A stretch of 63,312 bases of DNA, counting the filler, from Folioceros fuciformis (taxonomy: Eukaryota): the NCBI GenBank assembly GCA_049999805.1. It is 10 parts of 10 records of this genome, joined end to end, with 100 filler letters (N's around TTAATTAATTAA, not from the genome) between each part and the next. Parts side by side here need not be neighbours in the genome. Positions count along the whole stretch, not along the records: positions 45,232 to 48,931 come from JBNGIO010000909.1; 9 more parts are not named here. One strand, 5' to 3'. The notes under the pieces were generated by a model. That model was not told the DNA's origin. It did no database searches and saw only the letters and a list, made by a program, of their open reading frames with translations. Below are positions 1 to 63,312 of the stretch, one piece after another (position 1 is the stretch's first letter; each line of letters begins with the position of its first letter). Made by a program: the position numbers and the translations under genes.

Positions 1-13237: not shown

Positions 13238-14656
13238 ATGCCGGGTGCGGCCAGCCGGTCCTCCCCCGAATTCAGGCTCGGCTCGGGCCTGGCAGTTGGC
13301 GATGGCGGCGGGTTGTCCCCCTACGGCACTCGGGTGTATCCGAAAATCGCGTACCAGGTGGAGCAGGTGAAGGCGGTGGTGAGTGAAGCTTCTCCCTTGT
13401 TTGCGCGGGATCTCGTAAGAGAGGAGGCGAGGACGGTGGAGGAATCGGTACATGATGAGAATGGCGGGCTGCGGCGGGGAGCGGAGGGGGAGGGAGGTGA
13501 GCCGGGGCTGTTGGCGAAGGGAATGCACGTCGCGGAGAAGGTGAAAATGATCACATCCAAGTTCCGGAGCTTGTTGCTGACGACGGAGCCGCACAAGGCA
13601 GAGAGGCTGCAGGCTGTGAGTTGGCACAGGAGGAAGCTGTGGCTGGCCTTCGTCGGGAGTAACGATCAGGTCCTGGTGCAGGACTTCGAGGATCCTGTGT
13701 GTCGGGAGCCTGTCACGCTGGTGCACAAGGAGAGTCAGAATGGAGTGGAAGCCGTGGAGTGGCGTCCGAATGCCGGAGCAACGCTGTCTGTTGCTTGCAG
13801 TGGAGGGATTGTGATCTGGACGGCGTCTTATCCCGGAAACATAGCTCCGGTGCGGACTGGGAACCCGGCTTTCACCGGAACGCTGCCGAGTTCGTCTGGG
13901 GCGCGGTGGGTGGTCGTTGATTTCTTGAAGGGGAATTTGCGGACGCCGGTGACCTGCTTGTCGTGGAGTCCGTGCGGGAGGCTTCTGGCATCATCCTCGC
14001 TGCAGGATTCTTCTTTCACGGTGTGGGATGTGTCGTTAGGGAAAGGTACTCCACTCAGGCGGGGGCTCGGCGGGGTTTCGCTGCTAAAATGGGCTCCGAA
14101 TGGGGACTATTTGATGTCATCCAAGGCCAGTGGAGCATTTCATCTGTGGGAAACCTACAGCTGGACCTCCCAGCCGTGGACCACGGCTCAAGGGAGCCTT
14201 GTGAATGCTGCATGGAGCCCAGATGGACGAATTCTCCTGGCTGCCTTTGATCAGTCACCAACTCTAGCAGCCTTCCACTTTTCTGCCAGGCCCCCTTCAC
14301 TGGATGTGCATTGGCTGCCATTGGATTTGCCTGGCATTCACAGCATCACGGGAGGGTTTTGTAACATTGACAAGATTGTCTGGAGCAACACTGGACGGCT
14401 CTTGGCAGTATCCTGCACTGCCGGCGAGAGGCAAGCCTCTTCAGGGCTTGTGGCCATTTATGAAGTGCGGCAGTCACCAATTGTATCTGCGTCACTCTTG
14501 GGCTTTGTATCAGCTCCAGACGGCGGGGTGAGGCCCGTGGCATTTGCTTTCCATGAAAGCAAGAAGCCGAAACAGGGCATGCTACTCTCGGTTTGTTGGA
14601 GCAGCGGATTTTGTTGCATCTATTCCCTTGTCATCGGTAGCCAACCAGCGACTTAG
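13238..14656 (+). CDS. ALADIN: Aladin (AAAS) WD40 nucleoporin, single exon
   Basis: EWRPNAG-LSVAC-GGI-IW-ASYPGN, LSWSPCGR, FTVWDVS-GKGTPLRRGLGG, QGMLLSVCWSSGFCCIY match plant Aladin. Confidence 0.92.
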   Translation: MPGAASRSSPEFRLGSGLAVGDGGGLSPYGTRVYPKIAYQVEQVKAVVSEASPLFARDLVREEARTVEESVHDENGGLRRGAEGEGGEPGLLAKGMHVAEKVKMITSKFRSLLLTTEPHKAERLQAVSWHRRKLWLAFVGSNDQVLVQDFEDPVCREPVTLVHKESQNGVEAVEWRPNAGATLSVACSGGIVIWTASYPGNIAPVRTGNPAFTGTLPSSSGARWVVVDFLKGNLRTPVTCLSWSPCGRLLASSSLQDSSFTVWDVSLGKGTPLRRGLGGVSLLKWAPNGDYLMSSKASGAFHLWETYSWTSQPWTTAQGSLVNAAWSPDGRILLAAFDQSPTLAAFHFSARPPSLDVHWLPLDLPGIHSITGGFCNIDKIVWSNTGRLLAVSCTAGERQASSGLVAIYEVRQSPIVSASLLGFVSAPDGGVRPVAFAFHESKKPKQGMLLSVCWSSGFCCIYSLVIGSQPAT

Positions 14657-15340
14657 GTTGGAAACTTGGAGCCTTTAACGACAATAAGTTTGACATGTGT
14701 TTGCCGTGGGAACTCGGCTTTGGTACATGTAGCGGATTGTGTTCCCCTAGAGCACATTAAAAGTAGCAAGTCTTCTGCCAACTTTTTAGGGACTCGGGCC
14801 GAGGTCAGTGATTGTTTATATGCAACGGAGTCTCTTGTCCAGATGTATATTTGCCATTGAAAACCCTAGCCCTCCACTGTATCATTTCCTTGCCCATAGA
14901 GTAAAGGGACCAAGAGTTAGGAATGTACCTGCTTCCACAATATCTCCGCTCTCCGCCCCGGGGCAGAGCTTAGTTGCAGAGAGGAGTCATGCAATAACTT
15001 CTTCCTCTCTGCCTAGGCACTTGGATCGTTGATGATTCCTCTTAGGAAGGAAGAGCGCGACTACATGAGTGCGTTGTGCAGCAGAAGTTTGGGCCGGGAT
15101 GCTCCCTTTGCAAACTCTTCAATGTACGTCACGAGCATTACGTACACCCACTGCATGTTGGTGGTACGCGGAGCTCCGGCACACGAAGACTCGGGAATCG
15201 CGCATTGGAAGACAGAGCCGGATCGATTAGCTGCTTCGAAGCAGCGAGTCTCCCCCCGGGTACCTGCAAACTTTCGGAAAGCTAGCAATGAGGCGGGAAG
15301 TAACACGCACGTGAAAGGACAAACGGATTGTTTGCTCCTT

Positions 15341-16139
15341 TTATGTACAACAGGTTCTCAGTTCACTGGTCTGCGAGTTCGCGACGCTGCTTGCTTTTTG
15401 CTCTAAGAGGTCACAGTAACCCCCACCGTTAACATGAATAACCTGGCCGGAGATGTAAGACGCATCCTGGGATGCGAGGAAAACGTAGGAGGTGGCCACC
15501 TCGTAAGGCTGCCCAGGTCGACCCATGGGAGTAGAGCCTCCGAACTTGCCCTTCTCTATCTTATCCGCAGGGAAGGAGGCGGGGATCAAAGGCGTCCAGA
15601 TAGGACCCGGTGCGACCGCATTCACCCGAATCCCCTTGGACACGAGCTGCTTAGACAAACCCTTGGTGAAGGCCAGAATAGCTCCCTTGGTGGCAGTGTA
15701 GTCCAGCAGAATAGGGTTGCCCTTATACGCCACCACGGACGTGGTATTGATGATGCTGCTCCCTTCCTGCATCCATTGCGTCCCAAGAACAAGTGAGTTG
15801 GTAAGAACGCTCTCGCTCCGTACGCACGCCATTTCTCCATTCCTCCCTTTCATCAACACTTGCTCACCTTCATGTGCTTCACAGCGTGGCTGGTGAGGAA
15901 GAACTGCGAGAAGATGTTGCTGCGGAATGTCCGCTCCACCTGATCCGGCGGAATCTCGTCTACGCTGGTGCGCACCAACTGCTCCGAGGCATTGTTCACC
16001 AGGATGTCGATGCGGCCGAACTGCTTCACCACCTCCTCCACCACGTGCCTGCATTGTTCCTCAAATCCCAAGTCCACCCCGATCGCGATCGCCTTGGCCT
16101 TGTTCTGCGTCACGTCACTCACGGCCTTGACGGTTTCGT
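15341..16139 (-). CDS. Short-chain dehydrogenase (glucose and ribitol dehydrogenase-like); 5' part lost in gap; intron 15767-15867
   Basis: GRIDILVNNA, SIINTTSV, YTATK catalytic motif, GIRVNAVAPGPIWTPLIP. Confidence 0.9.
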
Positions 16140-16881
16140 NNNNNNNNNNNNNNNNNNNNNNNNNNNNNNNNNNNNNNNNNNNNTTAATTAATTAANNNNN
16201 NNNNNNNNNNNNNNNNNNNNNNNNNNNNNNNNNNNNNNNCCTACCTACTAACGGGACGTGTTGTTCGATTGGTAGGAACGTGATTGGAAGGTAGAATTCG
16301 GTAGGGGAGGTATTGGGGCCCTTCCAAGTGAAGGAATGGTGCCTACCTATTGATGGGACGTATGGCCAGATTGGTAGGTACGTGGTTGGGAGAGTTGACT
16401 AGTGTAGGGGAGCGATAGACGTAGCTGACCAGGCTCAGAGGGGAGCAATTCCGGGGAAACCTACAACGACCGTGGGATTGATGTGGCCACGATACATGTG
16501 AGCGGGTGCCTGGTAGGATACCGTGCCCGCGTGCCCGCTTGCCCACAGTAATCCGTAGACAAATCAAATCGAATGTATAAAGGTTGAAAATTTTACTATT
16601 TTGAGAGGGTATTTTTTATTGAGTTGTAGTAGGAGCGGTGGTGGGGATGGAGCACGGGAGGGGAGTGGTGGTGGGGATGGAGTATGAAAGGGCAGCCGTG
16701 GAGTGGTGGAGTAGATGGGGTGACAAAGCTTGAGTGTTGATGCAACTTGGGCGACGAGCGGTGACGTGGTGGAGTAGGTATAGGTACACTGCACATCTAG
16801 TTAGGTAATTACTATTTCTCTACTTCTGTACGTACACACATTGTTACAGAGACATAGGATCATAGCCAGTTTGGAGCAGTG

Positions 16882-17040
16882 CTAAAGGGTGTAGAGTAAG
16901 GCCCTGGGTCACAATGGAGTCGATCTAAAGGGTGTAGAGTAAGGCCTTGGGTCACGCTGGAGTCGATCTAAAGGGTATAGAGTAAGGCCCTGGGTCACAA
17001 TGAAGTCGATATAAAGGGTGTAGGGTAAGGCCTTTGGGTG
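16882..17040 (+). repeat. 43-bp minisatellite, about 3.7 copies
   Basis: Unit CTAAAGGGTGTAGAGTAAGGCCCTGGGTCACAATGGAGTCGAT repeated with few changes. Confidence 0.9.
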
Positions 17041-17299
17041 CAGTGAATGTGGTGTCTCCATTATGTTCAGGGCAGCTATTAGGCTTAGGGTTTGGGTATG
17101 ATAATCAATTTCTCCAATTACTGTGAGCATGGAGCTTCATCACAAGCGGGGTTTAAACTTTTAGTAGTTGTATTCCTATTTTTTTTCCTTTTTCTGTTAT
17201 TTTACTTTTAAGGTATTATAATCTCGGGGTTTCGAGTGTTACAGAGCAAGGCAGGAGTGAGTAGGTTTTGAAGTAGGCAAAGGGGCATTGGTCCCGCTT

Positions 17300-19620
17300 T
17301 GACTGCTTCCACCAAAGACACTCCTTGTCTTGTGTGTGGAAAGCTATTCATACATAAGGGCGTTCGTTATCATATGGGTTTGATGTATGAGGATTTTGAT
17401 CAATCTACATAGGAGGCTCAATTTAGACATGCTTCTTCTTCTTCTTTGGTGGCCCCTAGGGGCACAAACACAAGTAACCTTCATTCCCCTTCTCCGGAAT
17501 CATGGCAATGGTTGTTGGCTCAATCTAATCACTCTTCGCATTATTTGAAGCACACTTCCCACTATCTGTCTCTTCTAGCACTTCCTGCAATGCCTTCATG
17601 ATGGCGTTCATTTGACATATCAGCTTCCTTTGGAGTGGTTAGCGCTAGATCCCCAAGATGAGGCTACTTGGGCTTTATTCCTTTTTCTTCCTAGGTAGGG
17701 TCTTTGATGCTCGAAGGGGGTGCCTCAAGCCATCAGAAGGTGGCTTCTCACCTTTGACGTTTTCTCTCAGAGATTGGTAGGGCCTTCAAGAGGAGTCTAT
17801 CTGTGCTACTAAATCTCGGTTGAATTCTGCCAAGACTTTCGAAGTTCAACCTGAGCCCGTGAAGGTGCTCCTCTAGAGGAGCCTTTTGTTGGGTCGTGCT
17901 TGGGAGTATGCTCGAGCTCTCATAAATGAACTAGTGGCTCTTTACAATGGCTCACTTTAAGGCCCTTTTTATTACTGCCTGGTCAATTTTTTATTACTTT
18001 TATCCTTTTTGTGGTGGATGATGCTCACATTTTGGGGCCATGTGATCACGTAAGCGAAGCTCTCAAGATTTTTTCCATAGAGTTGGATTGTATTGGTCTG
18101 AAGGTGAAGTTTTCTAAGTGTAGGGTTTGATCCACTTTCGTTGGATTATCTCCTCTGGTCTTCTCGGGGGGTAAAATCGCCTCCTCACAAGGCCTTCGAG
18201 GTGTGGGGGTCTTAGTAGGGCCTCTAGCGTTTGACCAAGGCTCTGTGGATGCGGCTCTTCAGGAGGACCCAGCCCGTGCGGATGACCTTGCCAATTTAGA
18301 GGATCCACATATGTCTTGTGGAATTCTTTATCATGTTTCGAACATCGTCTAGGGTGCCTTCTCCAAATAGTACACCCTCTTTGACATTTCTAGCAAGCTT
18401 GAGGAGCTTTGACAATAAGATCATGTAGGTTTTTTATGTTATAATCAGCTGCAGTACTTTTGAGTGTAACACGGGGGACCTCGCAAGGCGGCAAGCATTT
18501 CTTTCTATCTTGCTTGGTGGCATTGGTTTGTTCGCAACGGAGATTTTAGCACTAGCGACATTTCTCGAGAGTTGGGCCTTTTTGGCTCCTATTTTGGCTT
18601 TCCATTTTCTCATTTTTGATCTTGCATTTTGGAATCTTTCATCTTTGGTATCGAGGGGGGTGCCCTCCCTTTGCAAGTGTCTCTAAGATTGGCTAGGGGC
18701 GTTCTTTCTTCTGCGGCTAGGACTGCTATGTCTCAATTTTCATCTCTTCTTGTGGTGGGAATTTGAGGGCTCCGAGCTTCTCTTCTTGAAAGGGAATACG
18801 AGCAGATGCAGCTTAATATTCTTTGGGATTCTTCCATCCCTATGCTTATTTGAGCATGACTTTGTTCATGTTCAAGAACAGGTGGCTCTTAGCTCAACCT
18901 AGCATCCAAGCTTTCCGAATCGCACCGACCACTTTGTCTATTGCGATAAGGTTTCGCCTTGATTTGGTCCAATCTTTGGCCTGCTCTCTCTGCTCTTGCA
19001 GTTGCGGGGCACTTTCAGACAACTTTGGTACTCATCTTGCCCGTTGTCAGGGTGGGGATCAACATATTGCCACATATGACACCGTGTAAGATGTCATGTT
19101 TTCATTGGCCAAGGAGGCTGACTTTCTGGCCTTCAAGGAGCGCATGTAGACTCTACTTAATGGCGTTTCTCTTCGAGCTAACTTTTTTCTCATCTAGGGA
19201 GAGCAACAAGTTTTTATTGTTGACGTTGTCGCAATTGACCCCACATGAGTTACGGATTGTGAGCATGTTATGCTCAAGTCTCCGGGTTAGATGGTAGAGG
19301 GGAGTGGATTGGCCAAGGTTCACAAGTACACCCCTTTAAAAGCAGAACACATCTTATCCCCCTCGCCATTGAGACCTAGGGAGCCATGTGCAAGGCATTT
19401 TCCACGTTTTTGAAGTCTTGCGCCAAAGCGGTTTACAACAGGAAAAATGGGTTTAATCTTCCTCTTTCATATATTGTAGCAATTTTTTGATAGAGGGCTT
19501 GTGATTGTTGGCTCGTGCCATATACGGGAAGACAATGTCGGCAGTGGAGGCAACGATAGCAACCCTAGTGGTATAGGTAGACCTTTTCTCCTCCCAGATC
19601 TGTTTTAGGTGCTATTGGTA
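17300..19620 (+). mobile_element. Degenerate CRE-like non-LTR retrotransposon with a C-terminal restriction-like endonuclease
   Basis: Fragments in expected order: N-terminal CLVCGKLF..KGVRYHM zinc finger, RT FVVDDAHILG, GGIGL, CSLCSC..HLARCQGG..IATYDTV knuckle, IVDV and IPLAIET*G; many stops and frameshifts. Confidence 0.6.
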
Positions 19621-21011
19621 GTCATTAGGCTTTAAGGGGTTAGCTCGTAGTGTTCCTATCATGATTTATCTCCCTTTTAAAAGCAGATGGGTTTTTCCAT
19701 CTTGTTAGAACAAAAAATTCATCAAATTGATAAAAAAGACCAAAAAAGGGTTTTAGGAGGGACTCCATATATTAGACGCCATTTGATGACATCTTTTCTT
19801 ACTTTTTAAATGCTTTCTTTTGGTTACTTTTTAAAATGCTTTCTTTTGGGCCTCGTAGAGCTTATGACATCTCTTCATACTTGCAAGTATCACTTCACAG
19901 TGCAACTTGCTTTTGTTGCAAGTACCACTTTATAGTGCAGCTTGCTTCTTGTCCTTACAAAGACACATGGCGATCCATGATGCCATTTGTGATGTCATAT
20001 TCACCATTGCTCATAGAAATGGATAAATAGCATGGAGGGAGCAAGGGTAAACTCTTAGATATCATTCCCTTAGAATTGATCTAAACCTTGTCCTTGGTGA
20101 TTACTTTCCTACGAGAAATATGATGATTATAGACCTGACTTGCAACACTATGTTCTCTCATGTTATCATCAACTGCCTGGGTTGGGCAACTCCTAAGGCT
20201 AGGACCATGACAATCAAGAAGTACAATGGGCTATAAAGTGGGCATCGTTTTATCCCACTCGCCCTCAAAATCTATGTGGAATTGGCTAACGATTTTGACA
20301 TCTTTCTCAAAGTCCGTGTGCCAAAATGCTTGGAGGTATGGCACACGTCCATCTTTTTCTTACTTCATGGCCTATTTTCGTAAGCAATCATGTCTCTACC
20401 CTTCATAACATTTTTCAGAAGGTGTTGTGTCTGGCACCCCAGCTTGCTATCCTCCATAGTTTCCAAGCACTTTCTTCTTCTCACCTACCATCTTGTAAGA
20501 GTAATGGATTCTTTTTCACTTGAACCTTCATGTCTGTTTTGATCGTGCACTGCTCATCATAGCATTTATTCTCAGATAAAAATCTTTTGGTAATAGAATT
20601 TATGTTCTTTCGGCCTTGCGCATAAAGGGCAAGCTATTCATCCGCATGATCCTCTCACAGGTGGAGAGAAGCTGACGGTTGGCAGAGTCGAAGGACTACA
20701 AAATAATTTTATGAAGAGCGTGGTTGTCGCGTAGTCCTATGACATCCGGAAATTGTACACCACATTCCTGAAATAGCCCATCGCGGGTTTCAGCCTCCAG
20801 CTTGTAAGTATTGTGAGGCGATGCCAAAGATTAGCGATGCGTGGCCAGGAATCCGCGGCCGTAGACCCTCTCCGATAAGATGGCAGTAAGCCACTGAAAT
20901 GTCGCCAGCTGGCCTGGGCTTGCGAGCTCCAGATTTCCTCCCTTTCTTCCTTCTCCCACAAGCGCCATTTCCTGCATTGCCGAACCGGTGATTCGCCCTT
21001 CGTCAACCGGT

Positions 21012-22742
<1,731 letters not shown>

Positions 22743-23015
22743 AAGGGCTGCCCGGATCCTCTTTCTTCCCATTCGCTAGTTACCCTTGGGTGGCTCCCCT
22801 CCTCCATCCCTGCATACAGGAATTTAACACTCCATTTTGTACTCTTCTCTTACACAATTTTTGAACTGGATTATCTTCAGGCAAATAATTCTTGCCGTTT
22901 ACACTTCGCGTATTTGTGGACGTAACTGTGTTCTCAGTCTCTGCCTCCGGCCTGAGGAGTCAGGCCTTGCCCGCATATCAGCTGGCGGCTGCTTCCCAGC
23001 CAGCCCTGCGTCACC

Positions 23016-24743
23016 ATGTTACGGTCTTGGCGCCTACCGCACTCCGCGAACTTCCCTGCACGCCTGCTCTGCACGTCTCGTCAAGTGAGGTCTCAGCTTT
23101 CACCAGATGAGAAGTCCGTTGTCGCACAGCCCTTGCGACCGGCACCATCCACCTCTTCCTTGCTGGGTTGGTACTTGCGGATGCTTCAAAACCATCCCAT
23201 TAGAACCAAGAGTGTGACGGCCTGCTCCATTTACACCTCCGCGGACCTCACTTGTCAGGTGTGCTTTGTTTATCGTTGGATTCACATCGACTGAGCTGGA
23301 GCAAGCTTGTGTTTTGTAACCTCGTTCAATCTGTCCATGCTGCACTAGGGGATCTGTGCGTCGCAGGAGTCTCGTGATGGGGGATCCCTCGTTTGGGACA
23401 TGCCCAGAACCCTGCGAATGGCGGCATTTGGGTTTTTCGTGTCGGGCCCAAGCCTTCACGTATGGTTTAATTTCCTAGCCAAGATGATACCGAAGCGTGA
23501 CATGTTCTCTGTTTTCAAGAAGATGGTACTGGGGCAAACTGTTTACGGGCCCACCTTCAGTGCCGTCTTTTTCTCTGCAAATGCTCTTGCCCAAGGTAGG
23601 GATTGCAATTTTTCTACCCTGCCTTTTCCGTGCGTGGTGTCTGGGTAAACACCACCACGTGATTGTGTGCAGGAGAGACAACGAGGGAGATTGCTGGAAG
23701 GCTGCGTCGGGACGTGATTCCCACCCTCAAGAACGGGCTCATGTACTGGCCGGTGTGCGATTTCCTGACTTACCGATACGTGCCGCTGCATCTCCAGGTA
23801 TTTTCTCCCCACCATTACAGTCGATGGGTGCTGTCTTGCATGTCCTGTGGCTCATCCTGTCATTTGAGTATGATACTGGAAACTGCTATGTTAATACTGC
23901 CTCTGGACATATACGTTACTGGTAGCAACGGAGAGCTTTCGTGCAACTGAGAACCAACCTTGAGGTGGCTGACAATTCTGGAGCTCGACGCGTTCAGTGT
24001 ATTAAAGTTTTGGGAGGAGGAAGTGGTGCCACATTAGGTGATTCCATAATTGCGTCTGTAAAAGATGCAACTCCTCGCGGGAAAGTGAAAAAGGGAGAGG
24101 TTGTGAATTGCGTGATAGTGCGTACATCCATGCAGAAGCAGCGTAATGATGGAAGTGAGATAAGATTTGACAATAATGCAGTAGTAATTGTAAACAAGCA
24201 GGGGGAACCTGTGGGGACTCGAATTTTCGGACCTGTTCCACATGAACTCCGAAGTCGGTCACTGGTGAAAATTTTGACAATGGCTGAGCATGTTGCTTGA
24301 CTGACGCTCAGGCCAGAGCCCACTGGTGAGTAGATAGGTGGAGTGACCAGGGGAGAACCTGTTTCTGTTTACTTGCAATATGCGATGTGGCCAGGGCTCG
24401 TTCATTATTGCCCTTATGTGCTTTGCTGTGAGTTTGTTGTCTGTGGTATCCTTCGTTCAGCTTGCACATCGGATTCGTGATGTGAAGGTGGTTTGTGCTG
24501 TATCTTGTGTTTTCTGTTGTGTCGAGACCGAGGACCTGGACTCACCTTGTCTTATGGTTTTTCTTTCGGTGGTGATTGGTTTCGGTGTGATGGGTAATGG
24601 ACGGGTTCGGTTGTGGCGTGTCCTGGCAGCCGTTGTTTAGCAACTCTGCTGCATTCTTCTGGACAGTGTTTTTGACATACAAGGCAAGTTCAGAGAAGGT
24701 AACCGACGACAGCAATCGGAGCTCCGAAGTAGATGTTACTTAG
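23016..24743 (+). CDS. Mpv17/PXMP2 (PMP22) family protein; exons ~23016-23258, ~23349-23595, 23673-23797, 24630-24743
   Basis: [79 protein letters not shown] junctions in frame. Confidence 0.9.
23926..24300 (+). CDS. RPL14: Mitochondrial ribosomal protein L14 (HUELLENLOS-like) exon lacking its own ATG, inside the last intron of the Mpv17 gene
   Basis: tag|[29 protein letters not shown]...[34 protein letters not shown]. Confidence 0.93.
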
Positions 24744-25464
24744 GAAGATCGTACCTCGGGGATGTTGTGGATCTTCAAATCCAGAAGTACTTGCGTCTTT
24801 GCAGGGTCAGTTCACGGATGCCTTGCTAGCCATTCTGTCCCTTCGTTTCTACTGTTTTCTTGGAATCTGTGTCGTTTTTGCAGTCACGATCAGGTGAACC
24901 TTCTTTGACCTTGTTTACAGGTAACAGGGCAAACCCGTAAGAACGAAACAGCTCTCACCACTGGTTGGCGAGTTTTCCACACTCTGAGTCTGTTCGGTGT
25001 ATGCTTGCGAGAGTGCGTAGGTTTTCCAGTGGTCCACTGAGAGTTTCAACTCATTGCAAGTTAATTCCGAGGTGTTATGACCAATCATGAATTAATATAA
25101 AACCTGAAACATGGATACTTCAACACTTTGAAGATCAGTTGTGCCCAAACAATGCTCCACACCACAAATGAGTACCAAAGGTGTTTTGCCGCTGGTAAAT
25201 CGCGGTGGTTAGGTGACTGCCCACTAGCACCTGGGCCGATTAAGCCATGGTCGGGGCTTACATCTGCTGAGAGAATAAATGATCGATATTTCCTGAGTTC
25301 AGAAACCATTAGTTGTGCTATCCAGTATCATTCAACTACACCGTGGATATAAAAACGAACTCAGGTCAGAGTCCATCCAGGAAATTGTTAGAGCGAAGAA
25401 TTAGAAGAGAGCTGCCGAACCGTTCAGTAAACATCAAGGTTAGAAATGTGCTACCTAAAGTGCT

Positions 25465-25858
25465 CTACTCCACCGCTACGTTCGATTGAACCTCTGTTTG
25501 GGAAGGACTAAGGCCTTTGGGTGAAGCAACGCCGGAGGATCGAAGCTTGTCCTTGAAAGCGAAGTTTCGATAATGCGCCTCCCCGGACGCCAGAGCGTCC
25601 CTAAAAACGCCAGCATCTCTAAGACCTTGTACAATAACCTGCAAAGGGAGTAAATACTTGCTCACATACCCACTCAGGATAACAACAGTTCTCCTCACAC
25701 GACTTGACTTGGTGAGTCGCATTCTCCAAGCGCTGCATTCCAACTACCAGAACAAATGAGAAGGACAGACCTGAGGGGCATGGATGCGAGTAAGGAGGCC
25801 CTTCCTTGTTAACTTCAAGTTCAGCTCCTTGTCAGTCCAAACGACATGCTCCCGATAC
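25465..25858 (-). CDS. KOB1: 3' exons of KOBITO1-like protein (25771-25858, 25465-25638); exact end uncertain
   Basis: [41 protein letters not shown] matches the KOB1 C-terminal region. Confidence 0.8.
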
Positions 25859-26140
25859 CTGCATGGAGCTCTAACACAGTATAAATACGTTCTAACTCTT
25901 ATAAATCAACCAAAGACGTAGTCATGATANNNNNNNNNNNNNNNNNNNNNNNNNNNNNNNNNNNNNNNNNNNNTTAATTAATTAANNNNNNNNNNNNNNN
26001 NNNNNNNNNNNNNNNNNNNNNNNNNNNNNAATTGGTACATTCTGCTTGTTCCCATCCTCCCCTGCAGGAGCGCTCTCGCCCACGCCGCCGTTGGCCTTTG
26101 CCTGTCACCAGCTTCCCTGTTACTTTAGTCTGACAGTGAC

Positions 26141-29071
26141 ATGGAGGGGCAGGTTACCGGTGCTTTTGACGAACAAGAGAAGGTGGCCGCCTTCATGGAG
26201 ATTCTAGGCGAGCCAGCAGATCGAGCGTACCAGTTTTTGCAGGTGAGTTGCTGGCTTTTAGCTAGGACTGTATAGTGATGACCAGATCTGCTGTTTCGAG
26301 GCCCAATTCCGAGATAGCTTCTTGGCGACTCTTTTTGTTGTCAGTTCAGTTCTGTAGCGTTGCTTTTGTTTTCTCCCGCCTGCAAGGTATTGTCTGAATG
26401 TGCTGTGTGCTTGTTGAATGCCTCCTAAGACTTGCCGATTGCTCCGCAATCCGCCCGAGGTTCCTGTAGTTGGCAATTGCATCACGATTAAATTGCTCCT
26501 TTCGTTTCTTTGACCTTCCTCATTTTCTGGGTTTCATTGGGTTTTGAAAATTCTGTTCCTTTCGCGTTTTTTGCTTGCGCTGTGCTCCATCACCGCCCAG
26601 CTTGAACAGAAAGGGGCTCTCGCTTACCCACGGTGGGAAGCCTTTGCTCGTATATACGGATTTGTTTCGGGCCTAACACCTGTGCTGAGTTCCCATTCTT
26701 CCTTTTATGTCTTTGTGCAAGGCAACGAGCTGGCAGCTTGAAGAAGCATTTCAGCTGTATTTTGCGGGAGGAGTTGTTGAAGCTGGAGCTGTTAGTGTAC
26801 CACCTCCAGTTCCACCTTCTGGTCTCTCATCTTCTGGGATTTCTGGATCACCACCTCCACCGGAACAACCTTCCATCCAGAATACTGCATCCAACAGGTT
26901 GAATTCTACTGTCCTTGTCAGCTGTGGCAGCTTATCCCTTTTCTTCCTGTCGACTGTAGTCTAATTCTTCCCAATACCGTGGTGGGCCTTGCAGTTTGAA
27001 AGCCAATGTCGAAGAATACGTACGTGATCCTCTCCCTGTCAAACGAGAAGCTCTGTACGATAACTCTCCACAGTACAGGTATCTTGTTGTGCCCATCTCA
27101 CGCTTATGACTTGCGAGCGTGTGGTTTCCATACTTTTCAAGAGTACCTGCAACCTCAGTTGGCCACCGTGCCCACGAAGCTAGTTGATTGAATTCAGGGC
27201 GCAGGAGGTGGGCAAGACATCAAATCAACCAACGTCTGTGGATGCTTTTCGAAATTTCGAAGATGAGGCAGCTCAGCAATCAAGATGGGGAGCAGACACA
27301 AGTGGGAACCACTTGTCTGGTCCTGCAGCAGTGAAGGACTCATTGGCTGCCATGTACCGTCCACCTTTTTTGCTGATGTTCACAGGAACATTTGAGCAGG
27401 TAATTCTTCATTGGTTTTTGATCTTGTGAACAACTTATTTCTTTATGTCTGTAGTGTCAAGAGATCTTTGCTGTGAAGAAGTTTCTTTTTATGCCTAAAA
27501 TAATCATAAATTCTTTGTCCAGGCGAAAGCTGAGGCTGCAAGGCAAGAAAAGTGGTTGCTGGTGAACTTGCAATCTACCAAGGAGTTCTCGAGTTACACG
27601 GTATCGCATCTGTTCACCATGTTTCGTCATATTCTGATGCTGGCAGAGGAAAAGTGGCTCATGCTGGTGGCAATCGACGCTGGTTCAAATGCCCGCCTAG
27701 GACTGACGGCCTGATTTGACTATCTGTGTTTTCAGCTAAATCGAGACACATGGGCTCACGAAGCTGTGAAAGATACAGTGGGAGTGTCATTTGTCTTCTG
27801 GCAGGTATAATGACTACGTTTGAAAACCTTGAAATTGTGTTTTTGCACTGGGTTCCATGTTCTGGGTTCTGTAGTCCAGATTTCAAGTGTGCTACAGGTA
27901 ACAAGATCTAGATTATGAAAGTTGTCGCTGAAACTGTGCAGGTATATGATGATGCTGATGAAGGGAAAAAGGTTTGTACGTTCTACAAGTTAGCAGCAAT
28001 GCCTACAACTCTAGTTCTGGATCCAATCACAGGACAGAAGATGCGGTCATGGGAAGGGATGATTGGCCCAGATCGTCTGCTTGAGGTAAAGGCTTGCGAA
28101 TGCATAATAGAATGGGAGTAGAAGAGGCTTTGTTGTTGCCCTTTTCCGTTTGCAGAAGTCTCAATTGATCCCTGTGGTCCGTGAGCAAGGTGATCTGTTT
28201 TTCGGTTCAAGGGTGTATAACAGGTGATGGAATGTGTGGCAGGACCTTGTCCCCTTTCTCGACATGGGGCCGTGTGACAAGCAGGTGCCTTCGATCACTC
28301 CTCAGAAGAGGGCTAGAGAATCTGCCTGTCAAGTGTCTGACAATTCTGCAGGTCCTACTTTTCAGAAAAATCCTTGTACGTGTGAGGATTATTAACTCGA
28401 AGCTATTGGTTTGCTTGCAGCCAGTCGTAGATGTTGTTGTTTTCCCTGATTCCCATAGCGTTGGTGTGCTCTGATTAAGTTGGCCTACCTGTAGATCGTG
28501 ATGGAGGCCTCCAAAATAACTGTGATAAGCTTCGGCAAACTTCAGCAGAAGAACATGAAGTACGTCGCGATGAAGAAGAGAAGGGGCGACCTTTTCAAGC
28601 TTCTGAGTCTTCAGCTAAAAACACATGCTTGGAAGACTTTGGCCAAGTATCTGATCTCCCTGAAGAGCCTGCAGCTGACACTCCCATGGCATGCAGAGTA
28701 GCTTTTCGTTTTCCTGATGGCAAGAGGAGTCAAAGGAGATTCCTTCTCACGGATCCTGTGAAGGTACGCGGTCTCAAAATGTCGTAGGTCTGGAATGTGA
28801 CGATAAGGGTTTATTCGATTTCAATCAACTTGGTTTCAACTCAATGTGAAGTCTACTTGGGTTCATCTTGATTTCCAGGGCTGAGAAATCTGGCGTGTTG
28901 TGGCAGTACCTCTGGTCATTTTGCCGTAGCCAGGTGCAGGGAGCTGAAGGACGCGCGTTTCGCCTCACACATTCTATTCCAGGCGCATCTGGCTCGCTGC
29001 ATCACGGCTCAAGCCTGACCATGCTGGAGGCAGGAGTTGCAAACTCGATGCTTGTGATGACATGGCTTTAG
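26141..29071 (+). CDS. Plant UBX-domain protein (PUX7-like; UBA-like, UAS and UBX domains), multi-exon
   Basis: ATSWQLEEAFQLYF, LAAMYRPPFLLMFTGTFEQ, KWLLVNLQSTKEFSS, LNRDTWAHEAV, LDPITGQKMRSW, RFPDGKRSQR. Confidence 0.9.
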
Positions 29072-30245
29072 ACTTACGTGGGAGGCATAGTGGAATTTCG
29101 AAACGGAGCTTGTTAGGGGTTAGTGGTTGGAAATTGTCGTCGGGACGGAGATCGCCTCCCGTCTCGGTCCTAAGTGTAGACGGGTATGATCATTGTTCCT
29201 TCAAGACGAGGAGGGACAAGTATTACCTTTCTGAGGTCTGGGGGCCAGTGGACTGTCGCAAGATACTAAGGAGGTACACTGTATTCCATTAAGTTACATT
29301 CTGAGATGCAGTTGCATATTCTGGAAGGTGATTCGTTCAATCATCATGTTGAACAGACACACCTCGTCGCTGTTCGTCAGGTCTGAGAATCCTTTGGCGT
29401 TCCAACGAACCGATCAAAAATGCCCCTTAATACCGTTCTATCCCGAGTGAAACTCTAGCAGGATCGACTACAAGCGTAATTCATGTCCAGTTATCGTCTA
29501 CAGCAGAACCCAATCGCGAAAACGCAACCCCGCCTCCGTCCACACATGTACTAACCAGCCAGTAAAAGAGAGGCAACTTAGGGTTTAGTTATCCAATGCT
29601 TAAGATAAAGCGTAGCGAGGAGAACCATAAATTGAATACCAACAACTAGGATTTAGAACTTGTGATCCCTACCCTCCTTGTCACATTAGCGGATTCAACA
29701 TAAGGTCCCTGCTTTAAGATGATAGTCAACGCGGTACTACCATGTTAGAGTATGTCAAAGCGTGATTATCCTAAACACTCACCTACACGTGACTAGACGA
29801 ATCACCAAGGTACGCCAAATTCGAGAGAACATTGATTGTGCATGCCCCGAAAATCAGCCGCGAGAAGGAACCCTATTTTGGTGCAAATATGTACGTACCA
29901 GAAAGTTCCACTCCCTCGTAGCTGAGCCTGATGTGTCATGACAAGACTTCAGCTGCACTTTTCGCAAGACAACGGCGATGTCGGTCGAAAGCAAATGCGC
30001 AAATTGCTTACGACATTCACAGATTCATCTCGCACAACAAGCCCCTGCATGACCCGTCGCCACAGCAGGCAGAGACGGTACAGGGGGGACTGTAGAAAAA
30101 ATTCACTTCATTATAGTAGAGGAATAACAGATCAAAGGCAAGATCTGACGCAAAGTTCATCAACAAGCTTGTCGAGAAGCTCTCATGCAGGCTATCCTTG
30201 CCGCTGGCCGCGCAATCTGACCAGGCAGCGGATCCTGTCGAACCG

Positions 30246-30674
30246 CTACGCCAGTCCTCCACTCGAAGCTGTCCTGATTATTTGAAGAAGAGCTGTCACA
30301 AAATCTAGTGTCAGCCATGGGCCGCACAAACCACTCCCCTCGCCATAATTCAGAGACAAAACTTACCAGACCCTATGACAACAAAGATGAAGAAGCCTAA
30401 GACCATGGGGCCAACCGGGTACTGACTACCCTTCTTCAATGTCGTCTCTGGTACAGCTCCTCGCTTAAGAACATTCTTCTGGAACTTGGCAATTTTCCGA
30501 TCCGCCAATCTCTTGGATGTCGTCTGCCAACACCAACGACGGACATAGTATGAGCTAGTTGGCAAACCCCTGCGCAAAGCAATCGCGAGGCAGATCCGGC
30601 TGCAACGCGGTACTTCTGCTTCGCCACTTCTTCAGCTGTCACGAATCCAGGCCGTTCGACCTACAACTCACCAT
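30246..30674 (-). CDS. RAMP4: RAMP4/SERP1 stress-associated ER protein; exons ATG 30672-30674, 30367-30523, 30246-30292
   Basis: M|TTSKRLADRKIAKFQKNVLKRGAVPET..YPVGPMVLGFFIFVVIGSALLQIIRTASSGG. Confidence 0.93.
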
Positions 30675-30853
30675 CTTGCCCGCAAGCAGGAGTCACGAGA
30701 CTGGTGAGTGCTTCAGAGCGATGTTGACGAGGGACTTCTCACCGTGAGAAAGCTTTTAGGGCGGAATGACTCCAACTGTAGGGTGTGTGCCACTTATAAC
30801 TCCTGCCGATACTGCCCGAACGTGTCTCGGATGACTGTCGCGTGGTCACGCGC

Positions 30854-33106
30854 ATGGCGGGAGTCCAGTCATCTCGTTTGGCTCCATGCCCCGTGTATCG
30901 GGTCCTCTACCTTCTTACAGTTCTGCCCATGTTGCTGGCCGCTTTTGCATTTCTGCTTCAGTGGAATGGAGAAGTGAACGATTCTGCTGGAACTGCACGG
31001 CTGGATGGCGAGACTCTTAGATTTCCGGGCATGCAATTCACCTCTCCTTCCGCTGTGCACTTGTCCGCTGGCGATGCTCTCAGTCGGTTGCAGCCCAATT
31101 CTGCCACCTCGGTGCCCCACCAGCCTGGCTGGCAAGATCTGTCCTTAAATGATTTGGGTCCCAAGGTGAGATTTGCCCTAGAGGTGCCAAATAATTTGCG
31201 AAGGAACTCCTTGGCCAGTTACGATTGACATCTTGCTATCCCTGCTTGAACCAGATATGCATTGCCTCAAGCACATCAGCTGGGCTGGATCAGATTTTGC
31301 CCTGGCTGTTCTTTCATCGTGTGCTCGGTGTGACCAGATTTTTCCTCTTCGTAGAGGGGAAGGCAGCCTCTCAGCACAGTACAGCTATCCTCGAAAGCAT
31401 TCCAGTGAGTACGACCTACCCATCTGTTCGGCTGTTTTTCGAAGGCTGTTATTCCGCATTAATTTTTATGCATGGTCGCAGGGTGTAACTGTGGTTCATC
31501 GGACAAAGGACTTGGAAGAGCGGCAAGAGAAAAGGTTAGTCTTATTTGACCTTGGCTGCAGATCTGATGGCTGGATCTGTTCTATGTTCAATATCTACCT
31601 ATTATGCCGCGTGACTCTGTGCAGCGTTGACTTAAAGTATGTGGCATCGGACAGCGTTTGTTGTTGGCAGCTTGTTAATATGTGACTCACTGTTTGATAT
31701 CAGTCGGATCTGGAATGAGACTTGGTTGTCAAGTTTCTTCTATCGGCCTTGTAATTACGAGCTATTTGTGAAGCAGTCCCTTAACATGGAGATGGCGATA
31801 GTGATGGCCCGAGTAAGCATTTCATGATGATCTGTGGCAAACCATATCGAGGGCATTGATTGCGGCAGATTGCATGCCATGTAGGCGGGCCCTTTCTTTG
31901 GTTAATTTGTCCATGCTGTGACCGTAGTCGTCGTCCATCAAAGAGATAGGCACATGGCTGGATCGTGTCCCGATCTAAGGAAGTGTTTTCTGGAAACTGC
32001 AATTGTAGGATTCTGGCATGGAGTGGATTATTCACCTGGACACGGATGAATTAATGCACCCAGCGGGCGCCAGGGAGTATTCTCTTCGAAGTCTTCTTGG
32101 TGATGTTGCGGCTGACGTGGACATGGTTGTTTTCCCAAATTATGTGAGTGATGACATGCGGAGGTTGCAGCACTTTGAACATTGAGTCTCCAAGTGAGCT
32201 CTTTCAATTATTCCTTGCTCCACCAATCAGCTACACTGCTCACCAGTAATTCGTTGGAGTACAGGAGAGTGCTATTGAACGGGATGATATTGTGGATCCC
32301 TTTACTGAGGTGAGTGTAACATTCTAGCTGAATTGGTGCCAATTTGCAGGATACCGCGTAGCAATTATAGCCTTCTGAACAGGTTGTGCTCTTTTTGGCA
32401 TGCATGGGATGCTTCAGCTTTGTTGTTAAAGACAGATATGTGTGTCATGAAGGTCATTTGGCCGAATTTTCGGAATCAGCCCGTCATGGTGATACTTAGC
32501 AGCTGCTTTGTGCGATGTCTGTGAGAAAGGTTTGCAGAACGTTGCATAGAAGCCTCTGTAAAAACTGGGTATTCTATTGTTCGCTGAAAAACTTATGATT
32601 TATGCAGGTCTCCATGTTCAAAAAGAACTTTGATCATGTACCGAAGGAAACGTATTTTGGCTTGTACAAAGAGGCCACCCGAGGCAATCCAAATTATTTT
32701 CTGACCTATGGAAATGGCAAGGCCGCAGCACGAGTTCAGGATCATCTTCGCCCAAATGGTGCCCATCGCTGGCACAACTACATGAAGAACCCGAAGTCAG
32801 TTATATGTGTTTAGTTGAATTGAAGAAACTGTGGCAAACTGGTTCGCTTGAGCTGACGGGAATGGATGATTGCTGGCCTGTAGCGAGGTTAAATTGGAGG
32901 AAGCAGCAGTTCTTCATTACACGTACGCAAAGTTTTCAGACTTGACATCAAGGCGTGATCGGTGTAACTGTAAGCCTACGAAGGAGGACGTGAAGAGATG
33001 CTTCATGCTGGAGTTCGATCGAGCCGTATGGTTTTCTCGTTTTCATACGAACGTCTTTGTGTAGTATGTAAAAGCTGCTTTTCTTCTAATGTTATTATGT
33101 CCATTG
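30854..33106 (+). CDS. KOB1: KOBITO1/ELD1/ABI8 glycosyltransferase-like protein, 5' and central exons (truncated at gap)
   Basis: [98 protein letters not shown]. Confidence 0.93.
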
Positions 33107-34477
33107 NNNNNNNNNNNNNNNNNNNNNNNNNNNNNNNNNNNNNNNNNNNNTTAATTAATTAANNNNNNNNNNNNNNNNNNNNNNNNNNNNNNNNNNNNNN
33201 NNNNNNGACAGTCTCTGCTGTAGAGGCCGAGCTTCTGAGTGGTACGAGACAGACTGGTGAAACGCGTTTATCGCGGGCACGTTCACACCCTAAACAGCTT
33301 TTAGCAGATGATTTGCTTAATTAGTTTGCTATTTAGACTGTATATACAATGAGAGGGGGTGTTAAAAATAATAGGTAATTATTAGTACATTGTTATATAC
33401 GTAGAACTTACATTAGGGCACCCAACTGGTAACCCTAGAGGTAGTTATTAGTTGTAACCGTTTTTATGGGTCTCGGACACTTTTGTGCTGAGTTCGCCTG
33501 ACATATAAGATATTCGTTGCTAGTGTGTCTCGAGCGTGTGTGATCTGCATGGGAACGATTCACAAACGCAACAACCATGCTAGTAGAAGAAAGCTCTACC
33601 GAAGTTGGGGAAGCAACAATAGTCGTGGAACCAACAAACCGGGGTGATTGGAATGCTCACCCGCACCAAGAGGACCGGACTGGAGACGGCAGCAGCCATA
33701 GGGACAGAAGGCTCCCCAGCACCCTTAGAAAGCAAAAGATAGACAATCAGGGGTAGCCCACGGGAGGAGGGGGTAAGCACCTCATGTGCAGCAGGAGGCC
33801 AAGTTGTATTAAAGCACATGGATGAGGAGTCTTACATTCCTGGCCTCTATGTGAATGGGGACCATGTACTTAACCTTACTGTCCATGTGCGTGTGAAAAT
33901 AGGAGGGATCAAGGCCTACTGCCAGAAATGAGGACCCACAGGGGATGCTTCTCCCATTGCTTCCAAGTATGGGGGTTGACCCCCTGTTATTCGGAGGCCG
34001 TTTTGAAGGAGTGCACCGAAGAGGAAGCACATGCCTGGGTGGAGCAAGAACCCATAATGATCCTCAGCAGCAGGCGACCAGGAGGAGGAGAGAGGACTCC
34101 CCGGCGGACCCCACCCATGCCTAAGCAGGAGAAGTCAAGTAGTAGTGAAAGCGAGGTGGAGGTTTTATGGGAGGACTTGCCTAACCAGCAGAGGGGGAGG
34201 AGAGCCCAGGGATTTGGCGGCCGAGGAAGGAGGACACAAAGGCCGGATAAGAGGCAAGTGCAGCGTTGAGATAGGCCAGAATTTATTGCATCTTAAAATA
34301 GTGCTTAGTTAAGATTTGGTGAAGATGCTTTCTTAGACCTGATGCTGCTTGCAATTAAGAGCATGTGACTGTTTAGACTAGACATATGGCGGGCTGTGAC
34401 CCCCGCTCTGAACTCGTTGTACAAAGAGGCATGTTGGGGCCTCTCTAATCAGTAAATGTTGGAGACACTCCCAGGTC

Positions 34478-34820
34478 GAGATCCCCGCGCTGCCAAGAAG
34501 GGTAGGATGCACGAAAAGCTCCTAGGCAGAGTCGCAAAGCATTGCTCCACGGCTGGTGGTGAGGGGACGAATCCGCAAAAACCACGGTACGAGAAGATCT
34601 TTCCTTCCCTATTCACCGAGTCATTCGCCGTGCTCGGAATTGGGGTGTGTGTGCAGGTCTGCCTTTCGGTTGAGATCCCCGCGTTGCCAAGGAGGGTAGC
34701 GTGCGCGAGAGGCTCCTTGAAGAATAGTGGCATATTGCTCCATGGCGAGTGGCAAGGGGGACGAATTTGCAAGAACCGCGGCACGAGAGGATCTTCCCTT
34801 CCCTATTCCCCAAGTCATTT
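34478..34820 (+). repeat. Diverged tandem duplication, about 194-bp period
   Basis: GAGATCCCCGCG-TGCCAAG..CATTGCTCCA..GGGACGAAT..CCTTCCCTATTC..GTCATT occurs from 34478 and from 34672. Confidence 0.75.
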
Positions 34821-35634
34821 GCTGCATTCCGAAAACCATATCAAGTGAGCAGGTAAGACGAGTGAGGAAAGTGAGACGAGTGAGAAGTTGGGAAGAGAAG
34901 GAGGGAAGAGAGAATAGTGTGGCCAACGCTGAACGCGGCACGAGGCATGTGGCAGAAGGCTTGAGACTGAGACGAAGGACTAACTGATCTAACTGGAGAA
35001 TTACGTGAGCTTGAGTGCTGGGTGGTTGAAGATGTCGTAAGTGATTTCGAATTGTTGCGAGGAACCGCTAAGGGTTGTGAAGGGCAGGAACGATGATGTG
35101 AAGTAAGCTGAGAGATTGCGGAGGTTTCATGACTGTCACCTAGGAGAATGGAGAGTATTTGGATCTTACCCTGGGGCAACGATTGTGCAACAAAACTGTG
35201 TGTGTGTGTGTGTGCGTGTGTGGTTAATACTTACGACTGTGAGGAAGTGTGGTTGAACCATGGCAATCAATTTTCCTGAAGGTGGTCACTGCATGTGTGA
35301 GTAGCAACCAATAAGAGTAGATTTGTGAGTTTGGAAGCTTAGGAACAGACGCTTGGGGAAGAAACCCGCAACGGCGCAGGCTCTACAACATATTAGTTAG
35401 GGTTGTGGGTGGGACCCACCATGGTTGTGGAGGGAGCTATTGGTAGGGGAGTCTAAGACTACGGTACCGGAGTAGGAACCAAGGTCGTTGAACAAGGTCA
35501 AGGTAGTTGGACCCTAGAGGGCGGTAGCAGCTGAACTAGTGGGTAGAAGTGACGGTAAGGGACGGGACCCAACTTGGGTAAGAGTCGGCAGTAGTAGAAG
35601 CCTATGTTACTTGGCACAAATCATTTCCTTGGGA

Positions 35635-35794
35635 GCGAATCCCACGACTATAGCGACATAGAGGCAACGACATAGCCAATCCCACAACTACAACGACATA
35701 GAGGCAACGACATAGTGAATCCCACAACTACAACGACATAGAGGCAACGACATAGCGAATCCCACAACTACAACGACATAGAGGCAACGACATA
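35635..35794 (+). repeat. 40-bp minisatellite, 4 copies
   Basis: GCGAATCCCACAACTACAACGACATAGAGGCAACGACATA x4. Confidence 0.93.
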
Positions 35795-36050
35795 CAGGGT
35801 GAATGTGGACCTCATGATGTCCCCGGACACAACATTTAACTCCACACGCTTGCTCTAGCAATGTGTGTTGCATTCATAATAGAAAGTACATGCCCTTATA
35901 TAGGTAAAGTTGTTATAACCATGAAGTAGTTATAACCAACCAAATAATTAAATAACTACTTAAGGAAACTGCCTCGTGCTCTAAGAATAAAATAAAGTAT
36001 TCAACCCTAGGTGCCCTAATGAAGAGTGCCCTAAAAGTAAGCTATTTTAT

Positions 36051-36201
36051 CACTACCCAACTTGGACCCCACTATTGTCAAAATGACTTGGGTCCCTCCA
36101 AAGGATTACCCTTGCCAAGTGTGTTGTGTGGTAGATGATGCAAAGCTCATGCTGCTCTGTGATGGATGCAATGGTGGATTCCATTTGTTTTGCTTGGATC
36201 C
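36051..36201 (+). mobile_element. PHD-finger coding fragment, probably the C-terminus of a retrotransposon polyprotein (truncated at gap)
   Basis: LPNLDPTIV..WVPPKDYPCQVC....DAKLMLLCDGCNGGFHLFCLD, a C4HC3 PHD pattern, in repeat-rich context. Confidence 0.6.
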
Positions 36202-37547
36202 NNNNNNNNNNNNNNNNNNNNNNNNNNNNNNNNNNNNNNNNNNNNTTAATTAATTAANNNNNNNNNNNNNNNNNNNNNNNNNNNNNNNNNNNNNNNNNNN
36301 NTATATAGACCTTGTGTTAGTGGCCATTGTAAGAAGCCTAACTACATAATGTAAGCTACTGGTTTTCATATGAATTTAAATATGTGCTCAAAATGAATAT
36401 TTTGCTTAAGTTCCAAGTCTTGCTCGGAATATTCTCTCATAAGAAAATTTGCAGCTTTTTATTCCTTAATTTTTTTTTTATACTTTCTCATAATTTGTTC
36501 ACCAAAATGAATAAACCGCATACAAATGTTCAATTGTAGATGAACTATAACAAAATCTACAGTTTCCATCACAAATTGCGAGGAATCTTGTTTGTGACTA
36601 CTTTATTAATATGAAAGGGATACCTATATTGTTTTTACTAAATAAAAATTTATAATTTTTTGTATTATGTTGTGTTATTATATATATTACTTATGAATCA
36701 AATATTAAGAATTATAGTCTTTACAAAGATATAGCCTTAGGGGTTGTGGGTGTTTGTGGGGCTAGTAAACATGGGCGTCTTGGCTTTTAGTTCTCCAAAG
36801 GCTCTTTCCTCCTCTTGTTTGGGGTAGATGGGATTTTCCATCTCATTTGTGTTTCTTCTTTACAAAGAGTTACATCAAAGATATGTAAAACTTTTATGTA
36901 GTAAACAAAAAAATCCAACCTTTATCTTAGATGCTAGAAAGGAAAGCTTGAAGTTGGTTGGGTTGAGTAGATGGCTTGATCAAGAAGCTTTCTTGTGCAA
37001 AACAAACCATCAGTGCACAAAACAACAATGCGCACCATATGACAAAAGAGGTTGTGCATTTATTAGTCTCCACACCTTCAGAGCACCTCCTCTGCTAGGC
37101 TCTCGAAACCTTATCACCAAAGTAGAAGAAACGCTACAACTAGAAAACGTCCATACTGGCCCCTTAGCATCTTGTTACAAAAATAGCAAAACAATGCTAC
37201 CAACACTTCATGGATTTGCCTATGCAAAGAACTACAAGAGTTCGCTATTGAAAATTTTCGTTGATAAAATAATCCGTCCTACAAATAATGCAAACCATTT
37301 ACTCTACGTATTATAGAACAACACATTACATCCATTTATCCAATTCACACTAGTACAATATACAATATAGCAAGAAATTATGAATTATATCACAAAACAA
37401 ACGACGCAACAATATCGTCAACGAATATAATCTCTGGACATGTTTATCGTCAATATATCGTAATTGAATTATCGATATAATCTCTTGCAATAACACACGT
37501 ATAACGAAGGATTTGTCGCACTGCATAAGTAAGCCTTAATGCTAGAG

Positions 37548-37961
37548 TCATGGAGTGTACTTACTATAACCCATTTGACACAATGGGGTTTCTAGACTGC
37601 CTCTTAGAGAATTGTAACAACTTTCATCCACAATACCTAGTCCATAGTAAAGCTGGCTTGCAACATATGTTAAGCATTGACGACAACCTGTTATACTTGT
37701 ATTAATTTTACAACTGGCAGTTATGGCAATAGTTCCTTCCACATTGTGTCCAGTGAAAACTTGAAATTGGTGTGAATCAGTTTGGTGTGCCATATAATAT
37801 TCGACTGTCCCATAGAGAGTTTTCCTAACTTGGTCATCGTAGATAACACCTGCTACGCCATCAGGACGTTTGCCCTCACAATAGTACCGCACATCTTGCC
37901 CAAGCACACCTAAGTTGATCCAACAAAGTAGCATGAGAAGCAAGAGCATTGCACAAGCCAT
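37548..37961 (-). CDS. Small secreted Cys-rich Gnk2/DUF26 (ginkbilobin-2-like) protein
   Basis: Hydrophobic signal peptide; C-X8-C-X2-C (CKINTSITGCRQC) followed by C..G.L....C.MGY. Confidence 0.8.
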   Translation of the reverse strand: MACAMLLLLMLLCWINLGVLGQDVRYYCEGKRPDGVAGVIYDDQVRKTLYGTVEYYMAHQTDSHQFQVFTGHNVEGTIAITASCKINTSITGCRQCLTYVASQLYYGLGIVDESCYNSLRGSLETPLCQMGYSKYTP

Positions 37962-38582
37962 AGTTTCAATAGTTTCAAGCAAGGCTTGAGGTTTTGCAAA
38001 TGCTAAACTTGGAAGCTAGGATTGGGTATATATATCATGTTTGGAAGATGTCTCTCTACATAATTTTCAGTGCTCCTTTTGGACTGGTTTCGTGTTGGAT
38101 GAGGTTTTTTTTATCTGGAAATATATAAAATCAGTTGTCACATTTTTTCCTCTTTTATTTACGCATTCCCATGGATAGATGATTCTTATAGCTTTTTCAA
38201 CTATAAATATTCTTTCATTATCAGCAAACAGATACAAGTAGGACATACTTTTTTCATTTCATTTTTCTAAAATAAATAGAAAATCAATCACCATTAGTGC
38301 ATGAGTACAGCAATATGTGGAGATCCTCTCTCAGTCAAAAGAATGTCAACATAGGAATCCAGCCAGACTTGACATTCTAGGTTCTGATGATCAGTATTTA
38401 GTTCTAGATATTTCAAGTAAAATAAACTAGATATTATGGAGCTATGAACACTGAGTAGACCTGTCCCATGCAAGCATAATTCAGGACTGACCATGCACAA
38501 GGTGGTGGGTGAACATAAAACGTGGATTGCGAAGTAGATGGAAGAATCTGGAGTGAAGTACAATGGATGCTGAAGGAACTGA

Positions 38583-41007
38583 TCAGTATGGTCGATACTC
38601 TGGTGGCTGCACTTCTTCCACAGCTGTGCGAGATGGATCAGAAATGGAAGTCCAGCTTAGGGTTGGAGTCGAGTTCCAAGACGACGAGGCTGCAGGGGAG
38701 TGAGCAGGAGGAGCAACCTTGCCATTACAGCTCTCACAAGTTGCGTTCAACTCGATGGCTTCCTCAATCATCCGTAGAACTTCGCACATGTTTGGCCGAT
38801 TTTTACTGTACCGTTGGCAGCACAGGATTGCGCAGTGAATAATCTTTGTCACGGATTTGCGGCTGTAGGTGCCACGTAGTCTTGGGTCTGTGACGGCCTC
38901 ACACCCATGAGAAGGATAGAGGGAGTTGAACCAGGGAAGAACCTGCCGTGCGATCAATCGAAGTGGGGTCATGCTCAGAACGAGTAAGCTCGGAATGTGA
39001 CTTACAGGTTGGAGACAGAGAACGAATACAAGTACCTCCCATTCGTGCTCTGCCTTGGTGAGGTCGACTGCTCGTCGTCCCGTGACGAGCTCGAGTAAAA
39101 CAATGCCGAAGCTGTACACGTCACTCTTGTGAGTCAGCTGTCGGCTAACATGGTACAGTGGATCAACATAGCCTCTGGTGCCCTTTACCCCTGTTGTGAG
39201 ATGTAATTTGTCATCGGGAACCACTGTGGAGATGCCAAAATCTCCCACTTTTGCCCTGAGATCTGCGTCCAGGAGTATGTTGCTTGGCTTGAGATCCCGA
39301 TGGATGACACTGATCTTCGTTTCTGCCTGTTTAGGAATGAGGATGAGAGCAGCACATGTACGGCAGGGCCGCTGTTTGCATTCTAGGCCCTGTTTGAACA
39401 AACACAACAGCAAGGGCTACTAGGCTCACCCGTCTGGACATCCTGTTGTCTCGGACTCCCTTAACTGAAGCTTCAGATTTCTGCTTGAACGGGAAAACAC
39501 ATGTCAGACTCTAGTAGCCAGATTAAAGGTAATGAAGCTTGGAAACAAAACACTGGCCTCAGAAAAACATTACTCCACAGTGTAGATAAACCACTGCTCG
39601 AGCAGCGTCGTGGGCAATTCTCAATCTGTCTGCCCAGCTCAGCACAGTGACCTCAGAAACTGGGCCATACAAATGATCAGCCAGTGTCCCGTTCGGCATG
39701 TATTCATACACCAGCATCACCTTGTTGCAGGCACTGTCGGTATTGCAATAGCCCAGTAGCTTCACCAAACGCCTGCATTTGCAAGCCACGGGTCACCGAC
39801 CCGACATCCAACAGTTCAAGAAGGTCTCCAGCAAGAACATTTCGCCCTCACAACGGGAACTTATAAGCTGAACTCCAGATATTCCAGAAACGATCAATAC
39901 TTACCGGTGGTGAAGAGCAGACAGGATCTCTATCTCCTTCAGCATCTCCTTCATCCCACCCTCTTTAGTTGTCGGTATACCTCGCTTGACGGCTATTAGC
40001 TTCCCAGACTCCAGTGTCCCTTTGAAAACCTCCCCAAATCCTCCGGACCCAATTTTAGTGGTAAACTTGTTTGTTGCATGCTCCAAGTCTTTGTACGTAA
40101 ACACCTTCAATGGCCGATGCAAAGCACTCTTGCACGTGGGGCACTTGTGCCGACTCCCACTAGGCTGAGAGCAGCAGTTCAGATGAGAGACCAAGAATCT
40201 GGAACTACAAGAGCACTTTGGTCTGTGGAAGAAGAGAAACATGCTCAATACGGACATCACCATCAACGAGCCTCCACACAACCTCGCCCTCCTACGAAAC
40301 TTCGCCAAGACTTCTGTCCTCGATGCCACGTATGGAGATGCATCATTCAGCAAAGTAGACGTAAGTTGCCGCCGACCTGGAAGCGTTCCTAGTGAAAACG
40401 GTTTTGGCAAACCACCACCTTCAGATCTGCCTGTGACCTGAAGTTCTATGTCAATGGCAGCTGCTTCTGGACCGCGTGTTCTGTCCAGACTGTCTTTCGA
40501 ACTCTCTGTATGATAGGTTCTCCTTCCAGGATCATGGGTAAGCTTCCTCGAAAGGCTGCGTGATATCTGCCCTTGCCGTGCGGCCTGTTGCATGTGCGTT
40601 CTGTCTGCAAACCTCTCCTGCTGTCCTGTCCATGTGCTGCTACCTTTCAGCAAAAGCTGAGTTCCCCTTCCCCCTTGTCCACAGGCTCCAGGCGTGACTT
40701 CTCGATACCCCAAATGCCTCCTCCCCGAACAACCCTTCCACAAATCGGTGTCAGCTTCCTTCTTGAACAGAACAAAGTCAGGGTGCTCAGGGCCTGTCTG
40801 AGCTTCAAAACTCTCTGTAGTGACCTGCCAACCAGCCCCAGTCTGTTTTGAGTATGTGAGGAACCCACGTTCCCTGATAGCAGAAACAGACACACTCCTG
40901 TTCGATGCTACATGAGGGCAGACAGCGGACTTGCTCACCAAAGCACTCATGAGAGCAATATACAGAAGGACAGCCAGAACTATGATTCCCACGCTCCATC
41001 TTCGCAT
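38583..41007 (-). CDS. Receptor-like Ser/Thr kinase (RLK/Pelle), multi-exon
   Basis: N-terminal hydrophobic segment, second TM, FTYKDLEHATNKF..IGSGGFGEVFKG..IAVK, LVYEYMPNGTL, HRDLKPSNILLD..DFG, KGTRGYVDP, KSDVYSFG. Confidence 0.88.
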
Positions 41008-43644
41008 GCTTCTTTCCCCAATCTATCTTCCAGATCCGGAGCACTTAAACTGCCTCTGTCGATGGGATCAATCTCGCACCTCCAACCTTATTCCATCTCT
41101 CTCGTTACTGCCACAAAAACATCAATATATTCTTCCAATGGCAAACACCATGCCCACTCCAATCCATCACCACCTGCATGCAGGTGGCCGCGTCACCAGC
41201 TCCTGGGCTCGTGGAGGGAAAGGGCTAAGCCGACCCATTTTAAGACCTATTCGTCACATGTCAAGTCCGCTCGCTGGACATCATCGTAATGCCCGCCTGC
41301 TCCATTGGCGTTCTCACAGCCTGGCCCCCATCACACCACATCACCTAGCCGTATTAGGACTAACTCCGCTAAAAGGACAGAAAACGCAGCTAGACTTGGC
41401 AGATTCATCTCATCTCACTGCTTGTCCCATCCGGGGAATAGCATGCAGCTGTGTGGACCGAGGGTGCCTTTGCCTTGTCCTCATTATGGCCACAACTGGA
41501 GTGACCTACACAAGGCAGCAGGTGCGGTTAAGCACGATTCTCTGAAGTTGCGTAGATTCTTGGCTTACCAAAAAGCGATGCGCGTAGCCTGCATGGTTTC
41601 ACTTCGAGGCAGGGTGAGCAACATCGTTACACGGATGGGGACAGGTCGTCGGCACAGACAATGAAACTGGTGCCGTGCTCCATGCCATATGCCCCTTCAT
41701 GCTTCAAAGGGCAACTGGCTCACCACCAGCCCTCCTCCCATTTGCAGCCTGGAAGAAGCAACCTTCCCAATCCTGATTCCATCTACCTCCCTTTGTTACG
41801 ATTGTACGTTCATACCACCCACCAGGTGAGAAGTCTCCTCCCCCGAGATCACATGTTGAAACACGAAACTCTTTCTCCAGGTCACCGTCAGTACGATTGT
41901 CCGAGTTGTCCTGATTACCTGAAGCGACGGGAAGGAGGAGCTGGAAGGGGACCCAGATGCTTCTCGACAAACCGGACATGAACTTCTCGGGGCTTCCACT
42001 TGGTACACCTGCAGGAGAAACTCTCTGGGTCGGGAATTCAGTGGTATCACAGCAGCCGGCACCTGCCATTTGTTGAGAGCAATTTTGTGTGTCACCCGTC
42101 GGCACCCCTGACTTGAGTTCCATCCTCCTGCTTTCCTCTGTGCTCTCGCAGTATTATGTCCATGCACATCACAAGATTTGCCAGCCTGGAGCCCTTCGAT
42201 GCAATTCCACCAAGCCAGCATTCTTCAGTGGTGGAATGGGATTCACCTCTGCAGCCTTCCATCTTGAGTGAATGCATTGGCACTGAAGGAGATTGCACCT
42301 GCTACGCGTCATGTCACTCATGCTTCCTACAATGCTCCCTCAGTGCTAAGAGTTGAGACAGTTCGAGTGGGAGGAGAACACCCTGCTTGAGTAACACGGA
42401 CGTAGGACAAAGGCAGCCTATGTTTGCCGATGACTCCTCAGACTATGATATGTTGTTGCCCAAGCGCATCCACTCAGACGACAGGATGAAAGCAACCCTA
42501 TCGATGTGGAATCCAGGACTACGACGCTGCTCCAATTCGAGACTGTCTCTTCTGACAGTTCAGTTCTCTATTCCAACAATCGCAGGCCTAGAGGTTGCAC
42601 CTGTCAAGCTTGGATTCAGACCTGCCAAATCTCCCGAACTTGCAAACTTGTACAAGAATCTGGTTGACAAACTGAATTTGCATCATACGGGTCGTACCAT
42701 TCTCATGAAGAAGTTTCAGCTGCTTCCCTGAGCAACGGCTTTCTGCCAATTCTGGCCGAATCGACTCAGCCCAAATTCCTAGGGTGCCCGCTCATGCATC
42801 CTGTGAAACAAAATCAGCAACACCAATTACAGGTGAGGATTTTTGGAATATAGGGCTCTGTCCGTAGACCAGGACACAATAAAACTGTTACACACTCAAG
42901 TGAGTGTGTGAACAGATAGATGGTACCTCCACATTCCCGATAGCTTTCCCGCCGGTCGCACATTAGTAGACGAGTAGACTGACGTTGACTATACCACGCG
43001 CCTTCCAGTTCCAGCCAGAATCCTGAGTATGAACAGCCTGGCACTGACAGCACAGTGAATGACTGGGTGCCACCTGTGACGGGCGTGCGGTACGCAGCAA
43101 TTACGCGAATATGACCTCTTCAACCGGGAGGTGGAGGACAAAGTGGTAACCGAAGTAGATCACAAAGTGATTAGAGTTTGCAGACACCAAATGAATGGAT
43201 GCAGCAGGTCAAAGGACAAGCACACGCGAATGACAAAATTGCCAGACAAATGGCAGCTGCTTACTTGTACCACGCAGCCGCAGAGCCACCAGGCACGGTC
43301 TCTACAAAAGCAGAAACACTAGCAAGAATTACACATTCATTGCTTGCTTAAGAATGTGAAAGAATCTACTACACAACAATCCTCTTCCGTTTGGTCCCTT
43401 CAGTCCTTAATAATCTACTTCCTGCCTTTAAACCCTGAGCTGACACTAGTAAGGGAGGAGACGACATCAACTGCATTGGCACCGCTTTCGGTGCATCTAC
43501 ACTTAATTAGACAAAGACACACACAAAGACAAAAAGGCTTGGCTATGCTGGTCGCTGCAGAGAGTAACAAGACAGTCAATTCACCTAAACAATGGAGAAG
43601 GAACGTATATACGCTGGGAAGGCATCGAAAGGAAGGAAAGTATT

Positions 43645-45131
43645 CTAGACTCTGCTCCTTAACTCCTTCCTCAAGATTTTGCCAGAAGCAGACTTCGGCA
43701 CAGCGTCGATGAAGAACACGTGGTGAATCTTTTTATAGAACACCACATCCTTGGCCACATACTCCTTAAGAGCCTGCTCTGTAACCTCAGAACCTTCTTT
43801 CCGCACAACAAACGCCACAGGAACTTCTCCAGCTGCTTCGTCTTTCTTTGGCACAACAGCGGCATCAGCCACATCTGGGTGCGCTAGCAGCAGGGCCTCC
43901 AACTCCGCAGGGGGGACCTGAAAGCCTTTGAACTTGATGATCTCCTTCACCCGATCCACGATGAAAATCTCCCCGTCCGAGTCGACCACACCAATGTCAC
44001 CTGTATGCAGCCAGCCGTGCTTGTCGATGGTGCTCGCAGTAGCCTCTGGATTGTTGAAGTATCCTTTCATAATCTGAGGCCCGCGGATACAGATCTCCCC
44101 AGCTTCGCCGACCGGCAAGCTCACTCCGGTTTCGGAATCCACGACCTTCAACTCCGCATTCCTCATCACCATTCCGACAGACCCCGACTTCATCTGCTTC
44201 GGCTCCTTCGAGAAGGCCAGACTCATTGCCAACACCGGCCCTGCCTCCGTCATACCATACCCTTGCCCGACAATAGCCTGAGGCAACTTTTGACGGAGCG
44301 CATCCTCCAGCTCCTTCCCGAGCGGCGCCGCACCGGACATCACCCTGGTGATGCTGCTCAGATCATACTTCTCCACAATAGGACTCTTACTGATAGCCAA
44401 CACAATAGGCGGAACCACAGGCGCCACTGTGATCTTAAACTTCTCCACCAACCTCAACAAGCTCTCAATCTCAAACTTTTGCATAATCAACAGTGCCGCC
44501 CCAGCTCGCAGACCGCACAGCATCACAGAATTCAAGGAGTAGATGTGAAACATGGGAAGCAAGCACAGCATCACATCGTCCGTGGTCAGATGAAGGTGGG
44601 GGCAGTCTCCATCGACCTGCTGCGCCACGCTCGAGATCAGGCTCTTGTGCGTCAACATCACACCTTTCGGAAGCCCGGTCGTGCCAGAACTGTACGGCAA
44701 ACAAACAACAGACTCCGGATCCACATCCACCGGGGTAAACTTGCATTCATCCGCCTCCAAGAGCAAAGCAGCGCTCTCACATCCTTCCGGGGGGGCATCA
44801 ATCGTCAAAACTTTAGCTCCCAACCCAGACACCTTTCCGGCCCAGGCGCTCTGAGTGACAATCACCTTAGCTCCCGCCGCCTTGATCTGGTTCGCCAGCT
44901 CTCCGGCCGTGTAGAACGGATTGGCTGTGGTCACGACAGCTCCGCGCAACGCAACCCCGAGGAAAATCAGCGCGAATTCGCAGGTGTTTGGCAGCAACAG
45001 GCAGACGATGTCACCCTTCCCGACTCCCAAGCCCACCAGCCCGGCGGCGACCCGCCTAGACACCACCTCCACCTCGCTGTAGGTATACGTCTTCCCCGTG
45101 GGCCCGTCGATGAGACACGGCTTATCCCCGT
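43645..45131 (-). CDS. 4CL: 4-coumarate:CoA ligase (5' end in gap; visible part intronless)
   Basis: [18 protein letters not shown] (Box I), GEICIRG (Box II), [29 protein letters not shown]. Confidence 0.96.
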
Positions 45132-45472
45132 NNNNNNNNNNNNNNNNNNNNNNNNNNNNNNNNNNNNNNNNNNNNTTAATTAATTAANNNNNNNNNNNNN
45201 NNNNNNNNNNNNNNNNNNNNNNNNNNNNNNNCTATACAATAAGGAACAGCCTTAATAAAAATAATATTAATCACCAAAGTCTTGATGACTTGATCAAGCT
45301 TAATAAAATGCAAGTAAGGCGCGACGCTCATCAATACTATAATGAACAAAAACAAGCAAATCTTGCTAAGGAACAAATATCCTTAGAGCGAGTCTCAAGA
45401 CATGAAAAAAAATAGAGCAGCAAGACGAAATGCACCCTACTCAGTATCCAAGGTTCGTAACTAGCCACTTTC

Positions 45473-48400
45473 CTATGTCATGTTAGGTGCATAAGTACGT
45501 AGGGCAACTTGTATATTGCATATTTTATGGTGTACCATTCTTTCTGCCAAACCATTAACCTCCAGGTGATTTCTTGAAGTTACCCTATGATCAATAAGGT
45601 ACTCATTTAAAAATTCATCAAATTCTGCCATAAATTCAGTGCCTTGATTTGTCAAAACTTCTACACAAGCCCCAAAAACACTCAACACATGATTAAGAAA
45701 TGCTTTCTTAATGTCATGAGTCTTCTTCTCTCTCAAAGGCACCAAAAGTTTCCACTTAGAAAAATGTTCTATCATCACCAACACATATTTAAACCCTCTA
45801 CGCGTCACTAGTAACTCTCCAGCTAAATTCAAACTCCACCTATAAAACATCCCCCTAATAGGAAGCGGATGAAGCTCAGAAGTTGCCACCCATCATCACC
45901 CTCTCTAACATATTCTTATCTTCCCAGACATCTATTGACACCGAAGGAACTCCCAACTCCACCAAATTCACCAAGTATGCACTCGGAGTCCATCTGGACA
46001 CCACTAGATTACAGTCAACCCCAACATTCTTATCAAAATCTTGCCTGGCAACTGTTGAATCCTCTGAACTTCCTAATGGATTCCTTGGCAACACATCTGC
46101 ATTTGCGTGTTTCACTCCCGCCCTATGCTCAATAGAAAAATTATACTCCTACAAAATAAGTGCCCACCTTGCTAACTTTCCTGTCAACTTTTCACTCTTC
46201 ATCAACCACTTCAAAGGCTGATGATCCGCCACCAACTCAAATTGAGCCCCATACAAATAAGGCATGAAATGCGATACTGCCCATACCGCCACCAAACATT
46301 CCCCATAATATGAGGAATAATTGCTCTGTGCAGAATTGTTACTCATGCTTGCATATGCTACCACATGCTCCACCCCACTCTCATCATCCTGCACCAGCAT
46401 TGCTCCCAGACCAAGTTTGCTCCAATCTATATATAACTTAAACTTTCTATCAAAATTGGGTCTTGTCAGTAAAGGCTTGCTCATCAAAATGTCCTTTAGC
46501 TCCTTAAATGCTCTCTGTTGATCTTCTCCCCAAACCCACACTACATCTTTCTTTAATAACATTGTCATCGGTTTTACCACCATACTGTGGTTTGCCACAA
46601 AATTGCGATAATAATTTACCAATTCTAAAAAGGAGCGCAAAGTTCCCACTTCTGAAGGCGACATCATTTTTGCTATCGCTTCAACCTTAACATCAGACGG
46701 TGCCGTACCCCTAGGCACTATAAAATGTCCCAAATATGCTATCTTAGAGGATCCAAACCTGCACTTTTGTGGATGACATGTCAAACCAACCTCCTTCAGT
46801 CTATCCAACACTCTCCTAACATGCTCCTTATGTTCTTCCACACAGTTACTAAAAATTATCACATCATCTATGTAACACCTAGTGAAAGGCAAACCCCGCA
46901 ACGTTTGATCCATCGCTCTCTGAAAAGCAATAGGAGCATTCTTCAGCCCAAATGGGATAACCACCCATTCCCACTAACATCTATTGCCCCAAAAAGCAAT
47001 CTTCTTCTTATCTTCCTCTTCAATTTCAATTTGATTAAAACCACCCCTCAATTCCAATGTTGAAAATATCTTACATTCACCAATTGCAGCAAAAATTTCC
47101 TCTGGAGTTGGCATTGCATATATGTCCATAGGCGTCACTTCATTAAGCAGCCTATAGTCACCACACATTCTCTTTTCTGTCCAATTGCCATGCACATCCT
47201 TCTTTGGTGGAAGCACCATAGCTGCTGCATACTCTCGCTCCAAAGACCTTATAAATCCAGCTTCAAGTAGCTCTTGACACTTCTTGTCCACAATTTCATT
47301 CTCCAGTTTACTCAAACGGTATGGCCTTCTAAAAACTGGTTCAGAAGTTTTAAGCCGAATCTTAAACTTAAACATCTTGTGCCTACCCAATTCCTTATTG
47401 GAAAAAGCAAATACTTGCCTGCTACTTTCCAAAATCCTTACAAAATCCTCCCTAGCCTCCAAAGTTATCTCATCAGAAATACGCCACTAAAAATCCATAC
47501 ATTCCTGTTTCTCATGGACATTAACCTCATAGCTTGAGCTAGCCACATTCCCAGCTTTTCTTTCTACATCTACAACCTTTGCCCCATATCTCATTTGCTT
47601 GCTCTGCTTACCCTCATCACCTAAAACCTCATCATGCTCTCTCATTCTTTTAGTCTCCTCTCAAGCGTCTAAACCTTCATATCTTCTTACTGTACCCAGA
47701 CTACGTCTCTCCAACCTTGTGCTTAAAATAACTTTCCACTTTCTCTTCCACTCTTGATAAACTTTTATAGACATCATAAGCCACCTAATTGTATTCAAAT
47801 CCATAACTTGTCCGAGTTTTTTATTCCTCTGCTCAAATGTTATGCCCCCTCTTCGTATCAAATATCATCCTAGGTCCTTCCCCTTTAAATGCATTGGCGT
47901 CCTCAAAACTTACAAATGTCGGTAACGCCCTCCTGAGCTCCCCCTTTTTATTTACACAATAAAAAGGTTGTCTATCATCTAAAGTCACATGCTTACTCAC
48001 TCGCCCCTCATCTAATATCTGATCAACTATTAAATCATCATCCCTACGCCACTGACTCATAAGCATCTGCAACAAATGCCTAGGCATCATGTTATTCCAA
48101 AAACAGCGATGCCTATGAGCCCTAGATCCAAACTTCACTACATCCAACTTTATAGGTTCACCCAAATAATACTTGATCTCCTCAAAATCTCGCCTCAACA
48201 CCATTCTTCTATTCATTTACGAATCCACATTCTCAATCAAAAAACCACATTCTTTCCTCTGATGCTTTTGCACCAAATTCAAAATCCTTATTAGCTCATA
48301 AAATAACACCGACCTATAATCCAATAAGCCTTTTTCCTTGCCTGCCATTGAATGCCCTTGACATTCCCAGCCAGCTATTATCAGATCAATTTCTTCCTCC

Positions 48401-48931
48401 ATTTGAAATTGTACTAATCCAGTAAGCTTAACGTCTTGCGGCCAAGTAGAAAACGCTTACTTCACAGCTTCAACCTTTAATTGTTCAGGATACTTTTTGC
48501 ATAATTTAAACACCCTTGCCTTTGCAATTGCCTGACAAACTTCATCTGCATCACAATAAATGTAATGTTTGACCACATTCCCAGTAGCCAACACAGCCTC
48601 TAGACCAAATGCAATCCCAGCAAACAACTCAACCACAACCAATCCATACTCAGACGAATTGTTTACAAACTACTTCCTTTGTACAAAGCTGAATTTTATC
48701 ATCTAGCTAAAACTCAATCTGTCGCTTTTCAAGCTCTCTAAAAATTTCAGCTAATGTTCTACCAACATTTTCTCTCATTGCAATTTCTTCCACTATGTTA
48801 TGACTATATTCCTTTAAAGATAATTATCAATATGTCGCTCCACCCACAATTTATCGTCTTCATCTTCTTCCTCTTGTTCATCCTAAGAAGTTGTCATCTC
48901 TACCACACACACATCTTGCATGTCCTCCTGT
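45473..48931 (-). mobile_element. Ty3/Gypsy LTR retrotransposon pol region (DNMT, RT, RNase H, integrase), degenerate, 5' end in gap
   Basis: RT: RRPYRLS, KRMCGDYRLLN, PFGLKNAP, YIDDVII. RNase H: LYIDWS..GLGAML, YGECL-AVWAV, ADHQPL, KLARWAL. Integrase: VMIEHFSKW, VLTNQGTEF, NGLAERMV. RT-RH-IN order is Gypsy. Confidence 0.93.
47760..48650 (-). pseudogene. C5-cytosine DNA methyltransferase (DNMT3-like) domain within the Gypsy pol; two in-frame TAA stops and a deletion/frameshift
   Basis: Motif I VVELFAGI, motif IV DLIIAGWECQGHS.AG, RSVLFYELIRIL, motif VI FLIENV, motif VIII AHRHRCFWNN, motif X EQRNKKLGQVMDLNTIRWL. Confidence 0.88.
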
Positions 48932-49125
48932 NNNNNNNNNNNNNNNNNNNNNNNNNNNNNNNNNNNNNNNNNNNNTTAATTAATTAANNNNNNNNNNNNN
49001 NNNNNNNNNNNNNNNNNNNNNNNNNNNNNNNTCCTGGATGCTTGTCTCTTGGAATTGGTCACTGGCAAAGGTGACGATGATCACGTTCTGAAACTTTGGA
49101 CGGGTTGCTGCCAGAAGGCCGAAAA

Positions 49126-52100
49126 ATGGACGATCAAGAATCTGTCACCATGTCTCTCGGAGGGACAGACAAAGGTTCTGTCTCAAACTTTCAAGGGACA
49201 GGAGGCAGCGTAAGCCGGAACTCCATTCTGGTGCGATCAAGCTTTAGAGGCTCTTTCTCGAGCCTCCTACTCCAGTTAGGTCCGAAGACCAAGCAAAAGG
49301 GAGATGCAGCATCAGCTGCTGGCTCCCGCGCATCGTCTTACAGGTCGAGGAGGCAGTCGGCCAGCTCACAGATGTCATACTCCTCCAGGTTCTTGCTCGG
49401 ACCTCCGTTTCTGAGACCACATGCCTACTGCGGGAGGCACTAGCGTTTGCGGGGATCCTAATATGGAGTCTCCCATGTGCAATCCTTCAATTCCGATGGC
49501 AGGTCGGGCATGAGGCCTCGTGCCAAAAAGAAGAAGGCTGCGGAAAATGTGGAGCCTGAAAATATAAGAGTGAGCGCTTTTGGCTTGGGGTGGAGGCAAC
49601 CTGATTGATGGCATCTCTAGGAACTGGAAAGCACTTGTTTGAATGACTCGTCCCATGTAAATGCAATCTCAGCAGCGTAGCGATTCTTGAAGCCCTAGAG
49701 CTGTGTGTGGGTCTCCATGAGCTGACGCCGCAGGGAAATGACCAGGTGATCGATGAGAATGGCGTTGATGTAACACCAAAGCCGTTGGTGTCGATTAAGC
49801 CAACTGTTCTGCATGAGAAGCTGCTGCAAGCGAGTCCTGGGCATGTGTCTCCAGCAGAATTTGAACGTGATAAATCAGCATCTGCCTACAGGTTCTAATA
49901 TCTCGCCTTACGTGGCTCCCGTTGTTCTATCCTAAAGGTGTCGACACGACAGCACCTGCGGACTGAGTGTCTTTCTCCACATTGGCTGCAACAGTGGATC
50001 TCGGTATTCTAGAAGAAGCAGCGTTGCAAGTCTCACTCCCGAGACTTTAGATGGAGAAGAATCCTCTGAACGCGATGATGATGCAAGCAAAAAAGGAGCA
50101 GCTAAAGACAAGGGCTCTAGGCTGAGAGTCAGTCCCACGCTTTTGTCAACCAACATACGTTTGCCAGAACCAACAAGTAAGGTCCGTTCCAGATGAACAC
50201 ATGCATCCTGTACGCTTTCTTACAATAGGGGTCTGACTCTCATGCGCATAGTCTCTAGTCATAGTTAATTCTAAAGCGAATGACCATGGTATTCACGATT
50301 CTCCCATTCTCGCACCGGCACCGAACTTCAATGCTGAGAAAATCCTGGAAGATGTGCTGCAGGATTATGAAAAGAATGTTCTGGTGACGCTGAGTGAGAG
50401 CGAAACTGCTGTCTTGCTAAGCATTAGGGGGAACAGCATCTCTAACGCGTATGAGAAGGTTAATCAAGTGTTGGAGAGGAACAACCGGTACAAAAAACTC
50501 CTACAGGTTTGTTGTTATCAGAGCTTCCAAGAGCGCTCATGCAATTTCTGATTGACCCTTCACAAGAGTCTAAGGTTCAAGCTGCCATGGAATTCCCTCG
50601 ACCCCACCGTCAACTTTCACCTTCCATGTGTGCAGTTCAAACTGGGGAGTGACAATTATTCCAGCTCCGCTACTCAAACAATGCTAGCGTTCCAGAAATG
50701 TAAAGAGGCTCAGATTTCGACATTAGGAACATACTCGTCAGGAGTCCAGGTGCTTCAACTTGCATCTTGATAATGATTTAGTAGCTAACCCGGATGAAAT
50801 GAGTCCATTCCATCTTACTCCTCCTCTGCTGCCCCAACAGGCAAACTCTTGGGACATCTGTGATGAGCAAGCTGAAGAGGTAGAAAGGCTAAGATTGCTG
50901 ACGGCGAGCACTGGTTCCATTATCACAAACTCGTTGGACCCAGTACGAAGGGTGAGTTCCGAGTCCCGTGATGAAGGAAGGCGGGTTGCCTAAAACTTCC
51001 GTCGCGAATAATACCCGTAGTACTTCCTGCGATAATCTGGCAGGCTTCTCAACGAGTTAGCGCATCAGAGAGTATGCTGGAAATGGTTATTGGGGATGAC
51101 TTGAATGACGACCAATTATTCCCAAGCGAAGAAGAGAGGGCTGCCCTTAAAGCGGCTGATGAAGAGAAAGCCCAGAGTTTGGTTGTCGACCTTAACAACA
51201 TTGCCGGTCTTGCCAGGGCATTGGAGATTGCAGAACGAGCAATTGTACAAAATGCCTATCATGACAGGGTAATAGTTCACAACCACACATGCCGATACTG
51301 TCGGTACACGTTTGTCAATATGCATCCACACGGAAATCAGCATTTCCTAATGACGCATTATTATGCATCAGCTGCTATTATATCGTGATTTTAGACGAAG
51401 GGATACAGGTGCGTTTGAGGCCCGGCACTCCCTAACTGGACAAAATTTGATAGCACCAGCTGAGACTGTTGTTACCAAGAGAGCCAGCGTTGGGTCTACA
51501 ACCACTGGGGTGGTATTCACTGGACAATTGTTTTCGTTATGGAGCTTTGAAAGCGATGCTACAAATGACAGGAATGTCAGCTGCATGGTTTGGAACAAAG
51601 TATGTTCTGCATTTTTTCTCCCAAAGCATTTAGTTGCCTAGCAGAAGATTTCTCAGCCGCTATATCGGTCTTTTCTTCCCTGAACACATCATGCCTATTT
51701 GATTGTTCCAGGTAAGCAAGGATATGGTAGCAGTAGGCTATGGTCAATTTGAGTTTGGAGCACAAAAGGATGGCCTCGTGGGCTTCTGGTCTTTGAAGAA
51801 TCCACGATATCCACATGCAATATTGCACACAAAATCAGGAGTCACAGCGTTGGACTTTGCCTCTCTCAGTCCAAGTCTTCTCGCTGGTGAGTTATGCCTG
51901 ACTTCGTGTTTGGAATCCTCACACAGTACAATCCAAATAGCGAATGCATCGATTCTGCAGGTTGTGATTTGGTCACCATTTGCATAACCAGGCCCCTTGT
52001 TTCACGTTGCAGTTGGCTTTTACAGTGGGAACTTGGCAATATATGACGTGCGAAACCCACAAGAAGAACAACCAGTGGTGAAAAGCTCTCACCAAGTGGG

Positions 52101-53451
52101 TAAACATAGTGACCCAATTTGGAAATTGCAGTGGATTGACTCCTCGTCTGAACACGGTGAAACGCTGGTCTCTATCTCAACGGACGGACGAGTTTCCCAG
52201 TGGTCTATCAAGAAGGTAACTTGGCTTTCCTTCCTCTTTCCCTTTCCCTTTGTAGTCGAGGTACATCCGAGAGAAACTAGCTCTAAGTCCCCCATATCTT
52301 TGGATTCCACAGGAACTGGAGTTCGTGAATCTCATCAAGCTGAAGCTTGTTCCGAGTCAAGGAAAAGGAGCACAACCCCAGCCATTCATATCACGTCGCT
52401 CTGCAGGGCTGTGCTTTGACTTTTCTCCTCGTGATGCAAGGTAAGAGTAACAGCTCGTTGTTCCAGTTTCAGAACTGATACCTCTTGAAAGATACCTACT
52501 GAATGTAAAATTCTGGAGTAAAACGAATGCTCTGACCGGTGACTTTTGGCTCTTGTGCGTTCTGTATATCCTCATGTGCAGCTTGTATCTTGTTGGCACG
52601 GAAGAAGGGAAGATTCATAAGTGCAGCCGTTCCTACAATGAGCAGTACCTTCAGACATACGTGGGCCACACCGGCCCCGTCTATCAGGTTAGCCTCTCCC
52701 TGCGTATTGGTTGTAAGACACAATCTGTCCCTTGAATCCACGATTGTGAGTTCTGATAGTCAGTATGGGTGCAGGTGCGATGGTCTCCCGTGCTTCCATA
52801 TATTTTCCTCAGTTGCAGTAGTGACTGGACTGTTCGCCTCTGGCGAGAAGAGCAGGTACATCGGCACGTCAACCAATACAAGTTATTATTTGGATGTACG
52901 GCACTGGGATCGAACTCTAACACAGCTGTTTTTCTGAGACGAACTGCAGGAGACCGCACTGCTTGTATTTCAGTCTTCCAACGAAAGCATCTCAGATGTT
53001 CAATGGTCTGCTATCAGCTCTACAGTATTCGGCACAGTTGCAAACGATGGGCGAATAGAGGTATTGTCCGACTCCCTAGATCCATCGAACCATCTTTTCC
53101 AAAACACTTGTCTAAGTCGTGGCTCGTGTTGATCAGATATGGGATCTGACTGTCTCTGCAATGAAGCCTGTTTTGAAGCACATGTCACGCTCGAAGCAAT
53201 CCTGCCTAATTTTCTCCGAGGAATCTCCCATACTCTGCGCTGCCGGGAGCAATGGCTCTATCGAAGTTCTGAGATTGGTATGCCTTGCGCTTTGTTGATG
53301 TGCCACAATCTCGTTCCTGCCCCTTCAGCTCTGACCCATGTGCTTCTGTATCTTGTGCTATTAGGTCGGGTTTGACAGGTTGGAGAGCGAAGTGGATGAA
53401 GTGCAGAAACTCAAAGATGCATTGACCACTCACGTCAAGATCACGGTCTGA
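49126..53451 (+). CDS. Axonemal inner-arm dynein intermediate chain WDR78/DNAI4 (IC138-like), many exons
   Basis: VIDENGVDVTPKPL, ERAIVQN, NVSCMVWNK, AVGYG, FWSLKNP-YP, KHSDPIWKLQW, SISTDGRVSQW, YLVGTEEGKIHKCS-SYNEQYLQTY-GHTGPVYQ, FLSCSSDWTVRLW. Confidence 0.88.
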
Positions 53452-53624
53452 CCGCGCGCCAACCACTAGCTGTGAACGCACAGCTTCTCGCCACTTCTAA
53501 CAACGTCCGAGGGGTGTGACTATGAACTCGTCGACAGTCCAACATCGTGCAACTAACCAATTAACCAACTAAATATCATTGCACCACGCTGAGGTCATGT
53601 TGGGCGTTGCGATGGGCGTAGGCT

Positions 53625-56600
53625 ATGGACACTATTCTCTGCGCAACGTGCCCAGGGGAGCTACGATTGGGGCTCAGGCTTGACCAGGCATCCTCTGCGG
53701 TGCGCTGGACCCCATCGGTGCAAAATCTGCACCCGACTAATTTACAGAAAAGTGGGGAAGTTTATCATGGTGGGGGGCTGGCAACGCGCTCTCCCCTCCC
53801 GTATACCGCAGTCACGGCTGATAACGTGGGCAGATTGTGCGAGCAGGGGAAGCTCATTGAGGCTGTTGAGGGTTTGGGAGTTTTGGTGCCCACCAAGTGT
53901 GGTGTTTTCCCATCTATCTTGTATAAAGTGCTTCGGAAATGTGTGGGAAGGAAGGACATCGTTCTTGGGCGTCGTCTCCATGCTCTTGCAGTGAAATGTG
54001 GATATGAGCCGGATACGTTCTTGTGCAACCACTTTCTGCGCATGTATGCCGGTCATGCCCTGTTGGAGGAAGCGATGGAAGTTTTCAGCGTTGTAGCGGA
54101 GCCGGATGCCTTTACCTGGTCTGCCATAATATCCGCCCATGTCAAGCATGGACAGGATAAGCTGGCCATAGAGCTATATCATCGGATGTGTATGTCAGGT
54201 GTGAAGCCTGATGGGCATGTGTTTGTGGCAGCCCTTCAGGCTTGTGCGAGGGGAGCAGACCTGGAAGCTGGGCAGCAAGTGCATGCTGATGCCTTGGCCT
54301 GTGGGGTTGGGACAGATTTGTTTGTTTGTAATGGGTTGGTAGACATGTATGCCAAGTGTGGGAGTTTGGAGGACGCGCAAAGAGTGTTTGATGGACTTGG
54401 ACATAAAGATATAGTGACTTGGACAGTGCTGATTTCGGGATATTCGCACGGGGGCATGGGTCGGGAAGCACTGGATCTTTACAGTGCAATGGAAGAAGGA
54501 GGCATTGCTGTGCCTGATTCTGTGACGTTTGTGTGTCTGCTGCAGGCATGTGCTTGTGTGGGTGTGCCCGCTCTGGAGAAGGGGAAGCAGCTTCATGCAC
54601 AGATGGGAGAACGGGGAATTAAGGTGGATGTTGTTGTCGGTTGCAGCCTCGTTAACATGTACGTGAAGTGTGGAAGCCTGGAGGATGCTCGGGGTGTGTT
54701 TGATGGACTTGGTCAAAAGAATGTAGTGACATGGACTGCTTTGATAGCAGGATATTCTGAGCAGGGCATGGGGGGGGAAGCCCTGTCTCTTCACCGTACT
54801 ATGGAACAACAAAGTATGGCGGTATCCAATCCTGTGACATTTGTTTGTCTTTTGCGGGCCTGTGCTAGTGTGGGTGCACCGGCTTTACATAGGGGGAAGC
54901 AGCTTCATGCACAGATTACACAAGGAGGGTTTCAGGCTGATGCCCTTGTAGGTGGCGGCCTGGTTAACATGTACGCGAAGTGCGGCAGCCTGGAAGATGC
55001 TCAAAGTCTGTTTGACAGGCTTCCTCAGAAAGATGTGGTGACATGGACTGCTTTAATAGGAGGTTATTCTCAGGAGGGCAAGGGTCAAGAAGCACTTCGT
55101 CTGTACAGTGCAATGCAAGAAGAAAGCAGGGAGGCATTGAACTCTGCGACAATTGTGTGCCTCCTACAGGCATGTGCAAGTCTGGGTATTCCCGCCTTGG
55201 AGAAAGGGAAGCACCTTCATGCAAGGATTGAAGAACGAGGACTTCTTGCCGATGTGAGGGTTGGCAACAGTTTAGTAAACATGTATGTCAAGTGTGGCAG
55301 CTTGGAAGCTGCGCAAACCGTGTTTGACAGACTTGATCACAGAGATGAGGTCTCATGGATTGCCATGATGGCAGGTTATTCACAGCAGGGCAAAGGACAC
55401 GAGGCCCTCCATCTGTACAGCACTATGCGGGAAGAAGGCGTTGTTGCGCCAACTTCTGGGACATATGTGTGCGCCCTTCAGGCTTGTGCAACAGTTGGCA
55501 ACCCGGCGTTAGAGATGGGAAAGCAACTTCATTCAGAGATTGGAGACCGGGCGGATGAGGTTGTATGTTGCAGCCTAATCAATATGTATGCTAAGTGTGG
55601 CAGTTTGGAAGCCGCCCAAGCGGTGTTTGACCGGCTTGATCAAAAAAGTATCATCACATGGACCGCTTTGATGGCAGGATATTCCCAGCAGGGCAGGGGC
55701 CGGGAAGCCCTTTCTCTCTACAGGTCTATGCAACTGGAAGGCATTGTTACACCTGATGCTGTGACGTTTGTGTGCCTCCTGCACGCTTGTGCAAGTGTAG
55801 GTACCCTTGCTTTGGAGTGTGGGCAACAACTCCATGCACAGATTGGAGAACGAGGGCTTCAGAATGATGTGCATGTAGCCAACAACTTGGTGAACATGTA
55901 TGCCAAGTGTGGCAGCTTACAGAATGCTCGTTTTGTGTTTGAAAGGCTTGGCGAAAAAAATGTGGTGTCGTGGAATGCCGTGATAGCGGGCTATTCCCAG
56001 CAGAGCATGGGCCATGAAGCACTTCGTCTTTACAATGCCATGGAACAAGAAGGAATCACTGCACCCGACACAGTGACGTTTGTGTGCCTCCTTCAGGCTT
56101 GTGCAGGTGTCGGCATCTCTGCTTTGGAGGCAGGGAAGCATCTTCATTCACAGATTCAAGAGCAAGGTCTCCAAAATGACGGGTTCTTAGCCAACAGTTT
56201 GGTGAACATGTATGCAAAATGTGGCAGCCTTGGTGACGCTCGTGCTGTGTTTGACAGGCTTGTCGACAAAAGTGTGATCACATGGAATGCCATGATAGCA
56301 GGATACACACAACAGGGCATGGGACAGGAAGCCCTTCACCTTTACATGTTAATGCAAGAAGACGACATGGTTGCAGCTGATTGTGTGACGTTTGTTTGCC
56401 TCCTGCAGGCATGTGCAGACGTGGGAGCCTTGCATGTAGGAAGGCAGCTCCATTCCCACATTGAAGAACATGGGCTTCAATTCGATTCTGTCGTTGCCAT
56501 CAGTTTGATGAACATGTACGCAAAGTCTGGGAGCATGGTTGATGCAGAACAGGTGTTTCAAGGATTGCCCAAACAAGACCCTGCTGCTTGGAATGCACTG

Positions 56601-57407
56601 ATTTCTGGCTACTCCCGTCAAGGAGACAGTGAAGTGGTATTCAACCAGCTTCACAGAATGAAAGAGACCGGCATACAGCCAGCTGGCAACACGTTTCTTA
56701 GTTTACTCATTGTATGTAGTCATGCAGGCCTGGTGACAAAGGGAAGAGAGTGCTTCGCGTCTATGAGCAGAGACTATGGGGTGAGTCCCACATCTGAGCA
56801 CTACAAATGCCTGGTGGATCTCCTGAGTCGTGCCGGCCATTTGGATGAGGCTCTAGCTGTGGTGATGACTATGCCTGTACTCCCTGATGCTGCAGTTTGG
56901 CACACTCTCTTGAGTGCTTGTCGAAAGTGGAGCAACGTGGAGGTGGGGCGCCGTGCTTTTGATGAGGCAGTGAACCTAGATAGGAAAGATGCTGCAGCTT
57001 ATGTATTGATGTCGAGCATATACATCAGTGCCCAGATGTGGGAGCAGGCACGGGAGATGCAGGCGAGGAGGATAGGAAATGGAGCATGGAAGCAGCCAGG
57101 TCAGAGTTGTTGGACAGACTTAGAAGGTATCGTGCACAGCTTTTCGGTCGGGGACAAGAACCATGCTGAGCGTGAAGGTCAGCACCATAGGCACACTCTT
57201 TTCCAAATGAAGAAGGAAGATGCTGTGTCAGACGAGGACTCTTGGTGCGTGTTCGATGTTCGAAACGAAGATCGTTTCTATCCTTGTCGCTGTGCTCTCA
57301 AACATGTCTCCTACCCAAGTAGCCCACCAACACCAGCATTGTACAAAGCCGACGGAAGTTTGCTTAGTACATGGAGGGCATGTTTAATGTGCCCTCTCAG
57401 GCTCTAA
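53625..57407 (+). CDS. PLS-class PPR protein with E/E+ domains and a degenerate DYW-like tail (organellar RNA-editing factor family), single exon
   Basis: Repeated P-L-S triplets (LVNMYAKCGSLEDA..VFD, WTALIAGYSQQG, TFVCLLQACA); HYKCLVDLLSRAG; WKQPGQSCWTD..GIVHSFSVGD. Confidence 0.95.
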   Translation: MDTILCATCPGELRLGLRLDQASSAVRWTPSVQNLHPTNLQKSGEVYHGGGLATRSPLPYTAVTADNVGRLCEQGKLIEAVEGLGVLVPTKCGVFPSILYKVLRKCVGRKDIVLGRRLHALAVKCGYEPDTFLCNHFLRMYAGHALLEEAMEVFSVVAEPDAFTWSAIISAHVKHGQDKLAIELYHRMCMSGVKPDGHVFVAALQACARGADLEAGQQVHADALACGVGTDLFVCNGLVDMYAKCGSLEDAQRVFDGLGHKDIVTWTVLISGYSHGGMGREALDLYSAMEEGGIAVPDSVTFVCLLQACACVGVPALEKGKQLHAQMGERGIKVDVVVGCSLVNMYVKCGSLEDARGVFDGLGQKNVVTWTALIAGYSEQGMGGEALSLHRTMEQQSMAVSNPVTFVCLLRACASVGAPALHRGKQLHAQITQGGFQADALVGGGLVNMYAKCGSLEDAQSLFDRLPQKDVVTWTALIGGYSQEGKGQEALRLYSAMQEESREALNSATIVCLLQACASLGIPALEKGKHLHARIEERGLLADVRVGNSLVNMYVKCGSLEAAQTVFDRLDHRDEVSWIAMMAGYSQQGKGHEALHLYSTMREEGVVAPTSGTYVCALQACATVGNPALEMGKQLHSEIGDRADEVVCCSLINMYAKCGSLEAAQAVFDRLDQKSIITWTALMAGYSQQGRGREALSLYRSMQLEGIVTPDAVTFVCLLHACASVGTLALECGQQLHAQIGERGLQNDVHVANNLVNMYAKCGSLQNARFVFERLGEKNVVSWNAVIAGYSQQSMGHEALRLYNAMEQEGITAPDTVTFVCLLQACAGVGISALEAGKHLHSQIQEQGLQNDGFLANSLVNMYAKCGSLGDARAVFDRLVDKSVITWNAMIAGYTQQGMGQEALHLYMLMQEDDMVAADCVTFVCLLQACADVGALHVGRQLHSHIEEHGLQFDSVVAISLMNMYAKSGSMVDAEQVFQGLPKQDPAAWNALISGYSRQGDSEVVFNQLHRMKETGIQPAGNTFLSLLIVCSHAGLVTKGRECFASMSRDYGVSPTSEHYKCLVDLLSRAGHLDEALAVVMTMPVLPDAAVWHTLLSACRKWSNVEVGRRAFDEAVNLDRKDAAAYVLMSSIYISAQMWEQAREMQARRIGNGAWKQPGQSCWTDLEGIVHSFSVGDKNHAEREGQHHRHTLFQMKKEDAVSDEDSWCVFDVRNEDRFYPCRCALKHVSYPSSPPTPALYKADGSLLSTWRACLMCPLRL

Positions 57408-57692
57408 CATTGTAGCCAGCAGTAGCAGTCCTTGGTGCAAAAAACATGTAAACTACCGAGTCCGTCCTCCAACAAGAGCGGAAGGATCTCACCCTAGAAG
57501 TGCGACAGAAGCTGGCCTGGTGATCGACACAGACTGGGATCACGATCAAGTGTGCACGAGGTTCCCAAGGAAGTTCCATTTTTGTGAAAATCAATGCGAA
57601 TAATAATGACCTTGTCGGACCGCTCTAAAGGACAATTCAATTGGTATGTCACAACAATTAAATAATACGTTAAGTTAATTAGGACCGAATAA

Positions 57693-57770
57693 CGTAGTGG
57701 ATTAGGGACCATAGCGCAGTGGATTAGGGACCATAGCGCAGTGGATTAGGGACCATGGCGCACTGGATTA
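57693..57770 (+). repeat. 22-bp tandem repeat, about 3.5 copies
   Basis: GCAGTGGATTAGGGACCATAGC repeated. Confidence 0.88.
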
Positions 57771-60186
57771 TCTTCTTGTATTTTCAATTCAAAATTGGTG
57801 AATGCATAAGACTCGAATAGCGTCTGGATCAGGGCTACCATCGCAGATCCAAAAGGTGTGGGATCGGATCCCTTGTAGCTATTTGTATAAGAGGAGAGCC
57901 TTGATCTTTTACGATCAAGAGAATGATTTCACATCGTGTTTTTTAGATTAGAAAATTAGAATTGGTACACTTTTCTAGTCTTTGGTTCTCATATTGGGAT
58001 CACTTGGCATTGCTTATTATCCAAGGGCTTTCAGGCATACCAAACCATACAGAGGGGAGGTTGGACTATTTATTGGTTTCACCTAGAGTATCTACGGGTA
58101 TTTGCCACAAGATGCTTTTTTGCTTGTGTCCAATTTAGACATAACCCCAAAGCAAACACTTCAGCCATACCAGACATTGAAAATTGCACACGCTTTAAGA
58201 GTTTTCCCACACTTCTCTCTTGTTCAATGTGATTTTGCATTTATCCTTCTTGTTTTCATGGTTTAGGGTTTGTTTAGGGGTTGCTGATGGCNNNNNNNNN
58301 NNNNNNNNNNNNNNNNNNNNNNNNNNNNNNNNNNNTTAATTAATTAANNNNNNNNNNNNNNNNNNNNNNNNNNNNNNNNNNNNNNNNNNNNGACCCGCCG
58401 GCTCGCGCAAATTCGACTCAACTGAAGCCGGAATATTCTGAAACTGTCATGGATTGGGCGCGTCGGGTATAAAAACGCAAGCAGCCGGGTCCCAGATCAT
58501 GTCATGTGTGGATCGTGGAGCCTCGCCGCTGCTGTGTGCTGTGTGCTGTTCTTCCTGCTCGTGCTCCTGCTGCTTTCTGTTGCTTGCAAGCAAGCGAACC
58601 TGCCTCGAGCGCGTGTGGAGTTGCGTGTTACCGTCCCGCAGTCATTGCTGCTGTTTAGTCCGTCAACCGCTCGCTTGTTTTTTTCCATCTTTGCTGCCTC
58701 CGGTTTCTTCTAGTTGCAGCGTCCCGTGTAGAAGAGCGCGTTGGATGTTGTTGTGATGCAGAGATCCGGGAAACAGTGCAGAGCGGACTGTTTTGCTGCA
58801 TGACTTGGTTGGTTGTATGTATGTGTGTTGCTCACGTTGTTGCAACCTTAAAGCGTTTTTTCGCTACCTACCTGCAGCTTGCCAATGGATGACGTCTGTG
58901 TCTACACAGGTGGGAAGTGGTTGAAGACGGTGGTCTTTGTTGCATGCATACGATCGTGCGGCCTGGCAGAGCGCAAGTAGCTTTATCGGAAGCTGTCGGC
59001 CACGGCCAGAGGAGTTCTTGCTACTGCAACTGATTCTCTTTACTCTTGCTCACACCTCAAGGCTTGATATTTTTTTCGTGGCCCCAGGCTCCAGGAGCAG
59101 GCCACGGACAGAATCATCCAGCCTTGAGTTGTGGGCGAGCGTAAACTGGAACAGTGATGAGTAATGGCGTACGCGCGTGGGAATCACGTCTCGCTACTCG
59201 TTCTTGTTGCCGAGAATGTGAGGAGGGCCCGGCGTCACGGCTCTCCCGGAGGGTCGAACCTGATGAGCGGAATATGGACTTCGAGCACTCCCCCAAGTCT
59301 CGGTCTCGCAGAATGTTCTTCTGTTCTTTTCCTTCACTCTTAGAAGATATTTACATACAACTTTCTGCTCGAAATCTCACGTGGTCAGGCATTGGAGCGG
59401 CAGGCGACCCATTGGCCGCTTCCTTCCCTTGAAGACAGTTATGTTGTGTACGAGAAGCAGACGATAGGCTGCATGCAGACTCTGCAGTGTAGATGCGTGA
59501 TTCTGTTGCGTCTCCTAACATGCTTACGTCGAGCCATATGTGCCTGAAAGGTGCACACGAAAGATGTATTCAATTCCACAAAGTGGCGAACACTGTGTGT
59601 GAATGAGTGATAAGCGATGATGCGTGTAAATGATATTCAACAGTAGGTGGCGTCCAAGTATCACTCAGAGTCTCATGTCTCGGTGAAGGGGAAGAAGAGG
59701 AGTTCACCACTTCACGTCATTGGTTGAGTTGGATGCAACAATAAAACTTGTGACATTGTTTTGAACGAGGTTCATCCCCGCCAAATGCAAGCCAGCAGCA
59801 TGGCATGGGGCCTTTCTTCGATTTGAAGTTCTCAGCTTGCTGCTTGCTGCTAGCTGCGCTTGTTCAGCACACTAACTCGTGCTGCACAGCTGCAAATTCT
59901 GCAACACAGCAAGAAAACAAACCACTTGTCAAATGGTTCAGTACGTGTGCCATGTGCCTTTCGCCTTGCCTCCGTTTGCCTTGCTCCTAATCAAGGGAAA
60001 GACGGACCGCAACAAGAAAATGAACGGAGACGCGGATGACAATTACCTCCTGCTGCTGGATCCGCAGCAAGGTAGAAGAAGCCAGGCAAGGGTATGGGGA
60101 TTACTTCTCCTTTGGAAAGAAGGAGACACAGAAGGAAGGGATGCAAAAGGAAGAAAACGAAGCAGGAGGAGGAGGAGGAGGAGTGA

Positions 60187-60555
60187 TTAAGCGCAGGTCC
60201 AGACGGAGCAGAAGGTGACGGGCTGGTTCTTCCACAAGAGGACGGCGCAGTCCATGTCGAGGAGCAGATCCCACTGGGAATCGTATTTCCTGAGAACAGC
60301 CCTGGAATTATCCAGGACGTCCTCGCTGAGAGCGGCGGGGGCGAAGGCAGCCCGGCGCATCCTGGACACCCAGCAGGCGTGGGGCTCGTTGCGCTCGATT
60401 CTAGTGAGCCCGTCGCAGGCGACGGCGTTGAGCATCATCATCCCGGCCTCGTACTCGACGATCTGCCGCTCCTCGCTGGCCTTGCCCTTGTACGACGCCG
60501 CGTTGGAGTCGAAGAAGCGCCAGAAAAACGACGCGACATGCGGAAACCTGGCGGC
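60187..60555 (-). CDS. NSP1: GRAS transcription factor C-terminus, NSP1-like (5' part in gap)
   Basis: FFWRFFDSNAASYKGKASEERQIVEYEAG..RNEPHACWVSRMRRAAF..SEDVLDNSRAVLRKYDSQW..LLWKNQPVTFCSVW parallels the NSP1 WRFLDS..EER..RALLRKYD..WK.QPVSFCSLW signature. Confidence 0.85.
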   Translation of the reverse strand, partial: AARFPHVASFFWRFFDSNAASYKGKASEERQIVEYEAGMMMLNAVACDGLTRIERNEPHACWVSRMRRAAFAPAALSEDVLDNSRAVLRKYDSQWDLLLDMDCAVLLWKNQPVTFCSVWTCA

Positions 60556-60655
60556 NNNNNNNNNNNNNNNNNNNNNNNNNNNNNNNNNNNNNNNNNNNNT
60601 TAATTAATTAANNNNNNNNNNNNNNNNNNNNNNNNNNNNNNNNNNNNNNNNNNNN

Positions 60656-63312
60656 CAGGTTGAACCATGTACAAGACCTCCTCGAGTTCGCCATGAAGGA
60701 AGACCGTGCATACGTACATCTGGTGGAGTTCAAGGTCAAATTCAGCAGCCATTGCCAACAGAATCCGGACAGAGGGTGGCTTAACGACGGGAGAAAATGT
60801 GTCTCCATGGTTAATTCCAGGTATCTGCGAAAACCCACGAGCTACTAGACGTGATTTATACCGGGCAATTGACCCATCTGCCTTGAGCTTGGTTTTAAAA
60901 ACCCACTTACATGTGATAGGTTTCCTTCCAGGCGGCAGATCTGCAAGTTCCCATGTGTGATTCTTCACCAAGGAATTATACTCGTCATTAATGGAGATTC
61001 TCCAATGCTTGCCATCAGGCCCCTCTAGGGCTTCCTTGTAACTCTGAGGATCAGGTCGAACCTCAGGCACATGTACATCAGAAACATGAGCAGACGGCCT
61101 TCGAAAATCAATGGCCTGGTATGGAGGTTCCTGCCACTCAGATCGTGGCCTGCGCTCACGAGCAGGGTACCTAGGAGAGGTATCCCCCACTGCAGCAGCA
61201 GAAGCGGTATCCCCCACTGCAGCAGGAGGAGGTACTCCTTCTCCATTCGATGAATCTGCATTCACGAAAGAGTTTGCTGAACCAAGGGAGCCATCATCAC
61301 TGCGACTTGCAACGCTGTCAGAATCTGCATCCACATCTGATTCAGGGTGAGCAGCATCTGAAATGTGTTCATCATCACTGTCCTCTTGACCAGCAGGATC
61401 TGCAACTGCAGGGATCTGATCATTGGCTGCGTGCATGGCAGGATTCTGAGGACAAGGCTGTCCAAGCTGAACAGCTAGAACAGGTGGATTAATTAGTTCA
61501 TCCACAGCTGTTAGATCAGCAGCATCTGGTGACTCTCCATCAGACTGTGGATAGTGCATAGGAATTGCAACAGACTGCTCATCTAGTAAGGAACCTGAAC
61601 GGGAAGCATGACCTGAGCTGAGTGTATCACCATCAGTCTGTGGGAAGATAAGCTCCTTGAACGTCGCACTCCTTGACAAGGTAATTTTGGATGTGACAGG
61701 ATCAAACAGTTTATATGCCTTAGATTCCTCAGAGTAGCCTACAAAGACCAGCTGTTTAGCCCTATCATCTAATTTCTTGCGCTTTGCCTCAGATATGAAA
61801 GCAAACGCTGGTGACCCAAAGACCTTGAGATGCTGCAAGCTTGGCTTCCTTCCCTAGAAAGCTTCGTATGGCGTTTTGCCTGGCAGGGCTGAAGTAACAA
61901 CTCTGTTTAGCAAGTAAGTTGCTGTAACAACAGCCTCTGCCCAGTAGCTCTTGTGCAGCCCTACGTATGATAGCATGCACCTAGTCATTCCCATAAGTGT
62001 TTGGTTTTTCCTCTCGGCAACCCCGTTTTGCTGCTGGGTATAGGGCACAGAGAGTTGGCGAATGATTCCAAACTGCTGGAAGAGGTCATCAAACCTTTGG
62101 CCTGTGAATTCCCCGCCGTTATCAGTCCTGAAGCACTTCACCAGACAGCCTGGTTGGCATTGCACCATAGGGATCCAGGAAGCAATCTGATCATACACAT
62201 CACTTTTGTGTCTGATAGGAAAGTCCGCGTGTATCGTGAAAAATCATTTGTCAAGGTTAGGTAGTATTCTGCACCTCCTAATGATTTGACCTAAATTTTT
62301 CCAGCGATATCAGCGTGTATGAGTTCAAGCAGAGCCTTAGCATGGTTAGGAGCTCTGTTCTTGAATGGCAGCTCTTTCTGCTTAGAAAGAATGCAAGAGC
62401 TGCAAGACTCCAAGAGCTTGAAACAAGAAGGTAACTTTTCCCTATACAGATCTGAGTTGGCCATGACGTTAAGCTTAAACTTATTGACATGGCCCAATCT
62501 CGCATGCCAGAGATTAGCCTGAGCATATGATGCAGCCACTAACGCCCTAGCCTTACTTTGTAACCGTGACAAGCTGGTAAAGATCATTAACCAGGATGGC
62601 CTTTGCTACATAGTTTTGAGGATTAGACAGTTCGTAAATGTAGCACTTCCTATCCTCAAATCGAAAGCCATACTGTTGACTTTGTGCTACATCCCTAATG
62701 CTAAGCAAGTTTTTGCTCATGTCAGGTACAAACAGCACATCTTCTAAGTGCAGAGACGCACCTCCCAGCAAAGGTATGACTACATCACCACAGCCCTTAA
62801 CGTCTACACCTCTAGAGTCCCCAACAAACAGTGATTGTGGAGACTTGTGTTTGTGAAAGGTGGAGAACAGCTGGCGGTTGTTACAAACATGTGCAGTGGC
62901 ACCTGAATCAACAAACCACGATGATGAAGTTTCCCTATAGGACGTCAGGCAAACTGTTAGTACAGAACTGCTGCTCTTATGTTTCTGCTGATGTGTGGAG
63001 TTGCTCTTCTCATGGGATGTGACATGTGCCTCAGACTTGCTCTCCTTCTTGGCTTCGCCGGCTTTCTTCTTGCGGCAGTCACGTTCCCAGTGACCTGGCA
63101 CTTGACACCAGTTACAATTTCCTTGTCGTTTGGGAGTGGCAGGAGTCGAGGAATTCTGGCCTTGAGGTGAGTTACCCTTCTTCCCTTTCCCCTTCCAAGG
63201 TCCTTTGCCTTTTGTTGCAAACAGGACCTTCTCACCTCGAAGACGAGTGCCACCTGATTTATGTCTGCTCTGCTCCTCTTGCAGGAGAGCTCCAATGACT
63301 TCATTCAGATTC
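60656..63312 (-). mobile_element. Ty1/Copia LTR retrotransposon (gag knuckle, protease, integrase, RT), degenerate, truncated at both ends
   Basis: CNWCQVPGHWERDC, WFVDSGATAHV, LWHARLGH, RTDNGGEF, QQNGVAERKN, KKLDDRA, CKWVFKTK..YKSRLVARGFSQ; PR-IN-RT order. Confidence 0.95.

Follow-up and report, generated by a model that had tools for sequence, protein, structure and literature searches.

Functional transfer of a gene from an organelle to the nucleus requires that the gene gain a promoter and a targeting signal. To our knowledge, very few cases still reveal how both were gained, and sdh2-rps14 is the standard example. In poplar and mangrove, plastid rpl32 became fused with Cu-Zn SOD, and a later duplication separated the two. 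In grasses (rice, maize, wheat), rps14, which encodes a ribosomal protein and came from the mitochondrion, lies on the same strand within a spliceosomal intron of the nuclear gene sdh2 (SDHB), and alternative splicing yields either the host mRNA or a chimeric mRNA joining a host exon to the ribosomal protein; the SDH2-RPS14 fusion precursor is thought to be processed (excerpt of PMC1543663). MPP cuts composite precursors internally, and such precursors (yeast Arg5,6 and Atp25, rice RPS14) carry two unrelated mature parts with an MPP-type motif at the junction, a site being predicted at the rice RPS14 junction (excerpt of PMC8734313). A different connection is offered by human MPV17L2, an inner-membrane protein of the Mpv17 family that is tied functionally to the mitoribosomal large subunit. 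Ribosome assembly requires it, and the authors of that study connect it with C7orf30, a reported binder of MRPL14 (excerpt of PMC4117752). It is a separate gene with no L14 fusion and, according to the same excerpt, stems from a metazoan-specific duplication.

Here we describe a locus of Folioceros fuciformis that fits the sdh2-rps14 kind: a startless frame for ribosomal protein L14 lies on the same strand in an intron of its host, an Mpv17-like gene, and is expressed as a chimeric in-frame mRNA. The parallel with rps14 in the grass sdh2 intron, first drawn in a sequence-only reading, is borne out by spliced contigs and by what the excerpt of PMC1543663 reports. The window (the whole stretch of DNA analysed; 63,312 nucleotides, filler included, from assembly GCA_049999805.1) contained the following features:

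23016-23258, + strand: coding part of exon 1 (E1); 81 codons, open reading frame with ATG; common to both mRNAs
23259-23348, + strand: intron 1; 90 nt, GT..AG, phase 0
23349-23595, + strand: exon 2 (E2); 247 nt, central Mpv17 part; contigs in all four runs
23596-23672, + strand: intron 2; 77 nt, GT..AG, phase 1; joint 23595 to 23673 in all four runs
23673-23797, + strand: exon 3 (E3); 125 nt, ends in phase 0; donor CAG/GTATTT serves both isoforms
23798-24629, + strand: last coding intron of the Mpv17 gene, harbouring the L14 frame
23798-23925, + strand: proximal intron of the L14 isoform; 128 nt, GT..AG; terminal TAG in frame with L14
23926-24300, + strand: coding exon of uL14m; 124 codons plus TGA, entered in phase 0
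24301-24629, + strand: 3' UTR of the L14 mRNA, equal to distal Mpv17 intron 3 (L14 contigs)
24630-24743, + strand: coding part of exon 4 (E4); 37 codons plus stop, predicted last transmembrane segment; translated by the Mpv17 isoform only
24805-24919, + strand: intron in the 3' UTR; 115 nt, GT..AG; joint 24804 to 24920 in X1 only

On profile and full-length sequence similarity, the host gene belongs to the Mpv17/PMP22 family. E3 matched the Pfam family Mpv17_PMP22 (PF04117; E 3.6e-11, 43.4 bits against a cut-off of 27), and the spliced protein of 242 residues shared 57-59% identity over ~180 residues with Mpv17/PXMP2-4 proteins of Sphagnum, Ginkgo and Selaginella, of which the Sphagnum and Selaginella relatives bear the names PXMP2/4 family protein or Mpv17. 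E1 matched the Mesotaenium protein P0015 (BLASTP, E 8e-12), the spliced protein mapped back onto E2 (tblastn), and E4 aligned with the C-termini of orthologues. The start of E1 encodes a presequence-like N-terminal extension with six Arg and the first acidic residue at position 31, after which the Mpv17 domain begins. Hydropathy was weak: Kyte-Doolittle peaks lay near residues 69-85, 105-125, 141-160 and 205-221, all below 1.3, with a 17-residue maximum of 1.22.

Transcript data were Logan contigs of four runs (X1, X2, X6 and X10) from four related organisms; all 22 runs found were classed as RNA by guess and were represented by Logan contigs. One run was 100% identical to the window, and pieces of the others were at least 90% alike, some of them less than 95%. 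A contig identical to the window covered 22954-23256 and was then joined to E2, and the joint 23258 to 23349 was present in spliced contigs of X1 and X6; X2 and X10 also spanned intron 1, the start of E2 being a diverged 20-letter stretch there. The corrected start of E2 was 23349. At 22954, the X1 contig had a loose 5' end of 24 letters that was absent from the window at up to 2 mismatches. The length of E2 differed by 6 nt in X2 and X10, which keeps the frame. Together, E1, E2 and E3 comprised 615 nt, or 205 codons, with phase 0 on both sides of the junction that follows.

From donor 23797, contigs of all four runs continued to two acceptors, 23926 (L14) and 24630 (Mpv17), both through GT..AG introns. 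We conclude that one nuclear gene produces two mRNAs through the choice between two 3' splice sites for this donor. Expression of L14 by alternative splicing of the host transcript, with the L14 core at 23926-24300 lying in sense orientation within the Mpv17 intron at 23798-24629 and the terminal Mpv17 exon resuming at 24630, had been proposed from the sequence; Pfam and the spliced contigs upheld the arrangement and its coordinates, and the search for junctions at 23926 identified 23797 as their donor in all four runs. The intron at 23798-24629 had been taken for the last of the gene; it is the last coding intron but not the last intron, since a further one (24805-24919, seen in X1 only) lies in the 3' UTR. 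E1-E3 formed one contig per run, which ended exactly at 23797 in all four, as a branch point predicts, and contigs spanning 23797 to 23926 had a depth of the same order as those spanning the Mpv17 junction. Ahead of L14, the Logan contigs included only 26-27 nt of E3, and we infer that L14 molecules share E1 and E2 as well. As the L14 acceptor is joined to the donor of E3, the two products have 205 codons in common, which cover most of the membrane protein. The proposal of a shared N-terminus thus held by way of 23797, the third of three listed donors (23084, 23258 and 23797, all in phase 0 as stated), but not as a short targeting exon.

Downstream of the L14 stop codon, contigs of X2, X6 and X10 extended to 24656, that is, into exon 4, and the X1 contig stopped at 24431. 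X1 was without cover over 24471-24624; an earlier poly(A) site is possible in the organism of the window itself, but a gap in cover is no evidence of one. All five small listed indels fell in 24301-24629, none of them a multiple of 3, and no indel was listed within E1-E3 or L14 in the contigs of the four runs. The X2 contig omitted 59 nt at 24306-24364.

The L14 frame was full-length and of bacterial type (Pfam Ribosomal_L14, PF00238; E 2.8e-45, 153.6 bits against a cut-off of 23.6), with the profile match covering positions 2-121 of 122, and was the single L14 in the window. Its best solved match was HLP of the Arabidopsis mitoribosome (6xyw_Ak, E 3.1e-43), with uL14m 9evs_1L at 3.5e-43; chloroplast uL14c scored weaker (28jw_K, 5.4e-33; spinach 4v61_BM, 1.3e-28). 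Certain bacterial L14 proteins scored nearly as high as uL14m (7e-43), so that structure-match scores alone do not separate mitochondrial from bacterial. Identity to streptophyte uL14m was 62-84% among the matches listed, bryophyte sequences being closest, and the alignment to HLP started at the QRRTF junction, at HLP residue 43. By these similarities, the exon is closer to plant mitochondrial uL14m (HLL/HLP type) than to chloroplast uL14c. Among the four organisms, eight of the nine listed L14 substitutions were synonymous. That L14 lacks a start of its own had been recognized from the sequence and was substantiated here: codon 23923-23925, directly 5' of L14, is an in-frame TAG that also supplies the acceptor AG, and the first Met within the exon is exon residue 69 (fusion residue 274), leaving no usable ATG. 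Unspliced RNA therefore cannot yield L14.

At the junction, the window encodes QRRAF before VQLRT. Arg at -3 together with Phe or Tyr at -1 before the core was found in 46 of 117 L14 proteins with an N-terminal extension, and all 46 carriers were of plant or streptophyte-alga type. The junction Phe occupies the position of the bacterial Met1, where prokaryote-type run-on proteins have Met; R-x-F/Y precedes (I/V)Q(L/M), a bacterial-type N-terminus, and is conserved in plant uL14m. Arabidopsis HLL/HLP and other streptophyte uL14m thus resemble the window's L14 in the mature part and in the R-x-F junction; they carry an ordinary extension of ~40-180 residues with no Mpv17 similarity, whereas the L14 of the window has neither extension nor start of its own.

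We consider it probable that the locus makes a composite precursor from which uL14m is released in the matrix, and possible that it is the nuclear landing site of rpl14. Use of the distal acceptor 24630 adds exon 4, and the resulting mRNA encodes the complete 242-residue Mpv17/PMP22-family membrane protein. With the proximal acceptor 23926, the mRNA encodes an in-frame Mpv17(1-205)::L14 fusion of 329 residues, in the order N-terminal extension, first three predicted membrane segments, following loop and uL14m. The host N-terminus would direct mitochondrial import, and the splice point would fall in the loop that precedes the final membrane segment, on the matrix side under the Nout/Cout topology proposed for Sym1/MPV17 (excerpt of PMC6166979); with the loop on that side, L14 would reach the matrix. 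The host N-terminal extension resembles a cleavable presequence, which could give the protein the opposite topology to that taken from its yeast and human relatives. By analogy with SDH2-RPS14 and yeast Arg5,6, cleavage at the conserved R-x-F would then release L14 with a bacterial-type N-terminus, so that the fusion would be imported first and cut internally afterwards. The precursors of Arg5,6, Atp25 and RPS14 have functional N-terminal parts, whereas here a truncated membrane protein would precede a putative cleavage site and probably serve as carrier only. We know of no tested precedent for a three-segment membrane carrier of a ribosomal protein.

Other fates of the L14 exon were weighed against this composite precursor. 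The donor favoured from the sequence alone, 23084, would splice a short targeting exon (23016-23084, 23 residues) to 23926 and produce a conventional presequence-L14 protein, in keeping with the ordinary, Mpv17-free N-terminal extensions of other streptophyte uL14m. CAA/GTGAGG at 23084 is a plausible phase-0 donor, but the choice did not survive the contig data: 23926 was joined to 23797 in all four runs, none of them had a listed joint linking 23926 to 23084 or 23258 (contigs can lose rare variants), and the E1 contigs of X1 and X6 continued straight past 23084, making this route highly improbable. Exceedingly improbable, in our view, is that the E3-L14 junction reflects noisy splicing or a by-product targeted for decay, with functional uL14m made from another locus. 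The long 3' UTR of the L14 mRNA, including exon 4 in three organisms, would suit such a by-product; against it, the junction recurred in all four organisms at a depth comparable to that of the Mpv17 junction, the frame was kept, substitutions in L14 were nearly all synonymous while indels that are not multiples of 3 gathered in the UTR, and no second L14 was present in the window.

If the E3-L14 mRNA is real, translation of L14 could still begin at an internal AUG or on a shorter transcript, and the membrane part would then never be attached. Met187 in exon 3 is a candidate internal start that would place 19 host residues ahead of L14, further in-frame Met codons occur at fusion residues 99-187, the short stretch of E3 is all that contigs prove upstream of L14, and many mitoribosomal proteins use unconventional targeting signals (excerpt of PMC8724765). 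However, there was no sign of an internal transcription start in the contigs, E1-E3 being a single contig per run up to the branch point, and the depths of the two branches added up to roughly its contig-mean depth in three runs (X1, X2 and X6), though not in the fourth (X10). That agreement is no more than a weak hint, since the depth of contigs is not a sound gauge for parts of a gene. We regard an internal start as unlikely. Alternatively, the fusion might stay uncleaved, in which case the Mpv17 segments would tether uL14m, and with it the large subunit or the assembly of that subunit, to the inner membrane. Human MPV17L2, an inner-membrane Mpv17 relative, co-sediments with the mitoribosomal large subunit, but it arose by a metazoan duplication according to the excerpt of PMC4117752 and so is not an orthologue of the window gene. 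Moreover, R-x-F is kept in species whose uL14m has an ordinary extension only, which points to removal of everything upstream, and permanent tethering is very unlikely. A functional link between the Mpv17 family and the mitoribosome in plants is speculation.

Beyond the window, the gene model ME000391S06770 (P0015) of Mesotaenium endlicherianum, a single automated model, joins an orthologous Mpv17 part to L14: its Mpv17 part is 51% identical to that of the window and ends at the same HLQ boundary, followed by L14. Some 95 low-complexity linker residues separate the two parts and may be a mis-modelled intron. P0015 was the only protein with both PF04117 and PF00238 among the 120 matches listed. 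No second two-domain protein appeared in the best 150 phmmer matches of P0015 against 1.84 billion representatives, a search in which fusions may hide inside clusters or go unannotated as isoforms, nor was a further one present among 258 proteins checked. In the Sphagnum Mpv17 cluster, long Logan members of 319-469 residues were rejected as fusions, being open reading frames extended into the 5' UTR. Locus tags of Sphagnum place the two genes at 13G and 03G, and Mpv17 and L14 appear to occupy separate loci there.

All-against-all BLASTP of 101 L14 extensions and 27 Mpv17 extensions yielded nothing below 0.001 except P0015 against itself; a borderline row paired P0015 with P0163 (E exactly 0.001; 70 residues aligned at 24% identity). 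Exon 1 and the Sphagnum uL14m extension both start MLRS, but homology between them was rejected for want of a BLASTP alignment. The P0015 linker was likewise rejected as a homologue of the other L14 extensions, its best score being 23.9 bits against a shuffle maximum of 24.3. A profile of five L14 extensions (Sphagnum, Calypogeia, Marchantia, Riccia and Closterium), scored against the 7999 longer-protein candidates with most shared words, gave seven matches, all of them L14, and no Mpv17 protein sharing the exon. Exon 2 as a query against longer proteins gave three matches, all angiosperm Mpv17, and was uninformative.

According to the excerpts of PMC3814193 and PMC1894977, the mtDNA of bryophytes, Zygnematales and Coleochaetales lacks rpl14, and that of Chara, Chlorokybus and Mesostigma has it. 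Given these losses and the algal gene model, it is plausible, on indirect grounds, that the locus is a trace of rpl14 transfer from the organelle to the nucleus, and this may be where mitochondrial rpl14 first entered the nuclear genome. A more specific version, in which the landing site dates from the common ancestor of Zygnematophyceae and land plants and was retained in certain lineages over hundreds of millions of years because its products cooperate, the fusion perhaps being a membrane-tethered uL14m, seems distinctly unlikely; it adds that an Mpv17-like protein would act in assembly or anchoring of the large subunit, like human MPV17L2, and that splicing would set the ratio of the products. 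Relative to grass sdh2-rps14, in which one exon of a soluble subunit is shared, the host here is of predicted polytopic inner-membrane type and shares three exons (205 codons). The L14 arrangement occurs outside the grasses and may far predate the ~80 My given for grass sdh2-rps14, a possibility raised by the matching gene model in an alga. Like L14 here, rpl32 is an organelle ribosomal protein gene that came to use the targeting exon of a host by means of alternative splicing; in some lineages the two genes have since separated, and the case could model the nested state of this locus against the separate loci of Sphagnum; unlike the mitochondrial L14, the rpl32-SOD case is plastid and recent.

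Our literature search found no paper describing an Mpv17/L14 gene pair. The locus provides a second mitochondrial example beside sdh2-rps14, in a non-seed plant, in which the borrowed part is not a simple presequence but most of a membrane protein, and in which a startless ribosomal protein exon depends wholly on the splicing of its host gene. The locus further hints, in a testable way, that proteins of the Mpv17 family are linked to the mitoribosomal large subunit outside animals. With a zygnematophyte gene model of the same composition, and with mitochondrial rpl14 reported missing from precisely the clade to which Zygnematales and land plants belong, what the locus shows may be the condition that immediately followed transfer; if so, Sphagnum, with its apparently separate loci, would show the later, separated state.

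Positions 23016-24743 (+) held the coding region of a member of the Mpv17/PMP22 family in four exons (E1-E4), and an L14 frame lay on the same strand within the intron between E3 and E4. The spliced host protein (242 residues) was 57-59% identical over ~180 residues to proteins of Sphagnum, Selaginella and Ginkgo, of which the Sphagnum and Selaginella matches are named PXMP2/4 family protein or Mpv17 by their sources.

Coding exons of the Mpv17/PMP22 host gene and the nested L14 exon
23016-23258 (+), E1, Mpv17/PMP22 coding exon
23349-23595 (+), E2, Mpv17/PMP22 coding exon
23673-23797 (+), E3, Mpv17/PMP22 coding exon, by itself matching Pfam Mpv17_PMP22 (E 3.6e-11)
23926-24300 (+), L14 exon, stop-to-stop frame within the E3-E4 intron, Pfam Ribosomal_L14 (E 2.8e-45, profile positions 2-121 of 122)
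24630-24743 (+), E4, Mpv17/PMP22 coding exon

The sequence-only reading had described an L14 core nested in an Mpv17 intron without a usable ATG, and this was borne out by the Pfam match and by the surrounding codons. The codon immediately 5' of the L14 frame was an in-frame TAG, which also provided the AG of the splice acceptor, and the first Met came only at exon residue 69. The single ATG in frame with L14 in the upstream intron (23824) was cut off by this TAG, and unspliced RNA cannot yield L14 protein. No second copy of L14 or Mpv17 was found in the window.

Sequencing runs in contig form numbered 22, none of them recorded as RNA; the sampled words were covered to 63% by one and to at most 10% by each of the others. 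Contigs of four runs, from four related organisms (X1, X2, X6 and X10), were placed on 22700-25000, with pieces of X2, X6 and X10 at a likeness of at least 90%, some below 95%. The X1 contigs were identical to the window but intron-free, and therefore come from spliced RNA. After shifting to the canonical GT..AG cut, the joint 23258 to 23349 was present in X1 and X6; X2 and X10 spanned it too, E2 there opening with divergent sequence (23349-23375) and being six bases shorter (two codons, in frame). All four runs contained the joints 23595 to 23673, 23797 to 24630 (E4) and 23797 to 23926 (L14). In every run the E1-E3 contig terminated exactly at 23797, and L14 and E4 contigs each reached back 25-27 letters into the end of E3, as expected where a k-mer assembly branches. 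Phase-0 donors at 23084, 23258 and 23797 had been named for the L14 acceptor, with 23084 favoured; neither 23084 to 23926 nor 23258 to 23926 was listed in the contigs of the four runs, and the donor joined to 23926 in all of them was 23797, the third that had been named. The L14 contigs of X2, X6 and X10 ran on across 24301-24629 into E4, to 24656; this L14 mRNA is the product of the proximal 3' splice site, with E4 carried untranslated. That of X1 ended at 24431.

Several further observations concerned the transcribed region. An extra X2 contig at 23798-23925 comprised the end of E3 followed by intron-like sequence, with alignment resuming from 23903, which points to an RNA that retains the proximal intron in a shorter, diverged version. 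In X1 only, a 115-nt GT..AG intron (24805-24919) lay in the 3' UTR, 62 nt past the Mpv17 stop and ~500 nt past the L14 stop; any L14 mRNA long enough to include it would have a long UTR and, within it, a downstream junction. The upstream GAPDH gene ended at 22742 and its X1 contig reached 22903, leaving a gap of ~50 nt to the Mpv17/L14 contig, which began at 22954. The latter carried 24 loose 5' letters that had no match in the window with up to 2 mismatches allowed; a distant 5' exon or an artefact of assembly may explain them.

E1, E2 and E3 together made 615 nt, or 205 codons, and since both donor 23797 and acceptor 23926 were in phase 0, the proximal splice is predicted to join Mpv17 residues 1-205 to L14 in a single open frame (329 codons). 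One donor and two acceptors gave two mature RNAs, one encoding an in-frame composite, with L14 contigs covering 25-27 letters of E3. Among the single-letter differences between organisms (40 of 136 listed), nine fell in the L14 exon, eight of them third-position and synonymous, and all three in E3 were synonymous. The five small indels listed (lengths 4, 2, 2, 1 and 1) were all 3' of the L14 stop, and the X2 contig skipped 59 nt in the region behind it. Purifying selection acts on the L14 frame in each of the four organisms, and past its stop the sequence behaves as non-coding.

The best solved relatives of the L14 were Arabidopsis mitoribosomal HLP (6xyw_Ak, E 3.1e-43) and uL14m of 9evs (3.5e-43); chloroplast uL14c scored 5.4e-33 and 1.3e-28, and certain bacterial L14 scored almost equal to the mitochondrial relatives. 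The HLP alignment began at HLP residue 43, its QRRTF junction. In the window the junction read HLQ (end of E3), QRRAF, VQLRT, with the aromatic residue of QRRAF at the position of the bacterial initiator Met. Of 218 stored L14 relatives, 117 had 24 or more residues ahead of the core, and 46 of these 117 had R at -3 and F/Y at -1, immediately followed by (I/V)Q(L/M). All 46 were plant and streptophyte-alga proteins; prokaryote-type run-on proteins had Met at the aromatic position. Arg at -3 is the pattern of mitochondrial processing peptidase (MPP) sites, and the Arg three residues before the aromatic in the window fits this pattern as a candidate site.

We infer the steps of import, topology and release as follows. 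The N-terminal extension of the host protein (6 Arg and 7 Ser within 45 residues, first acidic residue at position 31) would, from its composition, direct import. By hydropathy, the splice point sat in the loop preceding the last hydrophobic segment, the membrane segments being weakly hydrophobic. Yeast Sym1 and human MPV17 have a proposed topology of four spans, Nout/Cout (PMC6166979), in which this loop would face the matrix; L14 would then be delivered to the matrix because it replaces the fourth span. With its presequence-like extension, the host protein could have the opposite orientation to the one assumed. A cut at the R-x-F motif would free L14 with a bacterial-type N-terminus; MPP is described as cleaving composite precursors internally, with a predicted site at the rice SDH2-RPS14 junction (PMC8734313).

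The L14 exon was unusual in composition. Its GC3 (23926-24297) was 0.36, versus 0.63 for the Mpv17 coding sequence and 0.72 for the final exon of the adjacent GAPDH gene. The window has 102 ORFs with a length of 110 codons or more; a GC3 scan of 59 of them gave 0.50-0.78 for nine Pfam-supported host-gene ORFs and 0.34-0.46 for four Pfam-supported retroelement ORFs, which the L14 exon resembled. The total GC of the L14 exon (0.46) equalled that of the intron on either side (0.45-0.51). AU-richness is important for plant intron recognition, and on this basis selection possibly keeps the exon intron-like in composition and so skippable within the 832-nt intron.

Other features of the window
3-2115, R2R3-type Myb (Pfam)
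13202-14653, Aladin-like WD40 propeller (Pfam)
15344-16060, short-chain dehydrogenase (Pfam)
38586-39416, protein kinase fragment (Pfam)
43648-45183, AMP-binding enzyme, single 512-codon ORF (Pfam)
45476-46973 (-), integrase, RT and RNase H of Ty3-like retroelement remains (45476-47486)
53622-57404, PPR protein with E motif, single 1261-codon open frame (PPR_2 E 1e-122, E_motif E 2e-10)
60190-60603, GRAS-domain ORF, directly adjoining the Ty1/copia-like remains
60603-63311 (-), Ty1/copia-like retroelement remains (RVT_2, Pol_BBD)

Searched against longer proteins, the L14 exon gave 277 matches at E 0.001 or better. Among the 120 listed, streptophyte uL14m were 62-84% identical to the window L14 (Sphagnum closest at 81-84%, liverworts 75-77%) and carried extensions of ~100-180 residues. 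Only one of these 120 combined PF04117 with PF00238, a Mesotaenium endlicherianum gene model of 503 residues (ME000391S06770, P0015). Its Mpv17 part was 51% identical to the window's, aligned with E1 (E 8e-12) and ended at the same HLQ boundary, lacking the last membrane segment; a ~95-residue low-complexity linker and then L14 followed. Its top named Mpv17 matches (Selaginella, Ginkgo, Sphagnum) were also those of the window's protein, and the host genes are on this basis apparently orthologues. Nine of 41 stored Mpv17-type proteins aligned with the window's protein up to exactly residue 205 and no further; eight went on into unrelated tails and one terminated there. Most of these tails started with V or G, as expected from read-through of a GT donor, and the phase-0 intron after HLQ is widely conserved.

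Three results count against a universal nested arrangement: in phmmer with P0015 as query, the best 150 matches among 1.84 billion representatives included no second two-domain protein; a profile built from five L14 extensions, of bryophytes and Closterium, matched L14 only (7/7), giving no link to Mpv17; and Sphagnum magellanicum locus tags (Mpv17 orthologue 13G, uL14m 03G) suggest, by their names, different chromosomes. Mitochondrial rpl14 is reported as missing from bryophytes, Zygnematales and Coleochaetales and present in Chara, Chlorokybus and Mesostigma (PMC3814193, PMC1894977). A single transfer of rpl14 into the Mpv17 intron, predating the divergence of land plants from Zygnematophyceae, with the genes later separated in some lineages, would fit P0015, the Sphagnum separation and these losses; as its basis is a single automated gene model from an alga, we consider it about evenly balanced between true and false.

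Ribosome assembly requires human MPV17L2, a relative of Mpv17 that co-sediments with the mitoribosomal large subunit; cooperation of MPV17L2 with C7orf30, reported to bind MRPL14, is the authors' inference (PMC4117752). As the MPV17L2 clade arose within animals (PMC4117752), this tie to the mitoribosome is a lead and not evidence, and its meeting with an Mpv17-L14 gene here may be coincidence. Full-text literature searches (Mpv17 with L14 or rpl14; HUELLENLOS with L14) found no description of the Mpv17-L14 gene pair. The parallel drawn with rps14 in the sdh2 intron held, in that the joints from 23797 to 23926 and to 24630 in all four runs make this the same type of arrangement. The logic proposed here is that of the grass sdh2-rps14 gene (PMC1543663). 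The type of arrangement is already known; what is new is a different host and a longer shared part, and the Mpv17-L14 arrangement is possibly much older than sdh2-rps14.

Follow-up and report, generated by a model that had tools for sequence, protein, structure and literature searches.

The window analysed here, a stretch of 63,312 nt from the genome assembly of the hornwort Folioceros fuciformis, consists of ten separate contigs joined end to end by N44-TTAATTAATTAA-N44 spacers. The retroelement described below occupies one of them, a stand-alone contig of 3700 bp (45232-48931) that is delimited by N runs and TTAATTAATTAA linkers and flanked by the artificial spacers at 45132-45231 and 48932-49031. 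The contig starts 271 nt upstream of a region encoding a C5 cytosine methyltransferase (DNMT), and its other end falls within the integrase region; the element fills the contig alone, with no host gene linked to it. Elsewhere, an Rfam scan of the whole window returned one tRNA only, and a neighbouring contig carries a PLS-type PPR with an E motif at 53622-57404.

All coding remains of the element lie on the minus strand. Three ORFs, which extend over 48457-48669, 48217-48456 and 47833-48216, constitute a single reading frame cut by two TAA codons (48459-48457 and 48219-48217), in keeping with the original prediction of one frame with two TAA interruptions. This frame encodes a DNMT3-like C5 cytosine methyltransferase domain, motifs I to VIII, at 47854-48660, delimited by PF00145, tblastn and alignment. 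In profile searches of the frame, for which the stop-repaired translation carried an X at each stop, PF00145 gave the match that had been anticipated (E 5.5e-11; 42.9 bits, with the cut-off at 22), and by tblastn the domain matches residues 933-1201 of the intact relative P0303 at 40.5% identity. Translation and family alignment identify motif I as ELFAGIAFG, motif IV as GWECQG with the catalytic Cys retained, motif VI as ENV and motif VIII as RAHRHRCFWNN. The region of motif X is in a different frame (47775-47843), where the tblastn match to P0303 picks up again from residue 1230 (frame -3) and the alignment agrees; the motif itself, LGQVMDLN, lies at 47816-47793, out of frame with motifs I-VIII, the original prediction having placed it after a frameshift. 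Motif IX and its surroundings, about 28 residues, are deleted at about 47847 compared with P0303, and other copies, represented by contigs of the read runs X1-X3, have extra sequence at 47847/47848. The window copy thereby lacks the complete in-frame set of motifs I, IV, VI, VIII, IX and X, which is present in the intact family members L003 and L001.

The RT-RNase H-integrase part follows on the same strand about 280 nt further on, close to the distance of some 300 nt that had been given for these Gypsy domains. The intervening linker (47487-47774) contains two stops, TGA at 47663-47661 and TAG at 47489-47487, and is tiled by run contigs (X2, 47448-47791 and 47629-47844; X1, 47585-47817). The reverse transcriptase (RVT_1, PF00078; E 3.1e-27) spans 46725-47207, corresponding to residues 152-312 of P0002, with an internal TAG at 46976-46974, and is followed by an RNase H of Ty3/Gypsy type at 46143-46532 (PF17917, E 7.8e-32; PF17919, E 2.8e-30), which has a TAG at 46151-46149. 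A remnant of the integrase catalytic core lies in a third frame at 45488-45964, matching P0303 residues 2014-2170 by tblastn and including an rve domain (PF00665; E 2.1e-8) at 45808-45572. Reverse transcriptase, then RNase H of Gypsy type, then integrase is the order of Ty3/Gypsy elements. The frame changes near 45890-45960, and upstream of the integrase core the H2C2 zinc finger is deleted (73 residues of P0303); P0303 residues 1941-2013 and all those beyond 2170 had no tblastn match on the contig, the C-terminal part of the integrase, including the PHD finger, being absent. The 3′ tail at 45232-45487 (minus strand) is outside the coding similarity of the relatives, with no tblastn match, and has a raised summed run depth: 842-1082 in X1 over 45232-45479, as against 98-525 over 45604-48827 and 77 in the last bin. 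Run contigs often break at 45480-45533, and the tail may be a piece of an LTR or of another repeat.

In total, the window copy contains six in-frame stops and two frame changes, and gag and protease are absent; it is a dead relic without function. That the RT-RNase H-integrase part is also broken goes beyond the original prediction, as does the ten-contig make-up of the window, and the suggestion that the element could package its methyltransferase and methylate DNA fails for this copy, given its stops, its frame changes and the loss of motif IX. Among columns that are invariant in seven relatives, the copy has kept 41 of 49 in the DNMT, 135 of 175 in RT-RNase H and 43 of 60 in the integrase. 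Among the single-step replacements at these columns C>T (12.7) and G>A (11.0) predominate; A>G and T>C do not occur, and a further 19 replacements need more than one step. Two explanations of the C-poor coding strand were rejected. A bisulfite artefact of the assembly does not fit because the unconverted runs X1 and X2 match the window where X3 differs, and because C lost relative to L003 becomes A more often than T. Strand-specific deamination, whether APOBEC-like or by RNA editing, does not fit either, since C>T and G>A are balanced at the invariant columns and third-position C is already low in relatives (0.16 in L003, 0.07 in the window copy).

A search of 1.84 billion protein representatives with the DNMT domain found 1737 proteins at E<=1e-3, of which 126 reached E<=1e-30, so the match is not due to chance. 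By similarity, the window element is a member of a large, mostly undescribed family of Ty3/Gypsy elements bearing DNMT3-like domains, and this family is larger and more varied in public genomic and metagenomic data than the literature says. Two domain orders occur in it: RT-RH-DNMT-IN in 74 of the 169 proteins examined and DNMT before RT in seven. Intact relatives of the latter type have the order gag (with zinc knuckles), protease, DNMT, RT, RNase H, integrase (H2C2 and core) and PHD finger. P0051 has zf-CCHC (530-547), protease (796-888), DNMT (978-1226), RVT (1421-1575), RNase H, H2C2 and rve in one frame; L003 has DNMT (940-1086), RVT (1498-1656), RNase H, H2C2, rve and PHD (2360-2404) in a frame interrupted by a single TAG; and P0175 of Closterium has zf-CCHC, protease, DNMT and RVT. 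In an RT-RNase H tree of 58 rows (the window, 11 elements with DNMT before RT and 46 of the RT-RH-DNMT-IN type), the window and all 11 DNMT-before-RT rows formed one clade with 100/100 support (99 in a quick tree), and in a FastTree phylogeny of the DNMT the window fell within a set of 39 rows (SH-like 95) that holds all nine DNMT-before-RT rows and none of the RT-RH-DNMT rows. Both trees place the window copy in the minority lineage in which the DNMT lies between protease and RT. The members of this lineage that bear organism names are all from Closterium. The window RT-RNase H is not nested in Closterium, however, but branches outside the clade of Closterium and ENA relatives, and the nearest relatives found are the metagenome elements L003 and L001, with 55% identity over 455 RT-RNase H columns. 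A part of P0117 falls in a streptophyte-dominated DNMT cluster of a protein atlas (score 0.91), which we mention as a lead only.

All the parts that make up an element of this lineage (gag, protease, DNMT, TAG, RT, RNase H, integrase, PHD) are seen in the two metagenome elements, which, unlike the window copy, are intact but for the one in-frame TAG. The dN/dS between L001 and L003 is 0.119 for the DNMT and 0.059 for RT-RH-IN-PHD; the DNMT is kept under purifying selection in intact relatives. No direct repeat of at least 60 nt was found on L003, and L001 has a single tandem pair of 144-nt units at 127-414, which are not paired LTRs. The in-frame TAG of the two elements is followed by CAG TTA or CAA TCA, a TAG-CAR-YYA context that we take to be the one associated with tobamovirus readthrough. 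A stop is absent from this position in P0051 and P0180. In the window copy, deletion and rearrangement have altered the equivalent stretch. The TAG that it does have, at 47489-47487, was rejected as the counterpart of the relatives' readthrough stop, since the relatives have an Asp codon at the aligned position.

As to the class of the enzyme, a profile of the family searched against a structural database matched DNMT3A best (3.2e-24; DNMT3A, 3B and 3C span 3e-24 to 5e-21), ahead of tobacco DRM (3.9e-11), M.HhaI (5.6e-10), DRM2 (4.6e-8) and DNMT2 (3e-5), with no DNMT1 at <=0.01. The motif order I, IV, VI, VIII, X is unpermuted, unlike that of DRM. At the profile level the domain is DNMT3-like, in agreement with the original prediction, the window sequence alone giving 8e-7 for DNMT3A and 7e-6 for HhaI. 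The family shares its motif order with the cellular DNMT3A and DNMT3B, its best structural-database relatives, but has neither PWWP nor ADD, sits in a retroelement polyprotein, and has (P/E)CQ in motif IV where the cellular enzymes have PCN: the Pro of Pro-Cys is Glu in the window and in seven others among 19 aligned family members. The RT-RH-DNMT-IN(-PHD) Gypsy elements, such as P0009, have a related DNMT (39% identity, E 3.7e-47) and a related RT, RNase H, integrase and PHD finger, but in them the DNMT lies between RNase H and integrase and the RTs fall across the 100/100 split. The polyproteins of Closterium sp. NIES-53, NIES-54 and NIES-65 (P0071, P0115, P0123, P0148, P0167 and P0175) have the DNMT directly before RT, in an RT clade with the window, whereas their DNMTs are only about 37-39% identical to that of the window, which branches outside the Closterium group. 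The algal class of Closterium is usually placed as sister to land plants. No paper on these polyproteins was found in the literature searched, and their database entries are without description.

Of the elements described in print, KnitGypsy-Dnmt3 of Klebsormidium nitens is likewise a streptophyte Gypsy LTR element with an unpermuted, intron-less Dnmt3-like domain in its polyprotein, and is likewise under purifying selection, with Ka/Ks < 0.2 there as compared with 0.12 for L001-L003 here (PMC5890265). It differs in having a charophyte rather than a probable hornwort as host, and the window copy is dead. The comparison draws on the published article text; no K. nitens protein was identified among the hits, of which 23 were looked up by name. 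SymbioDIRS-Dnmt3 of Symbiodinium also has a Dnmt3-like domain within a retrotransposon Pol, but it belongs to the DIRS elements, has a tyrosine recombinase and comes from another eukaryote supergroup, and its authors argue for an independent acquisition (PMC5890265).

The original prediction held that the DNMT is the element's own rather than a chance neighbour. The contrary explanation, that a host DNMT3 gene or retro-copy came to lie beside an ordinary Gypsy element by chance, or that the assembly joined two repeats into a chimera, is highly improbable. It could appeal to the fragmentation of the assembly into short contigs, to the high repetition of the family, and to the frequent breaks of run contigs at 47847 and in the stretch at the border of the tail. 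However, the break at 47847 is accounted for by the deletion in the window copy, and the consensus of the loose ends there, translated by hand and read by eye, resembles the motif IX region of the relatives. Run contigs of other copies overlap from motif X across the linker into RT. Moreover, the intact relatives have the DNMT-then-RT order and the same short linker in uninterrupted frames, and the DNMT and RT trees both group the window with those elements, so that the claim of an element-borne DNMT is upheld.

Which genome the element comes from is a harder question. We consider it likely that the contig represents a decayed, truncated DNMT-bearing Ty3/Gypsy copy resident in the hornwort nuclear genome. 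The neighbouring contigs are by sequence identity those of a hornwort: the 4CL on one of them shares 96% identity with the Anthoceros agrestis 4CL across its full length, the next match being at 79%. The original prediction overstated the placement in a land plant, which rests on co-assembly with these contigs and on read sets under the same label; the element contig is not physically joined to hornwort DNA. In the read sets under the hornwort organism label the family is present in many copies: 699, 630 and 1102 run contigs of X1, X2 and X3, respectively, match the 3.7-kb contig at 85-100% identity, and short run contigs of X1-X3 cover all of its 30 bins. The runs holding words of the contig bear a single organism label; X1 and X2 hold 0.31 and 0.29 of these words, come from the same sample and study, and may be the assembly's own source and thus not independent. 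No RNA run is listed among them, and X4, a run guessed to be RNA, has two contigs that each touch only 26-51 nt of the element contig.

These observations could also be obtained if the same kind of element belonged to another, co-sequenced eukaryote, such as an epiphytic or soil streptophyte alga, whose DNA was swept into the assembly. Hornworts grow in habitats that desmids and other streptophyte algae also occupy, the named members of the lineage are all from Closterium, the nearest relatives are metagenome contigs, and all runs with the contig's words come from one sample. The contig also differs in composition from the other nine, with a GC content of 0.395 as against 0.474-0.541 and a strand skew (plus-strand G 0.117, C 0.278) unlike theirs, and no piece of the family was found on those nine contigs by blastn or tblastx. 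Against this, the Closterium and ENA relatives form a clade that excludes the window RT-RNase H, and the CpG depletion of the element contig (0.43) matches that of the window's Copia contig (0.41). Three runs contain diverged variants by the hundred, the per-contig depth of each being about 6-26, so that the source genome must be well covered. The 12 changes listed as specific to X3 are all at CHH cytosines, which is a hint only; if X3 is a C-to-T converted library, they would fit the methylation of Anthoceros agrestis, reported at CG and CHG only (PMC10952607, article text). On these grounds an algal or other co-sequenced source seems rather unlikely, though to be taken seriously, and we favor residence in the hornwort.

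For intact elements of the lineage, the DNMT would be made within a Gag-PR-DNMT product, and Pol by readthrough of the leaky-looking TAG downstream of the DNMT in two relatives, an arrangement that would put the DNMT in the particle beside RT. The readthrough proposal is thinly supported, by the two related loci L001 and L003. The most likely role of the DNMT would be de novo methylation of the element's own cDNA or of a fresh insertion. Integration is probably guided by the C-terminal PHD finger through recognition of histone tails. The window copy is one among many that have diverged, and it has decayed through GC-to-AT transitions, the usual course for methylated repeats. cDNA self-methylation has been proposed by the authors of the Symbiodinium study, in which retrotransposon DNMT3 domains of Symbiodinium methylated CG sites de novo in yeast; with the KnitGypsy-Dnmt3 domain no methylation was obtained there, a result that the authors call inconclusive (PMC5890265).

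According to the article text of PMC5890265, published descriptions of retrotransposons encoding their own DNMT are confined to Symbiodinium and Klebsormidium, and no report of them in hornworts, other land plants or Closterium was found in the literature searched, although the supplements of PMC5890265 and PMC10952607 could bear on novelty. The window element is probably the first land-plant record of a DNMT-carrying retrotransposon, as a further member of the KnitGypsy-Dnmt3 kind. The family itself is not a rarity, being large in public data and having named members of the same order from Closterium. Its variety also exceeds what has been published, with two domain orders, an integrase PHD finger, a frequent Glu-Cys variant and a possible readthrough stop, in a retrotransposon family that carries the very enzyme normally used to silence such elements. 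If the hornwort case is true, the strategy has crossed into, or entered, land plants, and a tractable plant system would be available for studying how a retroelement benefits from methylation that it encodes itself. The trees are in keeping with the idea that a streptophyte lineage survived into embryophytes, but do not demonstrate it. In its fuller form, in which the PR-DNMT-RT lineage was present in the ancestor of Zygnematophyceae and land plants and left hundreds of copies in a hornwort, some perhaps intact, producing Gag-PR-DNMT upstream of a leaky TAG and methylating de novo, it is a tentative reading that we regard as possible but doubtful. Were it true, hornworts would be the first land plants known to host self-methyltransferase retrotransposons, and intact copies may add de novo methylation where the hornwort's own CHH pathway appears silent.

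The element on contig 45232-48931 is a dead relic of a DNMT3-bearing Gypsy retrotransposon; the original prediction had named this kind of element correctly, and it can now be placed in the PR-DNMT-RT lineage. The three minus-strand ORFs read as a single frame do form one, interrupted by TAA codons at 48459-48457 and 48219-48217, and with X placed at the stops this DNMT frame matched PF00145 (E 5.5e-11). C5-MTase motifs I (ELFAGIAFG), IV (GWECQG), VI (ENV) and VIII (RAHRHRCFWNN) follow each other in the predicted order, and motif X (LGQVMDLN) was indeed found past the frame change. The presence of Gypsy RT, RNase H and integrase downstream on the same strand was likewise confirmed by profile matches to RVT_1 (E 3.1e-27), Gypsy-type RNase H domains (E 7.8e-32 and 2.8e-30) and the integrase core (E 2.1e-8), the last sitting in a third frame. 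When mapped onto P0303, the translation of the intact metagenome relative L003, the copy falls into three collinear pieces in three frames, all on the minus strand: 48660-47854 (P0303 residues 933-1201), 47843-45888 (residues 1230-1940) and 45964-45488 (residues 2014-2170). Compared with P0303 it lacks 28 residues including motif IX and 73 residues including the H2C2 zinc finger; also lost are the C-terminal part of the integrase, PHD finger included, and gag and protease upstream of the DNMT, where the contig stops, and the matched frames contain six stops. At columns invariant in seven relatives, 41/49 (DNMT), 135/175 (RT-RH) and 43/60 (IN) residues are kept; C>T (12.7) and G>A (11.0) predominate among the single-step replacements there, A>G and T>C being absent, a pattern expected of a methylated, decaying repeat. 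The coding strand of the element is strikingly short of C, which makes up 0.07 of its third codon positions (a milder 0.16 in L003); conserved residues gave no sign of strand-specific mutation.

Of 1.84 billion cluster representatives searched by phmmer with the window DNMT stretch, 1737 matched at E<=1e-3, including 126 with E<=1e-30. Identity to the window DNMT is 47% at most, and polyproteins of 1000-3456 residues were frequent among the matches. The window DNMT, RT, RNase H and integrase (IN) were then mapped onto 169 proteins, 15 of which come from one cluster. RT or RNase H stands ahead of the DNMT in 74 of these, 42 having the full order RT-RH-DNMT-IN, and DNMT precedes RT in seven; the remainder showed DNMT-IN (15), DNMT alone (68), IN alone (1) or nothing (4). 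The window element thus has the rarer of the two orders; among members of this order, only those of Closterium sp. NIES-53, NIES-54 and NIES-65 carry an organism name. One related protein, P0051, encodes in a single frame of 2188 residues a zinc knuckle, a protease (a match below the Pfam cut-off), DNMT, RT, RNase H, H2C2 and integrase core.

By itself, the window DNMT matched DNMT3A (8e-7) narrowly before M.HhaI (7e-6). A profile of 19 family members clearly separates DNMT3A/B/C (3e-24 to 5e-21) from tobacco DRM (4e-11) and HhaI (6e-10), with DRM2 at 5e-8 and DNMT2 at 3e-5, and so upholds the DNMT3-like assignment at profile level; the motif order of the family DNMT is unpermuted. At the Pro-Cys position of motif IV (window 48375-48358), the alignment of the 19 members (A1) has Glu-Cys in eight, including the window, Pro-Cys in ten and Leu-Cys in one. 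Glu-Cys is found in members of both domain orders and is a recurrent natural variant of the catalytic Pro-Cys. A maximum-likelihood RT-RH tree of 58 rows unites the window with all 11 DNMT-before-RT rows in a single clade (100/100), apart from the 46 rows that have the other order. Its bootstrap had not quite converged (correlation 0.989); a quick RT-RH tree supports this clade at 99. Nearest to the window are the metagenome loci L003 and L001 (55% identity), and the Closterium rows make up a subgroup without it. FastTree analysis of 153 DNMT domains places the window, with a long branch, in a 39-row set (support 95); all nine DNMT-before-RT rows belong to this set, and no row with the other order does. 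Since the DNMT and RT-RH trees are concordant, a chance neighbourhood of DNMT and RT, the objection raised with the original prediction, is excluded.

The intact relatives show what the relic has lost. L003 (9.3 kb) has one frame, 976-8229, with a single in-frame TAG, and L001 likewise; Pfam domains in L003 are DNMT, RT, RNase H, H2C2, integrase core and a C-terminal PHD finger, and two CX2CX4HX4C knuckles were recognized by eye further upstream. The TAG lies between DNMT and RT (L003 5083-5091, followed by CAG TTA; L001 4661-4669, followed by CAA TCA), in a context resembling CAR-YYA, the tobamovirus-type readthrough signal. At this position the related proteins P0051 and P0180 read on without a stop. 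Going by L003 and L001, which are related loci, Gag-PR-DNMT would be the main product and Pol the product of readthrough. Comparison of L001 with L003 gives a dN/dS of 0.119 in the DNMT and 0.059 across the remainder of Pol, so the DNMT has been kept by selection, as is described for the Klebsormidium elements in excerpts of PMC5890265. A PHD finger follows the integrase in both domain orders (L003 8053-8187; residues 1535-1579 of the related protein P0009), at the place where chromoviruses instead carry a chromodomain, and may serve in targeting by reading histone tails.

As to the host, the window is no single molecule but consists of ten contigs, each 2.2-10 kb long, and adjacency across its nine artificial spacers (9996-10095, 16140-16239, 25930-26029, 33107-33206, 36202-36301, 45132-45231, 48932-49031, 58292-58391 and 60556-60655; N44-TTAATTAATTAA-N44) is therefore meaningless. 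The element is alone on its 3700-bp contig and hence without physical linkage to anything beside it. The assembly is a hornwort's, as indicated by an intron-less 4-coumarate-CoA ligase stretch of 494 residues running off its contig end (43645-45131, minus strand), with 96% full-length identity to Anthoceros agrestis 4CL (next match 79%), and by a PLS-type pentatricopeptide protein with E motif on another contig (domain search; 53622-57404, plus strand, a single open frame of 1261 residues). Such proteins are of the organelle RNA-editing factor type, abundant in hornworts. The ORF list also holds an R2R3-MYB-like gene (3-2118, plus strand) with long polyglutamine and Ala/Ser-rich runs, within a 63% GC stretch. 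The last two contigs carry Ty1/Copia pieces on the minus strand (60656-61853 and 62553-63311; RVT_2, SH3-like and Pol beta-barrel domains), and CpG observed/expected is similar on the last contig (60656-63312, 0.41) and in the DNMT element (0.43).

When public runs were searched by sequence words, the element turned up nowhere but in those of a single organism, all belonging to the same sample and study (shares 0.31 and 0.29). The assembly may itself have been built from these runs. Short run contigs matching the 3.7-kb element at 85-100% identity numbered 699, 630 and 1102 in runs X1, X2 and X3, respectively, and covered all 30 bins, so that the family is highly repeated in the sequenced material; where the window copy has its deletion, at 47847, additional sequence is present in other copies, and the DNMT-to-RT linker is tiled by overlapping run contigs. 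This repetition is no proof of hornwort residence: the composition of the element contig sets it apart from the others (GC 0.395; coding-strand C 0.117 versus G 0.278), and a search for family pieces on the host contigs of the window found none. We consider it fairly probable that the element resides in the hornwort, and origin from a co-sequenced alga less likely. In X1 and X2, the 3' end of the contig (45232-45530) has a summed depth two to four times that of its remainder, many run contigs break or duplicate at 45480-45533, and a rearranged form of 45479-45529 recurs in one 484-nt contig of the independent run X4; this end is probably part of an LTR or of some other repeat of higher abundance. 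Run X3 shares its sample with X1 and X2, but all X3 contigs have G>A at places where the other two have none; the 12 such places listed are without exception minus-strand CHH cytosines, against a background of 298 CHH sites in 432 minus-strand cytosines. X3 may be a bisulfite- or enzyme-converted library that could give the methylation state of the family. If it is C-to-T converted, there is a hint that the family's CHH sites are unmethylated, which would fit the near absence of CHH methylation in A. agrestis reported in excerpts of PMC10952607.

According to excerpts of PMC5890265, DNMT-carrying retrotransposons are described in Symbiodinium and Klebsormidium, KnitGypsy-Dnmt3 of the latter being an LTR Gypsy with Dnmt3 in the Pol ORF; in yeast, the Symbiodinium retrotransposon domains gave de novo CG methylation and the Klebsormidium domain gave no conclusive result. 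Excerpts of PMC12344493 mention just these two cases, and no further report on retrotransposon DNMTs in hornworts, bryophytes, Closterium or Zygnematophyceae was found in the literature text searched. With the hornwort attribution still to be proven, the window element is probably the first DNMT3-bearing Gypsy from a land plant.
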